Shown: positions 1 to 64,000 of the stretch, one piece after another
Layout: each line of letters starts with the position of its first letter
Numbering within the stretch: the stretch's first letter is position 1
Source: a virus
DNA: 64,000 nucleotides
Virus record (IMG/VR): IMGVR_UViG_3300045988_039373
Location: 1 to 64,000 of that record
Strand: one strand, 5' to 3'
The notes under the pieces: generated by a model
What the model saw: the letters and a program-made list of their open reading frames with translations, nothing else
What the model was told of the DNA's origin: nothing
Databases searched by the model: none
Translations under genes and position numbers: made by a program

Positions 1-1
1 A

Positions 2-11
2 TGCAAATATA
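2..11 (-). promoter_or_regulatory. Early-promoter box TATATTTGCA (minus-strand reading), copy 1 of 5. It contains the Bacteroidota -7 element TAnnTTTG.
   Basis: Plus strand reads tgcaaatata at 2-11. The same 10-mer occurs at 3138-3147, 4370-4379, 9588-9597 and, in plus-strand sense, at 33383-33392. This copy would drive a minus-strand gene lying left of the window. Confidence 0.5.
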
Positions 12-33
12 ATTCTTTCTTTTTAAATATGCA

Positions 34-45
34 ATATCCGGATAT
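34..45 (-). terminator. Short perfect palindrome ATATCCGGATAT just after the stop of CDS 48-1001; weak terminator candidate.
   Basis: A 12-nt palindrome sits 3 nt downstream of the TAG at 48-50, followed in minus sense by an A/T tract and then the promoter box at 2-11. Confidence 0.25.
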
Positions 46-47
46 AA

Positions 48-1001
48 CTATGGGAGCTTACTATTTCGGAGGAATTGAGATGCAAATGAGCCATCCTCTT
101 TTTCTTCTTCCTCAAAGTTTTCATATTGATATAACTCTGGGTCTTCTTCGTCTGGGTCTATACGCATTTCGATTTCTCTACGTAGTTCATGATGTTCTTT
201 AGAGAATGAAGACATAGCTCCCTTATAATCATCAGTAATTTGCATTAACTCTGCTTTATTAAGGTTAAGACCCTCTTTACTTGTATCTACTCCCTCCTGT
301 TTAGTAGCAACTACTTCGGGTAATGACTTAATGTCATACCTGTCTTCCAATAGTTTAGCCTCTTCTGGTTTATCCAATACCCTTTGTGATTCCAATACGA
401 TTTGACGGGCTTCCTCAATAGAAATAGAGTTCTGTTGAGCAATATTGTTCTGTTGATTGAATTGAGCAAATATATTCGTGGTACTTCCTCCAGTGAGATT
501 ACGTACAATGGATTGCAATGATGTAGAGGATTCAAGCTTTAACTTAAGGGCCTTTCCCAGCTCGGCAGATATAAACGGTACGTATTTCCCTCCCTGAGAT
601 TCTCTTAGAATATTAACCTGATGGGCTATTTCCATACGGTCTTCCAAAGCCCATGCTAGTTGTTCTCCCATTAATGCTTGTAGTAAATCTTCTGCCTTTT
701 CTTTATCCCATATTCTAGAGCTTAATAGCCTATCTCTCATAAATACACGTATGTAATTGATATCTATACCCATACGGTATGAGAATGTATTGATATCATA
801 GGTGATACCACATAATACACCATTACCCATCAGCCATTGATTAATAATGTAGTTGTGTATCTTTATCAGAAGTTCATCATTTGGGTTCTTCTGATATTCT
901 AATGCCATTGCAGTAGTCCCCATAGGTCTTGGGAATCTTACCATTTTATTTTCCTTTTCTGACATACAAATGAGATTTTCTGATATCGGAACTTTCATCA
1001 T
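48..1001 (-). CDS. Hypothetical protein (317 aa) with an acidic C-terminal tail.
   Basis: ORF track. ATG at 999-1001; alternative ATGs at 963-965 and 942-944 would shorten the overlap with the upstream ORF. No motif recognised. Confidence 0.7.
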   Translation of the reverse strand: MMKVPISENLICMSEKENKMVRFPRPMGTTAMALEYQKNPNDELLIKIHNYIINQWLMGNGVLCGITYDINTFSYRMGIDINYIRVFMRDRLLSSRIWDKEKAEDLLQALMGEQLAWALEDRMEIAHQVNILRESQGGKYVPFISAELGKALKLKLESSTSLQSIVRNLTGGSTTNIFAQFNQQNNIAQQNSISIEEARQIVLESQRVLDKPEEAKLLEDRYDIKSLPEVVATKQEGVDTSKEGLNLNKAELMQITDDYKGAMSSFSKEHHELRREIEMRIDPDEEDPELYQYENFEEEEKEDGSFASQFLRNSKLP

Positions 1002-1224
1002 AACCCATATACTCTAAATCGAACCTTACATACAGATTCAAAGATAGGTTATAGAAATATCCCTTATATTTTTTCTTACTTACTGATAAATTAAAAGGTT
1101 CACCAGAGATTAGGTCCCTGGTGAATACTAAATTACCTTTCCCAGTGATGGGAATATTAAGGCAAAGCTTATAATCCCCTACCTTAAATTTATTGCCATG
1201 AAGGTCTAGGATTTCCTTTGCCAT
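946..1224 (-). CDS. Hypothetical protein (92 aa).
   Basis: ORF track; ATG verified at 1222-1224; same strand and packing as neighbours. Confidence 0.6.
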   Translation of the reverse strand: MAKEILDLHGNKFKVGDYKLCLNIPITGKGNLVFTRDLISGEPFNLSVSKKKYKGYFYNLSLNLYVRFDLEYMGYDESSDIRKSHLYVRKGK

Positions 1225-1639
1225 ATTTTACCTTTTTAGGATTCGAGGGTTTTTTGTCTTGTTTACTACGGTAAGGGTTATTAGGCCTTGGGTCATTTTG
1301 GATAATCCCCTTTTGTTCTTCGATTAATTTTTGTACCTCAGGGAATAATTTTTTCCTCAGAGGTACTACCTGCGTAGCGAAAAAGGCATTCCATAATTTC
1401 TGAGTAAATGGTTCCCCTACCTTAAGTTTCGAAATTGCCCAGAATTTAGTTTCGAAATTCTTTATTATTTCCTTAAACCGATAATAATAGATATATCCGT
1501 ACTTTGGATTTATACCTATAGTGGTGTTTTGGCAATAATCTAGAAAATCTTTACCTAATTCGGATATAAACTCTTCCCTTTTAAAATCATAGTTCTCTTG
1601 GTCGAGTTTAAATAGTTTGACATAATCTATTGCTTCCAT
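1190..1639 (-). CDS. Hypothetical protein (149 aa) with a basic Pro/Lys-rich C-terminus.
   Basis: ORF track; ATG at 1637-1639. Confidence 0.65.
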   Translation of the reverse strand: MEAIDYVKLFKLDQENYDFKREEFISELGKDFLDYCQNTTIGINPKYGYIYYYRFKEIIKNFETKFWAISKLKVGEPFTQKLWNAFFATQVVPLRKKLFPEVQKLIEEQKGIIQNDPRPNNPYRSKQDKKPSNPKKVKYGKGNPRPSWQ

Positions 1640-1645
1640 ATAACT

Positions 1646-1999
1646 TTACTTTGTGATTATTAACTTGGGATGTTCATCAGTTATCTGAAATAAATATCCC
1701 CTTATATCATCCTCATAGTATGAGGACCAATAAACCCTTCTAATCCGAAAATTATCAAGGATTGCCCCTTTCGGTATGCCCGTAACATAAAGCCTATGCT
1801 TAGGCATCATAGGGGTTATTTCAAATTCACCAGTAGTGAGTAAATTACCATAGGTACCATAATCTGGCATATTACCAGTAAAACCTGTAGGTTGTAATAC
1901 ATCCATTACTAAGGTGGTTTGTGGTAATTCTCTTTGATTACACTTGATTATCAGTTTCGATTTACCTATATATAGGTCTTTTACTATTGTCCCAAACAT
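1646..1999 (-). CDS. Hypothetical protein (117 aa).
   Basis: ORF track; ATG at 1997-1999. Confidence 0.65.
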   Translation of the reverse strand: MFGTIVKDLYIGKSKLIIKCNQRELPQTTLVMDVLQPTGFTGNMPDYGTYGNLLTTGEFEITPMMPKHRLYVTGIPKGAILDNFRIRRVYWSSYYEDDIRGYLFQITDEHPKLIITK

Positions 2000-2283
2000 C
2001 TGTATATGATTATGTGAGTGATACCATTTTTCTTGAAGTAGAATTGGTTCTGTGAACGTTCCTCTAACTTCTTTAATTCTCTACGAGATTCAGTACAAAT
2101 TCTTTCTGACTTCCGAAGTATGTCAGATAGATTATCCCAAATAGGTGCCATAGGTTCTACTGGACCTGCATAAACAATTTTGTGTTTAGCATCAATCTGA
2201 GGATATTTTGATTTGTACTGATACTTACCTTTGAGGTAAAGCACATTATACTTTTCTGGTTCGTTTCTTTTTGCGTTTTCCAT
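1984..2283 (-). CDS. Hypothetical protein (99 aa).
   Basis: ORF track; ATG at 2281-2283. Confidence 0.6.
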   Translation of the reverse strand: MENAKRNEPEKYNVLYLKGKYQYKSKYPQIDAKHKIVYAGPVEPMAPIWDNLSDILRKSERICTESRRELKKLEERSQNQFYFKKNGITHIIIYRCLGQ

Positions 2284-2545
2284 TTTTGTTATTGTTAATG
2301 TAATCAGATATATTATCGAGTTGACCTAAAAGCAATGCTTGAATAAAGATGTGTATAGGCCTGAAAAAGAAATTCCTTACGTTATTGGGATTGATATACC
2401 AATCGTAAACTATAAAGAATTTCTTAATTTTAGAATGCTTAAGTGAATGCTGAATTAGCCAAGATTTACAACATCGTTTATGTAATTCGACTAACTCTTT
2501 ATCTTGTTTAAGCATCCACTTATCAGAGAAGATTGTGTAATCCAT
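2246..2545 (-). CDS. Hypothetical protein (99 aa) with a basic C-terminus (KNGKRKKKRTRKV).
   Basis: ORF track; ATG at 2543-2545. Confidence 0.6.
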   Translation of the reverse strand: MDYTIFSDKWMLKQDKELVELHKRCCKSWLIQHSLKHSKIKKFFIVYDWYINPNNVRNFFFRPIHIFIQALLLGQLDNISDYINNNKNGKRKKKRTRKV

Positions 2546-2560
2546 TACGATTCTTTATAA

Positions 2561-2590
2561 AAGTTCCCAGACTGATTAGCCCGGGAACTT
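2561..2590 (-). terminator. Intrinsic terminator after the Lys-rich gene.
   Basis: An 8-bp stem AAGTTCCC (2561-2568) pairs with GGGAACTT (2583-2590). In minus sense the hairpin is followed by TTTTATAAAG. Confidence 0.6.
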
Positions 2591-2604
2591 AGGTTAATAT
2601 GAGG

Positions 2605-3087
2605 TTATGCAACTTGTTCTGGTTTGAGAACCTTTTTCTTAAAGTCCTCATAGGCTTTAGCAGCAGCCTTAAATTCTTTGGAATTGGTGTCCTTGATACG
2701 AGCCATTGCAAGTTCCAATCGATGAAGTTCGTTTCTGGTTTGTTGTCTCCATTTCTTCCGAGCAAGAGTATCAACTACATCCTCCGGATATACGTATTTA
2801 ACTTCTCGATTGGAGATTACCTGTTCGATGATAGAGGGTTTTTGTTGTTCCTTTACTTCCTTGACAACCTGTTCTTTTTTGGAAGTTTTGGTTTTTGGAG
2901 AGAGTTCTACCAATTTAGCATTGGCAAACTTAGTGGCAGCTTCTTGAGCATCTTTTACCAATTCCTTTTTAGTCTTTTTGGCCTTAGGAGCAGAAGCCTT
3001 AGTAGTCTTAGAATTTTTAATTCCTTCAAGTTGTTCAGCAACCTTAGTTGCAACGAGGTTAGTAACCTTGGTTTCATTCTTTTTCAT
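2605..3087 (-). CDS. Lys-rich, histone-H1-like low-complexity protein (160 aa).
   Basis: The sequence is rich in K, A, E and T (SAPKAKKTKKELVKDAQEAATKFANAKLVELSPKTKTSKKEQ). It has its own promoter box (3138-3147) and its own terminator (2561-2590). The antisense ORF 2599-3243 is a codon-bias shadow. Confidence 0.7.
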   Translation of the reverse strand: MKKNETKVTNLVATKVAEQLEGIKNSKTTKASAPKAKKTKKELVKDAQEAATKFANAKLVELSPKTKTSKKEQVVKEVKEQQKPSIIEQVISNREVKYVYPEDVVDTLARKKWRQQTRNELHRLELAMARIKDTNSKEFKAAAKAYEDFKKKVLKPEQVA

Positions 3088-3137
3088 AATGTCTATATTA
3101 AAATTGTTAATAAAATAAAGTTTATTTCTTTTCTCTA

Positions 3138-3147
3138 TGCAAATATA
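3138..3147 (-). promoter_or_regulatory. Early-promoter box TATATTTGCA, copy 2 of 5.
   Basis: tgcaaatata on the plus strand, 50 nt upstream of the ATG at 3087. The extended match TTATTCTTATATTTGCA is shared with the copy at 9588. Confidence 0.6.
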
Positions 3148-3202
3148 AGAATAATATATTTAATACAAAAATATTTCTATATTATTTTTCTATTTGCCCA
3201 GG

Positions 3203-3721
3203 TTAATCGGCTAGGAAGTCGAAGATTTCTGGAGGATAGTTAATTTCGTCCTCTGGGTCATTTAAGTAATCTTCGTAATCCTCATTATATTTATCGTAGA
3301 GGTTATCTTGTGATGTATTGGGTACCCTTGTACATCTTTCAGGATGTTTATTTACGAAGTCATAAGCTTCTTGAGTAGTCATTACCTTGTCTGAGATAAA
3401 TTCGTAGGTTACATAAGAATAAGTTTCACCCAATCTAGAAACTTCATATTGCTGGTATCCAGATTTCTCAATCTTATAGATTTGATTTTCTGGAATCGTT
3501 TCTATTTCTACCCTATATTTATACCATTGCTTCTTTTTCTCTTCCCTTGGTTTAATTCCCAGGCTATCTGAAAGATAATGTAACCTGGTCAAGGGACTTT
3601 CTAAACGAGAAGGAGCAATGCTCACTTCCTCTATGGGGGCATTATTCTTACTCCCTAAGTAAAGTAGCATTGCTCCTATGGCAATTAATAAACCCTTAGT
3701 TATTTTAGTTCCAGAGTTCAT
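3203..3721 (-). CDS. N-terminally membrane-anchored hypothetical protein (172 aa).
   Basis: The track ORF 3203-3895 is trimmed to the ATG at 3719-3721 (MNSGTKITKGLLIAIGAMLLYLG, a hydrophobic anchor). This leaves a 17-nt overlap with the upstream KTSC gene. Confidence 0.6.
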   Translation of the reverse strand: MNSGTKITKGLLIAIGAMLLYLGSKNNAPIEEVSIAPSRLESPLTRLHYLSDSLGIKPREEKKKQWYKYRVEIETIPENQIYKIEKSGYQQYEVSRLGETYSYVTYEFISDKVMTTQEAYDFVNKHPERCTRVPNTSQDNLYDKYNEDYEDYLNDPEDEINYPPEIFDFLAD

Positions 3722-3971
3722 ACCCAGTAGTTTTAAACTTATCTTTGATATTCTTTGCCAAGTATTTACCTTTTGATTCTGCTTGGTGTAATTCATTGCA
3801 AACCTCGTAAGGTACCTTATCATATCGATATACCCTATTTCCCTTAAAAGCAACCCAAAGTTGTTGTTTCTTTGAGTCATACCCATATCCCTCAATATTA
3901 GAGGATTCGCAAGGAATCATTTCAACTCCCGTGTTCATTTCTACTGATTCTAAGTATTCGTTCTTTTCCAT
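3705..3971 (-). CDS. KTSC-domain protein (88 aa).
   Basis: IEGYGYDSKKQQLWVAFKGNRVYRYDKVPYEVCNELHQAESKGKYLAKNI matches the KTSC pattern from memory. Confidence 0.55.
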   Translation of the reverse strand: MEKNEYLESVEMNTGVEMIPCESSNIEGYGYDSKKQQLWVAFKGNRVYRYDKVPYEVCNELHQAESKGKYLAKNIKDKFKTTGYELWN

Positions 3972-3981
3972 GTCTATATAT

Positions 3982-4353
3982 TTAAAATTTTAAAAGTGTT
4001 AGTTCTGGGTGGAATTTGAGATTTGCCCTTTGGAAGATTGCCCAGGTACCAAGTACTCCCTGAGAATTAGTATGTACCCATTCATCTTCCATTCTGAACA
4101 ATATGTGAGAGCATACCAGCATTTGGTATTCACTTAGCATATTTATCAGTTGAGGGGTATTCTCCATTTCTACGTATAATTCAATGTGCTCATCTAGTGC
4201 TCGAATTATTTCGTTATCCTCAATCTGAAGGAGTTTTTTGATTAAGTCTTGGGCAATGTCATTCCCATTTTTAACATCCTCTTTGATTGAGTTGAGTGAT
4301 TCAATCTGAATACTAGCAATGAGCTTTACGATGTCTTTTGTTTCCTTGTCCAT
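3982..4353 (-). CDS. Acidic hypothetical protein (123 aa).
   Basis: The track ORF begins at a TTG (4374). The first ATG is at 4351-4353 (MDKETKD), 16 nt downstream of the promoter box. Confidence 0.65.
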   Translation of the reverse strand: MDKETKDIVKLIASIQIESLNSIKEDVKNGNDIAQDLIKKLLQIEDNEIIRALDEHIELYVEMENTPQLINMLSEYQMLVCSHILFRMEDEWVHTNSQGVLGTWAIFQRANLKFHPELTLLKF

Positions 4354-4369
4354 AATTAAATTTTCTTTA

Positions 4370-4379
4370 TGCAAATATA
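4370..4379 (-). promoter_or_regulatory. Early-promoter box TATATTTGCA, copy 3 of 5.
   Basis: tgcaaatata on the plus strand, with the flank ttttctttaTGCAAATATA. The implied leader to the ATG at 4353 is very short. Confidence 0.55.
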
Positions 4380-4429
4380 CTAAAATTATTTTATATAAAA
4401 TATTCTTTTAATAAATACGGAGGTAAGTG

Positions 4430-5272
4430 TTAGCGGTTCTTGATTTCCTCTATCTTTTCCTTGATTGAGTCGGGGAAGATAGCATCATCTGCCCATCGCA
4501 TAAAGAATTTAGAAGGCTTCTTTTCTGGGTTGAGAAGTAATTGTCTTTGCTCTGTAGAGAACTTAATACGTTCATCTTCCCTCATATACTTGGGAAGTTT
4601 AGTGAATTCTGCCTGAGAGAAAGAGATTACGTTCTTACCAACTTGGGCCCTTAATGGTTTCTTCCTTTCCTTATAGAGATATGGGATAATCTTTTTCGAG
4701 GGTCCCCCAAGAATGCTAAAACCAAAGATTACCATTGGGTCAAATTTATCTGCTTTTGGGTCCTTAGCCCGTTTGATACATCTTGCCATCCAAGAAAATG
4801 AATTGGGATATTGCTTGTTGTCTGTTGCTTCTCCCACATCTTTTTTATTAAACTCAAATCCAGGAAAGTGAAATAGAAAATCTTCAGTAAGGATAAATAC
4901 AAATCCCAATCCCCTAAGATATTTAATGATATCTTGTTGGCTTTTACCCTCTTCAATCATTTTTTCTACATCTGCAAGAATATCCTCCCTTGGTGATTCC
5001 AATTCCTTAGTTGTAGACCCTGCAGGTCTTCCTCTGCCCACATTAGGTGCCTTAGCAGGCAATGTACCAGATAACCTATCTAAGTATTCTTTGAAGTTAT
5101 CAATATCTTGTTTATTAGTAAGAGTTACTTCTACTCTTATGGGACCGTTATGCTGTACCTTTGGACCTGAATTCATCTCGGTATAAGCATCTACCAACCT
5201 ATCTGATAAGGGAGTACCATTCTCTGATAGTGTAGTGATTCTAAGTTTTGGTTTATATACTTCTTGTTCCAT
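4430..5272 (-). CDS. Hypothetical protein (280 aa) with an AT-hook-like GRGRPAG motif.
   Basis: NVGRGRPAGSTTK at about aa 77-89. The remainder is not recognised. Confidence 0.7.
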   Translation of the reverse strand: MEQEVYKPKLRITTLSENGTPLSDRLVDAYTEMNSGPKVQHNGPIRVEVTLTNKQDIDNFKEYLDRLSGTLPAKAPNVGRGRPAGSTTKELESPREDILADVEKMIEEGKSQQDIIKYLRGLGFVFILTEDFLFHFPGFEFNKKDVGEATDNKQYPNSFSWMARCIKRAKDPKADKFDPMVIFGFSILGGPSKKIIPYLYKERKKPLRAQVGKNVISFSQAEFTKLPKYMREDERIKFSTEQRQLLLNPEKKPSKFFMRWADDAIFPDSIKEKIEEIKNR

Positions 5273-5294
5273 TTTCGACTTAATTAGAAAATAA

Positions 5295-5327
5295 AAGGCC
5301 TGAACAATTTTTATATTGCCAGGCCTT
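5295..5327 (-). terminator. Intrinsic terminator after the Lys/Glu-rich gene.
   Basis: The stem AAGGCCTG (5295-5302) pairs with CAGGCCTT (5320-5327) around a 17-nt loop. It lies between the stop at 5385 and the next start at 5272, and is followed in minus sense by a T-rich tract. Confidence 0.55.
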
Positions 5328-5384
5328 CTACCATTATTAACGAATACTCAAAAATATGATAAGTAAAAGTAAAAAGTGCTCTTA

Positions 5385-5945
5385 TTAATCTTCTTCTTTA
5401 GCGGCCTTCTTTTTCTTCTTGTCTTTGGCCTTCTTATCTTTCTTATCGGAAGCCGGTTTCTCTTTTACCTTTTCTTCCTTCTTTTTCTTAGTTTCCTTTT
5501 CCTCCTTAGGAGCCTTACCTGAAGCAAGTTTTCTTTGCTCCATACGGTATTTTTTCTTCTCAGCCGAAGTCATTTCTCTGCCATCGATGAGAGGATAATC
5601 GTATTTGGTAGCTGTTCTACCACCATTTCCTTTCTTTTCCTTTTTCTCTTTGGCAGCCTTCTTCTCAGCTTTTTCCTTCTTCTCTTTTTCCTGGAGTTTT
5701 ACCAATTTCTTGTTGTTCTCTTGGTCAGCTTCAGGATAGGCAGCAGCAACTTTGTCTCTTTCCTTATTGAGCTTGTTTACAAGTTCGGTAACCTTTTTAC
5801 CATGTTTCTTGTCTTTGGTCCAATCCTTAGTAGGGTCCAACTTGTTCTCTTTAAGGTAAGCATCCAAAGCTTTCTTAGCCTTTGTGAGTTCCGGAGTCTT
5901 GGATTCCGATTTACTCTTCTTTTCTGTTTTCTTAGCCATTTTCAT
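5385..5945 (-). CDS. Extremely Lys/Glu-rich low-complexity protein (186 aa).
   Basis: KKEKAEKKAAKEKKEKKGNGG ... KETKKKKEEKVKEKPASDKKDKKAKDKKKKKAAKEED. The antisense ORF 5535-5954 is a shadow. Confidence 0.7.
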   Translation of the reverse strand: MKMAKKTEKKSKSESKTPELTKAKKALDAYLKENKLDPTKDWTKDKKHGKKVTELVNKLNKERDKVAAAYPEADQENNKKLVKLQEKEKKEKAEKKAAKEKKEKKGNGGRTATKYDYPLIDGREMTSAEKKKYRMEQRKLASGKAPKEEKETKKKKEEKVKEKPASDKKDKKAKDKKKKKAAKEED

Positions 5946-5991
5946 TTATATTAGGTGAATAATTGAATTTCCTATTTACATAATACCATAG

Positions 5992-6369
5992 TTATACCTT
6001 CCTAATTTGGGTTGGGATTTCTTTAATTTCTAGGATTTCTAAACTGCATTGTTTTAAAACTGCCTCGAGTTGAAGTATATCTTCTACCTCTTTCTGAGAT
6101 AAGTCCGTAAAAGTTTGTTCAAAAGTTTCTTTCTGTTCCCCCCTTATAAAATTAAATTGGGCAACAATATAAGTCCCATGAAGTTTTTTATTCAGGGCTC
6201 CTTTAAGAGATATGAGTTTTCTTTTCAGATAATTACTCTTCAACCTATGGGATTGGTATTCGCCTTTCTTACCCTTACTAAGAGCTACCTTTTTAAGGTA
6301 CGAAACATAATCTAATTCTCTGAGAGTTTGATTAATGTTTCCCACTAATAATCTTAAGTCTTTTTCCAT
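5992..6369 (-). CDS. Hypothetical protein (125 aa).
   Basis: ORF track; ATG at 6367-6369. Confidence 0.6.
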   Translation of the reverse strand: MEKDLRLLVGNINQTLRELDYVSYLKKVALSKGKKGEYQSHRLKSNYLKRKLISLKGALNKKLHGTYIVAQFNFIRGEQKETFEQTFTDLSQKEVEDILQLEAVLKQCSLEILEIKEIPTQIRKV

Positions 6370-6578
6370 TTGGGTCTTTGCATTACTTGGTTAGATACTT
6401 CCTGAGTTTCTTCTGATAGCATTTCTCTTGCCTCATTTATTATATTGATGGCAAGTTCCCTTTCATCTGGTCCCAGGTTTAATTCTTTATCTTCTAGTGC
6501 ATCAGTATAAGTATTTATTAGATTATCCAATGCAAGTATTCGAATGTTCTTTCGAATTGCTAATTTCTCTTCTTCCAT
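6354..6578 (-). CDS. Hypothetical protein (74 aa).
   Basis: ORF track; ATG at 6576-6578. Confidence 0.55.
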   Translation of the reverse strand: MEEEKLAIRKNIRILALDNLINTYTDALEDKELNLGPDERELAINIINEAREMLSEETQEVSNQVMQRPKWKKT

Positions 6579-6721
6579 GGGTATAAAAAATTAAAGCCCA
6601 CTACCTTCACAGGCAATGAGCTTTTGGCTGAACAACGTCCTAAGTGTAGATGTTATTCATATGAACTTAAACTCTAAATTTATATAGCAGACATATGGGA
6701 TAGTAGTTAGTAAGTTAGAGT

Positions 6722-7099
6722 TTAATCTTCTGATTCTTCCTCTTCTTCTTCCTTAGCCTTTTTGTTTTTCGGAGAACAAATAACGCCATGTCCTTTCTTA
6801 GACTTAACGGTAAGAGTTCCCGGAACGAATGAAACTGAAGTTGATACCGGTTTGCCATCCGTAACCAATACAGAAGTAACCACTACACCCTGATAGCCTT
6901 CCTTGTTCTTAACGGCATAACCAAAGTTCATTACCTTGGATTTGTCGTTAATGGCAATAACGTCGATTTGCTTGCTGTTAGGGCGTTGTTCAGCCGGCCG
7001 ATTCTTAAGTGCCTCTTGACGAGCCTTACGTTTAGCTTCTTTTTCGGGGTCTTTTTCCTTATCCCCTTTCTTCTTGGAGTCTGATTTCTTTGTTGCCAT
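6722..7099 (-). CDS. Bipolar charged protein (125 aa): basic N-terminus, beta-rich core, poly-Glu C-terminus.
   Basis: MATKKSDSKKKGDKEKDPEKEAKRKARQ ... KKAKEEEEEESED. Confidence 0.7.
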   Translation of the reverse strand: MATKKSDSKKKGDKEKDPEKEAKRKARQEALKNRPAEQRPNSKQIDVIAINDKSKVMNFGYAVKNKEGYQGVVVTSVLVTDGKPVSTSVSFVPGTLTVKSKKGHGVICSPKNKKAKEEEEEESED

Positions 7100-7168
7100 A
7101 ATTTTTAATGTTTTATAAGTTAATGGTTATTATAAGTAAACTTCTACGTTTATTAATAGTTGATAGTA

Positions 7169-7192
7169 AAGGTAGGGAAATTTCCCTACCTT
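7169..7192 (-). terminator. Intrinsic terminator after the poly-acidic gene.
   Basis: Perfect 24-nt palindrome AAGGTAGGGAAATTTCCCTACCTT, 29 nt downstream of the stop at 7221. Confidence 0.65.
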
Positions 7193-7220
7193 CTTTTAAA
7201 TCTTGAATACGGTTACCAGA

Positions 7221-7742
<522 letters not shown>

Positions 7743-7779
7743 TTTCGTAATGTTTAAGTTGGTTAATAATTTATTTATA

Positions 7780-8028
7780 TCACTCTGTTATAAGTTTCTT
7801 TACCAGTATGGATTTCTGAGTATACCCAGATTTTAATAATTCCTCCTGAGCAATATTGAATTGTTTTATCTCATCTAGAGTTGTCTTTAATTCTAATTGA
7901 GATTCAATTGTTATTGCCTGAGAGGCAAGTTCCTTGTCACCTTGATAAGTGACTATCTTAAACTTCTTACCTGCAAATGGGTTTGCTGGTTGATGTGCTG
8001 TGATTTTAAAACCTTCGTTATTATTCAT
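7780..8028 (-). CDS. Hypothetical protein (82 aa).
   Basis: ORF track; ATG at 8026-8028. Confidence 0.6.
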   Translation of the reverse strand: MNNNEGFKITAHQPANPFAGKKFKIVTYQGDKELASQAITIESQLELKTTLDEIKQFNIAQEELLKSGYTQKSILVKKLITE

Positions 8029-8566
8029 TGCTATATTTAATTTTAGTTATCCCAGGAATACCCACCTTCCCAAATACTTCGGTATAGGATTTGTATTTCC
8101 CTTTTATCATTGTTTTATAGTTATCGGATAATCGAATTGGGTAGACCCATATTTTATTTTCTATCATCCTATTTGTCATTATATAAGCATAAGACCTTCT
8201 AAGTTTAATACTCTCTAATGGAACAAACCCTTGAAATAATAAAGACTTCTTAATAAACCTTTCTTTAGGCAAATACCCTAAAAATTTAAGTGATGCCTCA
8301 TCGAATATTTCGAGCATATCCCTTTGTGCTTTGATAAATAGTACCTTTTGTATTGGGATGTTCATCTTCTTTCTTAAATATAAAGCCAATGAACTTACCA
8401 ATGGAGGATACTGCAAGAATAACAGATTGAATTTATTTTTCTCCTCTTGACTCAGCCTGTTGTAAATCCTGTAGGATAGCAAGATTGATTTGTAATCTCT
8501 TTTGCCTTGTATACTTGGGAGATATGCCTTGCCGTTGTCCATAGAGTTTGATTGAGTACCTTTCAT
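8021..8566 (-). CDS. Hypothetical protein (181 aa as tracked); start uncertain.
   Basis: ATGs at 8566, 8542 and 8365. The first two overlap the upstream ORF by 134 or 110 nt. The 8365 start leaves a 67-nt gap. Confidence 0.5.
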   Translation of the reverse strand: MKGTQSNSMDNGKAYLPSIQGKRDYKSILLSYRIYNRLSQEEKNKFNLLFLQYPPLVSSLALYLRKKMNIPIQKVLFIKAQRDMLEIFDEASLKFLGYLPKERFIKKSLLFQGFVPLESIKLRRSYAYIMTNRMIENKIWVYPIRLSDNYKTMIKGKYKSYTEVFGKVGIPGITKIKYSNE

Positions 8567-8996
8567 TGAATTCCTTTTTTCCTTTAGACTTAAAGACTCG
8601 GTGCATTTGTACCATAAATCTTCTTCGTCGGTGTTTATCTATGTGATATTCATCGGGCATTATGAACTTCCTTGCTTTTACGAATTTACCCTTAAACCAG
8701 AATTTAGTACTACCCTTTTTAAGAAGTTTACCATTCATATCGGATAATTCTCTAATGCCTTGTTTTATAAGTTTCCTCCCAGATATTATATGGATATACT
8801 GAAGAACATCTACACCATAAAGATAAACTAAGGTAACCTTTACTTGATGTCTAGTAAAGTATGGTATACCGGTTAGATGTTTCCTATATAATTTCTTTTC
8901 AGTAACAATCTTATTGGTAGTATCTGGTCTCCAAGTCCATATATAATATCTATCTGGTCGTATGGGTCCATTGTTACTTTCCTTTAGCTTTACCAT
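8433..8996 (-). CDS. Basic hypothetical protein (187 aa).
   Basis: ORF track; ATG at 8994-8996. Confidence 0.6.
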   Translation of the reverse strand: MVKLKESNNGPIRPDRYYIWTWRPDTTNKIVTEKKLYRKHLTGIPYFTRHQVKVTLVYLYGVDVLQYIHIISGRKLIKQGIRELSDMNGKLLKKGSTKFWFKGKFVKARKFIMPDEYHIDKHRRRRFMVQMHRVFKSKGKKEFNERYSIKLYGQRQGISPKYTRQKRLQINLAILQDLQQAESRGEK

Positions 8997-9552
8997 TTAT
9001 ATTCCTCTTTGCCATTCTATACCAAAGATTGATAGATTTCTCATTTGCTTCGGGGAATTTCTTTTTCATTCTCCGAATAACTCTATCAAGTTCAAAACCT
9101 TTTGCAGTTAATTCGAATACATAAGATTTCTTTGTACCCTTGATAAGATTAAATTCATCCCTCTCTCTTGGTGGTTTCTTTTCTCGAGGTTTCTTTATTC
9201 CGGGAACTCGTTTTGTTCTCCTTTGCCCATTTTCCCCCTCTTCTCCGAGAAACCCAAGCCTTAGTCGAGAATTCCTTAATGGGTCATCTTTTGAATACCC
9301 AATAGTTTCCAATTGCTTATCCATCCAATCGTCATATTTATCAATTAACGATTTATCGGGCTTCTCTTCTGATACATTGATATAATGTAATAAGTCAAAT
9401 ACCCCAGCAGAACAAGCATCAGGGAAAGGCATCCCTAATATTATTGCCTTTCTCTTTAAATCCTTATAAGTCATGTTTCTCCCAGAAGCACCAAGGAAAT
9501 TTGATTTCTCCTTGGATGGAGCTTTCATGTCTTTTCTACTCTTTTTTGCCAT
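8974..9552 (-). CDS. Hypothetical basic protein (192 aa).
   Basis: ORF track; ATG at 9550-9552, 35 nt downstream of the promoter box. Confidence 0.7.
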   Translation of the reverse strand: MAKKSRKDMKAPSKEKSNFLGASGRNMTYKDLKRKAIILGMPFPDACSAGVFDLLHYINVSEEKPDKSLIDKYDDWMDKQLETIGYSKDDPLRNSRLRLGFLGEEGENGQRRTKRVPGIKKPREKKPPRERDEFNLIKGTKKSYVFELTAKGFELDRVIRRMKKKFPEANEKSINLWYRMAKRNINGKAKGK

Positions 9553-9587
9553 ATCATTAATATTTTAAAGTATTCATTTATTTTCTT

Positions 9588-9597
9588 TGCAAATATA
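9588..9597 (-). promoter_or_regulatory. Early-promoter box TATATTTGCA, copy 4 of 5.
   Basis: tgcaaatata on the plus strand. The 17-nt stretch tgcaaatataagaataa is identical to the copy at 3138. Confidence 0.6.
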
Positions 9598-9628
9598 AGA
9601 ATAAATAATTTAATCTTATCTTATTTCT

Positions 9629-10609
9629 CTATTTATTTTTATAAAAATCCGAGGTTTTTGCTCGGTTCGCAGCAGTGGATTTAGGTTTTTTAGGCTTTCT
9701 CTTGATATGTGTGTTATAAGCCATATCCAATTTCTTAATATTGAATTCTATGTTGTTCACTTGATTATAGTTTACTGCTCTTTCCACACAGCAACGGTAC
9801 TCTGGCCAGAATTTTTGTCCAAGCTTAACAGATTCGGTTTTAATCATGAACTTAGATACCATAAAACCAAAGGTATCAGCATCATCTTTAGTTTTAAATA
9901 CATACATGTAGAATCTACTAAATTCATCTACTACTTCATCCAAAGGTCTTACTGGTAACAATAGATAACCATCGGTATATAGGTCCTCAGATATTAAAGC
10001 TACCCAATACTTTTTTTTTCCTGGTTTTACTTTATACCTAAACCTTTCCTTGAGTTTATTGTGCATCCAATCCGGTACTCTATTAAGAAGATACTTGATA
10101 TATATCTTATCCTTCTTATTCGACCGCCTTTTAAATGCAGATGGCTGTTGTAGCATCCTTGGAAGTATTCTAAAGTTATTCCACCTATCAAATTCAAGAA
10201 TTAATCTTAGAGTGTCTATGTCCCATTCATCATCAGACTCCTTTAACCTCTTCATGTTTCTCTCTATATTTTTAGAGTTTACCTTTGGGAGTAATTGAGC
10301 TGAGTCTCCTGTGAATAAGCTTGCTTCTTTTCTTTTTAATCGTTTCTCTAAACATCCATCCATATAATCTTGGAAATTCCTCTCACAGGGGCAATCTGGT
10401 CGAAAAATAGAAGTGTGTTTCTCAAAAAAATCCGAGAATAGCCTAAAGAATTTCTCTGACCGTTCCCGGATTTCAAGATACTTGTAATGAGATAACTTTA
10501 AAATTTCACCAGCTTCCCATGAAGATTTACTTTCTGATAGTTGAAGGAATAATGATTGTTGTTCTTTATCAATTAAACAACTCCAGGCTTTTTGTTGAGC
10601 TTCGTTCAT
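9629..10609 (-). CDS. Hypothetical protein (326 aa) with a possible N-terminal sigma-region-4/LuxR-like HTH.
   Basis: QQSLFLQLSESKSSWEAGEILKLSHYKYLEIRERSEKF resembles an HTH by eye. It sits directly downstream of the NusG-like gene. Confidence 0.45.
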   Translation of the reverse strand: MNEAQQKAWSCLIDKEQQSLFLQLSESKSSWEAGEILKLSHYKYLEIRERSEKFFRLFSDFFEKHTSIFRPDCPCERNFQDYMDGCLEKRLKRKEASLFTGDSAQLLPKVNSKNIERNMKRLKESDDEWDIDTLRLILEFDRWNNFRILPRMLQQPSAFKRRSNKKDKIYIKYLLNRVPDWMHNKLKERFRYKVKPGKKKYWVALISEDLYTDGYLLLPVRPLDEVVDEFSRFYMYVFKTKDDADTFGFMVSKFMIKTESVKLGQKFWPEYRCCVERAVNYNQVNNIEFNIKKLDMAYNTHIKRKPKKPKSTAANRAKTSDFYKNK

Positions 10610-10613
10610 AATA

Positions 10614-11330
10614 TTAAATTCTCCTATATCTCATTATACTATCAATTGCTTCATTGGTTATCTGATTAGGGTCATATTCCCCAGAATTAGCATAAAGCTT
10701 ATCTGGGTCATGATTTAAATATACACTATAGATAACGTTGTCAAAAGGTAACCATACTTCCATTCTTCCCATTTCAGGGTATATAAGAACTTTTACTCTT
10801 TTACAAAGATGGTCAACCTCTAATACTGTAGCATCTACTCCCTCATAAGGATAACCCCGTAATACTAAGTAATCTCCAGGCTTTACATTGACTAAATCAT
10901 CTACTGAAAACTTCTTATTCTCTCTAGCAATACGTTTAAATCGCCTTACTTCTTTTCTACTACAAGTAGCCACTAAAGAGAAATCATCAAAGTCTTCTGC
11001 ATTGTCAATCCTTACCTTTTTCTTTCTTGGGTGCATTGTCTCGGTATTACGTAACCAAGTTCTGATACCAGATATATTCCTACGTAACTTATTAAGAAAG
11101 GGCCTTGAGAATGCTAATTTAGTGGGCATTCTCATAAAACCATAATTGAATAATACTGGTACTTCTTCGAATACCATCTTACCCTTTGTGGTTTTTCTTA
11201 ATACGTTTATCATAGGAATAATTGCCTTGATTTGGTCATACCCCTTTTCTTTGAGTTCTTTATTGATTTTATCACAGTACTTCCTTTCAAGGTAAAATAT
11301 ACAATATGAGTATGGGGTATGCTTCTTCAT
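10614..11330 (-). CDS. NusG/RfaH/UpxY-like transcription elongation (antitermination) factor.
   Basis: NGN-like N-terminus (YCIFYLERKYCDKINKELKE ... PVLFNYGFMRM). KOW-like C-terminus (VKPGDYLVLRGYPYEGVDATVLEVDHLCKRVKVLIYPEMGRMEVWLPFDNV) aligns with E. coli NusG [51 protein letters not shown], quoted from memory. Confidence 0.65.
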   Translation of the reverse strand: MKKHTPYSYCIFYLERKYCDKINKELKEKGYDQIKAIIPMINVLRKTTKGKMVFEEVPVLFNYGFMRMPTKLAFSRPFLNKLRRNISGIRTWLRNTETMHPRKKKVRIDNAEDFDDFSLVATCSRKEVRRFKRIARENKKFSVDDLVNVKPGDYLVLRGYPYEGVDATVLEVDHLCKRVKVLIYPEMGRMEVWLPFDNVIYSVYLNHDPDKLYANSGEYDPNQITNEAIDSIMRYRRI

Positions 11331-11333
11331 AGG

Positions 11334-11867
11334 TTACCGGTTTTTAAGAATTAACTTAGCTTGTTTATGTACTAACTTATAGTTTACATTCTTCAATATA
11401 TCACTAGCCATGAATACATAAAGAATCTCATCTATCTTTGGTACATCAATTACCATAATATTGGCTTTATCGAATAGGGGTTTATAGAATACGGAAGATA
11501 AATCCTTTCCAACTACAAAGAAAAATTCTTCTGATGGCATTGAATTATATCTCATACAGAGTATGGGAACTTTATTTGCTCTTTTTGCATCCTTAGAAGC
11601 TTGTTCCCAGAATTTCAATATATCGCATCCCTTATTACCTAAGAGTAGATGTTCAAACTTAATCTCTTTATAATTCTTGCATTCGATAGATATCTTACAT
11701 CTATGAGCATGCCTTTCATCAGTACAGGTTAAATCGGAAGTGGAGTCCTTGTTTGAATGCCAAGCTCCACTCCCTGCTCTATTCCTTTCAAATTTGTACC
11801 CGGTCCATTTCGTAAAAAACCCGGCAATTTTTCTTTCGAATCGATTTCCTTTATTCTTAGAGTTCAT
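11334..11867 (-). CDS. PD-(D/E)XK nuclease resembling an archaeal-type Holliday junction resolvase.
   Basis: KGNRFERKIAGFF ... DLTCTD ... ISIECKNY (GxxFE, D, ExK pattern). Confidence 0.5.
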   Translation of the reverse strand: MNSKNKGNRFERKIAGFFTKWTGYKFERNRAGSGAWHSNKDSTSDLTCTDERHAHRCKISIECKNYKEIKFEHLLLGNKGCDILKFWEQASKDAKRANKVPILCMRYNSMPSEEFFFVVGKDLSSVFYKPLFDKANIMVIDVPKIDEILYVFMASDILKNVNYKLVHKQAKLILKNR

Positions 11868-11898
11868 AATATAATGGTGTATTGTATTTTATATACCA

Positions 11899-13611
11899 TT
11901 ATAGTAATTGGTACCTACTCAGGCCTTGGGTCTTTTCCACTTGCAGAATTTTGGTATTACCAAGAGGAAGTGAATCTAAGTGGGTTATCAAGAATAGAGT
12001 TTTCTCTTTGAATATGTGACGTATTAGTGAGGTAACTACTTCTACGTTATCTGAACTTAAAGATTCAAATACCTCATCGAGAAATGCTAAGTTAATACCC
12101 TTAGAAGCCGTAAGAGCTTCATTCATTGCAAATGCCATTGCAACATTACATAATTGTTTTTCTCCACCGCTAAGTTCATCATAATTAATTATTTGCCCAT
12201 CCCTTTCAATAAGAGTAACAAATTCTTTTCTAGCAGTGCCCAAATCAATATTAAATTCAATCCTAAATCCCAATACCTCTGAATACTTATCAAGGCATTT
12301 ATTTAAGAACTCAAGGGATGAATCAAATAGATAAGCCTTAATCCCATTATTACCCAATGGGTCATTAATTAACCAGTTATAATTCTCTAACTCTAACTCT
12401 TTATTGTGAAAGTCTTCATCAACCTTCCGTAAATTCTTCCTAATCTCCTTAAGTTTTTGTTTATACTTTGGAGACATGACCTTAAGCTTTTCTTGCTTGA
12501 GCTTAGCCAGGTCTTCGTCAATAGAAGCAATATCAGAAGCAATATCATCACAGTCTGATTTTAATTTCTTATACCTATTATTTACACTACTAAGTTCTTC
12601 CAACCTTTCTAATGCCTCCTGATACTCCTTATCGTATTTATCAAGGTCAGAGAACGCTTTATATATTGATTTGGCATCACGTAATGCACGTTTGTAGTGA
12701 CCTTCTTCTAACTGTATTACTAATTCTTTAATTACTTTCTTAAGAGGTACATTTGATAAATTCTTGGCATCTTTTATCTTACCCCTCAAATCAAGGATTA
12801 GTTCATTTTGTTTTTTAATCTTTATCTGAAGCGAAGCATCTACTTCATCCTTGATTTGTTTTTGTTTTTCAATTAGTAGCTTAGTTAGCTTTTCTCTATC
12901 TTGCTTTAACTCTCTTCTTTCTTCTTTGATTTTTTGCTTGAAGGATTTTTCTCTATCTCTCATATCGAAGTAAGCTTCCTTGTTAGCCTCTAATTCTTTC
13001 TTAAGCATTTGAGACTCATGCTCTACCTCGTTTATTTGAGATATCAAGTTATTTTTATCTTGTAATGCAATGCCTTTAGCAAGGTTTAAGAACTCTAAAT
13101 CAAATACTTCTTCGAATATCTTTTTCTTATCCGAATTAGATTCTTGTATAAGTCTCTTTATACCCTGACCAAACATGATTGAGTTCATAAACAGAGTATA
13201 TGATAAACCTATCTCTCTGTTTATAAAATCCTGTATCTTCCCCTTCCCTTTTATATCGACTATATCTCCATCTTTCATGAAGATAAGTCTGTCTTTGCCT
13301 TTAGCACCATCCTCAAGTACTTCATCATACTTTTGACATCTAACTATCTTATATGTATGAGAATCTTTCTGAAAATATACTTGTACCTTAGTACCCTTGT
13401 AATCTTTAGGCCTTACTTGCTTCCAAGTATTTACCTCAGAAACACCCTTTAGGTTTTTCCCATATATTGCCCATACCAAGGCAGAGAGAATAGTTGATTT
13501 CCCTTTCCCATTTGGGGCCTTGATAAGTATGGTACAAGTGGGGTTTAATTGTAGATGTAAGGATTCTATTGAACAAAATCCTTCTGCCTCTAAGTTTAAG
13601 AACGTTAACAT
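11899..13611 (-). CDS. SbcC/Rad50-like ATPase (T4 gp46-like recombination nuclease subunit).
   Basis: Walker A KAPNGKGKSTIL, a long coiled-coil middle, signature LSGGEKQL and Walker B LAFLDEVF. Confidence 0.85.
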   Translation of the reverse strand: MLTFLNLEAEGFCSIESLHLQLNPTCTILIKAPNGKGKSTILSALVWAIYGKNLKGVSEVNTWKQVRPKDYKGTKVQVYFQKDSHTYKIVRCQKYDEVLEDGAKGKDRLIFMKDGDIVDIKGKGKIQDFINREIGLSYTLFMNSIMFGQGIKRLIQESNSDKKKIFEEVFDLEFLNLAKGIALQDKNNLISQINEVEHESQMLKKELEANKEAYFDMRDREKSFKQKIKEERRELKQDREKLTKLLIEKQKQIKDEVDASLQIKIKKQNELILDLRGKIKDAKNLSNVPLKKVIKELVIQLEEGHYKRALRDAKSIYKAFSDLDKYDKEYQEALERLEELSSVNNRYKKLKSDCDDIASDIASIDEDLAKLKQEKLKVMSPKYKQKLKEIRKNLRKVDEDFHNKELELENYNWLINDPLGNNGIKAYLFDSSLEFLNKCLDKYSEVLGFRIEFNIDLGTARKEFVTLIERDGQIINYDELSGGEKQLCNVAMAFAMNEALTASKGINLAFLDEVFESLSSDNVEVVTSLIRHIFKEKTLFLITHLDSLPLGNTKILQVEKTQGLSRYQLL

Positions 13612-14579
13612 GACTCAGCCTTTTTAAGTGTTTCAATTAATAGATTAGTTTTAACCTCATCTTTAATACCTTTCTCTCTTAGGTATCTCTTTGCTAGAGA
13701 CTTCTTAGAAAGTTGCTTAGTAATCTTATGTTTGTTATTAACTGGAGTACTAGCTTTTTGAGGGATTACCGTATAATAATTGCCATCATCATTAATATCC
13801 TCTTCCCTTTCTACATCGATGAACTTTGGGAAATTTTTCAAAAGTACAAACTTCAGAGACAAATCTTCATAGATTTTCCAATACCCTAATTCACAATCTC
13901 TATCGGTTCTCCTTTGATGGTTAGGTGCCCCAATCATATAAACCTTCTTTGATAATCTTTGAGGTTTGTGTATATGACCACATAATACTAAATCGAATTT
14001 ATTGAGAACATTTACATTTAAGTTTTCTACGGAATCTATCTCTCTACCATCGGTATCCTTTGCACCGGGATAATCAGTGTGTAGTAAAAGAATATTCTTT
14101 TTACTTTTATCTAATTCTAACTTCTTTAAGTATTCACTTAGACCCACGTTATTATCAATATAAGGAACCCCATATACCATAATATCTTTATGTGTAGAAG
14201 ATAGTTGGGTTTTTTCATAATCTAATATATAAATCCCATACCTTTCTACTCTATAAAGCCAGCTATAGGGAGGTGTACCAGCTTTACTTACCTTCTTGAT
14301 GTCATGATTCCCTGAAATAGCGTATACCCATAGAGGGTCATAATCATTGTACTTATTAAATTCTTTATAGCATATCTCATCAAGTTCTTGGTCCATATTC
14401 TCGGGCTTATGAAATAAGTCCCCACAGAATAAAGCTGGGCAATTATACTTCCTACATTGTTTTTGTATAATCGACAAAACCCTGAAACTATTCAGGGTCC
14501 TGTGATTATTCTCATTGAACTTAGCCCAGAGATTAATATGCAAATCTGAAAAGGCTATTGCTATTACTTCTTTCCCCAT
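13605..14579 (-). CDS. SbcD/Mre11-like nuclease (T4 gp47-like).
   Basis: Calcineurin-like phosphoesterase motifs FSDLH, GDLFH, GNHD, LLLHTD and GHIH. Confidence 0.85.
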   Translation of the reverse strand: MGKEVIAIAFSDLHINLWAKFNENNHRTLNSFRVLSIIQKQCRKYNCPALFCGDLFHKPENMDQELDEICYKEFNKYNDYDPLWVYAISGNHDIKKVSKAGTPPYSWLYRVERYGIYILDYEKTQLSSTHKDIMVYGVPYIDNNVGLSEYLKKLELDKSKKNILLLHTDYPGAKDTDGREIDSVENLNVNVLNKFDLVLCGHIHKPQRLSKKVYMIGAPNHQRRTDRDCELGYWKIYEDLSLKFVLLKNFPKFIDVEREEDINDDGNYYTVIPQKASTPVNNKHKITKQLSKKSLAKRYLREKGIKDEVKTNLLIETLKKAESC

Positions 14580-15151
14580 ATCCTATCTAAATGGTAATTG
14601 ATTTGTTCCGTTCTCATACCTAAATCGAGCTCAGATATACAAATAGTGGGTATTTCCCAATTTGCAAGCAATTCCCCCATAAGAGATGATATCTGAACTT
14701 GGAAGAATCTGTTAAGTATTCTCTTACCATTATCTTCCATTGACCAATGCTTATAAGTATCTAGATTTAATGGTAAGAAGATTGCTACATCACATTGATC
14801 TTCCATTAAAGTCTTACATTGACAGAAAAAATGTTCCATTTCACATTCTGGTAAAGTTCTTGATTGCTTATACCAGAAATAAGCAGCCAAATCTGCATAA
14901 CTCCTATCAGTTACGAAGTATTCTCTATCCTTGAATAACCTATTCCTTTTGTTCAGAAGTTGAAAATCTGCTTTATACATTGCCTCCGAACCGAGGGATA
15001 ATATTTCATTATGTGATACCCCTTCAGTAGCAGGTAATAAATCTGACATACTACCAGAAATAAAAGGTAGATCTTCTCTCTTAGCTACATACTTAGCTAA
15101 AGTAGTTTTCCCTATACCTGAGGGACCTACAAACATTATACGTTTACTCAT
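14564..15151 (-). CDS. P-loop NTPase resembling a nucleoside or nucleotide kinase.
   Basis: FVGPSGIGKTTLAKY (Walker A). FVTDRSYADLAAY resembles the DRS motif of deoxynucleoside/dNMP kinases. Function is tentative. Confidence 0.5.
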   Translation of the reverse strand: MSKRIMFVGPSGIGKTTLAKYVAKREDLPFISGSMSDLLPATEGVSHNEILSLGSEAMYKADFQLLNKRNRLFKDREYFVTDRSYADLAAYFWYKQSRTLPECEMEHFFCQCKTLMEDQCDVAIFLPLNLDTYKHWSMEDNGKRILNRFFQVQISSLMGELLANWEIPTICISELDLGMRTEQINYHLDRIWGKK

Positions 15152-16016
15152 GATGTAATTCTTTAAAGGGTTTTATAAATTCATTTGTCAAGAAGGATGC
15201 TAAAGAGTATTCGATACAAAGCTCTTTGAATTTCTCATACTTAAACTTCTTCTTTGACTTAATTGGTAACTTATCCAATGGGTTATGTCTTACAAACCAG
15301 AAAAGGTCGATTAACTGTTCATTCCTTTTCCATATTTGAAGATATTCTTTATTCTTACTCTGGGCAATAAACTTCTCAATTCTACCCTCATCAAGGATTT
15401 TCCTTGCCTTTACTGGTCCTATACCCGGGAACCCTGGTATATCATCGGAAGTATCTCCAACCATTGCAAGGTGCTCTACCGTTTCATGAGAATGATAACC
15501 GAATAATTCTTTGCAGTTATCCATTCTTATCATCTCATCTTTTCTAGGATTATATATCCTCAGGTTATTTGATAGCAACTGGTTAAAGTCTTTATCCGAT
15601 GATATAAGTATCATTTTCTCGGATTGGAATTTTTTAATTGCAAGGTATGCTAAGAAGTCATCCCCTTCATATACTGTAGATTTCTTTTTATCGAAGATAT
15701 AATTAATTCTTAGCATACCCAGCATTTTCATTATAATTGCCTTTTGCTTTTGCAATGATTCGTAATCTACAGATATATTTTTTCTATGTCCCTTATAATT
15801 GGGCAATAACTTCGTCCTTACTGGTGAATGACCATTATCGAATGAAATATAAACCTCATCCGGTTCGAACCTTGTAAGATACATATGTAGAGATTTGAAA
15901 AATCCGAATATTGCCCCACTCGGTTTGCCATCGGTAGATTTAAGTTTTTCGAACTTATGAAAAGACTGATGGAGAATATTCTCCCCATCAATCAGTAATA
16001 TTGTTTTCTTGCTCAT
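15144..16016 (-). CDS. 5'-3' exonuclease / flap endonuclease (T4 RNase H-like, FEN family).
   Basis: PIN-like N-terminus ILLIDGENILHQSF and H3TH motif GDTSDDIPGFPGIGPVKARKIL. Confidence 0.85.
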   Translation of the reverse strand: MSKKTILLIDGENILHQSFHKFEKLKSTDGKPSGAIFGFFKSLHMYLTRFEPDEVYISFDNGHSPVRTKLLPNYKGHRKNISVDYESLQKQKAIIMKMLGMLRINYIFDKKKSTVYEGDDFLAYLAIKKFQSEKMILISSDKDFNQLLSNNLRIYNPRKDEMIRMDNCKELFGYHSHETVEHLAMVGDTSDDIPGFPGIGPVKARKILDEGRIEKFIAQSKNKEYLQIWKRNEQLIDLFWFVRHNPLDKLPIKSKKKFKYEKFKELCIEYSLASFLTNEFIKPFKELHHE

Positions 16017-16198
16017 CGTCCAAAATCTAATTCATAAAGTGAAACTTCTTGAATCTTTTCCTCTCCAAGATATACATCTAAATAATTCTCTGGTTGGCTA
16101 TAAGCATCTAGATACCTAACCCTAGATTCCATTCTCAAATTTTTCTTAAGGTACTCTTTAATTACTTTCTCTATACCTTCTACCTCTTTCTTATTCAT
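16013..16198 (-). CDS. Hypothetical protein (61 aa).
   Basis: The track ORF is trimmed to the ATG at 16196-16198 (MNKKEVEG), which overlaps the upstream stop by 8 nt. Confidence 0.5.
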   Translation of the reverse strand: MNKKEVEGIEKVIKEYLKKNLRMESRVRYLDAYSQPENYLDVYLGEEKIQEVSLYELDFGR

Positions 16199-17336
16199 CG
16201 TCTTCCTCCTCCTCTTCTGAATCTGAATAGTTTTCATATTCTACACCATCGACTGGGAATATATTTGTTTCTATCTTCTCCAGTTGCTTTTTAGTAGTAC
16301 CTATGGTATTTACTCCGGCTTTCCGTAAAAGTTTTCTACGAAGTTCATCGTCTTCTTCCAAAAGCTTTTGGAATTTCTCTTCCCCTCTTGCAAGAGTTTT
16401 CCCTTTCAATTTATACCCACCAGTAGTTTTTTCGATTACATCGGTATCTACTAATACATCCTCTAAAGCATAGCATCTATCAAATCCAACCTCATGGAAT
16501 TTAGGGTTGAAATATACTGGGCATTTACTAATTGTAGGTCTAGGAGGAGCAACCTTATTTTTAATAAGTCTAATTGTGACAAGTTTTCCAGCTTTCCTTT
16601 CTTTCCCATTTTGTTTGATGGTAACAGACCTTCCCGAATAGAAAGCAGCTCTGATTGAAGCATAGAATTTGAGTGCAGCACCTCCTGTAGTTGTTGTGTT
16701 ATCTTTTCCAAATCCGACATTTAAAGCAGTTCTTAATTGGTTAATATAAATCTGAGATACTCCCAGCTTGTAGAATAACTCACTTCTGATACGGAAGTAT
16801 TTGTAAAGAGCCTTTGCTCTACCTCCCATTTCTGCTTTACCATCAACCATCTTAGCATCTATATTATCTGTACAGTCTGTAGCTGCAATAGAATCAATTA
16901 CTAAGAGTATCGGTTCATTGTGAGTTAATTGAGAACGTAAATATATTGCTAAGTCTGCCACTACGTCTGCAATATATTCAATACGGGTATCATTAACAAT
17001 GGTTACTCTTGCGGGGTCTACCCCATTTATTTCAGCCCAAGAATTCATCCAGGATTGTTCAGCATCTACCCATATCACATGACCTCCAAGTTGTTGAGTA
17101 GCATAAGCAAAGTTATAAGCCACCAAAGATTTACCAGAGGATTCTTCTCCAGCAATCTCTACGATTTTACCATAAGGAATACCCTTACCAAATAAGTAGT
17201 TCAGAGCAAAGAAAGTAGATGGTATATATAAATCAGTATCAGTAACTTCTGAAGCTAATTTAATCATACTTCCATATTTCTTTGCCATCTCATTTGCTGT
17301 TGGTACTTTTAAACCAACCTTAGATTTCTTTGCCAT
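16191..17336 (-). CDS. RecA/UvsX-like recombinase.
   Basis: Walker A GEESSGKS, Walker B LLVIDSIAA, and an acidic C-terminal tail SDSEEEEEDDE. Confidence 0.85.
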   Translation of the reverse strand: MAKKSKVGLKVPTANEMAKKYGSMIKLASEVTDTDLYIPSTFFALNYLFGKGIPYGKIVEIAGEESSGKSLVAYNFAYATQQLGGHVIWVDAEQSWMNSWAEINGVDPARVTIVNDTRIEYIADVVADLAIYLRSQLTHNEPILLVIDSIAATDCTDNIDAKMVDGKAEMGGRAKALYKYFRIRSELFYKLGVSQIYINQLRTALNVGFGKDNTTTTGGAALKFYASIRAAFYSGRSVTIKQNGKERKAGKLVTIRLIKNKVAPPRPTISKCPVYFNPKFHEVGFDRCYALEDVLVDTDVIEKTTGGYKLKGKTLARGEEKFQKLLEEDDELRRKLLRKAGVNTIGTTKKQLEKIETNIFPVDGVEYENYSDSEEEEEDDE

Positions 17337-17358
17337 AATGTAATGTCTTTAAACTAAA

Positions 17359-17394
17359 GAAGGTGATAACAGAACGAATCTAATTACCACCTTC
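17359..17394 (-). terminator. Candidate intrinsic terminator after the SSB-like gene.
   Basis: A 7-bp stem GAAGGTG (17359-17365) pairs with CACCTTC (17388-17394) around a 22-nt loop, between the stop at 17418 and the next start at 17336. Confidence 0.4.
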
Positions 17395-17417
17395 GAATGA
17401 AACCATATTACTAACCC

Positions 17418-18227
17418 TTAAATATCCGATTTGTATTTTCTTTTCTTTTTCTTGGGTTCATCATCTTCCATGTAATGGTCTTTGTGAACTCCCTTTTTCT
17501 TTTTCTTCTTGGATTTATCATCATCATCGTCATCCCCATGGTCTTCGTTTAGATACTGTGAAAGTAAATCTTCCAACTCATCATAGGATTTGATTTGAGA
17601 ACGAACTATCCCCTCAAGGTCAATTGTACCTTGATATTTCTTGTCCAACTTAGTTGGTTTGCAAGCACGAGCAGAATAAGTGGTATCTAGTTTACCAGAC
17701 CCGGAACGAATTATCTTGATATCGTATCCAGTTTTTGGATCTGTCATATCACCTGCCTCATCTTCATCAAGGTAAAGGTCAATGATATCCTGGTATACTG
17801 AGCGAGGAACTAAAACTCCCTTATCTTTGCCTTCGTAATCTACCTTACTACCCTTTTCATCTGAGTAAATGATACCACCGATAACATATCTTCTTCTTGG
17901 TACCAGGTTCTTGGCAAGTTCCTTGTCATCTTCATCCTTGGAGTTTTTCAATTCTTGGTATTTCTCCATGAATGGGCAAGGTTCATCAAAAGTAGCCGGA
18001 GATATAACTCCTCCCAAATTGCCACCCAGGTAGAATTGAATAATTTCGATACCCAATTCTTGGTCATCACCCGGAGATTTAATTCTCATCCTCAGAGTTC
18101 CCTCTTTTGGATATACTAACCCACTACCATTTCCCTTGGATTCTAGCTGTTTCTTTCTAGCTAGCATCTTTTCTTTTGTAGAAAGTCCCTCTGATGAAAC
18201 TTTCTTTTTCTTCTTGTCTTTTATCAT
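17418..18227 (-). CDS. gp32-like ssDNA-binding protein (tentative).
   Basis: It lies next to the UvsX-like gene and has the by-eye gp32 pattern (GTLRMRIKSPGDD ... EPCPF ... PRRRYVIGGIIYSDE ... DPKTGYDIKIIRSG). The C-terminus is DHGDDDDDDKSKKKKKKG ... PKKKKRKYKSDI. Confidence 0.5.
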   Translation of the reverse strand: MIKDKKKKKVSSEGLSTKEKMLARKKQLESKGNGSGLVYPKEGTLRMRIKSPGDDQELGIEIIQFYLGGNLGGVISPATFDEPCPFMEKYQELKNSKDEDDKELAKNLVPRRRYVIGGIIYSDEKGSKVDYEGKDKGVLVPRSVYQDIIDLYLDEDEAGDMTDPKTGYDIKIIRSGSGKLDTTYSARACKPTKLDKKYQGTIDLEGIVRSQIKSYDELEDLLSQYLNEDHGDDDDDDKSKKKKKKGVHKDHYMEDDEPKKKKRKYKSDI

Positions 18228-18238
18228 AATGATTAGTT

Positions 18239-18625
18239 TTAATTATTCGGTTCTGAGTAAACTACTTCGTTCATACTCAATACGGTAAGAACGTTTTTCT
18301 CTAAGATCTTTTGAAGAGCAGGAGATAATTTATCTGTTTCGAATTCAAGTTCTTTACCCGCATACAAACCATAGGTAACTATCCTACCTATGCCCACCAA
18401 TTCCCGATAGGTTTTATATTCTTCTGTAATCTCCCCACTCTTTACTACAACTCCTTTACGAGGAACTCCCTCTTTTACTTGTTCAGGGATAATCAAACCC
18501 GATTTAGTTTGGTTTACCTCCTTTGGAGATAAAATAAGTACCCGGTTTTCTGTAGGGCATCCAGGTAATTCTTGATTAAATTTCTCAGCCACAAGAGGTG
18601 AGATAAATGTCATTGAATAATTCAT
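18239..18625 (-). CDS. GroES-like co-chaperonin (T4 gp31 analogue; tentative).
   Basis: RVLILSPKEVNQTKSGLIIPEQVKEGVPRKGVVVKSGE ... IGRIVTYGLYAGKELEF follows the GroES pattern. Confidence 0.5.
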   Translation of the reverse strand: MNYSMTFISPLVAEKFNQELPGCPTENRVLILSPKEVNQTKSGLIIPEQVKEGVPRKGVVVKSGEITEEYKTYRELVGIGRIVTYGLYAGKELEFETDKLSPALQKILEKNVLTVLSMNEVVYSEPNN

Positions 18626-18673
18626 ATTCTGATACTGTTTTTAAAAGTTAGTAATTATTTATAGTTCAATAGG

Positions 18674-19090
18674 TTAACCCTTTCTTAGGTTCGCATTAAT
18701 AGTTCTTAATATATTTTCGCGTGACTCATAACATTTACAGATAGTTATGAACTTATTTGCTTTTTCTACAGCTTTTAAATACCTTTCATTGATAGAAGAG
18801 TATTTCTTGTTAAGGTTTGCCTTATGAGATACATATTCGTTATTCCATCTTTCATTAGCATCCTTATAATATAACCAGGCATTCGAATAAGCTTCTTCTT
18901 TTTCCCTTGCTAGAGCATCCCTTTCTTTTATATATTTATCTCTCAAAGAAGCAAGTACATAATAACTAGAAGGAGATTCTCGTAGCTGAGAATTAATGAT
19001 ATTCTCATTGATAGATAATTCCTTTTGTATATCAATCTCAATAAGTTTACCTTCAAATTTAACCTTTAGTTTTTTCAGTTCCGTCTTCAT
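18674..19090 (-). CDS. Hypothetical protein (138 aa); possible UvsY-like recombination mediator.
   Basis: The size, helical charged composition and position beside the UvsX-like and gp32-like genes fit. Only a weak by-eye resemblance to T4 UvsY. Confidence 0.4.
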   Translation of the reverse strand: MKTELKKLKVKFEGKLIEIDIQKELSINENIINSQLRESPSSYYVLASLRDKYIKERDALAREKEEAYSNAWLYYKDANERWNNEYVSHKANLNKKYSSINERYLKAVEKANKFITICKCYESRENILRTINANLRKG

Positions 19091-19580
19091 AAACTTCTAA
19101 TAGGTTTTTAAAGTCTTCTTTACTAAATTCTCCTTTGCTTATTGCTTTAGTTACTTGAGCAAAAGCCATTTGATAAGAGAGTTTCATACCGGGCAAATTA
19201 AGAAGAGATTTATAGATGCTTATCTTATCTACCAAAGCCATTAATCTTAAGTCGCATAAGTTATCAGTACCACCTCTATCTAGTAATGCTAAAAATGCAG
19301 CCCAATAAATATGGGTGGCATCTTCATAAGCAAGTTTACCATCCTCATCTGTAGCCATTACTTTAAAAGCTAATCCCTCTAAAGTAGTAAGATTAGTTTG
19401 TACTTGAGATAACTGAGTCTTTAATCGGTTAAGTAACATTTTTTCTTGTCCACTCAACCTTAGATTAACTACATCTAAGTACTTAAGTAAGTTTTCGATA
19501 GAATAACCTAAACACCCTGCAACCATATAAGTAAGGGCAGTTAATTTGCTTGCATTATCAATCTCTTTCTGTGTTGCCAT
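19059..19580 (-). CDS. Hypothetical protein (173 aa).
   Basis: ORF track; ATG at 19578-19580. Confidence 0.65.
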   Translation of the reverse strand: MATQKEIDNASKLTALTYMVAGCLGYSIENLLKYLDVVNLRLSGQEKMLLNRLKTQLSQVQTNLTTLEGLAFKVMATDEDGKLAYEDATHIYWAAFLALLDRGGTDNLCDLRLMALVDKISIYKSLLNLPGMKLSYQMAFAQVTKAISKGEFSKEDFKNLLEVYEDGTEKTKG

Positions 19581-19601
19581 AATTCCATAAATTTATATTA
19601 T

Positions 19602-19823
19602 TTATGTAGACATAGTATCTTCTCTTTTCGATTCTGTTATAATGGTTGATACAGATTCTGAATGCTTCAGATTAGTTTTACAATTAGGGCATTGTACTAT
19701 CCTAAAATAATCTCCAGATTTATTATAAACCCCAAAAGTTTCACTGGTATCATATTCAAATTCGCAATCACATACTGGGCATTTAGCCCTCCATACTGTG
19801 GGTCCGTTCAAAATCTTTTTCAT
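19602..19823 (-). CDS. Zinc-ribbon protein (73 aa).
   Basis: CPVCDC ... CPNCKT, two CxxC pairs. Confidence 0.6.
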   Translation of the reverse strand: MKKILNGPTVWRAKCPVCDCEFEYDTSETFGVYNKSGDYFRIVQCPNCKTNLKHSESVSTIITESKREDTMST

Positions 19824-20313
19824 AACGTTTTCTTTTCTTAATATATTTATATACTAACATGGGTGATAGCCCATACTTCCTAGCAAGTTTTGCTTTTATC
19901 ATACCAGTATCATACTCATAAAGTAATTGAAGTATATTGGGTCTACTTAACTTTGTATCTGAAAATTTAAACCTACCATCTCTAATACATTGTTGAGTAT
20001 TTTCCTTAGCAGTACCCCAATATAAGTTCTTATAATGATTATGAGTTCTTATATTATCCTTATGACATACATACTTATGATTATTTGGGTTTGGTACATA
20101 TACTAATGCTACTAATTGATGAATGTTATAAGTGTACCTATATCCATTCGTATCCCTAATAGAAACTATAACATATCCGTTATTTTTAATTCGATTAAGG
20201 GATAATTTTACCCAACCTTTACCCTTATAATTAGAATATACCTTACCATTCTTGGTAACATGGTAATTAGGGCAACCAATGCAATCTAAGTTTCCCTTTA
20301 AAATCTTCCTCAT
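19783..20313 (-). CDS. HNH homing endonuclease (NUMOD4 + HNH_3 type) with a C-terminal HTH; paralog of 31219-31800.
   Basis: YHVTKNGKVYS; IHQLVALVYVPNPNNHKYVCHKDNIRTHNHYKNLYWGTAKEN. It overlaps the last 47 nt of the DNA polymerase gene. Confidence 0.8.
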   Translation of the reverse strand: MRKILKGNLDCIGCPNYHVTKNGKVYSNYKGKGWVKLSLNRIKNNGYVIVSIRDTNGYRYTYNIHQLVALVYVPNPNNHKYVCHKDNIRTHNHYKNLYWGTAKENTQQCIRDGRFKFSDTKLSRPNILQLLYEYDTGMIKAKLARKYGLSPMLVYKYIKKRKRYEKDFERTHSMEG

Positions 20314-22564
20314 ACTGCTTTATCTCTTTACTAAACAATTTAGGATAATCCTTAATGATTACATTCTTATACTTCTTATGTTCTTCCATATACTCCTCTA
20401 CTGAGAAATCTGGTTGAAGCATCTTTCTATAATCATACCCAGGAATAAAAGGTAATTCTTCTGCCATTGACCTACCAATAGAGAAGTCCATTGACATATC
20501 TACATCATCCACTTGAAAACCAAAATATTTCTTAGTACTAGGGTTTCTCAATATATCCCATATTTTAAAAACAGTCCAAGTATTAATATATTCAGGCTTT
20601 GAGTAAAAATAGGCTGCATCATGAACAGTTGCTACTTCAAGCATACGAGGTAATTTACCTTGTCTCATTAACCAATAAACAAGGATAGCTCCAAAATTAG
20701 TCATATTTGCTGCAGCACCTTGACATGGGAAATTAAGTCCCAAACGGATGGCATAAGCAACTTCTTGTTTATCATTTGAGTATATTTGGGGTAATCTTCT
20801 CTTAGTACCAAATAACTGGGTATAATATCCATGCTTACGAAGGAATTTCTCTTGTTTCTCTTTGAACTTAAGTATCTTTGGGTGTTTCTTAAAGAACTCA
20901 TCCATCTCCTTACGAGCTTCCTCTTTAGTAACTATAATACCAGCTTTTGGGTCTGATAATTTTACTGCTAGCAAAGCATCTCCAATTCCATAGATAAGCC
21001 CAAATGCAATTTGCTTAGCTTGTTTTCTTCTAGTCTTCCAAAGCTTATGGTCAGGGTGACTTTCGTCTTCGTATATTTTACTGGCTTCCTCAATTGGAAC
21101 CCCATATTTTGCTGCTGCTATACCAAGGTGAGGGTCTACGCCCTTTGCAAATGCTTCCAGATAAGTTTCATCACCTGATAAATGAGCCATCATTCTTAAC
21201 TCTGCCTGTGAGTAGTCGAATGCCATATATAGATAACCTGGAGGAGCTACCAATTGTTTCTTAATATTTGGGTCTACTGTTGTCTTTGGGATCTGCTGCA
21301 TATTTGGGTCTGCAGAACTAAACCTATTAGAGTCAGTACCATGTATGTTATATCTACCATGTAATCGAGAATCATCTTGTACCTTTTCCCACCACCCATA
21401 AATATAAGTCTTATACATTTTCTCTAACCCTCTTAGTTCGAGAAGTTTATCCAAGAATATTGCCTTTGGTGAATCTGGCTTTTTAATGGTTAACCTTAAG
21501 TTAGTAAGAGTTTCTTCATCAGTACTTGGTTTACCAGATTCATTATCCTTAATCACATCAAAATGAAAACCATCATCCGAATACATCAATGCAGGTAAAT
21601 CAACTGGACTACCCAAATTAATGGGTCTTATTAATTCTTGTTCCTTTTTAGTTGTGAATATACCTGCCTTGATATTTGAAATTTTCTGTTCCCTTGATGC
21701 AATCTTACGTTTATCCTTTGGGTCATTATAATCTAACTCTTCAAGTTCTGATTCGATAGATTGGATATACTTATCAATCTTTTCTTGGTTATATTTCTTT
21801 TCAAATTTCTTTACTCTTGGCAAAGCATATATTGAGTCTCTAGCAGCATCTATTTTTGGTTTATATTCTTCTAAAAGCTTTTTATTGAACTCGGTATCTA
21901 GATATAAACCCTCTTTCTCTACTGAAGTAAGTACTCGTGAATTACACATAAATAAATTACGGAATACAGAATACATACCTAAGTCAATTAGTTTCTTCTC
22001 AAAGAATATCATTAACCTAAGAGTATAATCCGTATCTTGACATCCATAATGACAAAGTGGGTCTAATTCTTTTTCATCCCAAGGTATCTTATCGAAAGCA
22101 TCTTGTTTCTCATAATTACCATACTCGGGCAGATATCTTCTTACCATTGATTTTAGGTCATGAGGTTTTTCCTCATTAAGAACATATTTTGCAAGCATAC
22201 CATCTAAACAAGTACCCCTATAGAATATTTGATACTTTTGGTTTATCTGGTCATCAAACTTCCAATTCCATGCAACCTTTACAATGTCATAATTCTCAAT
22301 TACCTCTTCCCCAAATTTCCTTAGCATCTTTTTCCAATTCCAACCGGGTGAAGTATAATCTTTTGTTTCGAAATGGTCTAAAGGAATGGAAGCACCAAAC
22401 CCTGGCATCCAGGATACTGAGAGTATAGTTGGCTTAAAACCCTTATTATATATAGGTTCTGCATTTGTTTCATAATCACAGCAAGCATAACCCGTAGCTT
22501 TACAACAATCAATAAGTTTCTTAAGCTCCCTCTTGTTTTTTATTATTGTATACCGTGTCTCCAT
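20267..22564 (-). CDS. Family A DNA polymerase with a 3'-5' proofreading domain.
   Basis: Exo I CCDYETN, Exo II WNWKFDD, Exo III YGCQDTDY. Motif A FDYSQAELRMMAH, motif B RRKQAKQIAFGLIYG, motif C TVHDAAYF. Confidence 0.9.
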   Translation of the reverse strand: METRYTIIKNKRELKKLIDCCKATGYACCDYETNAEPIYNKGFKPTILSVSWMPGFGASIPLDHFETKDYTSPGWNWKKMLRKFGEEVIENYDIVKVAWNWKFDDQINQKYQIFYRGTCLDGMLAKYVLNEEKPHDLKSMVRRYLPEYGNYEKQDAFDKIPWDEKELDPLCHYGCQDTDYTLRLMIFFEKKLIDLGMYSVFRNLFMCNSRVLTSVEKEGLYLDTEFNKKLLEEYKPKIDAARDSIYALPRVKKFEKKYNQEKIDKYIQSIESELEELDYNDPKDKRKIASREQKISNIKAGIFTTKKEQELIRPINLGSPVDLPALMYSDDGFHFDVIKDNESGKPSTDEETLTNLRLTIKKPDSPKAIFLDKLLELRGLEKMYKTYIYGWWEKVQDDSRLHGRYNIHGTDSNRFSSADPNMQQIPKTTVDPNIKKQLVAPPGYLYMAFDYSQAELRMMAHLSGDETYLEAFAKGVDPHLGIAAAKYGVPIEEASKIYEDESHPDHKLWKTRRKQAKQIAFGLIYGIGDALLAVKLSDPKAGIIVTKEEARKEMDEFFKKHPKILKFKEKQEKFLRKHGYYTQLFGTKRRLPQIYSNDKQEVAYAIRLGLNFPCQGAAANMTNFGAILVYWLMRQGKLPRMLEVATVHDAAYFYSKPEYINTWTVFKIWDILRNPSTKKYFGFQVDDVDMSMDFSIGRSMAEELPFIPGYDYRKMLQPDFSVEEYMEEHKKYKNVIIKDYPKLFSKEIKQYEEDFKGKLRLHWLP

Positions 22565-22580
22565 ATTTTAAAATAGAAAA

Positions 22581-22613
22581 AGGGACATACCCACCAGTAG
22601 TAGATACATCCCT
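22581..22613 (-). terminator. Intrinsic terminator between the ThyA-like gene and the DNA polymerase gene.
   Basis: The minus-sense RNA can pair AGGGAUGUAU with GUAUGUCCCU (10 bp including 3 G-U pairs), followed by TTTTTCTATTTT. Confidence 0.5.
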
Positions 22614-22618
22614 CATTA

Positions 22619-23362
22619 TTAGTATTTCTCTTGTAAGTCTTCCAGATTAGAAGCTAATGCTGTCCAATCTTTCTTATAAGAATGAAGAGAATCAATAGTA
22701 TGATATAGATAACCTGGTTTTACTCCTACCTCTTTAGCTACATATTCCATTAGTCTCCATGCAAGGTATACATCATTACCAAAGTGAGTAACAAAGTCCG
22801 AACTTCTTTGGTGATAGCAAATGTGTAATACCTTTTCTCCTTTACCATTCTGACGGATAAGGAAGTCATAATACATAGAGCAGGGTATACGTCTACTACC
22901 ATCATACCAATCGGTATCTAATCCGTCCATATCACCATTGAATATTGGTAATACTGCTTTACGAGTGTCATTATCGTCCTTCAGTAATCTTATCAATGGT
23001 TTAATAACATGGATGATTCTCTCATTATAGGTATAATCAAATTTACCATTTACCAAGAACTGTTCCCATAAATCTTTTCTTAATTCCCAAGCTTTACCTG
23101 GATTAATTATATCAGAGGTATCAATCCTTTCTTGGAACTCAGCATCTGCCCATTCCTTTGAATGTGAGAATACAAATAACCATACTGGGTCTCCCAATGA
23201 AGTTAAGCAATATTGTTGGCAAATGAGTTCTTTAGTAATAAAATCCTCATTACCTTCAATCACTTTATTCTGATAGGTCTTTGGTTTTACAGTTTGACCA
23301 TAACTGTTGAGTTCTCTGCCCATTTCGGACATTAACTCAAAACTGTTAGAATATATCCTCAT
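22619..23362 (-). CDS. Thymidylate-synthase-family pyrimidine C5 transferase resembling a dCMP hydroxymethylase.
   Basis: RIPCSMYYDF (nucleophile Cys), HQRSSDFVTHFGNDVY and DSLHSY. Asp occupies the ungapped position equivalent to ThyA Asn177. Length 247 aa. Confidence 0.7.
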   Translation of the reverse strand: MRIYSNSFELMSEMGRELNSYGQTVKPKTYQNKVIEGNEDFITKELICQQYCLTSLGDPVWLFVFSHSKEWADAEFQERIDTSDIINPGKAWELRKDLWEQFLVNGKFDYTYNERIIHVIKPLIRLLKDDNDTRKAVLPIFNGDMDGLDTDWYDGSRRIPCSMYYDFLIRQNGKGEKVLHICYHQRSSDFVTHFGNDVYLAWRLMEYVAKEVGVKPGYLYHTIDSLHSYKKDWTALASNLEDLQEKY

Positions 23363-23375
23363 ATAATATAAATAT

Positions 23376-23570
23376 TTAATTGTATGACATTGTAGAACTA
23401 ACCCAGGTCATATGCCAGTAGCGATATACAAAATCATCAAAATCCTCTACCTCTTTTAATAACAAGGGTATATCTGGTTCTCCCCCGTTCTTTTTAATCT
23501 CAAAAACTTGGTAATAGAATTTGTTTACTAATCCTATACGCTTCTGATTTAAAAATTCCTTAGCTTCCAT
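23376..23570 (-). CDS. Hypothetical protein (64 aa).
   Basis: ORF track; ATG at 23568-23570. Confidence 0.55.
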   Translation of the reverse strand: MEAKEFLNQKRIGLVNKFYYQVFEIKKNGGEPDIPLLLKEVEDFDDFVYRYWHMTWVSSTMSYN

Positions 23571-24480
23571 TGTTCTTTTGTTTTAAAAGTTTCTTTTTAT
23601 AGGCTTTACGTTGAGAGTAAGAGATTACATTCTCCGGGTATTCTATATCCTCGTATTCAAGAAGTAATTCTTTTGCTTTCATTGATTTATATGTTTCCTC
23701 ATATAAATCTGGTCGAAGCACTTTAAAACTTCTAAAGAATACCTTGAATGAAGAAAATTCCTTCTCGGTACCATTTTGGAATTTTTTCCATATCTCTTTT
23801 ATCCTCTTATTCCATGAATTCTCTTCTGCTCCCTTAAGTACCTTCTTCAAAGGTTTATGGGTATGATACATTAGAAGTGTCTCCACATTTCCGTACATTT
23901 GAGTCGCAAATAGGTTGATTTGTACTGACTGGTCCGGCCCATATACGTACTCTGACATTCGTTGAATTAATAGGAAATCGAATATTAACCTCTTGGTAAT
24001 CTCCGAAGCCCGAACTACCATTGTAATAACTGGGATGTCTTCCCCGAATCGTTTTGAAAAAGTCGCAGCTATTAGACATTGTTTACCGTTATCATGGTGA
24101 TTGTTAAACATATAAGTTATATTGTAATTCTGATTATACTTATTTCTCAGTACTCTCAGTTTACTACGCAACAAGTCAAGCTTATTAAAGTCTATGTAGT
24201 TATTCAATAAGCTAGTCCACTTAGTTTCTTTATAATTGAAACATCTCCCATAATCAAATTCTGGGTCTACCCAGGCATTGCGTATCTTTATGAATACGTT
24301 ATACACTACTGCTACCCCACTATTGGCAATAGCCCCCTTTGCAAATAAAGCAGGCTCTAATCTTAGGAATCCCTCATTGAGTTTTTCCCATGCCTCTTGT
24401 GAAGTAGCAAATTCTAACGAATGGAGGGACTCCTCCGGATTAAGTTGAAGTCCCTCTAATTTATGGTTCCATCCTGACAT
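23560..24480 (-). CDS. Hypothetical protein (306 aa); possible second, highly divergent ThyA-fold paralog.
   Basis: The track ORF is trimmed to the ATG at 24478-24480 (MSGWNHK), directly after the upstream stop. GKQCLIAATF ... VVRASEITKRLIFDFLLIQRM ... INLFATQMYGN loosely parallels the PCHxxxQF, QRSxD and HxY motifs. Confidence 0.45.
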   Translation of the reverse strand: MSGWNHKLEGLQLNPEESLHSLEFATSQEAWEKLNEGFLRLEPALFAKGAIANSGVAVVYNVFIKIRNAWVDPEFDYGRCFNYKETKWTSLLNNYIDFNKLDLLRSKLRVLRNKYNQNYNITYMFNNHHDNGKQCLIAATFSKRFGEDIPVITMVVRASEITKRLIFDFLLIQRMSEYVYGPDQSVQINLFATQMYGNVETLLMYHTHKPLKKVLKGAEENSWNKRIKEIWKKFQNGTEKEFSSFKVFFRSFKVLRPDLYEETYKSMKAKELLLEYEDIEYPENVISYSQRKAYKKKLLKQKNNGS

Positions 24481-24481
24481 G

Positions 24482-25327
24482 CTAGTAATTAGTATTTTGT
24501 CTCCATAAATTGAGACGTTGTTTTTTAAAGAATAAACTAAATAATCCACAAGGAGTAAACCCATTCATGGCTAAAAATCCCATATAGAGATAGAATGACT
24601 TTACCAAAGATTCCTGAAAATCTATTTCTTTGGTCATCACTTGAGTTTGTTTCCAGGGTCTACATTTAAGGAAGTTCCTTGCTTTATTAAGTTCATATAT
24701 TACTTCCCATAAATATAGCTTCTCATTTTCATGAGATATCTCGCTCATTTCATGAAAACCTGGGGTATAAGAAACTATCTTATCATATTCTGCTCTATCT
24801 TCTCTTGCCCAATCAGTTGGACTTAGTATAGGGTATTTCCTTACACTTCGATGGTCTGGGTACTTGATGAGTAAGTCTTTGACTCCAATTGCCATTACCT
24901 CAAATAAACTCTTTGCATCTTGGTATTTTAATATATCTTCTGGCAATATATTAGAATACAAAAGCAAAGTAAAGAAGAATCCCAAGGCATCTGCTTGTTC
25001 CTCATTTGCATTTGCTAGATGATTTAATACCTGAGTATATTCCTCTGAGGTTAAACAATCATTATTCCATCCATAATCACGATATATAGATACTACTTCA
25101 TCGGTAGATTCGAATCCTTCAGTTAACTCTTCAATAACTCTACCAATAAAATCCTTTAGAATAACTTGGCTCTTTGGATTATTTATATCTAATGGGTAAT
25201 CTGGTAGCTTTTCTATGGATTTATACCCAGAGAATTGCTCTATCCCAAGAACATACATTTCTTGTAATATCCGTGCCTCAGTTTCTTCTACCTGAGGCAC
25301 TTGTTCATTTATATTCCTGATGTCCAT
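24482..25327 (-). CDS. MazG-like all-alpha NTP pyrophosphohydrolase (tentative).
   Basis: VIEELTEGFES (EExxExxE) and ANEEQADALGFFFTLL. Confidence 0.5.
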   Translation of the reverse strand: MDIRNINEQVPQVEETEARILQEMYVLGIEQFSGYKSIEKLPDYPLDINNPKSQVILKDFIGRVIEELTEGFESTDEVVSIYRDYGWNNDCLTSEEYTQVLNHLANANEEQADALGFFFTLLLYSNILPEDILKYQDAKSLFEVMAIGVKDLLIKYPDHRSVRKYPILSPTDWAREDRAEYDKIVSYTPGFHEMSEISHENEKLYLWEVIYELNKARNFLKCRPWKQTQVMTKEIDFQESLVKSFYLYMGFLAMNGFTPCGLFSLFFKKQRLNLWRQNTNY

Positions 25328-25329
25328 GA

Positions 25330-25869
25330 TTATTTACTTCCTGATGAACCAAAACCATTCCCTCCTCTACTTCCCCACATCTGGGATTCAGTATAAAATT
25401 CCTCTTGTTGAATCTCTTCTGGTTCAGTAATATAGATAGGTACATGAATAAATTGTACCAGCTTCTGGCCAGCCTCAATAACCTGGGCTTCTTGAGAAGT
25501 GTTGTATACTCCAATGTGTATCTCTCCAACATAGGGAGAATCTACTATCTCGGCAGTAAAGATTAACCCTTTCTTAGTAGCTATACCAGATTTGTTTGCT
25601 GCCATTAACATAGATGCAGGAGGTTCTAGCAAACCTTTGATACCTGATGGGATAAGTATACGATGACCTGGTTTTAAAGCTATATGCCTTACGAATGATT
25701 CACTAAAGGGTATATCCAAATCATATCCTCCTGAATCAAATTCATTCTTAGAGTGGATATCCTCTGAAGTCAAGTTGGTTGGTACATAAAAATCTAACCC
25801 AGCATCATTTGGGTTTGCTCTGTTGGGAGATACTACCTCCCTTACTTTGATAAATCTAAATCTGTTCAT
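25330..25869 (-). CDS. dut: Trimeric dUTPase.
   Basis: All five motifs are present: DAGLDF, ANKSG, EIVDSPYVGEIHIGVYN, GQKLVQF and SRGGNGFGSSG. Confidence 0.9.
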   Translation of the reverse strand: MNRFRFIKVREVVSPNRANPNDAGLDFYVPTNLTSEDIHSKNEFDSGGYDLDIPFSESFVRHIALKPGHRILIPSGIKGLLEPPASMLMAANKSGIATKKGLIFTAEIVDSPYVGEIHIGVYNTSQEAQVIEAGQKLVQFIHVPIYITEPEEIQQEEFYTESQMWGSRGGNGFGSSGSK

Positions 25870-26072
25870 AATATATTACATTTACGTAAAAGTTGTCCAA
25901 AGGTTAATTTCTCGGGTCTAGAAACATGTACTCCCAATGAATTACACATTCTAATTACATCGGTAGAACCTTCCATACACAAATTAGCAAGTACATCACT
26001 TTGCTTTACAAAATAGTTTGGGTTGTTAAGGTATACCTTGAACATAGCCCATATCATCTCTATTGGTTTCAT
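25866..26072 (-). CDS. Hypothetical protein (68 aa).
   Basis: ORF track; 4-nt overlaps on both sides. Confidence 0.55.
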   Translation of the reverse strand: MKPIEMIWAMFKVYLNNPNYFVKQSDVLANLCMEGSTDVIRMCNSLGVHVSRPEKLTFGQLLRKCNIL

Positions 26073-26455
26073 TATTTAATACACTCTTTATAAAGTTCTC
26101 TAATACGTTTTCTAGGTACTTCAAATTTCTCAACGGTTTTGGTAATAACCTCTTTTCTGTCTTTCCCTTTCCGAATCAAGCCTCGGATGTATTTCTTGAT
26201 ACCAACCGTATCTTCTAATACATCCAAATCCTTGTATTGATTCTTCTGTTCTAGCTCTTTCCTTGTGATATTCAAGTTCTGAGACATCTTGAATGCACAT
26301 AATTCTGAGTCTCCGCATAGCTTACACTCTTTAGTTGATAGGTCATACCCAATACCGAAGCAAGGGTCTCCATTAGTTCCCAGAGTACTAACATCTATGG
26401 GAGTAAGGATATCTTGCTTCGATAAGTCAGGAAGTTGTTTCTTTTTCTTAGCCAT
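26072..26455 (-). CDS. Hypothetical protein (127 aa).
   Basis: ORF track; ATG at 26453-26455. Confidence 0.65.
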   Translation of the reverse strand: MAKKKKQLPDLSKQDILTPIDVSTLGTNGDPCFGIGYDLSTKECKLCGDSELCAFKMSQNLNITRKELEQKNQYKDLDVLEDTVGIKKYIRGLIRKGKDRKEVITKTVEKFEVPRKRIRELYKECIK

Positions 26456-26473
26456 TATAGGTCTTTTTTATGT

Positions 26474-26782
26474 TTATAAATAAATGTATATTTCACTGTT
26501 ATCTTCTATGGGAACATAGGAATAACCGATGTTATTAATAAATAGTTCCCTGAGTTTATATAATTCTTGGTATGAATTTCTATCATGGCTCTCTTGACAT
26601 ACTTTGACTACCATACCATTACTCCAGTACAAACAAAAGAAATGAGTAAAGCATTCGGGAGTATTTTGAGAAGTTTCCAAGCTTGATATCCATATCAAAT
26701 CTCTACAGTTGAATACATGTTTAGGATTATGTACCTCCCCAACAACAAGAGATTTAAACCATTCCCTAATCTTCTTCATCAT
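26474..26782 (-). CDS. Hypothetical protein (102 aa).
   Basis: The track ORF 26474-26896 is trimmed to the ATG pair at 26777-26782 (MMKKIREW), leaving a 17-nt overlap with the upstream gene. Confidence 0.5.
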   Translation of the reverse strand: MMKKIREWFKSLVVGEVHNPKHVFNCRDLIWISSLETSQNTPECFTHFFCLYWSNGMVVKVCQESHDRNSYQELYKLRELFINNIGYSYVPIEDNSEIYIYL

Positions 26783-26972
26783 AAGTGTAATTAATGTGTT
26801 TACAATTGGGACAGACCCATTCTTTGAAAGGCCATCCCTTAATTTCCAAATCCTTTTTATGAAAACGTTTCTTACATGAATGACATTGATAGCCATCCTT
26901 AGAAAGTATGAAGTCTAAAGCGAGTATTATTATCATAATAACAACCGCTGTAATTAAAATATATTTCTCCAT
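26766..26972 (-). CDS. Small membrane-anchored zinc-ribbon protein (68 aa).
   Basis: The ATG is at 26970-26972 (the track start was GTG). N-terminal TM segment ILITAVVIMIIILALDFIL, then CHSCKK ... CPNCKH. Confidence 0.55.
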   Translation of the reverse strand: MEKYILITAVVIMIIILALDFILSKDGYQCHSCKKRFHKKDLEIKGWPFKEWVCPNCKHINYTYDEED

Positions 26973-27139
26973 CACTGAAAGCCTTTGATTTTCTTTTTAG
27001 TGTTATTGGGTTTCCTTAAAAGTACCCAGCAATAAATACCGGATGCAGAGATTTGGATTATCTTCCAACCATCTGATAATAGAGTAGTTAGTTTAGTATC
27101 ATCCTCATCTCTGATACATATTAGTTTATCATTATTCAT
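26972..27139 (-). CDS. Small ORF (55 aa) below the track threshold.
   Basis: I translated it by hand: MNNDKLICIRDEDDTKLTTLLSDGWKIIQISASGIYCWVLLRKPNNTKKKIKGFQ. Its TGA shares one nt with the next ATG, and it fills an otherwise empty 240-nt gap. Confidence 0.35.
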   Translation of the reverse strand: MNNDKLICIRDEDDTKLTTLLSDGWKIIQISASGIYCWVLLRKPNNTKKKIKGFQ

Positions 27140-27214
27140 AATGCCTATATGCTTATTAATTGTAATCTTCTTTTCCTCCTACGGAGAAAAAGTAAATACT
27201 CATAGTACTTCTAG

Positions 27215-28702
27215 TTAACTCTTAATAAGGCTATGGTTAGGATGTTTCTTCCATAGCTTATCTAACAATATTACTTTCAATTCTTGTCTCTGATAATATT
27301 GCTTCCTATGCTTACCATGCCTATCTAAATAAGGGCCAGGATAATGAAGGTCATCCAGGTATACTTTCTTTTTCGATTTATCGGTTCTTACCAAACGACC
27401 AAGAAACTGAATAGATTTTTCCTGACTATCCATGCTTGCTGCATTAAGTAAATACCTAAGCTTAGGAAAGTTTTTACCTCGAGCAATGATTGTAGTTGAT
27501 ACCAAGATATCTATTTTGCCTTCCCTAAAATCCATCATTATTTGTTGTCTTAACTTAGAGGGAGTATTAACATGCACATAGGCAATATTATAGGCATCGC
27601 CCAGTTTCTTTTTAAAGAACTTATATAGATTTTCACAATGTGCAATATGCTTGCATACTACAAGAGCAGGATATCTACCTTGATTAATATTCCATCGTAA
27701 TCGATTATAAGCCATGGTCCACGCGGTATTATTTTCGGTAATAGAATCATCATATATCTCCTTATAGGATATACAATCAGATTCCCAATTACCATACCAA
27801 GGTTTACCGGGTACCATCTTTACGATAGTTTTAGTTGAGTAACCCTTCTTGATGGAATCCTTAAGTTTAAACTCAGCAATCACTTTACCAAAGAAACATT
27901 CTAGGTTCATATTCTTAACCCTATCCTTAGCAAGCTTACTCATATAAATCGTACCAGATAATCCTATACGAATTCTGGTATTAAATAACCGAGTGATTAC
28001 ATTCTGATATTGCTTACTACCTCCTTGGTCAGCCTCATCTATAAGTACCATATCTATTTGAGATAATTCCTTTTGATAGAATCTCATATTTCTCGAAATA
28101 GATTGAACCATACCTATAGTAAAGTTACTCCAGTTTAAAACCTTGCCTTGAACAAAAGTGATATCTTCTCCGGGAAGATATTGCTTAAATTCTTCTCTAG
28201 CTTGATTTAACCAATCCGAATCATTAGTTATTAGCAAAGTCTTTAACTGCTTCTTATAGGATAAATATAAAGACGACATGATAAGTGTTTTACCTGCATT
28301 AACAGTGTAATCTAATACGCCAATATGAAAAGGTGTATTCCCTATCTTATTATTGATAACTGCCTTAACAGCTTTCTCTTGCTCTGGTCTTAATTTATAT
28401 TTGCCTATATTCGTAACTACTTTACTGACTTTAGGTAAAGGTTGTCTCATATCTACAACTTTAGGTTTAATCCCCATCTCAATACACATATCGTATACTT
28501 TGGGAAGTAAACCTATTTTAAATTGCCCAGTCTTGGTGATGTAATGAATCTTACCGTCCCAATTCTGCATACCTCTTTGCCTTGTACGTAAGTAGAAAGC
28601 ATTTGGATGTCGAATAGCGAACTCATTATAAAGTTTTTGTGCGAACTTAAGAGGTAAGTCGAGTTCGCACATATTCCCATTCTGTATGATTATCCTACTC
28701 AT
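27215..28702 (-). CDS. Superfamily 2 DNA helicase (DEAD/UvsW-like).
   Basis: Walker A NAGKTLIM, DEAD box LIDEADQ, motif III LSGT, motif VI GRLVRT. Confidence 0.85.
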   Translation of the reverse strand: MSRIIIQNGNMCELDLPLKFAQKLYNEFAIRHPNAFYLRTRQRGMQNWDGKIHYITKTGQFKIGLLPKVYDMCIEMGIKPKVVDMRQPLPKVSKVVTNIGKYKLRPEQEKAVKAVINNKIGNTPFHIGVLDYTVNAGKTLIMSSLYLSYKKQLKTLLITNDSDWLNQAREEFKQYLPGEDITFVQGKVLNWSNFTIGMVQSISRNMRFYQKELSQIDMVLIDEADQGGSKQYQNVITRLFNTRIRIGLSGTIYMSKLAKDRVKNMNLECFFGKVIAEFKLKDSIKKGYSTKTIVKMVPGKPWYGNWESDCISYKEIYDDSITENNTAWTMAYNRLRWNINQGRYPALVVCKHIAHCENLYKFFKKKLGDAYNIAYVHVNTPSKLRQQIMMDFREGKIDILVSTTIIARGKNFPKLRYLLNAASMDSQEKSIQFLGRLVRTDKSKKKVYLDDLHYPGPYLDRHGKHRKQYYQRQELKVILLDKLWKKHPNHSLIKS

Positions 28703-29286
28703 TTGATAATTACCGTTACACCCTTAGTAGATTTATCCATACCCATTGCTTCCTTGAGAAGTTTAATATGATGCTCCTCATCCGCAATCAATTTCTCAAG
28801 GAAATAATTCACGTCATCGTAATCTGGGCGTTCTTCGTATTGAGCAATTGCTCTTTGAATTTTCTTGTAGTGACCAATAGTTTCTATCTCGGAATTCAAA
28901 GCAATCTTTAAAGCTTGTTCCCAAGTAGAACCAATCTCAATCGTAGGATTAATATTCATGGTAGAGTAATCCTCATAGGGATCTGCCTTTTGTAAAAAGT
29001 CCGATATCTTATCAAGGTGTCTCATCTCTACCAAACCAATACCCAACATCAATTCTGATATTTCTTCAAATCTAGAAGACTGTTGGGTATACATAATGAT
29101 GGCACTTAGTTCTGAGAACTTGGCATTCTTCCAAATCACATAGAACATATTAATTATCTCATCAGGCCATGGTTCGATATCCTTAAAATCTGGATAATCC
29201 ACGGATTGGTCTGAATACTTGAGGACATCTATAAAAGCATTAGCTGCATCCTCTACTCTGTTTCCGAAAAATTGTAAACCTTTCAT
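28699..29286 (-). CDS. Ferritin-like diiron-carboxylate protein (rubrerythrin/Mn-catalase-like fold; tentative).
   Basis: Two ExxH motifs (LVEMRHL, ADEEHHI) plus the partner glutamates FSELSAI and NSEIETIGHY. Confidence 0.5.
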   Translation of the reverse strand: MKGLQFFGNRVEDAANAFIDVLKYSDQSVDYPDFKDIEPWPDEIINMFYVIWKNAKFSELSAIIMYTQQSSRFEEISELMLGIGLVEMRHLDKISDFLQKADPYEDYSTMNINPTIEIGSTWEQALKIALNSEIETIGHYKKIQRAIAQYEERPDYDDVNYFLEKLIADEEHHIKLLKEAMGMDKSTKGVTVIIK

Positions 29287-29287
29287 A

Positions 29288-30109
29288 TCATTTTCTTATT
29301 TTATCCCAAAGGGAACCTTCAACTTCTGGTTCACCTTCAAGTAGTTGTTTATTCTTATATTTATATAAATACTTATTGTATCTTTCAATTGCTTTATCCG
29401 TATACATTTGTGCAATATCCGGTAACCCATTGCACCATGCAAGAGATTCAAACTGAGCATCGATGAAGGTCTTATAATTCCAGCCCTCCTCTTTTAGGAA
29501 TTCACCTACCTTTGCAAAGTGTACATACTTCTCGGGTTGATTTTCATAAGACTCATATATACCAGTTGCCTTAGCAATCTTACCTATGAAATAATCATGT
29601 ATCTCTTTAGTAAGTTCTAAATCTGAATGTTGTAATTCTATCTCAGCATCTATCTGATTAGTAATGTTCTCCTGCATGGATAATAACCTTTGCATAACAT
29701 TACGATAATCAGTCATCCTCTTTAACCCAGTCTCAATGTATTTAATAAAACCTTCCCGGGTATCAAATTTGAAATCTTCACAGAAGTTATTACATACTTC
29801 TGCAAGCTTTTTACAATTTGCCCATTCCCGAGAATTACTTTCATTTATTTTACGAACCCCTCTATGCTTTAACTTTATACGAGTTGCATATAAAATATCA
29901 GCAACAAGGGCAGCATCCCCCTTAGATGCTAGTAAAATGTTATTAACTCGCTTAGTATTCTTATTGTTAGAAACTAAGACTGCTCTATGATTTATTGCCT
30001 CCTTTCGAGCAATAACAAAAAAAGCCTCAACTGGGAAATTATCTACCTCTAGGGTATTTAATATTTCCTCAAATTGAGACTTAGTTATATGGATAGATGG
30101 TTCACGCAT
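29288..30109 (-). CDS. Hypothetical protein (273 aa).
   Basis: ORF track; ATG at 30107-30109. Confidence 0.7.
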   Translation of the reverse strand: MREPSIHITKSQFEEILNTLEVDNFPVEAFFVIARKEAINHRAVLVSNNKNTKRVNNILLASKGDAALVADILYATRIKLKHRGVRKINESNSREWANCKKLAEVCNNFCEDFKFDTREGFIKYIETGLKRMTDYRNVMQRLLSMQENITNQIDAEIELQHSDLELTKEIHDYFIGKIAKATGIYESYENQPEKYVHFAKVGEFLKEEGWNYKTFIDAQFESLAWCNGLPDIAQMYTDKAIERYNKYLYKYKNKQLLEGEPEVEGSLWDKIRK

Positions 30110-30142
30110 AAATATATTATTTTATAATATAATAGGAACTCC

Positions 30143-31096
30143 CTATTTCAATGAGTTTCTGATTGATATCAATTCTTGATAACTTTGGTACCTGGTAGCA
30201 TATACTAGCTTAAGTGTCTGACTTCTCCCTAAATCATTTACGTCTTTTCCGTCTGGTAAAAACACCACCTTGACTTTTTTATATGCAACAAGCTTGAGAG
30301 CCAAGTTGATGGCATATTCTTTTGCGTCTGGGTCCAACAATATAATAAATCTTTCGCATTGGGATTTAAGTAACTCATTGACTTGGAATGCAGATATAGC
30401 TTTGCCCATTGTGGCAATTGCTCTATCCCCAATTGTGAGAGCATTAAGTGCCCCTTCGCAAATGAATACCGACCGATACATCTCCAACGCATCATGATTA
30501 AAGATGATAAATTGTTTTCCCAAACCGGTGATGTCTTTGTCTGGGTTATTATATCTGGGTCCTTTGCCAATAACATTTCGAGCATTGTAATACCTAAGTT
30601 GTCCTCGATAATAAAACGGGATGATAAGGTACCCATATGTCGTACCCATTGTTCCATATCCGATACCACATCTTGAAAACTTCTCGAGGTTAAAGCCGCG
30701 TTTCTTGATATATCCACGAATGCTTTTTGCAAGTTGGCTGTCTCCGAGCGAAATATTTCTAAATCCATCTGGGAGATATACGGGCTTACTTTCGGCAAGT
30801 TCGATTTTCTCTTCCTTAAACTGTAGTTCATCAAATTGGCCATTGTTCAAAAAATTAATTAGTTCATGGTACTCAGTAAATCCTTCTATATCCATTATTA
30901 GTTGAGCAGGAGAAGGATGGGCATTACATCTAAAACAATTGGTTCTATACATAGAAAGGTTAACTCCCAACTTATGTTCTCTCCCACAATAGGGGCAAGT
31001 TGGTATACGCATCCAGCCATGCCGGTAATCGTAACCTCCCAATCGTTTAATAAAGTATGTCCTTAGTCTAGATTTAAACTGATTGGTTATTTTCAT
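30143..31096 (-). CDS. DnaG/T7 gp4-like DNA primase (zinc finger + TOPRIM).
   Basis: CPYCGREHKLGVNLSMYRTNCFRCNAH; TOPRIM FICEGALNALT ... ILLDPDA. Confidence 0.8.
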   Translation of the reverse strand: MKITNQFKSRLRTYFIKRLGGYDYRHGWMRIPTCPYCGREHKLGVNLSMYRTNCFRCNAHPSPAQLIMDIEGFTEYHELINFLNNGQFDELQFKEEKIELAESKPVYLPDGFRNISLGDSQLAKSIRGYIKKRGFNLEKFSRCGIGYGTMGTTYGYLIIPFYYRGQLRYYNARNVIGKGPRYNNPDKDITGLGKQFIIFNHDALEMYRSVFICEGALNALTIGDRAIATMGKAISAFQVNELLKSQCERFIILLDPDAKEYAINLALKLVAYKKVKVVFLPDGKDVNDLGRSQTLKLVYATRYQSYQELISIRNSLK

Positions 31097-31253
31097 ACTC
31101 TCTTATAGCTTTCCTAATTACTTTTCGAAGTTTCTTTAAATCCTCTAAATCTAAATCATTGATACAAGTTGTTTGCCAACCATTATGAGATATTTCTAAA
31201 GCTACCCCATCAGACCATCTATCTTTTACTACCTCTACTTTCTTTGTTTTCAT
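31074..31253 (-). CDS. Small ORF (59 aa) below the track threshold, between the HNH and primase genes.
   Basis: Hand translation: MKTKKVEVVKDRWSDGVALEISHNGWQTTCINDLDLEDLKKLRKVIRKAIREYENNQSV. It overlaps the HNH 3' end by 35 nt and the primase start by 23 nt. Confidence 0.4.
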   Translation of the reverse strand: MKTKKVEVVKDRWSDGVALEISHNGWQTTCINDLDLEDLKKLRKVIRKAIREYENNQSV

Positions 31254-31800
31254 AACTGTTATTTAATATATTACGAATTACCCTATCACCAACTCCAAAT
31301 CTCTTTCCTAGAACCCTTAATAAAGTTTTGTTTACTTTCCATTTAGTAAACCCTAATTGGATTAGTTCAGATAGTAATGTATTATAATAAGCTTTTACTT
31401 TAGGTATATCATTTAAGTTTAATTTACGATGTATATTATCCTTACCCATTACTGAAATCAGATTATTACCATCCCTGATAGATTGGTATACATTTTCTTT
31501 CTGGGTACCCCATTTTAGATTCTTATAATAATTATTATAAATATCGTTATCTAAGTGCATTACTACAGGTAAATTATTGGGGTTAGGTACATAAACAGTA
31601 GCTACTAATCTGTGAACAAAAATCTTTGTAGACTTACCATCCCTATAAAGGGATACACTATAGTATTTGGGACGTTTCTTTGGTATTAGTGGGGTAAACT
31701 CATTACTTAATTTACCCCTACTTCCTCGGACATATCTTGAATATACGCTCCCAGTTTTAGAAACGTAGTATCCCATAAATCCTGGTATATTATCTTTCAT
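31219..31800 (-). CDS. HNH homing endonuclease (NUMOD4 + HNH_3 type); paralog of 19783-20313.
   Basis: YYVSKTGSVYS; VHRLVATVYVPNPNNLPVVMHLDNDIYNNYYKNLKWGTQKEN. It is inserted between the helicase and primase genes. Confidence 0.8.
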   Translation of the reverse strand: MKDNIPGFMGYYVSKTGSVYSRYVRGSRGKLSNEFTPLIPKKRPKYYSVSLYRDGKSTKIFVHRLVATVYVPNPNNLPVVMHLDNDIYNNYYKNLKWGTQKENVYQSIRDGNNLISVMGKDNIHRKLNLNDIPKVKAYYNTLLSELIQLGFTKWKVNKTLLRVLGKRFGVGDRVIRNILNNSYENKESRGSKR

Positions 31801-33236
31801 TATATATCTCCTTGCTTTTTGTTATATTTCTCTATATTAGCATCTGGGTTACTAGAACTTTTTAGAGAATTATCTAGTTGTTCTCCATATACCCTGTCAT
31901 ATTCTTTTCGTTGTTCTCTAGTAAATTCGGTACACCGTTGAGTTTCTGTAGAGCATTTAAAAAGAGCTCTACCTGATGGTAGACCATCCCTTTGAACCAC
32001 TATCTCGGCCCTTAATATATCATCCCTTTCTTCTTGTTCTGTAGCATTTAACCCCATAATTACTTGAGCATTTCTTACTATGGCTATAGAACCAGATATA
32101 TCATTTTCATCATATCTGGTTTTTCTATGTTTTTTACCCTCTCTAGTAATATGATGTGCAGTCCAGATTATATCAAGTTTCATTTCTTCGGCTAAGTTAC
32201 TCAAGTCTATATATACATTAGATATTCTTTCGAAATCTTCCCTATCCCCCGCTATTGATGCAAGTTTACCAGCGTAGTCAACCATAAGAACTTTAATATC
32301 GATTCCTTGATTACGAAGTTGAATTATCTTTTCCCTTATATAAGTGGTATTAGTAATCATTGCTGGTACACGCTCAACCACTAATTCAACTCCAAACCTT
32401 GCAAGTTTCCTTAAATGCTTTGCCTCGAGTTTATCATATTCACCTGAATATAATTCCTTCTTGGTTTTATTAATACTTGATTGAATGAAACGGTCCATGA
32501 TTTGGTCCTGACCATTTTCTGTATCTATATATAATACTGACTTCTTCATTCTGAGATAACCTCTTGCAAGGTTTACCATAAAGAATGTCTTCTTTGCTTT
32601 GGGTTTATCCAATATCACATTTACAGAATGCTCTGGATAACCTCCTGCATTGGTAAGGTCATTCAATTGCCTATATGGGCAAGGTATTACTGATGGTTCA
32701 GATTGTCTTTTAAACTGTCTTTCTGTAACATCTCGTATCATATATAGGGGTTCATCCTCTTTCTTAGGTTTACTTTTCTGTAGTACCTTTTCAATCTTCC
32801 TTGAATACTCTTCATATTGTTCGAAGTTATCCAAGTCGAAGGAATCATTTAGGTTCTTCATTTCAACGTAAGTAGAGAACTGATATATCCTTTCCTTGAT
32901 ATATTCTGAATCAGATAAAGGAATATGATACAGATTACTTATCAGTTTTTGAATACTGGGCAAGTCATCCTTAGTTACTAAATCGACGTATGCCTTTGAT
33001 TCTAGCAATTCTTTTATCACCTGCTTCAGGATATTTTCTGAAGGCATCTTGCCTTGCTTTTTAAAATACTTTGATATGCCCTCGAATATAAGAGCATGTT
33101 CTATGAGAACCAGATAACTTGATTTAACCCGACGTAGGACTAAACCACCTTCTTTATCCCTTAAAATGAACCGGAGTATCTCTAACTGGAAGTCCGGAGT
33201 GAAACTAAATTTAACTAAATCTTTAAACTTTTTCAT
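31800..33236 (-). CDS. DnaB-like replicative helicase with an atypical Walker A.
   Basis: GGYPEHSVNVILDKPKAKKTFFMVNLA ... VLYIDTENGQDQIMDRF ... VLMVDYAGKL parallels DnaB. The track start at 33305 is TTG, and the first in-frame ATG is at 33234-33236 (MKKFKDL). Confidence 0.65.
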   Translation of the reverse strand: MKKFKDLVKFSFTPDFQLEILRFILRDKEGGLVLRRVKSSYLVLIEHALIFEGISKYFKKQGKMPSENILKQVIKELLESKAYVDLVTKDDLPSIQKLISNLYHIPLSDSEYIKERIYQFSTYVEMKNLNDSFDLDNFEQYEEYSRKIEKVLQKSKPKKEDEPLYMIRDVTERQFKRQSEPSVIPCPYRQLNDLTNAGGYPEHSVNVILDKPKAKKTFFMVNLARGYLRMKKSVLYIDTENGQDQIMDRFIQSSINKTKKELYSGEYDKLEAKHLRKLARFGVELVVERVPAMITNTTYIREKIIQLRNQGIDIKVLMVDYAGKLASIAGDREDFERISNVYIDLSNLAEEMKLDIIWTAHHITREGKKHRKTRYDENDISGSIAIVRNAQVIMGLNATEQEERDDILRAEIVVQRDGLPSGRALFKCSTETQRCTEFTREQRKEYDRVYGEQLDNSLKSSSNPDANIEKYNKKQGDI

Positions 33237-33382
33237 ATCTATATTGCAATATTTATAAACTAATAGATTTTGATAGTACCGAGATAGTTCTGAGCATGTT
33301 GACAACTATCTAGAAACATACTAATCCACTACCTTAAGCTCAAGTATATTTAATATTATTATTTTATATAAGAAAAAATACT

Positions 33383-33392
33383 TATATTTGCA
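33383..33392 (+). promoter_or_regulatory. Early-promoter box TATATTTGCA, copy 5 of 5 and the only one in plus-strand sense.
   Basis: cttatatttgcataa, 20 nt upstream of the ATG at 33413, inside an A/T-rich divergent intergenic region. Confidence 0.6.
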
Positions 33393-33412
33393 TAACGAAT
33401 ATTTAAAAGAAC

Positions 33413-34066
33413 ATGGGAAAAAGTAAAGGAAATAATGGCTCAGAGCTTCATAGATTAAAACCTATGCAGGAATATGATGAAGCTACATTCAACAGACTTT
33501 ATAAAGTTTGTAAGCCAGTAATCAGAAATCTTACCCGACAGATTGATTATAAAAGGTTTAATCTTACACCTGATATCATTCAGTCTTATTTCTGGGATAA
33601 GATGTTATTTGTTTTCAACAAATACTATGGTGAATGTACTGAAGAACATCTTAAAGCAAGAATCCTTGCATCACTTAGTACATTCAAGAATAAACTACTT
33701 CGTTCGGCATACGGAGAACAAGCAGAGTATAATCAAAATCTCTTTAAGCTTGATGATTTGTTTGATAATGACAAAGAATTAGAGGATGATAGTGAACAAG
33801 AGAAAGCTAAATCCGAAATGCTTGATATGATGTATAAGTATATGAAGGATAAACTTTCTCCCGATGCCCATCTCCTATTCGAGGTATTATTAACTCCCCC
33901 TCCTTTTATTAAAGAGAGGCTTGGAGATAGTACTCGAATTACCAACATAATGCTTATAGAGTTTTTCGAAATGCCTAAGACTAATGATTCTATGAGATAT
34001 ATCTCAGAACTTAGACAAGATATCCAATACTGGGAAGATAGAGCTAAGGAAGAACTTAAGTATTAA
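33413..34066 (+). CDS. Putative ECF-like sigma-70 family factor; the only plus-strand gene in the window.
   Basis: Region-2-like ATFNRLYKVCKPVIRNL ... PDIIQSYFWDKMLFVFNKY ... KARILASLSTFKNKLLRS. Region-4-like C-terminus LSPDAHLLFEVLL ... ISELRQDIQYWEDRAKEEL. By-eye match only. Confidence 0.5.
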   Translation: MGKSKGNNGSELHRLKPMQEYDEATFNRLYKVCKPVIRNLTRQIDYKRFNLTPDIIQSYFWDKMLFVFNKYYGECTEEHLKARILASLSTFKNKLLRSAYGEQAEYNQNLFKLDDLFDNDKELEDDSEQEKAKSEMLDMMYKYMKDKLSPDAHLLFEVLLTPPPFIKERLGDSTRITNIMLIEFFEMPKTNDSMRYISELRQDIQYWEDRAKEELKY

Positions 34067-34078
34067 CACAAAAGAAAA

Positions 34079-34098
34079 GGGACGTTTCCCAACGTCCC
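34079..34098. terminator. Bidirectional intrinsic terminator between convergent genes.
   Basis: GGGACGTT tccc AACGTCCC (8-bp GC-rich stem). In minus sense it is followed by TTTTCTTTTG. Confidence 0.7.
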
Positions 34099-34198
34099 TT
34101 CCCAACAGATTTTCAAAATCAACTATGCAAACACGATTTGTAAAGTGTCAAATACTAATAACTAATTCAATCTATATTATGAAGTGGAATGAAGTTAC

Positions 34199-35554
34199 TT
34201 AGGATGATATCTTTTGGATATATCGTAATGTAATAGTCGGTGGCAATTTTTCGATATTCAGAGTCTCTACCGAAGTCTCTTGTAAGAAACTTTCACCAAG
34301 CAAATTCCAGCTCACTACAATAGCACCATCCTGGATTCCTTTAGTTGGAGTTCCTCTACCAAAGTCACCATTTAAACCTGTCTCTCTATTAAAGAAAGAT
34401 TGAGGACGAACGTTCTCCCAGTTGTTAGCATTATCCTGCTTACCTTTAGATACACCAAGAGCATGTCTATGCTTAGGCAAATCATCACCCTTAATCTGGA
34501 TAAGGAAGTTACCCTGAGTAGGAATATAATAATCTCCCACATTCTGCAACATAGTTTCATCACCAATTTGAATACCTCCTGCTTGATAACCCATAACTAT
34601 TCTACCAGATGCCTTTGTATATTCTGCCCAACCCTCAGGTATTACATCAGTTTCCCAGAGGATAATAGAACCGATTGGGAGATTAGCAGTACTCAGGGAT
34701 TCGGCAAACTCTTTTCTGATTGCCTCGAGTTGAGCATCAATGTATTGTTTGATGTTCAATGTATTACCTGCTTCATCTACTACTGGGAACCCAGTATTCA
34801 TTTCTTCGGTTCTCTTTATGGATTCTTTGAATGAACTGTGAGTTGCAGTAGTAAAGGGTATCTCCTGGAATTTACCCTGGTAAGGTACGATGGCAAAGTT
34901 CTCATTTCGTTTTGTCATTGCATCGGTTCCTTTACCATAGATACCAATAAGAACAACCGAATTTTTATTATTAGAGTAATAAGGGCAAGCACTCTCTACC
35001 ATCTCTAGAAGATTGCTATAGGTCATATTATAATCGGAATATACATCACTATTAAGTATACTCGGAGTACGATTTGCCTCGGCAATCGGATAGTAGATAT
35101 CATTAGCCTTTTTGAATAAATCATAGAAGCTTTCTGAGGATTCATTCCAATAGGCTACGAAGTCTACTGGATTATCTACGGGTTCTGAGATAGTAGTATG
35201 TACTGCAAAAAGTAATACCTCTTCAGTTGAGCCCTGAGTACCTTGGATGTTTTCAATGGTAAGGGTTTGCTCATCAGAGATAAATACATATCCATCTCTT
35301 GAGATACAACCAAAGTTTACATCAGGTAATTCCCCATCTTCTGAAGCTTTTGCCATGTACCTTGCCATGATACGGTCTTTGATTACATTAGCATACTTAC
35401 TTCCTGATACTCCCTGAGGAGATACTGTTAACCTATTACCATTTATGGTGGCTGAGCCAAAACCACAGAATGGTCCTAAACCAGAGGGAGCAGCAATTGC
35501 CTCTGCTGCTTCCTTTGATTTAATGATACCTTCATACTTAAAGTACGTCTTCAT
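34199..35554 (-). CDS. Tail fibre protein with a C-terminal tail-collar-like domain.
   Basis: LPIGSIILWETDVIPEGWAEY ... LPKHRHALG resembles the phage tail collar motif. It is the last gene of the baseplate operon. Confidence 0.6.
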   Translation of the reverse strand: MKTYFKYEGIIKSKEAAEAIAAPSGLGPFCGFGSATINGNRLTVSPQGVSGSKYANVIKDRIMARYMAKASEDGELPDVNFGCISRDGYVFISDEQTLTIENIQGTQGSTEEVLLFAVHTTISEPVDNPVDFVAYWNESSESFYDLFKKANDIYYPIAEANRTPSILNSDVYSDYNMTYSNLLEMVESACPYYSNNKNSVVLIGIYGKGTDAMTKRNENFAIVPYQGKFQEIPFTTATHSSFKESIKRTEEMNTGFPVVDEAGNTLNIKQYIDAQLEAIRKEFAESLSTANLPIGSIILWETDVIPEGWAEYTKASGRIVMGYQAGGIQIGDETMLQNVGDYYIPTQGNFLIQIKGDDLPKHRHALGVSKGKQDNANNWENVRPQSFFNRETGLNGDFGRGTPTKGIQDGAIVVSWNLLGESFLQETSVETLNIEKLPPTITLRYIQKISS

Positions 35555-35571
35555 TATTGTTATTTTTAAAG

Positions 35572-36087
35572 TTATTTATTGTTATTTTTAAAGTTATTCT
35601 TTTGTTCTGCCATATCTTTAAATGCTTCACCCAAATCCTTAAACTTGAAGGTTAACAATTTAAAGAGAATCTTCCATATACTGTACTTCTTTTTGATACC
35701 ATGTATTTCGCAGATATGACCATAGATACTATCTACTTCAAAGCAATAGCATAATACCATTACTGTAATAGATACTACGATTGGGTCCATTCCGTATGGT
35801 TCGCCTATGGCCTTACCAAGTACAGCTCCCAATAAAACATAGCAGATATAATCTACTATCTTATTTAGAGTTCTTCTTCCAGCTCTAGACTTTCGAATTT
35901 CTATACCTTGGATTCTACTGGCAGATACTCCAAACCATAAATCTGATAGGATTAAGATTATTGCCAGTACTATCATCCATCTCAAATCATAAAGAATTTG
36001 AGTACACTCTCCCAATATGCCCACAGTAAATGTCTTGAATAAAGACTGAGTTGTGGTCTCAGTGATTCTATCGATTGTATTTATCAT
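35572..36087 (-). CDS. Holin-like membrane protein (TcdE/LL-H holin family pattern).
   Basis: The ATG is at 36085-36087 (ATGA overlap; the track start was TTG). TM helices are present; SDLWFGVSASRIQGIEIRKSRAGRRTLNKIV and FEVDSIYGHICEIHG parallel the D..G..A...S..G..K and E..SI..N motifs. Confidence 0.5.
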   Translation of the reverse strand: MINTIDRITETTTQSLFKTFTVGILGECTQILYDLRWMIVLAIILILSDLWFGVSASRIQGIEIRKSRAGRRTLNKIVDYICYVLLGAVLGKAIGEPYGMDPIVVSITVMVLCYCFEVDSIYGHICEIHGIKKKYSIWKILFKLLTFKFKDLGEAFKDMAEQKNNFKNNNK

Positions 36088-37740
36088 TGTTCTACTATTT
36101 GCCAAGATTGATTACTGTAGGTTGTAATGGTGAAGGTCTTTTCCGATAGGTCATCGAATTCCCATTCCAACTTTTGAGGATTAACACTTAATAGGTCTGC
36201 ATCTACTACTGTGAACTTAGTTCTCTTAGAAGTATCTGCAACGGATTCAAAGATATATTCTCCTGCTTGAGCAGTAATGAATTCATAACCTTGTCCACCA
36301 GCATCATAGGTATTAACCTTGCCCACTTCCCTAATTCTACTATCGAAATCTGGTTTATTCGAAGTACACTTAATTAAGGTAGATACTTGTTTAACAGTAC
36401 CCTTTAGTTCGGCATACTCTGGAGTACAAGATATCTCAATGATAGTTGGATAATCTTCCAGGATTACTTGGCATCTTAGAGAAGAACCATCATCAGCTAC
36501 GAAAGTATAGGTACCTGCTTTGGTAAGAGTAATCTCTTCACCCAGATTATAGGTTTCTCCAGTCTCATCACAAGTAGCAGTACCATTTACATTTACTCCG
36601 TTCTTCATTTCTTCCAGTGAGAACTTACAAGCAGACTTCTCATCCACCAAAGCATATACTGCATAGGTATCATCGATTTGGTCTTCTGGTAAAGTCCAAT
36701 CTGGTTCTTGCCAATGTTCATCGGTAGTATCTGAAGGAACTATCTTTAACTTATTCTGATATACTGTTGGAGAATTGCTTACGGTCCAGATAGTCCTTGC
36801 AGATGGGTAAGCTACAGATTGGAAAGTATAAGTACCTGACCTATTAGTATTATATACATAACCATTCTTAGCATCGAATACTTCCCCGGTTTCTACTACT
36901 CTTACTCTGTAGTCATCACCATTACCTGAGATACGTTGAATACTTACTGTGGTCTTGGCTGAACCATTAAACAAAGTAGAAGATGGTGGGTTAATACTAA
37001 CTCTATAGATTGCGGTCTTACCAGAAGTTACTTTGAAGATACCTACACCTTCTTCGGTTTCCCTTTTATCAAGAGTACACCTAAACTTATAGGTACCATA
37101 ACTGCTGGCAGTAAACTTATCTCCATTCTTAAATAACTTAGTGTCACCTACCAACCTGCAGTATAAGTCTCCAGTAAAGGATTCCGGGTAATTAGATTCG
37201 ATGGTTAGAGTAGTAGTTGCATCCCTTATACTTTGTTTATCACCAACTCGAAACTCTGATGGAGTACATCTTACTTTATAAGTAATCTCTTGTCTGGTTA
37301 CTACAAAGGAAGTTTGTTTTACTGGGAACTCTACAATCTCAAAGTAATAAGTACCGGGTTCTTTAAATTCCCAAGTTGCTCCTGATACTTTTACTTGGTC
37401 AGTTCCTGACAATCGAACATTATAAGTTTTGATTTGTCCCTTATAGGATACGTTAGCCCTTACTACCGTATACACACTTAGCTTTGATGGTGTTATCTCT
37501 GCAGTAACTGGGTCACAGGTAATTGAGTATACCCTGTTATAAGATTCTTGACCTACGGTGATTTGGGTTATCTTGGAATTATCCCCAACGCTTCGGAAAT
37601 AATAAGTACCCGCTCTTGGTATATTAAATACAAAACCACTGGGATGTTTTGTATATCCCCAATTTACCTTATCACTTGATATCTGAAACCTTAAATCAGC
37701 ATTAGGCCAATCAGCAGTTACGGTTACCATAACAGGTACT
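36084..37740 (-). repeat. Coding array of about six divergent Ig-like modules of roughly 75-90 aa.
   Basis: Recurrent motif: RAGTYYFRSVGD, EPGTYYFEIVEF, SYGTYKFRCTLD, RSGTYTFQSVAY, KAGTYTFVADDG, QAGEYIFESVAD. Approximate bounds. Confidence 0.6.
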
Positions 37741-38546
37741 TCATATACTTCTGAAGTTATCAGATTTGGTTGGTCAGGATTTACTAATTCTGCCTTGATT
37801 GCATACCCATCATTTACCGTAAACCCATATTGGATATTGAATGATACATGGTAAGGTATGAATCTTCGGAAGAAACTTTCTACAGCTTCCCTAAATCTTT
37901 TGAATGCCTCAGAGTTCGAAGTATACCCATGACCTGTAAGGCTAAATGTTACCGGTATACATTGAGAACAATCGAAAGTATTATCATAAGAATACTTGTC
38001 ATCATACAAGAAGTATTGGTCAAAGTAAGGGTGACCTTTTATCCAACCGTCGTAAGAATCTGCCTTAGCTGGGTCTGAGACTGTACAGGTTAACCCATAT
38101 AGCCTCATCATTATTTCGAAGAATTCAGCTGTACCTCGTATCTTGAATAGAGATACCGAATATCTTAGAATATTTCTTACTTGAGTACTGGTTAAAGTGA
38201 AAGGCCCCTCCTTTGGTATTATCCAAAGCTTTGATAATTCCTGGAGTTTACTGTCTGAGTAGAAACCATTAAAGTACTCTGACCACTTCTGGGCATCTAT
38301 TGTGTTCCCATAAGCGAAGGGCATTTCTCCGAGGAATTGCCAAAGAAAGTTGAGATACATGTCTGGAGTTTTATCTATATCGATAATATCCAGAATGTTA
38401 TCAATGTCTTTAGTAATATAATCTTCAAAATGCTCTCCACAAATTTCTAGAAACCTCTCCAGAATGCCCTTACCATTTACCTTATAAGTATCTTGGTCCT
38501 TATATTCGAATGGTAAAAAATCAATTAGGTTTTTGAGGTTTATCAT
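36084..38546 (-). CDS. Baseplate wedge protein: P2 gpI-like N-terminus followed by about six tandem Ig-like domains.
   Basis: N-terminus LPFEYKDQDTYK ... FLWQFLGEMPFA ... FKIRGTAEFFEIMMRLYGL. The repeats each end in G(T/E)YxF. The C-terminus is BACON-like (LSVNPQKLEWEFDDLSEKTFTITTYSNQSWQIV). Confidence 0.65.
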   Translation of the reverse strand: MINLKNLIDFLPFEYKDQDTYKVNGKGILERFLEICGEHFEDYITKDIDNILDIIDIDKTPDMYLNFLWQFLGEMPFAYGNTIDAQKWSEYFNGFYSDSKLQELSKLWIIPKEGPFTLTSTQVRNILRYSVSLFKIRGTAEFFEIMMRLYGLTCTVSDPAKADSYDGWIKGHPYFDQYFLYDDKYSYDNTFDCSQCIPVTFSLTGHGYTSNSEAFKRFREAVESFFRRFIPYHVSFNIQYGFTVNDGYAIKAELVNPDQPNLITSEVYEVPVMVTVTADWPNADLRFQISSDKVNWGYTKHPSGFVFNIPRAGTYYFRSVGDNSKITQITVGQESYNRVYSITCDPVTAEITPSKLSVYTVVRANVSYKGQIKTYNVRLSGTDQVKVSGATWEFKEPGTYYFEIVEFPVKQTSFVVTRQEITYKVRCTPSEFRVGDKQSIRDATTTLTIESNYPESFTGDLYCRLVGDTKLFKNGDKFTASSYGTYKFRCTLDKRETEEGVGIFKVTSGKTAIYRVSINPPSSTLFNGSAKTTVSIQRISGNGDDYRVRVVETGEVFDAKNGYVYNTNRSGTYTFQSVAYPSARTIWTVSNSPTVYQNKLKIVPSDTTDEHWQEPDWTLPEDQIDDTYAVYALVDEKSACKFSLEEMKNGVNVNGTATCDETGETYNLGEEITLTKAGTYTFVADDGSSLRCQVILEDYPTIIEISCTPEYAELKGTVKQVSTLIKCTSNKPDFDSRIREVGKVNTYDAGGQGYEFITAQAGEYIFESVADTSKRTKFTVVDADLLSVNPQKLEWEFDDLSEKTFTITTYSNQSWQIVEQ

Positions 38547-40264
38547 ACTATCTCATTTACGGTTAGTGTTAACTGTGAAGCATTTTCGAATACCGGTAAA
38601 TTAAAACCGGGGTCTTCGTAATCATGATTAGGTTCTGATACGGTAATTGAATAACGGTACCCGGATTGGTAACTGTTGTTCTGTATATCCAGAGAGAAGT
38701 CAAACCCATTTGCCTTATCTACTACCTGGAGTGAACTACCAACAGAACCTGTAGCTACATAACCATTCGATACTGAACGTACTGTAAAAGTTGTAGAAGA
38801 ATTGAAGGTTATGAAGTAGGTCATAGACCCAGTAGCCTTATTCAATTTGAACTGTCCCAATGCAAGTTCCTTGTTACCATAAATGGTAGTAGGCCAAGGC
38901 TTGATATAAAACTTGGTAAGGTGTAGGTAATCTATGGTAGACAGATTATCAATCAGAGCATAGATATCAGATACCCTTACGCTTCCTCCAATCTCTGCTT
39001 GTTCTGGAGAGTAGGCATTATATAATGCTGTAAGGATTTGTGTCTGTATCTCTGCAGTCTTATAAGACTTCTTTCCAGTGACATCCATCTCCAGGATGAT
39101 TTGAACTTTTCCTGCAGATTTAACCTTGAGCCAGGTAGTCATAGGAGCCCTCTGAGATAGTAAGTTGTATACTCTACTAATTAACTCAGAAGAAGCTACT
39201 GCTCCACCATCTGGGCTAATATATACCGTAAGCTTTCTACCACATTCGTAATCTGCTTTTGCCTTGTTAACCCCATCAACTAACATTGCCAAGCTTTCGA
39301 AATCCTCTTTGGTAATTGCTACTCCCAGAGTCTTAACACTCAAAGGTATATGTTCCTTGAGCATAGTGAAGTTCTCATAATTAGAACCACCTCCTGCATC
39401 ATAAGCATTACTTACTGTAGCATCAGTGATTGATGAGGATATAACTGAGGGTACTGATGTAATGGTATTACTCTTTACATTACCTTGAGAACCATTGGTT
39501 AAGTAGAATACCACATTGGTTATCTTTGCACCTGCTGCAGGTTTCTTACCAAAGGTACCATCTCCAAACATTATATATGGGTTTAGAGATTCATCTACCG
39601 ATACCATAAAGTGTTTATCCGTAGGTTTAGACTTTGCAAAGGTTTCTACCAATACCCAAGATTCCCCACCTATCTGTAAAGACATAGAGCCATGTTCATA
39701 ATACTTACCGTTGGGTAATGTACCCAAGTTAAGTTGTACTCTATCTCCTGTAGGTATTACCATGTTATTGAGAGCACTTGTAGTATACTTCTCATGTTGA
39801 ATAATTGGTACCTTGCAGGTAGTTACATTTGAATACCAGGTAACATCTCGGGCAGATAACCAGCTATTACCACTTTGGTCTGTAAATAGAGTTCCTTGTG
39901 GTATGGTTAACTTTGCACCAATAGAGTTACCAGTAATGCTTCTAGATAAGATTACATCTACGGTAGCGGCAATCGCTGCTCGAGCATGGTAATCTACCAA
40001 GGCACCATGTTTAACTACCGAATCATATCTACGAGCTGTAGATAAGAAAGTTTCCCTTGCCATATTGTCTACATAGTAATGTAGTACTTCAGCAATCGCT
40101 GCAAACAAGGAGAGAATGATAATAAGGATGTTTCCCTCCGAATAGTCCGTTATGAGTTTCTGACCATCCTTGTCCTTGAGACCCATAAGGGATTCTACCA
40201 GCTTGGCCTTAATCTGTTGGTAAGACCTCTGGTATGGGTTAAGCCATTTATTTGTGATTCCCAT
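38543..40264 (-). CDS. Baseplate J / T4 gp6-like wedge protein.
   Basis: The N-terminal pattern DYSEGNILIIILSLFAAIAEVLHYYVDNMARETFLSTARRYDSVVKHGALVDY is typical of the Baseplate_J family. It follows the gp25-like gene. Confidence 0.7.
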   Translation of the reverse strand: MGITNKWLNPYQRSYQQIKAKLVESLMGLKDKDGQKLITDYSEGNILIIILSLFAAIAEVLHYYVDNMARETFLSTARRYDSVVKHGALVDYHARAAIAATVDVILSRSITGNSIGAKLTIPQGTLFTDQSGNSWLSARDVTWYSNVTTCKVPIIQHEKYTTSALNNMVIPTGDRVQLNLGTLPNGKYYEHGSMSLQIGGESWVLVETFAKSKPTDKHFMVSVDESLNPYIMFGDGTFGKKPAAGAKITNVVFYLTNGSQGNVKSNTITSVPSVISSSITDATVSNAYDAGGGSNYENFTMLKEHIPLSVKTLGVAITKEDFESLAMLVDGVNKAKADYECGRKLTVYISPDGGAVASSELISRVYNLLSQRAPMTTWLKVKSAGKVQIILEMDVTGKKSYKTAEIQTQILTALYNAYSPEQAEIGGSVRVSDIYALIDNLSTIDYLHLTKFYIKPWPTTIYGNKELALGQFKLNKATGSMTYFITFNSSTTFTVRSVSNGYVATGSVGSSLQVVDKANGFDFSLDIQNNSYQSGYRYSITVSEPNHDYEDPGFNLPVFENASQLTLTVNEIV

Positions 40265-40265
40265 A

Positions 40266-40691
40266 TTATTGTGTATTTAATGAATTATCCGAGTGATCAT
40301 AGGTGATGTCGAGGTACTGACTAGAATTTGTTCCATTTACTACATAAGCTACTTCTATATGTATTTTTGCATCAACTCTAGTAACTGTGATGCTTTGGAA
40401 GGTTATTCGCTGTTCCCATGCACCTATGGCTTGTTTTAAAAACTCTTTAATTATAAAACTTAGGGCTTGTGAGTTTGGTTCCTCAATACATTGCCAAAGT
40501 TTACTACCAAAGTTTTCCTGTCGAAATCTCTGGCCAATCATGTAATATAGGATAGCACTTATATTATCCCGGATAAGTTTGAAATCCCCATTTACTGGGT
40601 ACCAACCGGTTTCTCCCTTTTCGTTTCGAGTAAGTTGAATAGGAAACGTTACTCCTATACCAACTATATCTGTGAAGTAATTCTTTTCCAT
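40266..40691 (-). CDS. GPW/gp25-like baseplate protein.
   Basis: GVTFPIQL ... IRDNISAILYYMIGQRFRQENFGSKLWQCIEEP ... AWEQRI. The ATG is at 40689-40691 (the track start was TTG), a TAATG junction with the upstream gene. Confidence 0.8.
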   Translation of the reverse strand: MEKNYFTDIVGIGVTFPIQLTRNEKGETGWYPVNGDFKLIRDNISAILYYMIGQRFRQENFGSKLWQCIEEPNSQALSFIIKEFLKQAIGAWEQRITFQSITVTRVDAKIHIEVAYVVNGTNSSQYLDITYDHSDNSLNTQ

Positions 40692-41413
40692 TAGTGTATA
40701 CAAGATTTATCCTCATAATCATCAATCTGAAATTGTGAGAATGGTTTAGTTACTTGAGTTACAGTAGGACCTGAAGAACCTGGTCCAGTAGTTACACCTG
40801 AGTGTACATGAGAGTTGAACATACTTCTTAATTGTTCGAGTTCCTTAACCGTTTGGTTTAGTTTCTCGGTTAGCTGTTCGATGTTGATGATACCTCTATT
40901 TTCTCCCTCATTTATTACTACGGTATCACCTGAGTTAATACCAATGCTTTTCTTAGAAGCCACCACTACATCTGATTCAGAGTATACTGACACAGTACCA
41001 TTGAAGTATAAGTTCAGAGTTCCTTCATCGTCATTAATAACAATCAGATTACCTTCTGGAGTAACTAAGCCCATCTTATTGGGCCCATTCAAGGGTTCAG
41101 GGATTTGTTGTAATCCCCATCCATGATATTCCCAAAGAGGTTTAGTTGGGTCTCCGAATTCGAAAGTAACAAAAACTATATCGCCTATCTTAGGAGCCAA
41201 GAACTTGAAGCCTGTACTAATTGAACCATGTTGTCCTTTTGGTAAGGCCCATGCAAAAGTACCTCCCATTACTTCTGGGATACATACTTTCACCCTATTC
41301 ATATTCTTCTCAGTATCTTCATTGTCTATGACTATACCTCGATAAACTGAGTAGTACCTACCAAGGCCTTCTAGGCCTTCTTCGGTTATTATCTTTGCAG
41401 TTTCGTATCCCAT
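40691..41413 (-). CDS. Baseplate spike / gpV (gp5 OB-fold, VgrG-like) protein.
   Basis: YRGIVIDNEDTEKNMNRVKVCIPEVMGGTFAWALP ... IGDIVFVTFEFGDPTKPLW. Confidence 0.7.
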   Translation of the reverse strand: MGYETAKIITEEGLEGLGRYYSVYRGIVIDNEDTEKNMNRVKVCIPEVMGGTFAWALPKGQHGSISTGFKFLAPKIGDIVFVTFEFGDPTKPLWEYHGWGLQQIPEPLNGPNKMGLVTPEGNLIVINDDEGTLNLYFNGTVSVYSESDVVVASKKSIGINSGDTVVINEGENRGIINIEQLTEKLNQTVKELEQLRSMFNSHVHSGVTTGPGSSGPTVTQVTKPFSQFQIDDYEDKSCIH

Positions 41414-43331
41414 AATTACTTACATAATTACTTAATCTTATTTTTTTCTTTAGGTATTCCTTGAAGTTCTTCATGGCCACTGCCTGATAATCAAATTTAA
41501 CCCAATAATCATCTGGCACCTGAACTTCCTTGATTGTAATCTTGCCAGGTATGTACTTACCGGTAGATGTAGTAAGATTACCTTCACTGATAATCATACC
41601 TTCGGCTTTTTCAAGTGGGTCTTTTGCAACTACTTCGGTATAGTAAGCTTTCTTCCGTATAAACTCATCTGCAGCTCTCCAGTCTTTTAATTGACCATTC
41701 TTGTCCATGAAGTTCTCTACGAAGTATACTACCTCGTTATAGGTGAAGTCAAGTACCAATTCATTAGTATTACTCAAAGCCTTTTTATCTTTACCCTTAT
41801 CCGTCTTACTGTTTGCCTTAGCTTCATTGGCTACAATAGTTTGAGTAGATAAACCGGACTTAGCTGTAACTGAACCTGATTTACCAGCATTCTTAACTAA
41901 TTCTAAATTAGTTACATAACCTTGACCTGCATCCATAGAGTGAGTACACTGTTTAATATACCAAGGTCCTGACCAACGTTTACCTACATTCTCAATTATG
42001 ATAATCTGAGATGATGCTAGAGAAGGTCTGCCCACTACTTGCATTTTACATACAATACGTTTCTCTGTATGCTTTAAACCGCCATTAGCATTAGCATTAG
42101 CTGCCCAAGCATATTTATCGGCTCCCCCATATCTACCAAATAGGTTATGATAAAGCTTATAGATGGGCACATCCATATTAGCCTTTTTCCAATGTTGTAC
42201 TTTCACACTGATACTGTAAATTCCCAAGCTTTGATTAAGAGGGTTCTTATACTTGATAACTGGAGTGTCATCTATTACGATTGCATACGGGTCATCTTTT
42301 AAAGCTTGTATACCTCGATTTACACTTGCCATGTCTTCAGATCCCCAAGCAGTAGCACCTCCCTTATTAGCATGTTGAGGGTCATAATCTCTTGGGTCTA
42401 CATCTTCTACAGTCATGTAAGTCATTTGGTCTTCACCTTCAAATAGATACCTCTCATTCTTCAATATCTTATAAAGATTAGCCTCTAACTCTTTACCTGT
42501 TTTTGAATTACGTAATGCTTGTTGTACGGCAGATTTACGGTCACTTGGTAAATTAGAAACTGCTTGATTGATGGATTCTTTTAGTTCAGTAAGGCTCATC
42601 TCATCTAGATGTTTCTGTTTACCATTCCTATAAGCTTCTGCAGGGTTAGCAGCATTGTATTCAGCTACGTCACTATTCCAATCGTAATTCAATTCTTTCT
42701 CTGCTGCAACCGCTGCTTTGAAATTCATATCATTAGCTAGAGCATGTTCTATCTGAATACTTCGTACTTTCCAAATATCTTCGGGATTATTCTCTGCCCC
42801 ATATTTACCTACTGAAGTATGCCAATTTTTGTAGTATACACCATTTGCCTCATTGGGCATTACTTGAGGTAAGTTGTTATCTTCTGGTTCTTTTATACCT
42901 GTAGTGACTACATTTAAGTCTTTAGTCTCTGGACTTACCAAAGGAGATAGAGTTGCCTTAACTCTTTTGGTAATGTTCTCCATGGCAAAAGATACACTAA
43001 GTACCTCACCATTCTCACCTTGATAGGTATAAGTATGAACTGGTTCCTCATTGAACTTACGATTATGTATATAGATAACTCCATCCCTGGAATCTACATA
43101 CCAAGGCCCATTAGTATAACCTTTCATCTTCTGTTCTAATTGAACCAAGATATTCTTACCCACCAAACCAAAGTCGCTATCAATTAAAGCCTTTAAATCC
43201 TCAGGCATAGCTACTTGAGCTACTCCACTAAACCGGTTAGCATAAAGCACCTTTCCAGTAGTAGTTCGAGTATTTTCTGTAGGCACTTGTAGTGACTCAT
43301 ATACTTTATTACTTATTATCTGTTGTTCCAT
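41358..43331 (-). CDS. Baseplate hub protein (gpD / Mu gp44 / gp27-like; tentative).
   Basis: It lies directly upstream of the spike gene. The C-terminal RWSGPWYIKQCTHSMDAGQGYVTNLELV resembles the late-control-D family. Confidence 0.55.
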   Translation of the reverse strand: MEQQIISNKVYESLQVPTENTRTTTGKVLYANRFSGVAQVAMPEDLKALIDSDFGLVGKNILVQLEQKMKGYTNGPWYVDSRDGVIYIHNRKFNEEPVHTYTYQGENGEVLSVSFAMENITKRVKATLSPLVSPETKDLNVVTTGIKEPEDNNLPQVMPNEANGVYYKNWHTSVGKYGAENNPEDIWKVRSIQIEHALANDMNFKAAVAAEKELNYDWNSDVAEYNAANPAEAYRNGKQKHLDEMSLTELKESINQAVSNLPSDRKSAVQQALRNSKTGKELEANLYKILKNERYLFEGEDQMTYMTVEDVDPRDYDPQHANKGGATAWGSEDMASVNRGIQALKDDPYAIVIDDTPVIKYKNPLNQSLGIYSISVKVQHWKKANMDVPIYKLYHNLFGRYGGADKYAWAANANANGGLKHTEKRIVCKMQVVGRPSLASSQIIIIENVGKRWSGPWYIKQCTHSMDAGQGYVTNLELVKNAGKSGSVTAKSGLSTQTIVANEAKANSKTDKGKDKKALSNTNELVLDFTYNEVVYFVENFMDKNGQLKDWRAADEFIRKKAYYTEVVAKDPLEKAEGMIISEGNLTTSTGKYIPGKITIKEVQVPDDYWVKFDYQAVAMKNFKEYLKKKIRLSNYVSNYGIRNCKDNNRRRPRRPW

Positions 43332-43822
43332 TACTGAAAGATTTCTATGATTACACCAGTAGAATTATCACAACCATTGTCCAAGAAGGTAGATAACTTA
43401 TAACCTTCCATATCCGAAAAGTTATAAGCAGGCTGATACCTTAAATCACCTGTGGAATCAATGCACTTAATAGTTACATGAGTACCTGTAGAATCAAAAG
43501 TAGCTTCGAAGTCCCTTACCTTGATTACCTTTATGGGACCAGATACGAATTGACCATCGGGATAAATATAACCCCACTGAAGGCAGATTACCTGACCCTC
43601 TTGTAAAGCCTCGATATCTACGGTATCTGGATTGCCAGTATCAAAAGTGATGGTAGCCAAATTCTCTTTCTCTTCATCGTATTTATAATTCCAGGTACTT
43701 ATATACGCTCCAAGAGGAATGCCCGTAAGAGGATTCTTAATAGGCATTCCTTTAAAATCGAAAAGGGCCAAATAAGGTTGGCCCATTCCATTATACAATA
43801 TAGGTTTCTGTTTAGCCGGCAT
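43331..43822 (-). CDS. Tail or baseplate protein of unknown function (163 aa).
   Basis: ORF track; ATG at 43820-43822; embedded in the baseplate operon. Confidence 0.6.
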   Translation of the reverse strand: MPAKQKPILYNGMGQPYLALFDFKGMPIKNPLTGIPLGAYISTWNYKYDEEKENLATITFDTGNPDTVDIEALQEGQVICLQWGYIYPDGQFVSGPIKVIKVRDFEATFDSTGTHVTIKCIDSTGDLRYQPAYNFSDMEGYKLSTFLDNGCDNSTGVIIEIFQ

Positions 43823-44102
43823 ACACTGGGATTTTTATAATGGTTCCACTTTCTAATTCCTTAAATGGATTGAGGATAGTATTTGCTTCAGCAATTAGAA
43901 ACCATTTACCAGAATCCCCATAATACCGATAAGCAATATTCTGCAAAGTCTCACCATCCTTAACGGTATGTTGAAGATCATCATTAGAAGAAGGTACTGA
44001 TGTCTGTACTGCCTCTAAAGAATAATCTCCATCGCCATAGTTTAAAACATAGGCCTGGTTATAGGGACTTGCACCTTTTAAATATTGAGATGTATCAATC
44101 AT
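43812..44102 (-). CDS. LysM-domain tail protein (P2 gpX-like).
   Basis: The track ORF is trimmed to the ATG at 44100-44102 (MIDTSQY). LysM domain: HTVKDGETLQNIAYRYYGDSGKWFLIAEANTILNPFKELESGTIIKIP. Confidence 0.7.
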   Translation of the reverse strand: MIDTSQYLKGASPYNQAYVLNYGDGDYSLEAVQTSVPSSNDDLQHTVKDGETLQNIAYRYYGDSGKWFLIAEANTILNPFKELESGTIIKIPVYAG

Positions 44103-45012
44103 ATTTAATGCCCTCCGTCTTCTTAAGTGAATCAGTATTAATAAAATCTCCATAGGATAAATTATAAGCACTTACTCTCTTGAAGATTAATTCCTGAGTT
44201 GCTGCTGCAGGCAATAACTTACCATTGCCAAATGTAGCAGGTTTACCTGGTACCCTTACTCTATAACCATTCTGAAAGTTCTTCAGAGTATAGGTTGCAG
44301 AGGTAAGGATATAATAATGATTTTCGAATATACCAGAATCTCCCCACTCGATTTGGATTATTGGAGGTGCTGCTTGATAACCGTTTGCCTTCGTCCAGGC
44401 TTCAAGTAATCTACATTTATTTATCACTTCCTCTGGGTTATCCAAAGTAGTTGAGAACCAAGATACATTAAATTGAATGATATCTTCAGCTCCCGTGAAA
44501 TGATACATAGGTGTATTACGACCCATAGACTTAATAGTTGCCCAAGTAGTTTCTCCTCGAAAATCTAATTCGGGAGGTCGATTCTGTAAAGTAATATATT
44601 GGGTTGGGTTAGCAGACATGTTATAAATCCGTACTTCGTTTTGATATCGGATGTCTGCCTTTACTTCGAAGTTTCTGTAGTTAGTGGTATTCTTATTACC
44701 CTTTGCTGGGTCTACTCCTTCCCCTTCCTCCATCCTTGGAAATTGTAATTCCATTCTCCATTTTGCCTGGAGTTGTTTGTTCAGAGTTGGGTTCTTAGAA
44801 GATATCTGAGCTTCTCCGGGTACCCCATTAGGGTCATAGATTTTACCCTTGAGAGCACTATCTTTTGGAAGAGTAGAAGTAGCTCGGTTAAGTAATATCC
44901 GAGCTCTCCAAAGTTTATTCAAAGGGCCAGTAAGAACACCTGCTGTATCTCGAGTAAGGTCATTGTATTTTTCAACAACTTTACCAGCTGCCTGTCCTAA
45001 TATTCTAGCCAT
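44095..45012 (-). CDS. Tail protein of unknown function (305 aa), immediately after the tape measure gene.
   Basis: ORF track. By position it is analogous to Mu gp43 or P2 gpU. No motif recognised. Confidence 0.6.
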   Translation of the reverse strand: MARILGQAAGKVVEKYNDLTRDTAGVLTGPLNKLWRARILLNRATSTLPKDSALKGKIYDPNGVPGEAQISSKNPTLNKQLQAKWRMELQFPRMEEGEGVDPAKGNKNTTNYRNFEVKADIRYQNEVRIYNMSANPTQYITLQNRPPELDFRGETTWATIKSMGRNTPMYHFTGAEDIIQFNVSWFSTTLDNPEEVINKCRLLEAWTKANGYQAAPPIIQIEWGDSGIFENHYYILTSATYTLKNFQNGYRVRVPGKPATFGNGKLLPAAATQELIFKRVSAYNLSYGDFINTDSLKKTEGIKYD

Positions 45013-45023
45013 AATATTTTAGT

Positions 45024-46967
45024 TTATAATCCTAATACTACTCCAGTATAATCCTGTTGACTACCAAGGGAATAGTCACCCATAGATTGCCCATCAATTG
45101 TAATACCAATCTTGCCCTCTTTTAAACCATCCCTGATGGCAGACTTCATGGCATTGATAAACCTTTCTTCATTCTGAGCTCTGATAGCTAAGGGGTCATC
45201 CTCCTTGTTATTCTGAGCATCGGTATTTTTATCTATCGAACTGATAAGTCTACCACCTACCTCGATTAATAGAGGTAAACCTATGCTAATGGCTAAACCC
45301 CAGGGTCCTCCTAAGAACCCCATAAATCTACCCATCATACCAGTTAAACCTTTAGCAGCAACCTGACCTGCTGCTCTACTACCAGCATTAGCAACAGCTC
45401 CACCGACTGCCCCTCCCATAAGATTACCTGCCATAGTAGTTGCCATTGGTACACCTGGGTTAGGTGTTTTAACATATCTACCATTTGACATATTGTAGAA
45501 CCTACCCTTGCTATTCATACCAATACCACTTGACATCATCTGGAGTTGAACCATAGTTCTCATAAGGTTAACCATGCTTACCATGTGAGCTTCCATGATG
45601 GCAAATTGGGTATTGGTCTTTATAGCCGCAGCTGACATACCTTCGGTAGAAGCAGTAGCTATAGTTTGTAGGTAACCTATTGACCTTATGACGCCTCGTA
45701 CAGTCCTAAAGCCTGCAACTATTGTACCTACTACTACACCTGTAGCAGCTACTCTTAAAGCAAAACTACCTCCCCAAGTTTCTGAAATAGAATTAACTAT
45801 GCCCAGGAACTTAACTCCGAATTGGAGAACTGGAGTAAATACTCTACCCATTGCAGCACCTGCAGTTACCGTTAAGTTCTCAAGTGAGGATTCCCATCGG
45901 TCAATTACACCTGCATCGGTTTTAAGTCTTTCCTCATTCATCTGGTTAACTGCACCCATGTTCTTATTATAGGTAGCAAGTATCTGTCCCATTTTATCTC
46001 TACCAGAGGCAATGTCTCTAAGTACTGGGAGCATACCACGATTACCACGAACACCAAAGATATTGAAGAATGTTGGGGTTTCGACACGAGAAGGCATATC
46101 TGCTGCTGCCTTAGCAAACTTCTGATATACAGAGTACAGGTCAATAAGATTACCTTGAGCATCGAAGAAGTCATCTGGACTTAAGCCCATGTCTGCTAAA
46201 GCGTTATAGCCTTTCTTCTTTTGGTTAACAAGAGATAGTTGTAAGTAACGTATCATATTTGCCAGAGAGGTACCAGCCATAGAACCTTGTATACCCATGT
46301 CTCCCAATACACCAATAGCCGCAGCAGTTTGCCTAAGGTCTACACCAGCAGTTGCCATATCTGCTCCCGCATAAGATATGGACTGAGCTAAGTCCTGTAA
46401 AGATATATTTGCATTAGTAACTGCAGTATATAAATCATCGGTTACTCTAGCGGCTTCAGTCATTGGGATTTGGTACATTGACATGATATTAGTCATCAAG
46501 TCAGCTACACCACCTTTACCTCCCACTGGCATTGTAAAGATTGAAGCCAGCTTAGAAGCCGGCCCAATCATTTCCTTAATAGCATCGAATTTATTACCTG
46601 CCATAGCCAGGTATCTTTGTCCTGATGCAACATCCGAAGCAGTAAGAGGTGTCATAGCATTGACATCTTTTGCCAATTGTAACATCTCCTTCTGTTCTGC
46701 AATGGTAGCACCAGCAATCTTCGAAGCAGTCCAAACTTCATTTTGAACACCTGCAGAGTATTTATAGGCCCTGGCCATTCCCCCTACGAGCTGCATTCCG
46801 AAGTCTAGTGAATTAGAAGCTGACATCTGAATACCTCGGTTCCAGGTATTCATATCGTTCATCATAGTTCTAAATGAACCAGATATCTTACCAGCTTCCT
46901 GAGAGAATCGGTCTCTTAAAACCATGGCAACACCGACCTCTATTACACTCCTACTGGCATTTATCAT
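45024..46967 (-). CDS. Tail tape measure protein.
   Basis: TP901-type TMP core pattern (LASIFTMPVGGKGGVADLMTNIMSMYQIP ... AIGVLGDMGIQGSMAGTSLANMIRYL) and a Gly-rich hydrophobic C-terminal half. Confidence 0.85.
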   Translation of the reverse strand: MINASRSVIEVGVAMVLRDRFSQEAGKISGSFRTMMNDMNTWNRGIQMSASNSLDFGMQLVGGMARAYKYSAGVQNEVWTASKIAGATIAEQKEMLQLAKDVNAMTPLTASDVASGQRYLAMAGNKFDAIKEMIGPASKLASIFTMPVGGKGGVADLMTNIMSMYQIPMTEAARVTDDLYTAVTNANISLQDLAQSISYAGADMATAGVDLRQTAAAIGVLGDMGIQGSMAGTSLANMIRYLQLSLVNQKKKGYNALADMGLSPDDFFDAQGNLIDLYSVYQKFAKAAADMPSRVETPTFFNIFGVRGNRGMLPVLRDIASGRDKMGQILATYNKNMGAVNQMNEERLKTDAGVIDRWESSLENLTVTAGAAMGRVFTPVLQFGVKFLGIVNSISETWGGSFALRVAATGVVVGTIVAGFRTVRGVIRSIGYLQTIATASTEGMSAAAIKTNTQFAIMEAHMVSMVNLMRTMVQLQMMSSGIGMNSKGRFYNMSNGRYVKTPNPGVPMATTMAGNLMGGAVGGAVANAGSRAAGQVAAKGLTGMMGRFMGFLGGPWGLAISIGLPLLIEVGGRLISSIDKNTDAQNNKEDDPLAIRAQNEERFINAMKSAIRDGLKEGKIGITIDGQSMGDYSLGSQQDYTGVVLGL

Positions 46968-47049
46968 TTCGTTTTCTTTTTAATCTGTTTATAATATTGC
47001 TCGGCCATATCCTTAAATATTTTTCTTATCCTATACGGAAGACGTAAAA

Positions 47050-47078
47050 AGCCGAAATAATCTAAGGTTATCTCGGCT
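47050..47078 (-). terminator. Intrinsic terminator or attenuator just upstream of the tape measure gene.
   Basis: AGCCGAAATAA (47050-47060) pairs with TTATCTCGGCT (47068-47078), giving 10 of 11 bp. In minus sense it is followed by TTTTACGTC. Confidence 0.5.
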
Positions 47079-47109
47079 CTAGTGATATAAACAAAATCAC
47101 TTTCTAAAC

Positions 47110-47868
47110 TTACTCTTCCGTCAGGTAGAAAAAATTAGGTGCCCAAGCTATAGGATAGTTTCTTTCTTCCCCAGTCTCAGGATGGGTGATATGAGAATCC
47201 CCTTTGAATACTGGGTCTATAGATAGGATATACTTTCTCATCTCAGCCATATCCTTTGCACTGAATGGTGTAAAGTTTGATACCTTCTCCCAGTTGCCAT
47301 CTACATTCAAGTAAAGATTACGACAAAGGAGAGGAGCATTCTTTGTTTGTTTTTCCATAGGCAAAGCCATGAACATCTGTTCTCCTTTACCAGTCATACA
47401 GTCGAATTTGATAAGCTTACCTGAAGAGAGAGTGTACTCATGGTCCGTAAGTTTTTTACCTTCCGGGTAGAAAGGAATGGCATCCGGTTTTTCCTTGAGC
47501 TCTTCTTCAGAAGGTACCTGACCGTAATCAAAAAGATATTCGTGAAGATCTTGGCCATACATAACCTTCCCTCCTTCTTTTCCCCAATCATATTCAAATT
47601 CTACTTCGTCTCCCAAAGAGAAGATTCGAGAATTGAAGATAATACAGTACCGGTCATTAACTGGTAAGTTAAGTGCATCCTCAATGGTTAACTTCCCACT
47701 GGGTGTTGCATCTGTATCTACTACGATTGCTGCAATGAACTTGGTAAGGTTCATCAAAGTTTTCATGTCTGAAAGGTTACTGAGAATATCTTCATCAGCA
47801 CCATTCTGTTCTCTAATCTGGTATTTATAACCAGACGGTCCGATAAATCCAAATGTTCTAAATTCCAT
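47110..47868 (-). CDS. Hypothetical tail protein (252 aa); tail assembly chaperone by position only.
   Basis: It lies between the tube and tape measure genes. I found no frameshift extension. Confidence 0.55.
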   Translation of the reverse strand: MEFRTFGFIGPSGYKYQIREQNGADEDILSNLSDMKTLMNLTKFIAAIVVDTDATPSGKLTIEDALNLPVNDRYCIIFNSRIFSLGDEVEFEYDWGKEGGKVMYGQDLHEYLFDYGQVPSEEELKEKPDAIPFYPEGKKLTDHEYTLSSGKLIKFDCMTGKGEQMFMALPMEKQTKNAPLLCRNLYLNVDGNWEKVSNFTPFSAKDMAEMRKYILSIDPVFKGDSHITHPETGEERNYPIAWAPNFFYLTEE

Positions 47869-47923
47869 GTTAATTACTTTTTATGTTTACAAATGTTCAT
47901 AGTATTCCCTATAACAACAAGAA

Positions 47924-47959
47924 AGGGGTGAGACATCCTATCTCAGGAATCCCACCCCT
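47924..47959 (-). terminator. Intrinsic terminator after the tail tube gene.
   Basis: AGGGGTG (47924-47930) pairs with CACCCCT (47953-47959), with further imperfect pairing inside. In minus sense it is followed by TTTCTTGTTGTT. Confidence 0.5.
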
Positions 47960-47991
47960 CCACCGAATCTTAGTGAAAATAGACTAAGGAA

Positions 47992-48456
47992 TTAGTATTT
48001 ATCTGCAGTACCAACTGAGAACTCAATGGACTCAATGGTATTCTCTGAAGCCATTCTGTCCAAGTCTAAGCCAGTAACTTTACAGGGCCAAACCTCTTCG
48101 AAGATATGGGTGTTAAGAACTGAGACTCCGTCTTCAGCAAGTTCATTTACGATTGCAGTTTCCCATATCTGAGCAGGAGGTAATCCCCCACCGGCAATCA
48201 TATCTTGGCAAGCATAGAGCCAATCATGAAGCCAGGTATCTGAACCTGCAGTAGTCATAAGTTTCTCTACGATAAGATTACCAACTGAAACCCTACCTGG
48301 AGTTTTAACGTCTCTATTGACATCCCCATGAGCAACCTGGTCAATCTCTACATCTGGCAAAGTACAAGTTTGGAACAGATAAGTATTGATAGGGTGCTTG
48401 GGGAACATGATACTCCACAAGAACTTCTTCCGTGGATTTTTTACTTTTGCTCCCAT
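47992..48456 (-). CDS. Tail tube protein (T4 gp19-like).
   Basis: 154 aa, immediately downstream of the sheath gene. FLWSIMFPKHP ... CTLPDVEID is typical of gp19-like tube proteins. Confidence 0.65.
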   Translation of the reverse strand: MGAKVKNPRKKFLWSIMFPKHPINTYLFQTCTLPDVEIDQVAHGDVNRDVKTPGRVSVGNLIVEKLMTTAGSDTWLHDWLYACQDMIAGGGLPPAQIWETAIVNELAEDGVSVLNTHIFEEVWPCKVTGLDLDRMASENTIESIEFSVGTADKY

Positions 48457-48468
48457 CGTTATAATTGT

Positions 48469-50241
48469 TTAAGCGTTATTACTTGATTCCACAATTGATA
48501 CAGACTTGGAAGCTGCATCAATTACAATCTCCATAGTTACCTCTTGCATAGGAACTACATCCTTATATTTAAGGATAGCACGGTACTTACCTTGACGAGC
48601 ATCTGCCTCGTTGTTAACTGAGAGATCATCCCAAGAGGTTGCATCTTGGTCACCCATCCAGGTATATTCTGTCATGGCATCTTCATCTACCAGAGAGTCT
48701 AGTGTAGGTTTAACCTCCAACCAAATTCTCTTCCAAGTACTCCAAACATTAGGCTCTTCAATGTACTTGTTAAGTACAGGGCGAAGAAACTTCTTCAGAT
48801 ACAAGTTCAGTCTTACGATTGAAAGGAATCGTTCTGAATCTTGTTTTACCTGAGAAGAGAAGCAATGCCAAAGCATGGTTTGTTTGCCTGCATCTGGAGT
48901 ATCCTTGATTACCATTTCATTGATGCAATTCTGGGCCAGAGTATTCAATTCTGAATACCGAGAAGGAGAACCATAGTTCGGGCATACTGGTCCAACGGCA
49001 TCCCCAATAACTCCTCGGTTCATACCTGCAAAGGATTTCCAGGGTCCGTATTGAGTAGCAGAAGCATCTCCCAAACCTGCAATGGTACCTACTACATCGG
49101 AATCCTGAAGATTACCTTTTTCATTGTAGTACTTAAGTCCACCACCGAAGTAGGCAATGTACTTAGAGTTACCTACAGTGCCCAAGCAAGTCTGTACCCA
49201 AGTTACCTGAGCTTTGTAGTCTCTGGCCTGAGTACCCTGAGTATAATGGGTAAGATGTTTCGGAACTTCGATATAGAGTACCCATTCCATCAATTCCTTT
49301 GCCATATCTGCAGCAGCCTTGTATACCTTGAGTACATCTGCATCAGCAGTAAGGTGTTGAGAAATATGGGAAATGAATAACTGATAGAAATCAGTGTAAT
49401 CCTTTACGAAGTCCAGAGAAGCAACCCATTCTTCGGCAGTAGGTGTAGAACCTGCAGAACCGATAGTACCGGTGAACTTCTTTTCATCTTCGGTAGGAGC
49501 AGCACCACCTACGGTTAATGTGATGGCATTCTTAGTACCATCTACATTATCAGTAAGCCATTTGATAAGGTTCTCGAAAGAAGAACCAGCAACTACTACC
49601 GGCTTAATATATTCTGAATTCTTAGCAAATGCACTAAGAGCCAGGTAATCTACCGAAGTATCATTGTTTTCATCTGCAGTTTTGTAAGTGATTACTGGAC
49701 CTTGTTCAAGTACCTGCCCATTGCCAGAATAGATTTTGTAATACAGGGTGTTAGCCTGTTTGTAGAAACCTACCTGGAAACTATCGGTACTACCGATTGG
49801 GTCTCCATAGCCTTTGGTTACTAAGCCTAAGCTATAGGTAGTCCCACTTGAGGTAATTGTGATGAGTGCTGCAGGTGTAGCCGGGTCTGGAGTAGCAGAA
49901 GCCGGTACTATACCTTCCTCTTCAGATTTAGCAGCAGCCTTTGTTTTACTTGCTGCAGTTGCAGCCACTGTACCCTGGGTAGCTCCCTTACCAAGTACTC
50001 GAATAACACGAAGCTTAGAACCACCTGTCAAGGCTTTTTCGATATTTGATACAGAACCATCGGGAACAATCTCAGAACCATAAATCCTTTGGAACTGAGA
50101 GAAAGTAGAGATGATTTCTGAGGGGTCATCGTATGGGCCCTTAGTAGTTCTAGCCAATACACAAGAAACTCCTAACATAGGAGTAGTTTGAAGAACATTG
50201 TTGTTCTTAAACTTAAAATCTACATGAGGTGAAGTTGGCAT
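48469..50241 (-). CDS. Contractile tail sheath protein.
   Basis: 590 aa, directly upstream of the tube gene. The N-terminus PMLGVSCVLARTTKGPYDDPSEIISTFSQFQRIYG fits the sheath family pattern. Confidence 0.75.
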   Translation of the reverse strand: MPTSPHVDFKFKNNNVLQTTPMLGVSCVLARTTKGPYDDPSEIISTFSQFQRIYGSEIVPDGSVSNIEKALTGGSKLRVIRVLGKGATQGTVAATAASKTKAAAKSEEEGIVPASATPDPATPAALITITSSGTTYSLGLVTKGYGDPIGSTDSFQVGFYKQANTLYYKIYSGNGQVLEQGPVITYKTADENNDTSVDYLALSAFAKNSEYIKPVVVAGSSFENLIKWLTDNVDGTKNAITLTVGGAAPTEDEKKFTGTIGSAGSTPTAEEWVASLDFVKDYTDFYQLFISHISQHLTADADVLKVYKAAADMAKELMEWVLYIEVPKHLTHYTQGTQARDYKAQVTWVQTCLGTVGNSKYIAYFGGGLKYYNEKGNLQDSDVVGTIAGLGDASATQYGPWKSFAGMNRGVIGDAVGPVCPNYGSPSRYSELNTLAQNCINEMVIKDTPDAGKQTMLWHCFSSQVKQDSERFLSIVRLNLYLKKFLRPVLNKYIEEPNVWSTWKRIWLEVKPTLDSLVDEDAMTEYTWMGDQDATSWDDLSVNNEADARQGKYRAILKYKDVVPMQEVTMEIVIDAASKSVSIVESSNNA

Positions 50242-50298
50242 AATTCTATTGTGATTAAAGTTAATTACTCGTTTAATTTATACCCTAGAGTATTGTAC

Positions 50299-51003
50299 CT
50301 ATTCCTTAGGTATCTTCAACTCTAGCATTTCATTTTCGTTTTGTTCGAACAATCCAATGAGAGCAGTAATATCTTTGATAGGTGTAAGTGTACCTTCTTC
50401 CAAAAGCTTTTCTGGGAGAATACCATCTTTACATACGTAGGTATATACCTTCTCAAGTATACCATGTTCTACATCGGGATGATCATAATAATTACCAATT
50501 TCAATGAATAGGTTTCCGGTTGGGTCAAGCCTGCCCTTGCTCCATTCCTCTAAGTCATTAAAGTATGGTCTTACATATCCTCTAGCAGGTAAGCCAGTAT
50601 ATAAGATTGTATGCAATAATCTCATATCTGCTTGTGTTTGAGAAACGAGGTGTATATCAACTGTGATATCTTTAGTTTCATAGGGAAACTCTGAAGCTTG
50701 GTAATTACCATCTTCTAACTTATCACCGATGATATATTTGTTCACTCCAATATCACCAGCATAATAACCTTGCAGTTCGATTGTTATTCTGGGAAGAGTC
50801 TTAGGTCCTTTTACTTGATTATTCCCTATACCAAACAAAGGTATAAACTTAGGCATACCCTTGATAGCCTCTGCGAAACGTTTTTCGTTTTCTTGAGACA
50901 AAGGTAAGAAGTCTTCGGGATTTAAGGTAAGACCCATTTCTAGCATTGTGCTGAGGAGACATATATAGAATGTTCTCTCAACTACTTCTTCTGAATTTAC
51001 CAT
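50299..51003 (-). CDS. Hypothetical virion protein (234 aa); tail completion or sheath-proximal by position.
   Basis: ORF track; ATG at 51001-51003. Confidence 0.6.
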   Translation of the reverse strand: MVNSEEVVERTFYICLLSTMLEMGLTLNPEDFLPLSQENEKRFAEAIKGMPKFIPLFGIGNNQVKGPKTLPRITIELQGYYAGDIGVNKYIIGDKLEDGNYQASEFPYETKDITVDIHLVSQTQADMRLLHTILYTGLPARGYVRPYFNDLEEWSKGRLDPTGNLFIEIGNYYDHPDVEHGILEKVYTYVCKDGILPEKLLEEGTLTPIKDITALIGLFEQNENEMLELKIPKE

Positions 51004-51005
51004 AA

Positions 51006-51953
51006 TTAAGCTTGGTCAGGGATAACTCTAAGTCCTTCATCTGCATTTGCCCAATTTACTTGGCCATCCCCTACTTGTATTTGAGCATCGACTACTAGAG
51101 TGTATAAAATTCCAAAAAACCTACAGTCATAATGAACAGTACAGGTTAATTCATCAACACTGGTAGTTGCTGCTGCAGGATAATTCGTAAACCATAGTTT
51201 CCAAGGAATGGGTTCTCCACTTGGATTTGGGATATTACCATTAACTGTTTCCCCAATCTTGGGTACTCTGAAGGGCCTAATAAACGTAGCTACCTCTTCC
51301 CCATTTATAGTGTACACTATGTAACCTCTAAAGGTAGCAGTCTTCACAGCAGGATTATTTGCTGCAGAGTGACCCAATCCTGCCACTGGCCTAATTTCAT
51401 AAGTAACTACTTTAACACTTGGAGATTGGGTTATATTAAGGGCTTTCTCAAATTTTTCGCTTTGAATTAGCTTAACTACTCCGGTTCTTTCGATAGGGTC
51501 ATAAGTACCTGACTGATACTCACTATTTCTTGATAGAGTTTTGATAATAGCTTTTCCTGGGTTATTACCTTCCCCTACTTCTTGAGTTACCTCTAACCAA
51601 TCTACCGTAGTTTCGATTTTCCAATCTACTGCCCGATATTCATCCTGGGGTACATTGTTGAGGAACTTTTGTTGATAGCTATATACTTCTATCTCTAAAG
51701 TCTCACCTTTTTTAGTACCATCAAAGGTATGAGTAGTTACGTCTGGAGAAATACTCCAATAAGTATTCCAGGATTCTGCAGGAGTAGTATTGGCTTTCTG
51801 AACCAAGGTTACTTCTCTTTCTACGCCCTGTACTACTACCTTGAGAATCTGTTCTTTGATATTATCTCGGTCTTCATTTATTGCCTTCGGTTTTACACGA
51901 ATAGTGGCAGTACCTGTTCCGGATAATGCGGATATTTCAAAATCTGCTGCCAT
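51006..51953 (-). CDS. Hypothetical virion protein (315 aa) with an N-terminal Ig/BACON-like segment.
   Basis: ISALSGTGTATIRVKPKAINEDRDN. Confidence 0.6.
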   Translation of the reverse strand: MAADFEISALSGTGTATIRVKPKAINEDRDNIKEQILKVVVQGVEREVTLVQKANTTPAESWNTYWSISPDVTTHTFDGTKKGETLEIEVYSYQQKFLNNVPQDEYRAVDWKIETTVDWLEVTQEVGEGNNPGKAIIKTLSRNSEYQSGTYDPIERTGVVKLIQSEKFEKALNITQSPSVKVVTYEIRPVAGLGHSAANNPAVKTATFRGYIVYTINGEEVATFIRPFRVPKIGETVNGNIPNPSGEPIPWKLWFTNYPAAATTSVDELTCTVHYDCRFFGILYTLVVDAQIQVGDGQVNWANADEGLRVIPDQA

Positions 51954-52510
51954 TATTTTACCCTCCTTATTTCTTTTCTGATTTCATTTCGTATTTCCTT
52001 TTGTAAGGCCGCCTTTCCACCTGCAGCCTTAAATGCAGGACCCCAGAGAGGACGAGGTGGTAAGTTACCATCTCTACTACCATACTCGAGCATGATAGCA
52101 ATCTGATTCAAAGTTTTTCTAGAAGTCTTACCTGTGTAGGTAATCTTCCTGATTCCAATTGGTAATCCTACAAAAGTCCTCTTCTTACCTTTTACTATGG
52201 TAACGGACTTTGCATATTGACCAGTAAGGTTTAGCATGGTATGTTCTCCATACTTCTTAATGGTACCCGGAGAATGGGGTGGCCAAGATACTCCAGAACC
52301 CTTTGGAGGCATACCCGTATTTAAACTACGCCTTACTATACGAAGAAGTTGATTGCCAAACTTCTCTGTACCTTTCGCATAGCCTTTTGTTAAGATACTT
52401 GGGGTTTGAGCAATCAACCTTTCTGCACGAGCTTGTTCTCGTTTATCTACGTATATTTCTAGTGAACCAATTGGGGTCGATAGATTAATATTAACCGACT
52501 TACTTGGCAT
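51953..52510 (-). CDS. HK97 gp10-like head-tail connector / tail completion protein.
   Basis: IAIMLEYGSRDGNLPPRPLWGPAF. The track ORF is trimmed to the ATG at 52508-52510, just after the upstream stop. Confidence 0.55.
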   Translation of the reverse strand: MPSKSVNINLSTPIGSLEIYVDKREQARAERLIAQTPSILTKGYAKGTEKFGNQLLRIVRRSLNTGMPPKGSGVSWPPHSPGTIKKYGEHTMLNLTGQYAKSVTIVKGKKRTFVGLPIGIRKITYTGKTSRKTLNQIAIMLEYGSRDGNLPPRPLWGPAFKAAGGKAALQKEIRNEIRKEIRRVK

Positions 52511-52511
52511 G

Positions 52512-53033
52512 TTACTTGTCTTTAAATAATCCCAGCTCTTCAGCAATTTTCTCCAGGAGTGCTTCTGACCTATTCAATCTGACATCCACATTACCCATAT
52601 AGGCTTTAAATTCTTCGAACTCAGGAGCTGGTTTACCGGGTTCTTTGTAATTGATAGAGCCTAAGATTTTATCACATTCTGATACAATTGCCTCATACCT
52701 TTCTCGGTTATTGAGGATATTCACGGCATTCTGTCTCTGATTAGAAACTTCACTGACAATGTTATCCAGGTTAGTGGTATAATAAATACCATTGTAAATA
52801 CCTTCCTCTGCCTGAGATGGCAAATAGATTGTGATTTGTGATACTGAATCTTGTATCACAAGTTCAAGGCTATTTACAAACCCATCCTTAACCATGGATG
52901 CCATGGGTTTACTTTCACCTACCTTCAAAATCCTTGCCTGGTCGAAGATAGGATAGAGAGCACGTCGGTCTCTTTCTAAGGAGAAGATTATATCCCCTTT
53001 CTGCAACTTTTGAAAAATCATTTTATCGTCCAT
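52512..53033 (-). CDS. Hypothetical virion-module protein (173 aa).
   Basis: ORF track; ATG at 53031-53033. Confidence 0.65.
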   Translation of the reverse strand: MDDKMIFQKLQKGDIIFSLERDRRALYPIFDQARILKVGESKPMASMVKDGFVNSLELVIQDSVSQITIYLPSQAEEGIYNGIYYTTNLDNIVSEVSNQRQNAVNILNNRERYEAIVSECDKILGSINYKEPGKPAPEFEEFKAYMGNVDVRLNRSEALLEKIAEELGLFKDK

Positions 53034-53034
53034 G

Positions 53035-53235
53035 TTACCTCTTATTTATTAAATTTAAACCAAATGAAACTGCACCTGGGTTCTTCTGCATGAAGTCTAC
53101 CAGGTTTAAGAATTGATAGTATCCAAATTGATCTATGAGTACCTGAGCTTTGTTTGCTACTTCTTGTGCAATCTCTATGTTAGGAGCGGGTAATGCCAAT
53201 TGTATCTTAAATTCGGTGAGTTGTTCTTGTTCCAT
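53035..53235 (-). CDS. Hypothetical protein (66 aa).
   Basis: ORF track; ATG at 53233-53235. Confidence 0.55.
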   Translation of the reverse strand: MEQEQLTEFKIQLALPAPNIEIAQEVANKAQVLIDQFGYYQFLNLVDFMQKNPGAVSFGLNLINKR

Positions 53236-53263
53236 AATTCCTTAGTTATTGGGTTAAAACGAA

Positions 53264-53296
53264 AAAAGGAGTACACCGGTTAGATGCACTCCTTTT
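53264..53296 (-). terminator. Intrinsic terminator after the Gly-zipper/Cys-rich gene.
   Basis: AAAAGGAGT (53264-53272) pairs with ACTCCTTTT (53288-53296), a 9-bp stem. In minus sense it is followed by TTCGTTTT. Confidence 0.65.
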
Positions 53297-53320
53297 CAAT
53301 CATCTTAGTTTTTGGCAAAT

Positions 53321-53938
53321 TTAAGCCGGTGTAGTAGTGGTACCTTTCAAGGCGGCAACTACCTGGCTAATGATGTTCTGGTCTCTTTGAGCATCAACTA
53401 CCCGGTTAAGGCGAGCAATCTCCTGGTCTTTGGCAGTGTTCTCGATGAGGCACTTGATTTCCTGTTGGCCATTCTTGAGGTCACAGCAGCAACGTTCCAA
53501 CTGAAGAGCCAAGTCAGATTTTACTTCTTTAATCAAGCCTTTGGTTTCACAGCAGCAATCCGACTGTTGGTGTTCCATGTGGCAGAGACGATCCATAACA
53601 CGGTTGAAGCCTGCGCCCATTTGGTCACGAGAATCTCGGATATCCGAATTAGTTTTGTAACCCAAATCGCAAAGACCTCTTTCCGTAGTGAAACGGTTGT
53701 TAAGGATTTCTCTACCAACACCGGCAACATCTTTTGCTACCCCACTGATTTCTTGAGTAACTCCACGAGCAGCATCAGAGATATCTTTGTAGATACCTGC
53801 CTTTGCTTCTTGAACCGTAGCTTCTACTTTCTGAATATCAGCTTTTGTGTCATTGATTTTGTCCCATACGGAAACTGCAGCAGCACCAAAGCCACCACCT
53901 ACCAATGCACCACCAACGGCTCCCCATCCAGAGCCCAA
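53321..53938 (-). CDS. Gly-zipper N-terminus, coiled coil and Cys-triplet protein (205 aa as tracked); there is no ATG start.
   Basis: GSGWGAVGGALVGGGFGAAAVSVW, then helical charged sequence, then SDCCCETKG ... ERCCCDLKNGQQEIKC. The only in-frame start candidates are TTG (53936-53938) and other non-ATG codons. The antisense ORF 53312-53947 is judged a shadow. Confidence 0.55.
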   Translation of the reverse strand: MGSGWGAVGGALVGGGFGAAAVSVWDKINDTKADIQKVEATVQEAKAGIYKDISDAARGVTQEISGVAKDVAGVGREILNNRFTTERGLCDLGYKTNSDIRDSRDQMGAGFNRVMDRLCHMEHQQSDCCCETKGLIKEVKSDLALQLERCCCDLKNGQQEIKCLIENTAKDQEIARLNRVVDAQRDQNIISQVVAALKGTTTTPA

Positions 53939-54027
53939 CCGGAATGATCTCTATATCCGCAACCATCGTTACAGCCTCTGTCCGCGATTACAACGCCATC
54001 GCCGGCACCTTTTACTTCTACTCCCAT
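53899..54027 (-). CDS. 42-codon ATG-initiated mini-ORF overlapping the start of 53321-53938 in the -1 frame. It may be a leader ORF or the true N-terminus of a frameshifted gene.
   Basis: Hand translation: MGVEVKGAGDGVVIADRGCNDGCGYRDHSGWALDGEPLVVHW. The ATG is at 54025-54027 and the TAG at 53899-53901. Confidence 0.3.
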   Translation of the reverse strand: MGVEVKGAGDGVVIADRGCNDGCGYRDHSGWALDGEPLVVHW

Positions 54028-54097
54028 AATTGTAAGATTTTAAAGATTAATACTTAGGTTAATTATACATTAAATACAGAATGGTGTTGTATTTTTA

Positions 54098-55948
54098 TTA
54101 CCCCAAATTAAATACGTATTCATAAGTAATTGTTGCAGCATTCTGAGTTATGTTGACTGTAAGCTCCCAACCCTCATCATCGTTTTCTGCTTGCCTTAAT
54201 TTAATGGTACCTGACCTTGTTGATTCTACGGTGTTCTCCGTTAAGGTTAAGGTTAACCCATAGTTTCCATTATCACTGGATAGTGTTGTAATGGCTACAT
54301 TTGTAACCCAACTTGGTTTTGAAGTTACGGTTAAAGCCAAGGGATATCTTGTACTTACCTCAGAACCATTTATTACCTTAGTCTTAAAAGAATAAGCTAC
54401 ATCAACTGTAAAGTTATTACCTCCCAAAGCTGACAATCCGGTTCTAGTGGTAGTTCTTGAACCAGTAGGGGAAGTGAATGCCAAGTAATACTTATAAGAT
54501 ACTGAAGCAGCACTCTGTGTAACTGTGATTGTCTTAGTAGTTGCCCCACTATAGGATGCAGTTACTACACAGCTTCTACTTGAAGTACCCGAGTTCTCCG
54601 TAGCAGTAAGTACCGTCTTAGCAGCATTCAAACTAAAACCAGTACCACTTGCACTAACCGTAGGTGTAGCACTCTTCGAAGAACCTGCACTTGTTGACCC
54701 TGAACTCCAATGGTTGGTAGTAGGTATACTTACACTGGCATAAATATTAACACTACCTCCTGAATTAGAGATAGAGTATGAACTTGCAAATAAGCTTATT
54801 ACTGGTGTACCATCAGTAGTACTGGTAATTTTATTCTCTGCCTGGTATACATCGAGAGTTATAGATTTCGATTTACCATTCAGAGATACAGTACAAGTAA
54901 GGGAGCCTACCCTTGTTCTAGCCTTTGCAGTAGTTCCCAAAGAACCTGCACTAACTGCAGTACCATAACTAATGCTAGCACCGCTTGTAATTGTGCCTCC
55001 TCCAGTTGTAGAACCATTCCATCCCCAAGTCTGAGAATATGAGGGCATAGTTGAGAATGAACTTCTACTTCCTCCACTTGCAGGTATATCGGATACACTT
55101 CCTCCACTTACAGTGATTTCACTATAGGTTCTATAACCTGCAGATTGAGAACAACTGATAGTTAGTTTCTTATTGGTTTCTGCCTGAGTTAATACTACAC
55201 TACCCGACTTTGCCGAAGTAGAAGTATTATTTGCCATAGTTACTGAAGTACCAGTACCGGTAACTCCGGTATTAGCCCTGGTATAACTTAAGGGAATTTG
55301 ATTACCATAGGTATGTCCATTTCGGTATTCCTGTTTATAAGAGGTTACAGTAAATGTTTTTGTTCCTCCAGTTGCCCCAAAAGACAGAGAAGTGGGATTC
55401 ACTGAGAATGTTTGAGACCAACTTTGAGATGCTGCTGCCTGGGTAAATGTGAATTCCACGGTTTTACCAGATTCAGATTGAGTAGCCAACCCCTTACCAG
55501 ACCTTGAGGTTAGGTCTAGATTCCCTGAAGCTTTCCAAGGCTTTCCATCTGCCGGCTTACTATAGTTAGTAATCCAACTTGGTTTACTGTTTATTACGTA
55601 ATTAACACTAACAGCAGACCCATTAGCTACATTATCCCAATATTTCTGCTTCGTACTGGTAAACTCAAAATCAAAATTAGAACTACTGGGGTTACCTAAA
55701 GCATCAAAACTTATACTGGAGTATCTCAAAGTGAATGTATACTTATAAGTTACCTTATGAATATCTTCGAGTTTAACAGCTTCGTTATTACCATAGGAAC
55801 TAGCATTGGAGATTTCCAAGCCAACGTAACTTTCCCCCGTTCCTGTAGAGGCGAGTGCTAACAATTCAGCCTTGGTAGGGCAGTCATTACCTGTCTTACC
55901 AAGGCCTACTTTAGTTTTGACAGCACTCCATGTTGCTATCTCTCCCAT
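54098..55948 (-). CDS. Ser/Thr-rich virion surface protein built from tandem BACON/Ig-like repeats (616 aa).
   Basis: Repeated segments of the type FSVNPTSLSFGATGGTKTFTVTSY, KKLTISCSQSAG, KSITLDVYQAEN, KTITVTQSAAS and WELTVNITQNAA. Confidence 0.7.
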   Translation of the reverse strand: MGEIATWSAVKTKVGLGKTGNDCPTKAELLALASTGTGESYVGLEISNASSYGNNEAVKLEDIHKVTYKYTFTLRYSSISFDALGNPSSSNFDFEFTSTKQKYWDNVANGSAVSVNYVINSKPSWITNYSKPADGKPWKASGNLDLTSRSGKGLATQSESGKTVEFTFTQAAASQSWSQTFSVNPTSLSFGATGGTKTFTVTSYKQEYRNGHTYGNQIPLSYTRANTGVTGTGTSVTMANNTSTSAKSGSVVLTQAETNKKLTISCSQSAGYRTYSEITVSGGSVSDIPASGGSRSSFSTMPSYSQTWGWNGSTTGGGTITSGASISYGTAVSAGSLGTTAKARTRVGSLTCTVSLNGKSKSITLDVYQAENKITSTTDGTPVISLFASSYSISNSGGSVNIYASVSIPTTNHWSSGSTSAGSSKSATPTVSASGTGFSLNAAKTVLTATENSGTSSRSCVVTASYSGATTKTITVTQSAASVSYKYYLAFTSPTGSRTTTRTGLSALGGNNFTVDVAYSFKTKVINGSEVSTRYPLALTVTSKPSWVTNVAITTLSSDNGNYGLTLTLTENTVESTRSGTIKLRQAENDDEGWELTVNITQNAATITYEYVFNLG

Positions 55949-55949
55949 A

Positions 55950-56315
55950 TTAATCTACATCTTTAAGATTTCTGAGTTCTGAGATTTCAGCCTTCAAAGC
56001 CTTAATCTCTTCGTAAAGAAGTTTAATACCTTCGATTGCCAGAGTAGACATCTTATGGTACTTAACTTGTTTTACCAATACATATTCTTCACCGTCGATA
56101 ACAACCGTTTCGAATTCCTCAGGATTAGGAACTGAATCCTTAGTTCTTGGGTCTTCTTCCACATAATGGTTAAACCCTGCTGCTTCCAAACCTTGTGCAA
56201 TGGTACCTTCATCTTCCTTACCATCCATGATAAAGGATTCTGTAGGTATACTGCAAATCTGTTCCAAAGTATGGGTTAATGGTTTGATGTTAGATTTCAA
56301 TCTTTCATCGGAAGA
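55950..56315 (-). other. Peptidase S74-type intramolecular chaperone / autoproteolysis domain of the fibre.
   Basis: GFWKESSDERLKSNIKPLTHTLEQICSIP, followed by a terminal helix LLYEEIKALKAEISELRNL. The Ser-Asp codons are at 56307-56315. Confidence 0.7.
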
Positions 56316-59300
56316 CTCTTTCCAGAAACCGGAAGGAGCAGTAGTCTTAGCAAATACTACCTGGTCAGTAGTTGCCAATCCCAATTGAGCTCTAGTTACT
56401 GTATGAGGATTATCCTTTCTACCTGCATGACTATTGATAGAAGTCTGAGCAGTAGTACCTGCAGCCTTAGCATCAGCAATAGCAGTAGCTTGAGCAGTAG
56501 ATACTGGCTTATCAGCATCAGAAGTATTATTAACATTACCCAATCCAACCTGAGTTTTAGTAACTGTATGAGGATTAGATTTATTGGCAATGTGATTATT
56601 TACCTTAGTTTCTAAGGCAGTTACATCTGAACCAGTATCGGCAATCAAATCGTCAACGTAAGTTTTCAATTCTGTACGAAGAGCATTGATGGCATTAGTT
56701 CTATTGGTAATCTCATTTGCCAACCCCTGTACGGTATTATCCAAGTTAGTCTTATCTGCTGCAGTCATTACACCTGCAGTAGTCTTAGTTGCTGCAAGTA
56801 TATCTCTAATTAAATCTGTAGCACCTTCATAAGTCTTACCCTCTGCACTCTTAGTTTTATTATTAAGAGTAGCTCTTACATTAGTTGAATTATGGGTAAG
56901 AGTGAATCCAGTAAGAATAATTCCTGGAAGAGAACTATTAAAGGTATCATGAGCATTATCTTTTGCAATACGGGCCTCTTGTTCAGCTTCAATAGCATCT
57001 GGTAAGGTTTGATTAAGCTTTATTACACTATCGGCATCCATCAGACCAGCTTCTTGAGTAGTGGCTGGGGTTAGAGGGATTACCATCCCATCGGGTTTAT
57101 CAATGTAATGCCCTTGACCATCCGTAGCAGAATAGTTACATAAGATAATAACATTACGCTTATTTTTGTTAGCTATTGAAACCTTACTAATTAAATTTTT
57201 AGGCATGCTAGATACCACATCCTCAAGATGCTTACCTCTACTACCTTCGAAAGCAGTACCTGCGATTTCCCCAATGATAAGAGACGAAGTATTACTGTCT
57301 ACGAATTTAGTACCTGACCAACGGAATTGGTATGGAGGTTCACCATCGGCAACATTTATATAAATCTTACCAGATTCTCCAACTACGGGAGTTTGGTGAC
57401 CTGCATCCGTATACAATTGAACATTAGTAAGACCTCCAGTGGGGCTTACATCATAGGTAGCATATACTTCAAGTACATCATCTACATATGAAGGCAAATG
57501 GTTAGCAGGTACTAACCCCTTCCCATCCAATGGAGCAAAGCCATCAGCCTTACCCTTAGTTGCTACAAAGGCATCATGTTTAGCTTCTAGAGTATTAATA
57601 TTATTCTGTAACTTAGTTTCAAGGGTAGTATCTGCCGCAGTTCTATCGGCAATCTCCTTATCAATCCTTGCACCCAATGCAGTATCAGCAGAAGTACGAG
57701 CAGTTGCTTCATCGTTTACAGCTTTAGTAAACTTGGTATCTAAAGCAGTATCTGCAGCTTTTCTATCAGCTACTTCTTGAGCAAGAGCGGCTTCTGATTT
57801 ACCGTCCAAAGCTTCGATAGCATCTTTACGGTCCTGAACCTCTTGAGCAATAGCATTGGGTAATGTCTCATCCAGATTAACTTTATCTTGGGCGGTCATT
57901 ACACCAGCTTTCTCTGTAGTAGCTGCTGGGATATAAGTAGTCTTATAATCTTCAGGCTCATGAGTATAAATACCCTCTTCTTTTTTAGAAGAGAAATTAT
58001 GAGTTAAAGTAACATGACTGCTTTGTTGACCTACCTCAACTGGTTTATCACCAGATAAGATAATAATATTATCTGGTATAGAATCAAACAGCTTCTTATC
58101 TGCTGCAGTTTGTACACCAGCTTTCTCTGTAGTAGAGGCAGGCAATGTAATAGGATTCTGTTCTACTGTACCATCTTCAACTACGGTCTTAGTAGCAGCT
58201 ATGCCAACAGTAGTTTCATTGGGAGTTACTGCACCAAGGGCAAAGTTAGCAGTAGAGATTCTATCCAATTCTACCTTATCTTTCGCAGTCATCGTACCAG
58301 CCTTAGTAGCCGATACCTGAGGCAAATCGAAAGTTTCGGTAGTATCAGCATTCAAACCGTTATCCTTAGTTACGGTTACTGTTACCTTATTAGCATCAGA
58401 AGCTGCAGAGAGATCAGTTAAAGAATTTGGGTCTAACCCATCTAACTTAACCTTGTCTGCTGCAGACATAACTCCAGCAAGAGTTTGAGTTACCGGAAGT
58501 AAATTCTTGGTAGCTTCTACTTCTTCACCATATTGGTTATTTGCCTTATCCTTGGTTGAAGTCTTTACTTTGAAAGAAAGCTGAGTATCTGTTCGGGTTA
58601 CAGTACTAACATCGGTAACCATGGTGTCTGGCAAAGCATCGGAAGTACCTTCTTCAGCTTCCAATCTTTCTTCATGGTCATCGGTAATGTTAGTGAATTT
58701 ATTATCTAAGGCAGTATCAGCATCGGTTCTGTCCTGAATTTCTTTATCGATACGTTTACCCAAAGCTGTATCGGCAGCAATACGGGCAGCTTCTTCTGCA
58801 TCGATGTTATCCTGGAGAACTTTATCTGCGGCCTTTCTTTCCTCTCTCTCTGTATTAAGGTCAGAAGTATTCTGATCAATCTTTGCTTCCAACCGAATAT
58901 CTTCAGCTTTACGAGCAGCAATTTCGTTATTTAACAGATCCGTAATGGCCGTATAATTACCATTGATATTATCCTGAATACCCTGGATTAATTCCAGGTT
59001 ACGTTGGATATTAGCAGTATTCTGAGTTACCAGAGCATTAGTAGCATTCAGGGAAGTTAACAACTCTGTACGAGTTTCACTTACAAAAGTTCTCAGCTCA
59101 TTTACCGTAGTAGTAAGAGTATTACTCAGGTTAGTGAATGATTGTTGTAAAGTATTATCTCCCTGTTCTCGTAAGTTCTTTTCGGCTTCAAGCTTATTCT
59201 CCAACTCTGTAAGCTTAGCAGTCATAGTTGCTGCAAAGTTGGGGTCATCACCGAGAGCCTTAGCAATCTCTGCCAAAGTGTCCAATACTTCAGGGGCTGA

Positions 59301-62114
59301 ACCAATAATCTTTTGGATTGCAGCCTCTACTTGTTCTGCATTCTGAAAGTCAGAATCGTTTAATAACTGAGAAACCTTAGTGATATAGTTTGCATGTTCT
59401 TCGATGCCATCCAACTTGGCATACAGCAAGTCAGTGAAATCATTTGAAGAAAGTACCTTGCCATCTACCTTATCTACCTTCTTATCGTCCATTGCCTGGT
59501 CTGCAGCAATTCTATCTGCTTTCTCCTGAGCAACAGCATTACTGATAAGAGTATCTTGATTAGCTCTTTCAGTTGATTCTTTATCGATATTGGTTTGAAG
59601 TAAAGTATCTCCAGCTAAGCGGTCATTCTTTTCGGTAAGGATATCCTTATTAATACCAGCCATATCATCCTTGTGATTCTGAAGGTTGGTATCAATCTTG
59701 GCCTCAAGAGAAGTCTCTTTGGCAATTGCTCGGTCTTTCTCTGCATTAATAGCAGTAGTGTTGGCATTTACCTTTGCTTTTAGTTCATTCATAGCATCGG
59801 TATTACCTGCCTCTAGAGAATCAATACGAACTCCCAAAGCATTATCACCAGCAATACGATTTTCCTTTTCTTGTTCAAGCTTAGTGTTAATATTACCTAC
59901 TTCGGATTCCAAAGCTTGTTTGGTATTATCCAACTTAGCAGTAAACTCAGTACTCAAAGCTTTATCAGCTGCAGTACGGTCTGCTACTTCTTTATCTAAG
60001 TTAACCTGGAGAACTTGGTCGGCAGCCTTTCTTTCTACACTCTCAGTATTAAGGTCGATATTGAGAGTATCGATACGAGAACTCAAGGCACTATCAGCAT
60101 TAGTACGATCAATGATTTCTTCGTTAATCATATCCTTAACTTCCTTGTAGTTATCACCTACAGTCTTAGTTAAGTTTGTGATTGCCTCTGAATTTCTTTC
60201 AATACTATGTTGGTTAGTGGCAATAGCAGTAGTATTTGCATTTACCTGCTCAGTAAGCTCATTACGCAATGTATTGATAGACTCTTGCATACTCAATGCC
60301 AAGTCTGAAATACGTTGGTTAACGTTAGCCAGACTTTGAGTATAGGCTTCATCTGCAGTCTTTCTTTCGGCAATCTCTTTATCCAAGCTAGATTGAATTG
60401 CGGCATCTGCATCTTTACGGTCTTGGATTTCCTTGTTAAGATTGTCTTTTACAACTCCAAGAGCAGCATCACCAATAGCAGACTTATTGTCTACATATTC
60501 TTTCAGTTTAGTTTCAAGAGCTGTATCAGCATCCTTACGAGCTTGAACTTCAGCAGCTACCTCAGCACTGTTTGCCTCATCACCCGCAATTCGGTCTTCG
60601 ATTTCTTGGTTAACCTGTTCTGTGATTGCAGCCAATTTCTTGGTAATGGTAGCAGCAAAGTTGGGGTCATTTCCAAGGGCATCAGCAATTTCCTTAAGAG
60701 TATCAAGTACTTCTGGAGCAGAACCAATAATCTTTTGGATAGCTGCATTTACCTCTTCCTCAGTTTGGAAACCAGAATCGTTGATAAGCTGAGAAAGATG
60801 CGTAATATAATTTGCCTTTTCCTCAATTCCATCAAGTTTAGCTTTGAGTATATCGGTAAAGTCATTCTTAGTCAAAGAATAGCCTTCACGTTTATCTACT
60901 TTCTTAGTATCAAGATCTTTATCACCTTTTTCTCTAGCAGCAGCCTCGGCAGCAATAGCATTAAGCAATTGCTCCTTGTCTTCTACACCCTGCTCTTTTA
61001 CATCTTCGATTTTGTGTTCAAGAACTAAATCCTGAGCAGCACGAGTAGTAGCCTCTGAATCGATATTGTTCTGTAATACTTGGTCTGCAACAGTACGGGC
61101 CTGAACTTCTTTATCAATATTACCTTGAAGAGCATTATCTGCATTGGTACGGTCTGTTACCTCTTTAGAGATTTCATTGTGAAGAACTTGGTCCTCAGAA
61201 TGACGGTCTACCTTCTCTTGGTCAATTTTACCTTGAAGAGCTAAAGTATCTGCCTGGCGATTAGTGATTTCTTCGTTAATCTTAGAATCCAGTACAGTAT
61301 CTGCGTTAGTACGATTTGCAGTTTCTTCTGCAATCTTTGACTCAAGGGATGCCTTATCATTGATATGGAGAGTTTTAAGGTCATTTACACTTTCCTTAAT
61401 CTCATTATCGGCAGCAATACGTTCATCTTTTTCCTTTTGGATAAGATCCTTGAGTTCCTTCTCAAGTTCACCATTACCTTGATTTACCTTATCTTCAAGG
61501 TCTTTGATATCTTCAGCATTCTTATCTACCTTCTTCTCAACTCGGTCGATTTCAGCTTTTAAGTCTGCCTTAACGGTATCAATCTTCTTATTGATTTGGT
61601 CTAACCCATATTCTAGGTTATCCTGAACTGCAGCTACTGCAGCACCCAGAGCAGCTTCGGCTTCCTTAGCACGATTAACCTCTTCGGTTAAAGCAGTACG
61701 AAGGTCGGTTAATTTATTAGTGATAGTAGTTGCAAAGTTGGGGTCATTGCCCAATGCTTCTGCCAACTCTTTAAGAGTATCAAGGGCATCATCAGCACCA
61801 TCAACCAAATCACTAATCATCTGTTTAACTTCTTCCTCAGTTTGATATTTCAAATCATTCTCAAGCTGAGAAACTTTAGTGATATAATTTGCATGTTCTT
61901 CGATGCCATCAAGTTTAGCCTTCAACTCATCGGTAAAATCATTTTTCGATAAGTCGTATCCTTCTTTCTTATCTACCTTATTCTTGATAGAAAGTACGAA
62001 GGCCCAGAACTCATTTATAGTTCCCCCAAAGCCAGCACGAACAAAGTCATCATAGTAACCCTGTAACAACCGCTGGTCAATCTCTTCGCAGGTGTAATAT
62101 TTACTTACATACAT
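55950..62114 (-). CDS. Giant fibre protein (2054 aa): coiled-coil repeats, AGxMxAxDK repeats and a C-terminal S74 intramolecular chaperone domain.
   Basis: Three LSxNDFTDxLKAKLDGIEE modules, an ExxxRxxADxxL periodicity of about 17-18 aa, six AG(V/T/L)M(S/T/D)AxDK motifs, and SSDERLKSNIKPL near the C-terminus. Confidence 0.85.
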   Translation of the reverse strand: MYVSKYYTCEEIDQRLLQGYYDDFVRAGFGGTINEFWAFVLSIKNKVDKKEGYDLSKNDFTDELKAKLDGIEEHANYITKVSQLENDLKYQTEEEVKQMISDLVDGADDALDTLKELAEALGNDPNFATTITNKLTDLRTALTEEVNRAKEAEAALGAAVAAVQDNLEYGLDQINKKIDTVKADLKAEIDRVEKKVDKNAEDIKDLEDKVNQGNGELEKELKDLIQKEKDERIAADNEIKESVNDLKTLHINDKASLESKIAEETANRTNADTVLDSKINEEITNRQADTLALQGKIDQEKVDRHSEDQVLHNEISKEVTDRTNADNALQGNIDKEVQARTVADQVLQNNIDSEATTRAAQDLVLEHKIEDVKEQGVEDKEQLLNAIAAEAAAREKGDKDLDTKKVDKREGYSLTKNDFTDILKAKLDGIEEKANYITHLSQLINDSGFQTEEEVNAAIQKIIGSAPEVLDTLKEIADALGNDPNFAATITKKLAAITEQVNQEIEDRIAGDEANSAEVAAEVQARKDADTALETKLKEYVDNKSAIGDAALGVVKDNLNKEIQDRKDADAAIQSSLDKEIAERKTADEAYTQSLANVNQRISDLALSMQESINTLRNELTEQVNANTTAIATNQHSIERNSEAITNLTKTVGDNYKEVKDMINEEIIDRTNADSALSSRIDTLNIDLNTESVERKAADQVLQVNLDKEVADRTAADKALSTEFTAKLDNTKQALESEVGNINTKLEQEKENRIAGDNALGVRIDSLEAGNTDAMNELKAKVNANTTAINAEKDRAIAKETSLEAKIDTNLQNHKDDMAGINKDILTEKNDRLAGDTLLQTNIDKESTERANQDTLISNAVAQEKADRIAADQAMDDKKVDKVDGKVLSSNDFTDLLYAKLDGIEEHANYITKVSQLLNDSDFQNAEQVEAAIQKIIGSAPEVLDTLAEIAKALGDDPNFAATMTAKLTELENKLEAEKNLREQGDNTLQQSFTNLSNTLTTTVNELRTFVSETRTELLTSLNATNALVTQNTANIQRNLELIQGIQDNINGNYTAITDLLNNEIAARKAEDIRLEAKIDQNTSDLNTEREERKAADKVLQDNIDAEEAARIAADTALGKRIDKEIQDRTDADTALDNKFTNITDDHEERLEAEEGTSDALPDTMVTDVSTVTRTDTQLSFKVKTSTKDKANNQYGEEVEATKNLLPVTQTLAGVMSAADKVKLDGLDPNSLTDLSAASDANKVTVTVTKDNGLNADTTETFDLPQVSATKAGTMTAKDKVELDRISTANFALGAVTPNETTVGIAATKTVVEDGTVEQNPITLPASTTEKAGVQTAADKKLFDSIPDNIIILSGDKPVEVGQQSSHVTLTHNFSSKKEEGIYTHEPEDYKTTYIPAATTEKAGVMTAQDKVNLDETLPNAIAQEVQDRKDAIEALDGKSEAALAQEVADRKAADTALDTKFTKAVNDEATARTSADTALGARIDKEIADRTAADTTLETKLQNNINTLEAKHDAFVATKGKADGFAPLDGKGLVPANHLPSYVDDVLEVYATYDVSPTGGLTNVQLYTDAGHQTPVVGESGKIYINVADGEPPYQFRWSGTKFVDSNTSSLIIGEIAGTAFEGSRGKHLEDVVSSMPKNLISKVSIANKNKRNVIILCNYSATDGQGHYIDKPDGMVIPLTPATTQEAGLMDADSVIKLNQTLPDAIEAEQEARIAKDNAHDTFNSSLPGIILTGFTLTHNSTNVRATLNNKTKSAEGKTYEGATDLIRDILAATKTTAGVMTAADKTNLDNTVQGLANEITNRTNAINALRTELKTYVDDLIADTGSDVTALETKVNNHIANKSNPHTVTKTQVGLGNVNNTSDADKPVSTAQATAIADAKAAGTTAQTSINSHAGRKDNPHTVTRAQLGLATTDQVVFAKTTAPSGFWKESSDERLKSNIKPLTHTLEQICSIPTESFIMDGKEDEGTIAQGLEAAGFNHYVEEDPRTKDSVPNPEEFETVVIDGEEYVLVKQVKYHKMSTLAIEGIKLLYEEIKALKAEISELRNLKDVD
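56745..58495 (-). repeat. Region of the fibre gene carrying six dispersed AGxMxAxDKxxLD motif units.
   Basis: LAGVMSAADKVKLDGL, KAGTMTAKDKVELDRI, KAGVQTAADKKLFDSI, KAGVMTAQDKVNLDET, EAGLMDADSVIKLNQT and TAGVMTAADKTNLDNT. Approximate bounds. Confidence 0.55.
59202..59474 (-). repeat. Fibre module copy C (about 270 bp direct repeat).
   Basis: DKVDGKVLSSNDFTDLLYAKLDGIEEHANYITKVSQLLNDSDFQNAEQVEAAIQKIIGSAPEVLDTLAEIAKALGDDPNFAATMTAKLTEL. It shares the 20-nt run gaaccaataatcttttggat with copy B. Confidence 0.8.
60625..60896 (-). repeat. Fibre module copy B (about 270 bp direct repeat).
   Basis: DKREGYSLTKNDFTDILKAKLDGIEEKANYITHLSQLINDSGFQTEEEVNAAIQKIIGSAPEVLDTLKEIADALGNDPNFAATITKKLAAI. Confidence 0.8.
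61701..61970 (-). repeat. Fibre module copy A (about 270 bp direct repeat, more divergent).
   Basis: KKEGYDLSKNDFTDELKAKLDGIEEHANYITKVSQLENDLKYQTEEEVKQMISDLVDGADDALDTLKELAEALGNDPNFATTITNKLTDL. Confidence 0.75.
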
Positions 62115-62125
62115 ATTTATAAAAT

Positions 62126-62551
62126 TTAAGGATTAATTACTGAACGTTGACGACCCAGTAAGAATTCCGAATCTATATCCCTGAATGGTTCTCCCTCTGA
62201 ACCACAGAAGGCATTCATTGGTATATTCGGATTTTCTGGATCTACATCTCCACCGTCTTCTATATCCCCCCGAATACAAGCATAATCAGGAAGCTTATTT
62301 ACACGGAATTTCATTACCTGGCCTATACCAGGATGAGGTATTATTTTATCCCAGATATCACCGAAGTAATCTTGAAAGCAGGTGACAAATTTGTTTCCGG
62401 TCATTGATTGAAATGCCGTTACATCATTGCCATTACCTTTCATTTCAATATGAACTCCAGATGTACCATTAAGGATAACCAGATTACTATCAAACCAGAT
62501 TCCACTGGAAGTAGTAATTGGGGTCCACCTCAGTACTAACATCTTTGCCAT
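62126..62551 (-). CDS. Hypothetical virion-module protein (141 aa).
   Basis: ORF track; ATG at 62549-62551. Confidence 0.65.
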   Translation of the reverse strand: MAKMLVLRWTPITTSSGIWFDSNLVILNGTSGVHIEMKGNGNDVTAFQSMTGNKFVTCFQDYFGDIWDKIIPHPGIGQVMKFRVNKLPDYACIRGDIEDGGDVDPENPNIPMNAFCGSEGEPFRDIDSEFLLGRQRSVINP

Positions 62552-62563
62552 ACACTTAATGTT

Positions 62564-63040
62564 TTATTCTACAAATTCAATTTTGGTATCTCGGTCTCTC
62601 TTTAGGATAACCATGAAAACTAGGGCCTCATCCTTTGCCTGAGCAGTCTGAGTATCTCCAGAAGGCTTATACGTTATACCATTAATTACAAACCTATCTT
62701 GTTCCCAATTAAAATCCCAATAACCCTCCGGTGTAAGATAACCGATTTGTTCTATATAAGATTTAGAAATTAGTATTGATAAGTTTTCGTCATCCAATTC
62801 TCCTGAGACGGTTGCCTTGTTGATAGGCCAGTTTCTGAAAGCATTGTAGTAACACAATGCTTCGATTTGGATGTTATAATATTTAGGTATACTGTCTTCG
62901 GCATGACTGAGAAGCTGATTAACATGTTTGGCCCAAGTTATGGTTTGTCTACCAGCATCCCAATCTAAGAAGTCAGTGATAATTTTCTTGTATCTATCCC
63001 AAGAGCGGTTCTTTACCATTCTCCAGGGTTCTTTTGTCAT
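62564..63040 (-). CDS. Hypothetical virion-module protein (158 aa).
   Basis: ORF track; ATG at 63038-63040. Confidence 0.65.
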   Translation of the reverse strand: MTKEPWRMVKNRSWDRYKKIITDFLDWDAGRQTITWAKHVNQLLSHAEDSIPKYYNIQIEALCYYNAFRNWPINKATVSGELDDENLSILISKSYIEQIGYLTPEGYWDFNWEQDRFVINGITYKPSGDTQTAQAKDEALVFMVILKRDRDTKIEFVE

Positions 63041-63933
63041 AACTTAGTTAAGATTGATTTCTTACCACCTTTTACTGGAGCACTTGGGTTGGGTCCATCT
63101 AATACTCCAGGTTGCCTTCTGTTAACTACTTTAGGAACTACGGTTCTGAATACTTCATCACAGAATGGTAAGTAGATTTCCAATCGTGAAGCTAACATAC
63201 AAAGGTTCTTTCTTAATTCATCTATTAATCCACCTGGTTGCATTGCTTGAGAAAGTGTTTTCCATAGGGAACTTGTAGCATCTGCCAAGGTATCATAATA
63301 TTGCACTTCAGTAGGCCCAGTAGTGATTTGTTTAATCCTATCACCTCGGGCAAGTTCGGGTTTAGAAGTACCATCACCAGTTTGTTCTTTGGTAGAAGTT
63401 AATTGACTTAAGTATTCGGAAGTACTCGTTAATAGATTAAGTATCTTCACATTGAGAAAATCCCAGGCAGCCAATTCCATTATTAATTGGTTTTCTAGTG
63501 CTTCATACCATAATTCATCCGTATACTTATCTGGTGCAATTGTATGGTTTACTAGAGGTCCAATGTAATATTGCCACTTAGTGATGTAAATAGATTTCTC
63601 TTCCCTGGTCATCCCATCGGATATTTCTGAAGGGATATAATGGTCGATTAAGTTATATATTGTATCGGCTAATGCCGTATGCCCATAATCACAAACTACC
63701 AGAGTCTTATCTACGGTGATATCTAAACCGCTAGAGTTAGTTACATGTAATGTTACGGTATAGAAACCGGGAGTTTCATAAGAATAGGAAACATGTCTTC
63801 CACCATTGAAAACCTCTCCCTTATCATCGCCAAAGTCCCAGTCAAAAATAGATTTGGCCGGGACTTTGGATATGACTCTGAATGAAACTTCCAGACCTGA
63901 CGTAACGTACAAAAAGTCCAGATTGTTATTCAT
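63037..63933 (-). CDS. Virion protein with an N-terminal PKD (Ig-like) domain (298 aa).
   Basis: FDWDFGDDKGEVFNGGRHVSYSYETPGFYTVTLHVTNSSGLDITVDKTLVV is a classic PKD pattern. Confidence 0.7.
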   Translation of the reverse strand: MNNNLDFLYVTSGLEVSFRVISKVPAKSIFDWDFGDDKGEVFNGGRHVSYSYETPGFYTVTLHVTNSSGLDITVDKTLVVCDYGHTALADTIYNLIDHYIPSEISDGMTREEKSIYITKWQYYIGPLVNHTIAPDKYTDELWYEALENQLIMELAAWDFLNVKILNLLTSTSEYLSQLTSTKEQTGDGTSKPELARGDRIKQITTGPTEVQYYDTLADATSSLWKTLSQAMQPGGLIDELRKNLCMLASRLEIYLPFCDEVFRTVVPKVVNRRQPGVLDGPNPSAPVKGGKKSILTKL

Positions 63934-64000
63934 ATTAGTCTGTCTTATGTAATTTTCATAGATTACCCTTTAGAAGAGGATTCGAATTCTTCCAGCAAAG

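What the first reader, a model, noticed from the sequence alone, without database searches (positions are those of the whole stretch)
9629..11330. Phage-encoded NusG/RfaH/UpxY-like elongation factor with an adjacent HTH protein
CDS 10614-11330 aligns along its length with NusG, with an NGN-like N-terminus and a clear KOW motif. Specialised NusG paralogs (RfaH, and Bacteroides UpxY) confer operon-specific processive antitermination. This phage has many good intrinsic terminator hairpins inside what look like long co-oriented operons (for example 47050-47078, 47924-47959, 53264-53296 and 22581-22613). A phage-specific antiterminator would therefore be a plausible temporal switch. The next gene (9629-10609) has a possible sigma-region-4/LuxR-type HTH and could be a partner or recruitment factor. 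I could not identify an ops-like recruitment site.
Basis: partly seen in the sequence, partly recalled or inferred. Interest (0 to 1): 0.6.

Follow-up and report, generated by a model that had tools for sequence, protein, structure and literature searches.

The report
Phage NusG-like factor with conserved partner

Summary
ORF 10614-11330 (minus strand, 238 aa) is predicted to fold as an NGN domain plus a KOW barrel. All 29 PDB fold matches with E<=1e-3 are NusG, RfaH or Spt5. Family members weakly hit the UpxY, NusG, RfaH, LoaP and Spt5 models, with UpxY best, but the window protein passes no curated cut-off. It belongs to a separate phage clade (196 clusters at 50% identity) with an insertion in the NGN domain and a conserved 38-residue tail. 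The Phe that RfaH needs for RNA polymerase binding is invariant. RfaH's ops-contact residues are not conserved. ORF 9629-10609 (326 aa) lies directly downstream in all 20 related loci examined. Only its first ~60 residues resemble sigma region 4, and that support is weak. The phage fits the published "Flandersviridae" description. Host-type promoters occur only in the unannotated early locus that starts right after the pair. The 24-kb replication block and the structural block have none, yet both contain strong terminators that abut essential genes. A processive antiterminator acting on host polymerase is therefore the best reading, but it is untested. No recruitment site was found. I rate this a new variant of a known kind.

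The parts
10614..11330 (-). Gene for the 238-aa phage NusG-like protein (NGN + KOW + C-terminal tail)
   Evidence: ORF; structure model and Foldseek hits exclusively to NusG/RfaH/Spt5; family HMM hits to UpxY/NusG/RfaH/LoaP/Spt5
10911..11330 (-). NGN-like domain (residues 1-140), including the lineage-wide core IP.V..L.K..KGK..F..VPLLFNYGF.K.P. Y63 and F65 are invariant and align with RfaH Y54 and F56
   Evidence: the role of RfaH F56 is from PMC7593976
10977..11045 (-). Insertion in the NGN domain (residues ~96-118, basic then acidic: RKKKVRIDNAEDFDDFS). It has low model confidence, is conserved in the gut clade, and varies in length across the lineage
10731..10886 (-). KOW beta-barrel (residues 149-200), motif G-D-Y-x-V-L-x-G-Y-P-[YF]-E-G
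10617..10730 (-). C-terminal extension (residues 201-238) with no counterpart in NusG or RfaH. Y201, S202, Y204, D208 and T225 are invariant in the gut clade. It is predicted disordered, then a terminal helix
9629..10609 (-). Gene for the 326-aa conserved partner protein (uncharacterised family)
   Evidence: ORF; 850 homologues, none annotated; immediately downstream of the NusG-like gene in 20/20 loci
10418..10609 (-). N-terminal four-helix sigma-region-4-like / HTH domain of the partner (residues 1-64)
   Evidence: fold; weak Pfam Sigma70_r4/HTH_38; lineage-wide conservation
10106..10195 (-). Near-invariant basic central motif of the partner, FDRWNN.RILP...Q.PSAFKRR.K (residues 139-168). Function unknown
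9588..9598 (-). First early-type host promoter -7 box (TTATATTTGCA, Bacteroidota TAnnTTTG type), 31 nt after the partner's stop codon. It marks the end of the operon that holds the pair
   Evidence: an equivalent box follows the partner gene in 13/18 related loci
22580..22614 (-). Strong intrinsic-terminator-like hairpin (-20.6 kcal/mol) whose T-tract ends 15 nt before the PolA start codon. Candidate target for read-through (inferred)
17359..17394 (-). Terminator-like hairpin between the SSB-like and RecA-like genes, about 20 nt before the next ATG. Candidate target (inferred)
   Evidence: gene identities by synteny with L001
53263..53297 (-). Strong terminator-like hairpin inside the structural block, 27 nt before the next ORF. 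Candidate target (inferred)
47924..47959 (-). Terminator-like hairpin (-25.2 kcal/mol) downstream of the sheath gene and the 154-aa ORF that follows it. Candidate target (inferred)
47050..47078 (-). Terminator-like hairpin upstream of the tape-measure gene. Candidate target (inferred)
34074..34103 (-). Strong terminator-like hairpin at the end of the structural block

Best explanation
The 238-aa protein is a phage-specific paralog of NusG. The proposed mechanism is as follows. Its NGN domain binds the beta-prime clamp helices of the host (Bacteroidota) RNA polymerase in elongation complexes on phage DNA and takes the place of host NusG. This makes the polymerase pause- and termination-resistant, so that it can complete the phage's two very long, promoter-poor, terminator-studded operon blocks: replication (~24 kb) and structural (more than 30 kb). 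That role parallels what RfaH, UpxY, LoaP and TaA do for long cellular operons. The 326-aa protein encoded 4 nt downstream is its obligate partner. Through its sigma-4-like N-domain and/or its invariant basic motif, the partner most likely supplies targeting (loading at a phage-specific DNA or RNA site, or on the beta flap) or controls the factor's activity. Shown here: the fold and superfamily, conservation of the RNAP-contact motif, the strict gene pairing, the promoter and terminator layout, and the absence of a detected phage RNA polymerase. Inferred: RNAP binding, antitermination, and the partner's role. My estimates: NusG-superfamily fold ~0.9; binds host RNAP ~0.7; net effect is read-through or antitermination ~0.45-0.5.
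For: Fold: every PDB fold match with E<=1e-3 is NusG, RfaH or Spt5 and both domains are covered. Sequence: family members hit UpxY (15/26, best 1e-10), NusG, RfaH, Spt5, LoaP and Pfam NusG-NGN; hhalign gives NusG 89% and RfaH 78%. RNAP-contact motif: the family's most conserved block LFNYGF aligns with RfaH LFPNYLF, and invariant F65 aligns with RfaH F56. That residue is required for RNAP binding and is Leu in NusG (PMC7593976). Rho loop: NusG I164-F165-G166 aligns with P-E-M, so Rho recruitment is unlikely. Need for read-through: at least 11 hairpins of -15 to -25 kcal/mol followed by T-tracts lie on the coding strand in intergenic gaps, and several end 14-27 nt from the next ATG, including PolA at 15 nt. 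Promoter layout: TATATTTGCA-type host promoters occur only in the early locus (positions 9590, 4372, 3140 and 4, plus seven more beyond the window) and before one plus-strand gene. Polymerase: no phage RNA polymerase or sigma factor was detected among the ORFs scanned. Pairing: the partner is adjacent in 20/20 loci at ~25-38% identity. Precedent: specialised NusG paralogs activate long operons, and UpxY has a dedicated partner gene (PMC7819879, PMC11685472).
Against: There is no biochemical or expression evidence. The window protein itself passes no curated NusG, RfaH or UpxY threshold. No recruitment element was found: known ops types are at chance level, no shared motif appears in the leaders of promoter-less blocks, and Rfam gives no hit. 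The gene lies at the distal end of the replication block, downstream of terminators it would need to suppress, so a feed-forward or basal read-through step must be assumed. Leaky terminators that set gene dosage are common in phage operons and need no factor. Some terminators (for example the one at 17.4 kb) are absent in distant relatives that still keep the pair. The whole module is syntenic, so adjacency alone does not prove a physical partnership. The sigma-4-like call for the partner is statistically weak.
Confidence: 0.5

Rival explanations
1. The pair is a split, sigma-like or Q-like initiation or loading module. The NGN domain occupies the beta-prime clamp helices (the sigma region 2 site, as T4 gp55 does). 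The partner's sigma-4-like domain occupies the beta flap or a -35-like DNA element (as sigma region 4 or T4 gp33 do). Together they redirect host core polymerase to phage middle and late promoters that lack host sigma-A boxes.
For: The replication and structural blocks have no TATATTTGCA-type promoter on the coding strand. The partner's only recognisable domain resembles sigma region 4. The pair is strictly co-inherited. No other sigma factor or RNAP was found. NGN and sigma region 2 share the clamp-helix site (my own background knowledge).
Against: No NusG-family protein is known to act in promoter recognition. No conserved alternative promoter motif was found upstream of middle or late genes. 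The partner has no sigma-2-like part and its sigma-4 similarity is weak. A possible weak -7 box (TACTTTTG) precedes the structural block, so host sigma-A plus an activator would suffice.
Confidence: 0.1
2. The protein is aimed at the host rather than at phage operons. As a high-affinity NusG mimic it displaces host NusG and/or the host's UpxY proteins. This would disturb Rho-dependent termination or capsule-operon expression (host shut-off, or a change in surface polysaccharide). The partner would act like UpxZ or shield the factor from host UpxZ.
For: The best HMM similarity is to UpxY, the Bacteroidota capsule-operon NusG paralog. The RfaH-type Phe suggests tight RNAP binding. UpxZ proteins inhibit non-cognate UpxYs by binding their NGN domain (PMC11685472). 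The Rho-binding loop is not conserved.
Against: The gene sits in the replication block rather than among the early host-takeover genes driven by host-type promoters. The partner shows no similarity to UpxZ or to any curated family. The UpxY ops hairpin consensus and RfaH's DNA-contact residues are not matched. The lineage extends to non-gut environmental phages, whose hosts may lack Upx systems.
Confidence: 0.12
3. The NGN/KOW fold has been recruited to a task other than transcription, such as a DNA replication or recombination accessory or a ribosome-binding role, and the adjacency to the 326-aa gene reflects only whole-module synteny.
For: The gene follows SbcD, SbcC and a PDDEXK/RusA-like nuclease in a recombination cluster whose order is conserved as a whole. 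KOW barrels also occur in ribosomal proteins (L24 and L26 appear among the weak hits).
Against: To my knowledge the two-domain NGN+KOW arrangement is specific to NusG/Spt5, and all strong structural matches are to those proteins. The RNAP-contact motif is the best-conserved part of the family.
Confidence: 0.08

Closest known systems
UpxY (with UpxZ): locus-specific NusG paralogs of Bacteroides capsule operons
   Same: NGN+KOW architecture. It is the best-matching curated model for the phage lineage (NF033644: 15/26 members, best E 1e-10). The host phylum is Bacteroidota. A dedicated second gene lies immediately downstream. The presumed role is to carry polymerase through a long operon.
   Different: The window protein does not reach the UpxY model at all. 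It is the penultimate gene of a replication block, not the first gene behind a leader. No YGCGNAGCR ops hairpin is present. The partner is twice the size I recall for UpxZ, is unrelated to it by Pfam and NCBIfam, and begins with a sigma-4-like domain. The phage protein also has an NGN insertion and a 38-residue tail.
RfaH (Proteobacteria)
   Same: The NGN domain superposes well (TMt 0.74, 2.9 A). The Phe equivalent to RfaH F56 and the N-Y of the PNY motif are conserved. The NusG Rho-binding loop is absent. Both are associated with long, horizontally mobile operons.
   Different: The ops-contact positions K10, H20 and R23 align with E15, E25 and E28. No ops element is present. The CTD is predicted as a beta-barrel with no sign of an alpha-hairpin autoinhibited state. 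The HMM score is 12.9 bits against a cut-off of 124.
Phage antitermination systems (lambda N with NusABEG, lambda Q, HK022 put, P23-45 gp39, Xp10 p7)
   Same: The proposed outcome is the same: a phage-encoded device that makes host RNAP resistant to terminators so that long phage operons are completed (PMC7819879, PMC3351154, PMC4513864).
   Different: There is no homology. Those systems use small unrelated proteins or RNAs and borrow the host's NusG, whereas here the phage brings its own NusG paralog. No nut-, qut- or put-like element was found.
Other phage-borne NusG/RfaH-like ORFs known only from annotation (PHROG 6386 'transcription antiterminator'; BFVD entries A0A6J5MAV8 'RfaH' and A0A6J5PZH6 'NusG')
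   Same: Predicted NGN+KOW proteins in tailed-phage genomes. JGI pipelines already label some members of this very family 'NusG'.
   Different: They are distant (PHROG E 0.005; BFVD 12-18% identity). None was found to be experimentally studied in the searchable literature. The conserved partner and the genome-layout argument are specific to this lineage.
T4 gp55/gp33 late-transcription factors
   Same: A functional analogy for the rival reading: two small phage proteins that occupy the clamp-helix and beta-flap sites of host core RNAP (my own background knowledge).
   Different: No sequence or fold relation was detected, and no late-promoter consensus was found here.

Membership tests
NusG/Spt5 superfamily | N-terminal NGN fold | tested here: met
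   AF2 model residues 1-95 have high confidence. Foldseek gives RfaH NGN 8pen_P TMt 0.74 at 2.9 A, and full-length NusG hits down to E 4e-8.
NusG/Spt5 superfamily | C-terminal KOW beta-barrel | tested here: met
   Profile hits to Spt5 and NusG KOW at residues 146-200. Foldseek gives 2mi6 TMt 0.76 at 1.3 A.
NusG/Spt5 superfamily | Passes curated sequence models (Pfam PF02357 NusG, PF00467 KOW; TIGR00922) | tested here: not met
   The window protein has no Pfam NusG or KOW hit. Only sub-threshold hits occur in other family members.
NusG/Spt5 superfamily | Conserved hydrophobic RNAP (beta-prime clamp-helix) contact motif | tested here: met
   P58, N62, Y63 and F65 align with RfaH P49, N53, Y54 and F56. 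Y63 and F65 are invariant lineage-wide. The role of F56 is from PMC7593976.
NusG/Spt5 superfamily | Physically binds elongating RNA polymerase | not testable with these tools
   This needs binding or in-vitro transcription assays, or a complex prediction.
RfaH | ops-DNA-contact residues, and a GGCGGTAGCGTG-type ops in target leaders | tested here: not met
   K10, H20 and R23 align with E15, E25 and E28. GCGGTAGC with up to 1 mismatch gives 13 hits against 9.6 expected, and none is a perfect match.
RfaH | Autoinhibited all-alpha CTD that refolds to a beta-barrel | tested here: inconclusive
   AF2 predicts only the beta-barrel, at pLDDT ~70-80. A single prediction cannot exclude fold switching.
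RfaH | Curated HMM cut-off (NF006534) | tested here: not met
   12.9 bits against a cut-off of 124.
UpxY | Curated HMM NF033644 | tested here: not met
   The window protein has no hit at E<=1. Other lineage members reach 1e-10, and this is the best-matching model for the lineage.
UpxY | First gene of its target operon, behind a leader with an opsX pause site (ntDNA hairpin YGCGNAGCR) | tested here: not met
   The gene is second-to-last in the replication block. There is one YGCGNAGCR match in 64 kb, on the opposite strand inside an ORF, against 0.53 expected.
UpxY | Followed by a UpxZ-family antagonist | tested here: not met
   A conserved downstream gene exists, but none of 30 members matches a UpxZ model or any other consistent family in Pfam or NCBIfam.
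LoaP | Curated HMM NF033641, and a leader RNA hairpin for recruitment | tested here: not met
   Only 5-6 family members give sub-threshold hits. No Rfam element is present in the window.
Sigma-70 family (for the 326-aa partner) | Region 4 helix-turn-helix domain | tested here: inconclusive
   Foldseek hits of residues ~1-60 are dominated by sigma region 4 domains (TMt 0.65-0.80), but E is 0.45-2. Pfam Sigma70_r4 gives E 0.03-0.07 in 2/10. hhalign against RpoE and RpoD region 4 is not significant.
Sigma-70 family (for the 326-aa partner) | Region 2 domain N-terminal to region 4 | tested here: not met
   The sigma-4-like domain is at the N-terminus. Residues 65-326 have no structural or sequence match.
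'Flandersviridae' (the phage as a whole) | ~85-kb colinear genome: contractile-tail structural block with BACON or Ig domains, then DnaB/DnaG/PolA, then ~20 kb of unannotated ORFs; Bacteroides or Parabacteroides hosts | tested here: met
   Near-identical IMG/VR genomes of 84-88 kb. Sheath, baseplate, tape measure and BACON. DnaB, DnaG and PolA. An unannotated locus with Bacteroidota promoters. The published description is in PMC8008677.
'Flandersviridae' (the phage as a whole) | Placement in the TerL and PolA phylogeny | not tested
   No reference sequences of the named genomes were at hand.

The most novel reading that the evidence does not exclude
The NusG-like protein and its partner act together as a two-piece, phage-encoded specificity module for host core RNA polymerase. 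The NGN domain sits on the beta-prime clamp helices where sigma region 2 normally binds, and the partner's sigma-4-like domain sits on the beta flap or a promoter-proximal DNA element. This would load a termination-resistant polymerase at phage middle and late transcription units that have no host-type promoter. A NusG-family protein would then have been co-opted into promoter or loading-site selection, which has no precedent.
Probability: 0.1. Interest if true: 0.9.

Novelty: new variant of a known kind. Interest (0 to 1): 0.58.

Why it matters
All specialised NusG paralogs studied so far (RfaH, UpxY, LoaP, TaA, ActX) are cellular or plasmid-borne. Classical phage antitermination systems instead borrow the host's NusG. 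Here a whole phage lineage carries its own NusG paralog together with an obligatory unknown partner. One member is among the most frequently assembled phages of the human gut. This adds a new route to polymerase reprogramming. It also gives a first concrete handle on how Bacteroides phages outside the crAss group time their gene expression, which is essentially unstudied. The paper that proposed this phage family left this part of the genome unannotated. [quoted passage not shown]

Tried and rejected
1. Single-sequence searches of the 238-aa protein were uninformative. Pfam gave only Pam3_gp32 at E 0.03, and PDB phmmer gave spurious beta-lactamase hits. Profiles and structure prediction were needed.
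2. Known recruitment sites were not found. The UpxY opsX hairpin YGCGNAGCR and the RfaH ops core are both at chance level.
3. De novo motif search found little. 8-mer enrichment in non-coding versus coding sequence recovers only the host-type promoter box. A second AT-rich string, TTATATAAAATAAT, is not above chance (6 found, 5.65 expected). A shared 9-mer search among the leaders of promoter-less blocks found nothing.
4. Rfam gave no match in the window.
5. Host identification from isolate and MAG genomes failed. The only hits were mis-binned phage contigs and one 598-bp stray contig.
6. Single distant homologues found nothing as queries for IMG/VR, and alignment A3 was too diverse to seed a scan. 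Alignment A4 worked.
7. The sigma-4 assignment of the partner could not be made significant by sequence. The partner shows no UpxZ, LuxR/GerE or sigma hits.
8. I considered that the phage might encode its own RNA polymerase or sigma factor. None was detected among the ORFs scanned.
9. The nr label 'DNA-directed RNA polymerase subunit alpha' on homologues is not supported by any result here. I could not trace its origin.
Full report
**What is there.** The window is almost entirely coded on the minus strand. ORF 10614-11330 (238 aa) and ORF 9629-10609 (326 aa) are consecutive minus-strand genes. Three nucleotides separate the upstream PDDEXK/RusA-like nuclease gene from the first ORF, and four nucleotides separate the two ORFs from each other. 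Upstream lie SbcC-like and SbcD-like genes.

**The 238-aa protein is a NusG-superfamily protein.**
- Single-sequence searches are almost silent. There is no Pfam NusG or KOW hit, and only PHROG 6386 'transcription antiterminator' at E 0.005.
- The protein has 284 homologues at 90% clustering, on contigs of up to ~93 kb (most of the long ones 70-93 kb) from gut metagenomes. JGI labels a few of them 'NusG'.
- An exhaustive profile search finds 196 clusters at 50% identity. All full-length members are ~210-260 aa, and the search does not run into cellular NusG.
- An AlphaFold2 model built on a 30-sequence alignment (mean pLDDT 69.8) has a confident N-terminal alpha/beta domain and a C-terminal beta-barrel.
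- All 29 PDB fold matches with E<=1e-3 are NusG, RfaH or Spt5, and both domains are covered. The per-domain fits are good: RfaH NGN TMt 0.74 at 2.9 A, and NusG KOW TMt 0.76 at 1.3 A.
- A family profile hits Spt5 and NusG KOW sequences in the PDB.
- Family members give sub-threshold hits to UpxY, NusG, RfaH, LoaP, Spt5 and Pfam NusG-NGN. UpxY is the best across the lineage: 15 of 26 members, best E 1e-10.
- hhalign of the broad family profile against E. coli NusG and RfaH gives 89% and 78% probability.

**How it differs from known paralogs.**
- Relative to NusG and RfaH there is a ~20-residue insertion in the NGN domain. In the gut clade it reads RKKKVRIDNAEDFDDFS. Its length varies across the lineage.
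- There is a conserved 38-residue C-terminal tail that NusG and RfaH lack.
- The family's most conserved block, VPLLFNYGF, aligns with RfaH PLFPNYLF. Invariant F65 aligns with RfaH F56. Wang et al. describe F56 as required for RNAP binding and as Leu in NusG (PMC7593976).
- The NusG loop I164-F165-G166, which contacts Rho, aligns with P-E-M.
- RfaH's DNA-contact positions are not conserved.
- The protein fails the curated cut-offs of NusG, RfaH and UpxY. I therefore place it in the superfamily but not in any named subfamily.

**The partner.**
- The 326-aa protein has 850 unannotated homologues and no consistent Pfam, NCBIfam or PDB-sequence match.
- Its model (pLDDT 79.9) is mostly helical.
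- Fold search matches only the first ~60 residues. Those matches are dominated by sigma region 4 domains (TMt 0.65-0.80), but global E-values are weak. Sequence support is marginal.
- Across the lineage three blocks are conserved: this N-domain, a near-invariant basic motif FDRWNN.RILP...Q.PSAFKRR.K, and a C-terminal GQ.FWP..R motif.
- In 19 distant IMG/VR loci from other environments, and in one 59%-identical gut relative, the partner gene lies immediately downstream of the NusG-like gene. That is 20 of 20 loci.
- The whole module (SSB, RecA, exonuclease, SbcD, SbcC, PDDEXK, NusG-like, partner, 192-aa protein) is syntenic. Adjacency is therefore strong evidence of partnership but not proof.

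**The phage and its transcription layout.**
- The window encodes a contractile-tail structural block: sheath, tape measure, baseplate, a 2054-aa fibre and a BACON-domain protein.
- That block is followed by a replication and nucleotide-metabolism block: DnaB, HNH, DnaG, a helicase, a ferritin-like protein, dUTPase, thymidylate synthase, PolA, SSB, RecA and SbcCD.
- Then comes a locus of unannotated small ORFs.
- Near-identical genomes in IMG/VR are 84-88 kb.
- This matches the published description of the proposed 'Flandersviridae', which infect Bacteroides and Parabacteroides (PMC8008677). That paper contains none of the terms NusG, antitermin* or sigma.
- The motif TTATATTTGCA fits the Bacteroidota sigma-A -7 consensus TAnnTTTG (the consensus is from my own background knowledge). 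Exact copies on the coding strand occur only in the unannotated locus, at 9588, 3138 and 2, with a one-mismatch copy at 4370. One further exact copy drives the single plus-strand gene at 33.4 kb.
- Seven more copies, with -33 TTTG elements, lie in the continuation of that locus outside the window.
- No such promoter lies in the replication block (33.3 to 9.6 kb) or in the structural block.
- The pair forms the last two genes of the replication block. The first early-type promoter starts 31 nt after the partner's stop codon, and this arrangement recurs in 13 of 18 related loci.
- No phage RNA polymerase or sigma factor was detected.

**Terminators.**
- In total at least 11 hairpins of -15 to -25 kcal/mol followed by T-tracts lie on the coding strand in intergenic gaps.
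- Several end 14-27 nt before the next start codon. Examples are 15 nt for PolA and about 20 nt for the RecA-like gene. That leaves no room for a promoter, so these genes must be expressed by read-through.
- Terminator-like sites are over-represented mainly in the first 20 kb (27 found against 11.5 +/- 3.8 expected). Enrichment is modest elsewhere.

**Most likely mechanism.** The evidence points to a phage-specific NusG paralog that replaces host NusG on Bacteroidota RNA polymerase while it transcribes phage DNA. The paralog would render the polymerase processive and termination-resistant across two long, promoter-poor, terminator-containing blocks. This is the role specialised NusG paralogs play for long cellular operons (PMC7819879, PMC7593976). 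The partner would provide targeting or control, by loose analogy with the UpxY-UpxZ pair (PMC11685472). Fold, motif conservation, pairing and layout are shown here. RNAP binding, antitermination and the partner's role are inferred.

**Weak points.**
- No recruitment site was found.
- The gene lies downstream of the terminators it would act on.
- Leaky terminators need no factor.
- Some terminators are missing in distant relatives that still keep the pair.

**Rivals.**
- A split sigma-like or loading module (NGN at the sigma-2 site, partner at the sigma-4 site).
- A host-directed NusG or UpxY mimic.
- A non-transcriptional use of the fold.

None of these is excluded. Each has less support than the main reading.

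**Novelty.** Phage ORFs labelled NusG or RfaH exist in automatic annotation and in PHROGs and BFVD. I found no paper that describes or tests a phage-encoded NusG paralog, and the NusG reviews list only cellular and plasmid examples. This clade's insertion, tail, obligatory partner and genomic position make it a new variant of a known kind.

Noticed in passing
window 9588-9598, 4370-4380, 3138-3148, 2-12 (minus); 33382-33392 (plus); L271 10991-18690: A family of near-identical Bacteroidota-type promoters (-33 TTTG, ~19 nt, TATATTTGCA) with similar leaders (83 nt at 72% identity between 3107-3189 and 9557-9639). They are confined to the unannotated ~20-kb locus, which therefore looks like an early region made of many short host-sigma-A transcription units.
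   Followed up: partly
L271 19556-19880 (contig IMGVR_UViG_3300045988_014485, about 8.9 kb beyond window position 1): A terminator hairpin followed by ~300 nt of non-coding DNA, with two imperfect ~40-nt direct repeats (CATTTAGTACCA...GCTTTCGCTATAAGAGG) and a CA-rich tract. It lies between the end of the early locus and a 314-aa ORF. It could be an origin, a packaging site or a regulatory region.
   Followed up: no
window 33413-34066 (plus) and L187 1-375 (reverse strand): Each of the two long blocks is preceded by a single opposite-strand gene. A 217-aa protein with no family hit and a strong early-type promoter lies before the replication block. A CxxC...CxxC zinc-ribbon-like protein lies before the structural block. 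Both are candidates for block-specific regulators.
   Followed up: partly
window 7221-7742 (minus): A 173-aa early-locus protein with extreme acidic runs (14 consecutive Asp and long Glu tracts). It could be a DNA mimic or an anti-restriction protein.
   Followed up: no
window 8974-9552 (minus): A 192-aa basic protein with no family hit is conserved across the whole lineage as the first gene after the pair. Variable insertions lie between it and the partner gene in some relatives.
   Followed up: partly
window 55950-62114 (minus): A 2054-aa tail-fibre-like protein built from internal repeats (about 54-nt units and 1.1-kb spaced copies). The neighbouring 616-aa protein carries a BACON domain.
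   Followed up: no
window 28699-29286 (minus): A ferritin/rubrerythrin-like gene in the replication block. This is consistent with the iron-sequestering enzymes reported for gut phages in PMC8008677.
   Followed up: no
homologue P0007 and BFVD entry A0A8S5LRJ5: Public records name close homologues of the NusG-like protein 'DNA-directed RNA polymerase subunit alpha'. Nothing found here supports that label.
   Followed up: partly
L165-L167: Copies of this phage are binned into MAGs labelled Collinsella and Romboutsia, and a 598-bp fragment sits in a Streptomyces tendae assembly. Given the Bacteroidota promoter signals, these are most likely binning or contamination artefacts rather than hosts.
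   Followed up: no

Follow-up and report, generated by a model that had tools for sequence, protein, structure and literature searches.

What does a compact group of pyrimidine-nucleotide genes do in an abundant human-gut phage, and does its product replace cytosine in the phage DNA? We examined a window of 64,000 nucleotides (positions 1 to 64,000 of IMG/VR record IMGVR_UViG_3300045988_039373), in which an earlier note, made from the letters alone, had proposed a cytosine-replacement module at positions 22619-25869. The most likely function of this locus is a pre-replicative modification of dCMP at C5, probably hydroxymethylation, and sequence comparisons suggest that the DNA of the phage probably contains an altered cytosine.

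Organization of the locus

Four ORFs are encoded at these positions, all on the minus strand, where they are read in the order dUTPase (ORF4), NTP pyrophosphatase (ORF3), ORF2, ORF1 and then DNA polymerase I (PolA; Table 1). The motifs quoted in the earlier note are all present (RIPCSMYYDF, HQRSSDFVTHFGND and DSLHSY in ORF1; KQCLIAATF and VVRASEITKRLIFDF in ORF2). PolA lies directly downstream of ORF1, the orthologous position is annotated as PF00476 DNA_pol_A in all relatives, and this polymerase presumably draws on the nucleotides that the cassette produces. The surrounding replication and recombination genes are T4-like (gp32, UvsX and gp46/47-like SbcCD). The 197-nt spacer between ORF2 and ORF1 contains a small ORF which had no family match in Pfam and PHROG profile searches and is missing from close relatives, in which ORF2 and ORF1 overlap at their stop and start codons; it probably lies outside the system.

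Table 1. Features of the locus and associated genes.
Feature	Coordinates	Strand	Length (aa)	Basis
ORF4, trimeric dUTPase	25330..25869	-	179	Pfam PF00692, phrog_135
ORF3, all-alpha NTP pyrophosphatase, dimeric-dUTPase/T4 gp56 family	24482..25327	-	281	phrog_12184
ORF2, very divergent TS-fold protein	23560..24480	-	306	AlphaFold model, Foldseek, hhalign
Spacer ORF	23376..23570	-	64	between ORF2 and ORF1
ORF1, TS homolog of distinct clade	22619..23362	-	247	Pfam PF00303
DNA polymerase I	20267..22564	-	765	family-A polymerase motifs
P-loop nucleotide-kinase-like protein	14564..15151	-	195	phrog_2107 'thymidylate kinase'

ORF1 is a thymidylate synthase homolog with a cytosine-type discriminator

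The thymidylate synthase (TS) family core ascribed to ORF1 is borne out by profile searches: the protein matches Pfam PF00303 (Thymidylat_synt) far beyond chance (E 1.7e-11, 44.2 bits, cut-off 24.3) and phrog_160 'thymidylate synthase' at 3.7e-26. It shares with E. coli ThyA the residues Y112 (Tyr94), R134 (Arg126), C161 (Cys146), R186-S187 (Arg166-Ser167), D189 (Asp169), H227 (His207) and Y229 (Tyr209); Asp169 is kept in all members of the clade, and only one of the Arg126/127 pair is kept in ORF1-type proteins. Three positions are swapped, with R158 at Leu143, S162 at His147 and D197 at Asn177. The earlier note had located the discriminator by counting eight residues from a conserved Asp, and the same residue, Asp197, falls in the Asn177 column both in a MAFFT alignment with ThyA, T4 gp42, SPO1 gp29, Xp12 and PEi20 and in ungapped phmmer alignments with HY126 9iqu and MilA 5b6d. 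Its caveat that a shift of one residue would place Asn there is answered by T4 dCMP hydroxymethylase gp42, which reads MRSNDVVFGFRND, with Asn directly before its own Asp179; in gp42 as in ORF1 the discriminator is the Asp of an F-x-N-D motif.

The best PDB sequence relatives of ORF1 in phmmer searches are the HY126 dCMP hydroxylase 9iqu (8.8e-9) and MilA (6e-4), followed by ThyA at 0.014 or worse, and T4 dCH gave no phmmer match at E <= 1. Past the Tyr209 column ORF1 has 18 residues, compared with 55 in E. coli ThyA, 61 in the Xp12 dCMP methylase and 28 in T4 gp42; the tail of ORF1-type proteins is 8-19 residues long, and the ThyA C-terminal tail is absent. An ordinary thymidylate synthase, accompanied by ORF2 as a decayed and non-functional duplicate, would agree with the PF00303 match and with the label 'thymidylate synthase' that source annotations give to ORF1 homologs. 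We consider this hardly credible given the Asp, Ser and Arg at the three swapped positions, the missing tail, and the failure of all NCBIfam TS equivalogs (16-47 bits against cut-offs of 108-427), in addition to the conservation of ORF2 described below.

We infer from these comparisons that ORF1 is a dCMP C5-modifying enzyme. Proven hydroxymethylases carry Asp or Glu at the Leu143 position (PMC13326640), and with Arg at this position the product of ORF1 is not readable from known rules. One candidate is an Xp12-type dCMP methyltransferase, which would place 5-methylcytosine instead of cytosine in the phage DNA. The Asp at Asn177 is the very change that turns ThyA into a dCMP methylase (PMC8670742), and position 143 is non-acidic in Xp12 (Asn) as well as in ORF1. 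However, Xp12 has its 61-residue ThyA-like tail, and the nearest sequence relatives of ORF1 are enzymes of the hydroxylase/hydroxymethylase type, not Xp12, so that we regard a methyltransferase as improbable.

A further candidate is a flavin/O2-dependent 5-hydroxy-dCMP synthase of the RB69 gp48/HY126 AfhB type, with 5-hydroxycytosine serving as an attachment point for sugars. Among PDB sequences ORF1 matches AfhB (9iqu/9iqc) best, the discriminator is Asp, and many tblastn matches of ORF1 are Straboviridae and Rhizobium phage homologs of this class. Against this assignment, the diagnostic D169N change is found neither in ORF1 nor elsewhere in its clade, and no glycosyltransferase or NDP-sugar genes were recognised in the ORFs scanned. 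The reaction also requires O2, whereas the hosts proposed for Flandersviridae from CRISPR spacers are Bacteroides/Parabacteroides, which, like C. perfringens, are anaerobes. Such a synthase is very unlikely here.

ORF2 represents a very divergent TS-fold family

ORF2 has no match in Pfam or NCBIfam, its sole PHROG label is phrog_34294 'unknown function', and its annotation in cassette-bearing phages is always "hypothetical". The resemblance to a second TS fold noticed by eye is upheld by an AlphaFold (AF2) model (pLDDT 91.6, pTM 0.87), in which a TS-like core (about residues 20-198) is followed by a C-terminal extension made of helices. Foldseek matches of this model in PDB and BFVD belong exclusively to the TS superfamily, with MilA ranked first (6e-6), followed by 9iqu (2.7e-5), T4 dCH (2-3e-4) and then ThyA. 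Alignment of the ORF2 family with TS homologs by hhalign (probability 83%, E 8.9e-6) pairs Cys135, Arg157 and Asp168 with TS Cys146, Arg166 and Asn177, in agreement with the discriminator Asp suggested earlier; Arg126 and Arg127 have no obvious equivalent. The longest ORF starts at 24564, but homologs are 301-308 aa long and start at the internal ATG, therefore the shorter coordinates of the earlier note are preferred (Table 1).

We found 137 cluster representatives of the family. All of 64 sequences share residues Y83, K87, W88, L91, Y95, C135, R157, R164 and D168, and 63 of them have E160; the Cys/Arg/Asp set persists at identities down to 18%, and the family is retained in phages of three host phyla. 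ORF2 is under strong purifying selection, which argues against a decayed duplicate. Judging from its model, ORF2 belongs to an undescribed, very divergent TS-fold family, members of which are also encoded by about a hundred cultured phages, among them the therapeutic mycobacteriophage Muddy.

Nucleotide supply genes

ORF3, previously described as MazG-like, falls in the family of all-alpha NTP pyrophosphatases that includes T4 gp56. It matches phrog_12184 'nucleotide pyrophosphohydrolase' (9e-18) and scores slightly below the cut-off of Pfam dUTPase_2 (7e-4, 20.4 bits, cut-off 22.9), which is passed by its orthologs in C. perfringens phage P21 (1.6e-11) and Muddy (2.8e-7) and by T4 gp56 itself (2e-5). 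The family profile matches the C. jejuni dimeric dUTPase 1w2y (7.7e-4), and hhalign to T4 gp56 (68%, E 4.7e-5) spans the C-terminal Y-x-K-N-x-x-N-x-x-R-Q-x-x-x-Y motif. Its two metal-binding motifs, EExxE (66-70) and ExxD (110-113), show no variation.

ORF4 is the trimeric dUTPase that the earlier note took it for (PF00692, 3.1e-15, 56.5 bits, cut-off 22; phrog_135, 5.9e-24; NCBIfam 'dut', 5e-20, under the equivalog cut-off), with the motifs DAGLDF, VDSPYVGE and RGGNGFGSSG recognisable by eye, and its role is dUTP removal and dUMP production. As a separate dUTPase is present, ORF3 is not needed in this capacity, and it would instead be a dCTPase supplying dCMP.

The P-loop protein encoded at 14564-15151 does look nucleotide-kinase-like, matching phrog_2107 'thymidylate kinase' at 7.1e-9. 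It shares the motifs GPSGxGKTTLAK, FVTDRSxxDN and EDxGxRIxNxxYQ with its orthologs, which Pfam flags as dNK (weak) or AAA_28, and the gene immediately preceding the NTPase in P21, Cozz and Muddy encodes a small P-loop kinase. This protein is a candidate dNMP kinase for the modified nucleotide.

Conservation of the cassette

The conserved cassette reads kinase, gp56-like NTPase, ORF2-type gene, ORF1-type gene, (dCMP deaminase) and PolA. It is widely conserved, a new observation that extends to cultured phages: its carriers are Flandersviridae-like gut phages and phages of Clostridium perfringens, together with about 85 actinophage genomes and Muddy. Its order is seen in the C. perfringens phages, in Cozz (a Gordonia phage) and in Muddy (a Mycobacterium phage), and is kept in gut-phage contigs with ORF2 identities of only 28-43%. 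The ORF2-type gene is always paired with an ORF1-type gene, often with overlapping stop and start codons. Close relatives keep a dUTPase at the ORF4 position, while cassette-bearing phages that are more distantly related encode a dCMP deaminase instead; in most cassette-bearing phages the deaminase directly follows the ORF1-type gene, and the two enzymes look mutually exclusive beside the cassette. No dCMP deaminase is present in this window.

This arrangement could also serve a pool-conversion route from C to T nucleotides, leaving virion DNA without a modified base. ORF3 would convert dCTP to dCMP, a TS-fold enzyme would form 5-methyl-dCMP (or 5-hydroxymethyl-dCMP), a dCMP deaminase would yield dTMP, and the thymidylate-kinase-like protein would phosphorylate it, bypassing dUMP. 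The position of the deaminase, its apparent mutual exclusion with dUTPase, and a kinase closest to thymidylate or deoxynucleoside kinases agree with such a route, as do the GATC avoidance and the methyltransferase of a relative described below. However, this window lacks the deaminase, two cytosine-type TS folds are not better explained, and the G+C content of cassette-bearing genomes, from about 33% to 60%, argues against pure C-to-T pool balancing, from which G+C-rich actinophages would gain nothing. In T4, moreover, dCMP deaminase coexists with full hmC replacement. The combination of TS(N177D), pyrophosphohydrolase and deaminase marks cytosine-modified contigs in MetaGPA (PMC8670742). We consider the pool route unlikely.

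State of cytosine in the phage DNA

Positions 177 and 147 set apart the TS homologs on cytosine-modified contigs in the MetaGPA experiment, where TS, MazG-like pyrophosphohydrolase and dCMP deaminase co-occur specifically on modified contigs (PMC8670742); the changes in ORF1 at both positions match this signature and support cytosine modification. Other observations temper the conclusion, as do the Arg at the Leu143 position of ORF1 and the loss of one residue of the Arg126/127 pair in ORF1-type proteins and, in ORF2, of any obvious equivalent of either. The genome shows an 11-fold avoidance of GATC (22 sites versus 248 expected, z = -14), ATGCAT is absent (0 versus 12 expected), and close relatives avoid GATC likewise, which indicates that C-containing sites are still under restriction pressure. 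A relative, MT121964, has the same cassette together with a PF00145 C5 cytosine methyltransferase (6e-18), which would be pointless on C5-substituted DNA and counts against our main reading. In line with the earlier note, no glycosyltransferase was recognised among the ORFs scanned (window positions 48-34066), nor was any post-replicative transferase. Taken together, these points argue against a complete, bulky replacement. GATC avoidance and the methyltransferase also fit the unmodified cytosine of the pool route; a small methyl group, as in an Xp12-type phage, would be compatible with continued GATC restriction pressure. Some GATC enzymes are insensitive to C5 methylation. In the literature we found no DNA-level or enzymatic evidence for any cassette-bearing phage.

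Proposed pathway

We give a probability of about 0.5 to a T4-type pre-replicative pyrimidine pathway in which ORF1 acts on dCMP. From the folds, conserved residues and conserved gene order that we observed, we infer every substrate and product below and the modified base in virion DNA. ORF3 would hydrolyse dCTP to dCMP, and ORF1 would use methylene-tetrahydrofolate as the donor of a one-carbon unit that it adds at C5 of dCMP. The C-terminal tail of ThyA closes the active site for hydride transfer, and because ORF1 lacks this arm it would most likely release 5-hydroxymethyl-dCMP. The P-loop kinase, with host NDP kinase, would raise the product to the triphosphate for incorporation by the adjacent PolA, while ORF4 would keep uracil out of DNA and supply dUMP for thymidylate. 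ORF2 may likewise be a catalytically competent TS-fold enzyme with a cytosine nucleotide as its ligand, acting either as a partner subunit of a heterodimer or in a further C5 reaction whose substrate would be dCMP or the ORF1 product.

Comparison with known systems

The MetaGPA contigs (PMC8670742) resemble this locus in combining a TS homolog changed at 177/147 with MazG-like (PRA-PH) and dCMP deaminase genes. They differ in coming from sewage and coastal samples, in being described by Pfam domains only, to which the ORF2 family is invisible for want of a Pfam model, and in a carbamoyltransferase that is absent here. The Xanthomonas phage Xp12 module (TS homolog, dCMP deaminase, DHFR) likewise has a TS homolog with discriminator Asp adjoining a dCMP deaminase, but it has the long ThyA tail, Asn at 143 and no second adjoining TS-fold gene. 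MilA, the mildiomycin CMP 5-hydroxymethylase (PDB 5b6d, 5jnh), is cytosine-specific with an Asp discriminator and ranks first among the fold matches of ORF2 and second among the PDB sequence matches of ORF1; it differs in belonging to bacterial secondary metabolism, in its ribonucleotide substrate, in Asp at position 143, and in TM-scores to ORF2 of only about 0.4.

TS homologs can also be 5-hydroxy-dCMP synthases (RB69 gp48, DLP3 gp80, HY126 AfhB; PDB 9iqu/9iqc; PMC13326640). These are the closest solved structures to ORF1 by sequence and among the best fold matches of ORF2 (TM 0.57 normalised to target), and they share the Asp discriminator and short C-terminus. The D169N change is absent here (Asp in ORF1, Glu in ORF2), as are, among the ORFs scanned, sugar-nucleotide and glycosyltransferase genes, and the hosts of cassette-bearing phages include anaerobes but also aerobic actinomycetes.

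The T4 hmC pathway consists of gp56 dCTPase/dUTPase, gp42 dCMP hydroxymethylase, cd dCMP deaminase, td thymidylate synthase and gp1 dNMP kinase. ORF1 is only about 21% identical to gp42 and has Arg where gp42 has Asp in the Leu143 column; ORF2 is very divergent with a discriminator Asp, whereas td is a canonical dUMP-type enzyme with Asn; the ORFs scanned here include no homolog of the alpha- or beta-glucosyltransferase; and genes scattered in T4 form one tight cassette. Nevertheless, the parts list matches. ORF3 shares a Pfam family with gp56, ORF1 (247 aa) has the Cys, Asp169 and F-x-N-D discriminator of gp42 (246 aa), and both genomes encode two TS-fold proteins and a nucleotide kinase, with a dCMP deaminase in most relatives. 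The interpretation in the earlier note is partly supported on sequence grounds: the proposed cytosine replacement in virion DNA is tempered, while its gene-level reading holds on every point, which makes T4-like logic, by analogy, a fair model for this cluster.

A thymidylate synthase homolog with an aspartate discriminator

ORF1, a thymidylate synthase (TS) homolog, matches the Pfam model Thymidylat_synt (PF00303) above threshold (1.7e-11) and phrog_160 at 3.7e-26, and its residues C161, R186 and S187 align with the catalytic Cys146 and with Arg166/Ser167 (family positions follow E. coli ThyA numbering). All NCBIfam TS equivalog models score it far below their cut-offs (at best 46.7 bits versus 174.55). 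Its closest solved relatives are the dCMP hydroxylase AfhB of phage HY126 (9iqu/9iqc; 8.8e-9) and the CMP hydroxymethylase MilA (6e-4), and canonical ThyA chains match at 0.014 or worse. On its sequence, ORF1 is predicted to be no ordinary ThyA.

We aligned ORF1 with E. coli ThyA, T4 gp42, PEi20 gp42, the SPO1 dUMP hydroxymethylase gp29 and the Xp12 TS homolog. The Asn177 column holds Asp197 in ORF1, Asp in T4, PEi20 and Xp12, and Asn in SPO1 and E. coli. The earlier note had proposed Asp as the discriminator residue of ORF1, and the alignments with ThyA, T4 gp42 and SPO1 gp29 bear this out; its worry that the adjacent Asn might be the true discriminator is unfounded, since T4 gp42 (RSNDVVFGFRND) has an identical Asn-Asp pair at identical spacing. 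In four alignments the uracil-type residues Asn177 and His147 are replaced in ORF1 by Asp197 and Ser162. Positions 147 and 177 are the two that were associated with cytosine-modified contigs in MetaGPA (PMC8670742). ORF1 shares with gp42-type enzymes the discriminator D197, the retained Asp169 (D189), the nucleophile C161 and a short C-terminus, and the lengths are 247 aa for ORF1 and 246 aa for gp42.

In the Leu143 column, where ThyA has a hydrophobic residue and the known hydroxymethylases have an acidic one (Asp in T4, SPO1 and MilA, Glu in PEi20), ORF1 carries an Arg. An acidic residue at this position has been proposed to admit or activate water (PMC13326640). Arg143 is found in ORF1 and in all nine clade members examined, which also have Ser/Thr147, Asp169, Asp177, a single Arg at 126/127 and a short tail. 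In ThyA, the C-terminal arm of approximately 55 residues past Tyr209 closes over the folate. After the Tyr209 column there are 18 residues in ORF1, 55 in ThyA and 61 in Xp12; of the Xp12-type pairing of an Asp discriminator with a ThyA-like tail, ORF1 has only the Asp. An AlphaFold model of ORF1 built from a shallow alignment (88-98% identity) had a pLDDT of 46 and was discarded.

We also considered a route to 5-hydroxycytosine. The substitution D169N is diagnostic of flavin-dependent 5-hydroxy-dCMP synthases such as AfhB/RB69 gp48 (PMC13326640). PEi20 and 9iqu read RSQN at this motif, ORF1 reads RSSD and ORF2, the divergent neighbor of ORF1, reads RASE. Because Asp169 is kept, ORF1 lacks the signature of these synthases, and the 5-hydroxycytosine route was rejected on this ground.

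A second thymidylate synthase fold

ORF2 has no match in Pfam or NCBIfam, its PHROG family is annotated as of unknown function, and a search of PDB sequences with the family profile returned no TS and only chance matches, such as centrin. An exhaustive search yielded 137 cluster representatives homologous to ORF2. Residues Y83, K87, W88, L91, Y95, C135, R157, R164 and D168 are invariant in a 64-sequence alignment of the family that reaches down to 18% identity, and E160 is present in 63 of the 64 sequences. The AlphaFold model built from this alignment has a pLDDT of 91.6 and a pTM of 0.87. When this model was compared with the PDB using Foldseek, only the TS superfamily was retrieved, beginning with MilA, AfhB and T4 dCMP hydroxymethylase and continuing with many ThyA entries; the top 19 matches all belong to the superfamily with probabilities of 0.99-1.00 and E-values from 6e-6 to 7e-3, at modest TM-scores of 0.35-0.57. 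Against BFVD, the model first retrieved members of its own family, next a protein of Pseudomonas phage PMBT14 that is uncharacterised, and after these homologs of TS and gp42.

At the sequence level, hhalign matched the ORF2 family to TS homologs at 83% (E 8.9e-6); the match to ORF1 alone is weak (9.8%), and the relationship is convincing only against the TS alignment. Cys135 corresponds to the nucleophile (C146), R157-A-S-E160 to R166-S-x-D169, and F167-D168 to F176-N177, with an equal spacing of 11 residues from Arg to discriminator in ORF2 and in TS homologs. The layout of the TS fold is also recognizable: the nucleophilic Cys precedes strand iv, the Arg ends strand v, and the discriminator lies on the first turn of helix J. 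The suggestion of the earlier note that ORF2 is a second TS fold therefore holds on the combined evidence of model, Foldseek and hhalign, with the nucleophile intact and an Asp discriminator. As this fold is present while sequence profiles from Pfam, NCBIfam and the PDB give no match, we conclude that ORF2 represents a new sequence family within the TS fold. It carries Glu at position 169 and Gly at 143, the Arg126/127 pair is not recognizable, and an extra helical C-terminal region spans residues ~199-306. None of the long homologs examined for fusions (322-483 aa) contains a Pfam domain.

The best fold match outside the family is the PMBT14 protein (A0A2I6PI74; TM 0.67 normalised to the target, E 2e-8, 14% identity), and this model-based similarity suggests that the ORF2-type fold may extend to phages of Pseudomonadota.

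Genomic neighborhood and identity of the phage

All genes of the region lie on the minus strand and are transcribed in the order helicase, four small ORFs, ORF4 (trimeric dUTPase), ORF3 (all-alpha NTP pyrophosphatase), ORF2, a 64-aa ORF, ORF1 and DNA polymerase I (PolA), with just 1-2 nt separating ORF4, ORF3 and ORF2. Around this cassette lies a T4-like module encoding DnaB, primase, a gp32-like SSB, a UvsX-like recombinase, a 5'-3' exonuclease, SbcCD-like nuclease subunits and a kinase-like P-loop protein. In the four close relatives (L014-L017) the 64-aa ORF and its spacer are missing and ORF2 and ORF1 overlap, so the 64-aa ORF is probably a recent insertion or spurious.

Features of the cassette and its surroundings in the window
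Feature	Coordinates	Strand	Remark
Replication-side ORFs, about twenty (90-330 aa)	48-9552, 9629-10609, 10614-11330, 29288-30109	-	no significant Pfam/PHROG family match
ORFs scanned for transferases	48-11330, 26072-26896, 29288-30109, 33413-34066		none found (Pfam, PHROG scans)
Kinase-like P-loop protein	14564-15151	-	195 aa
GroES/Cpn10-like co-chaperonin	18239-18625	-	phrog_3188 at 1e-6
HNH-type homing-endonuclease-like gene	19783-20313	-	between PolA and upstream genes
DNA polymerase I (PolA)	20267-22564	-	
ORF1, TS homolog	22619-23362	-	247 aa
64-aa ORF	23376-23570	-	in 197-nt spacer, ORF2 to ORF1
ORF2, divergent TS-fold protein	23560-24480	-	306 aa
ORF3, all-alpha NTP pyrophosphatase	24482-25327	-	
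ORF4, trimeric dUTPase	25330-25869	-	
Helicase	27215-28702	-	
Ferritin-like/rubrerythrin-like di-iron protein	28699-29286	-	Pfam Rubrerythrin 6.6e-7, Ferritin 7.7e-7
HNH-type homing-endonuclease-like gene	31219-31800	-	between DnaB and primase
Very long ORF	55950-62114	-	2054 aa, in structural block
GATC sites	14797, 15070, 17738, 18305, 21290, 28980, 40295 ... 62239		22 in window

Several further genes of the region were noted. Two HNH-type genes are inserted in the replication module, and in a related contig (L005) an HNH gene separates the ORF2-type from the ORF1-type gene. The di-iron protein gene lies directly upstream of the helicase and keeps this position in three of the four close relatives (L014, L015 and L017), with a shorter 71-aa gene there in L016. 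The co-chaperonin gene has the SSB gene on one side and PolA on the other, and its ortholog in relatives matches Pfam Cpn10.

Human metagenome assemblies abound in homologs of ORF1 and ORF2 with 75-98% identity, which form clusters of up to several thousand members; the contigs bearing them span 80-88 kb. The only relative among GenBank phages is MT121964, an unannotated faecal contig. Flandersviridae, a family proposed by Benler et al. (2021), are human-gut myophages with a median genome of 85.2 kb, a colinear arrangement of a structural block followed by DnaB, DnaG, PolA and unknown ORFs, and Bacteroides/Parabacteroides hosts proposed from CRISPR spacers (PMC8008677). The homolog contigs fit this family in size, and the window fits it in gene order.

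Conservation of the cassette

The conservation of the cassette, which extends to phages of Bacteroidota, Bacillota and Actinomycetota, is the chief advance over the earlier note. In close relatives it comprises dUTPase, NTPase, ORF2, ORF1 and PolA; ORF2 overlaps ORF1 there, and an overlap of the ORF2 stop with the ORF1 start is frequent among carriers. Contigs with ORF2 homologs of 28-43% identity all have the order helicase, NTPase, ORF2-type, ORF1-type, dCMP deaminase, PolA, and here the kinase adjoins SbcD. Using tblastn we found the pair of ORF3-like and ORF2-like genes in the cultured Clostridium perfringens phages P21, CPAS-15, CPD4, CP3, Clo-PEP-1 and others. P21 has the order kinase, NTPase, ORF2-like, 'thyA', PolA; the TS shares 48% identity with ORF1, and most key residues are retained in the ORF2-like protein, among them Y83, K87, W88, Y95, C135, R157, E160 and D168. 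Among actinophages, Gordonia phage Cozz encodes kinase, MazG, gp46, TS, deaminase and PolA, and Mycobacterium phage Muddy encodes gp49 (kinase), gp48, gp47, gp46 (TS), gp45 (dCMP deaminase) and gp44 (PolA). Cozz gp46 and Muddy gp47 match the ORF2 family at 94% (E 1.3e-7) and 89.8% (E 1.8e-6), respectively. Homologs of Muddy gp47 occur in 85 GenBank phage records, always labelled hypothetical protein and, among the matches listed, usually beside a 'thymidylate synthase'. Wherever contigs extend far enough, an ORF1-type gene accompanies the ORF2-type gene (nine of nine distinct contexts).

We compared the genes beside the cassette with those of L006, L008, L009, L010, L019 and L020. A trimeric dUTPase is found in this phage and its close relatives, and a dCMP deaminase in more distant gut phages, Cozz and Muddy. 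The two appear to be mutually exclusive and to substitute for one another, and dUMP is the product of both. This substitution hints at a part for dUMP, or for the deamination of a modified dCMP, in the pathway, and it keeps alive the rival explanation that the cassette serves thymidylate synthesis.

Assignment of ORF3, ORF4 and the kinase

ORF3 matches phrog_12184 'nucleotide pyrophosphohydrolase' at 9e-18 and, weakly, Pfam dUTPase_2 (PF08761; 20.4 bits, cut-off 22.9), a threshold that is passed by its orthologs in P21 (45.2 bits) and Muddy (31.4) and by T4 gp56 (25.4). A profile of ORF3 and four orthologs matches the dimeric dUTPase of C. jejuni (1w2y) and a MazG-like protein, and the family aligns with 1w2y and T4 gp56 over a C-terminal K-N-x-x-N-x-x-R-Q-x-x-x-Y motif. 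Invariant residues are E66, E67, E70, E110 and D113 of the metal motifs EExxE and ExxD, together with K269, N273, R276 and Y281. Since a separate trimeric dUTPase adjoins it, we infer that ORF3 may hydrolyze dCTP rather than dUTP. That dUTPase, ORF4, scores 56.5 bits against PF00692 (cut-off 22) and 17.8 bits against the dCTP deaminase model. Replacement of thymine by uracil in the phage DNA was rejected, as the phage encodes a dUTPase. The kinase resembles thymidylate or deoxynucleoside kinases and gives only generic P-loop matches in the PDB.

Observations that weaken the case for cytosine replacement

GATC is avoided approximately 11-fold in the window (22 observed against 248 expected under a second-order Markov model, z about -14), ATGCAT is absent (12 expected), and CTAG and CATG are mildly low. 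Among close relatives, GATC counts are 1 against 77 expected in L014, 0 against 21 in L006 and 5 against 19 in L005; avoidance is weak in the more distant carriers MT121964, L008, L009 and L010. The pattern looks like restriction avoidance specific to a lineage. The scarcity of GATC and ATGCAT means that cytosine-containing sites are still selected against, which fits a small modification ignored by some enzymes, partial modification, or none. CpG is depleted in the window, with an observed/expected ratio of 0.50. Most Flanders-like loci lie between 0.42 and 0.51 and the short contig L006 at 0.71, the C. perfringens phage loci (L012/L013) show an extreme depletion at 0.10, and actinophage and T4 loci are at approximately 1.

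The faecal phage MT121964.1 (L011) encodes, besides the NTPase/ORF2/ORF1 cassette, a C5 cytosine DNA methyltransferase (4682-5677 of L011; PF00145, 6e-18) that has no homolog in the window. Such an enzyme is difficult to square with a full C5 substitution of the cytosines in MT121964.

The earlier note recognized no glycosyltransferase in the window, and Pfam and PHROG scans of the unknown ORFs at 48-11330, 26072-26896, 29288-30109 and 33413-34066 agree, returning neither a glycosyltransferase nor any other transferase. If the phage has a post-replicative DNA-modifying enzyme, its gene would be one of the roughly twenty ORFs after or beside the replication module that match no family, or would lie in the approximately 21 kb of genome that the window does not cover. 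In some Flandersviridae the replication module has an insertion that encodes an ispD-family cytidylyltransferase and a licD-family phosphotransferase (PMC8008677). This pair is absent from the window and from the four close relatives; in principle it could decorate hydroxymethylcytosine from a CDP-activated donor, if such phages make hydroxymethylcytosine.

A candidate pathway

From the folds, the residue patterns and the conserved gene order, we infer a T4-like pre-replicative route. ORF3 would convert dCTP to dCMP, ORF1 would modify C5 of dCMP, the kinase together with host NDK would raise the product to the triphosphate, and PolA would incorporate it. As ORF1 lacks the arm that hydride transfer requires, its product would most likely be the hydroxymethyl derivative. 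ORF2, too, is most likely a cytosine-nucleotide binder, with Cys135 in a catalytic role. That it is strictly paired and translationally coupled with ORF1 points either to a heterodimer of the two or to a pathway with two steps or two products.

To our knowledge, TS homologs yield four products: methyl, hydroxymethyl, hydroxy and thymidylate. It is conceivable that ORF2 works together with the Arg143/Asp177 ORF1-type enzyme, perhaps in a heterodimer, to make at the mononucleotide level a C5 derivative of cytosine outside these four, so that carriers would contain an undescribed DNA base; we consider this unlikely, at roughly one chance in five. An exocyclic-methylene intermediate trapped by a nucleophile other than water or hydride could provide a route to such a derivative.

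Significance and relation to known systems

Most known phage DNA hypermodifications start from a pre-replicative modification of pyrimidines by TS homologs, and 5-hydroxy-dCMP, the fourth product chemistry, was reportedly published in 2025-26. Our literature search found no paper on the ORF2 family or on DNA modification in cassette-bearing phages. Carriers include a gut phage family rivalling crAss-like phages in human-gut prevalence and approximately a hundred cultured phages, among them Muddy, which has been used in compassionate-use therapy. As cultured carriers exist, the question of modification is directly testable. If the DNA is modified, this affects virome surveys by sequencing, escape from restriction and CRISPR, predictions of host range, the way therapeutic phage DNA is sensed by innate immunity, and the engineering of these phages, and a novel product would mean that Flandersviridae, C. 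perfringens phages and actinophages such as Muddy carry an undescribed base. If the DNA is unmodified, the cassette would be a new dUMP-independent route to thymidylate.

The logic of the pathway is already known from T4, Xp12 and RB69, and the cassette is therefore no new kind of system. Three aspects are new: a TS clade set apart by Arg143 and Asp177, the hitherto undescribed family of TS fold to which it is strictly coupled, and a compact cassette found in phages of Bacteroidota, Bacillota and Actinomycetota.
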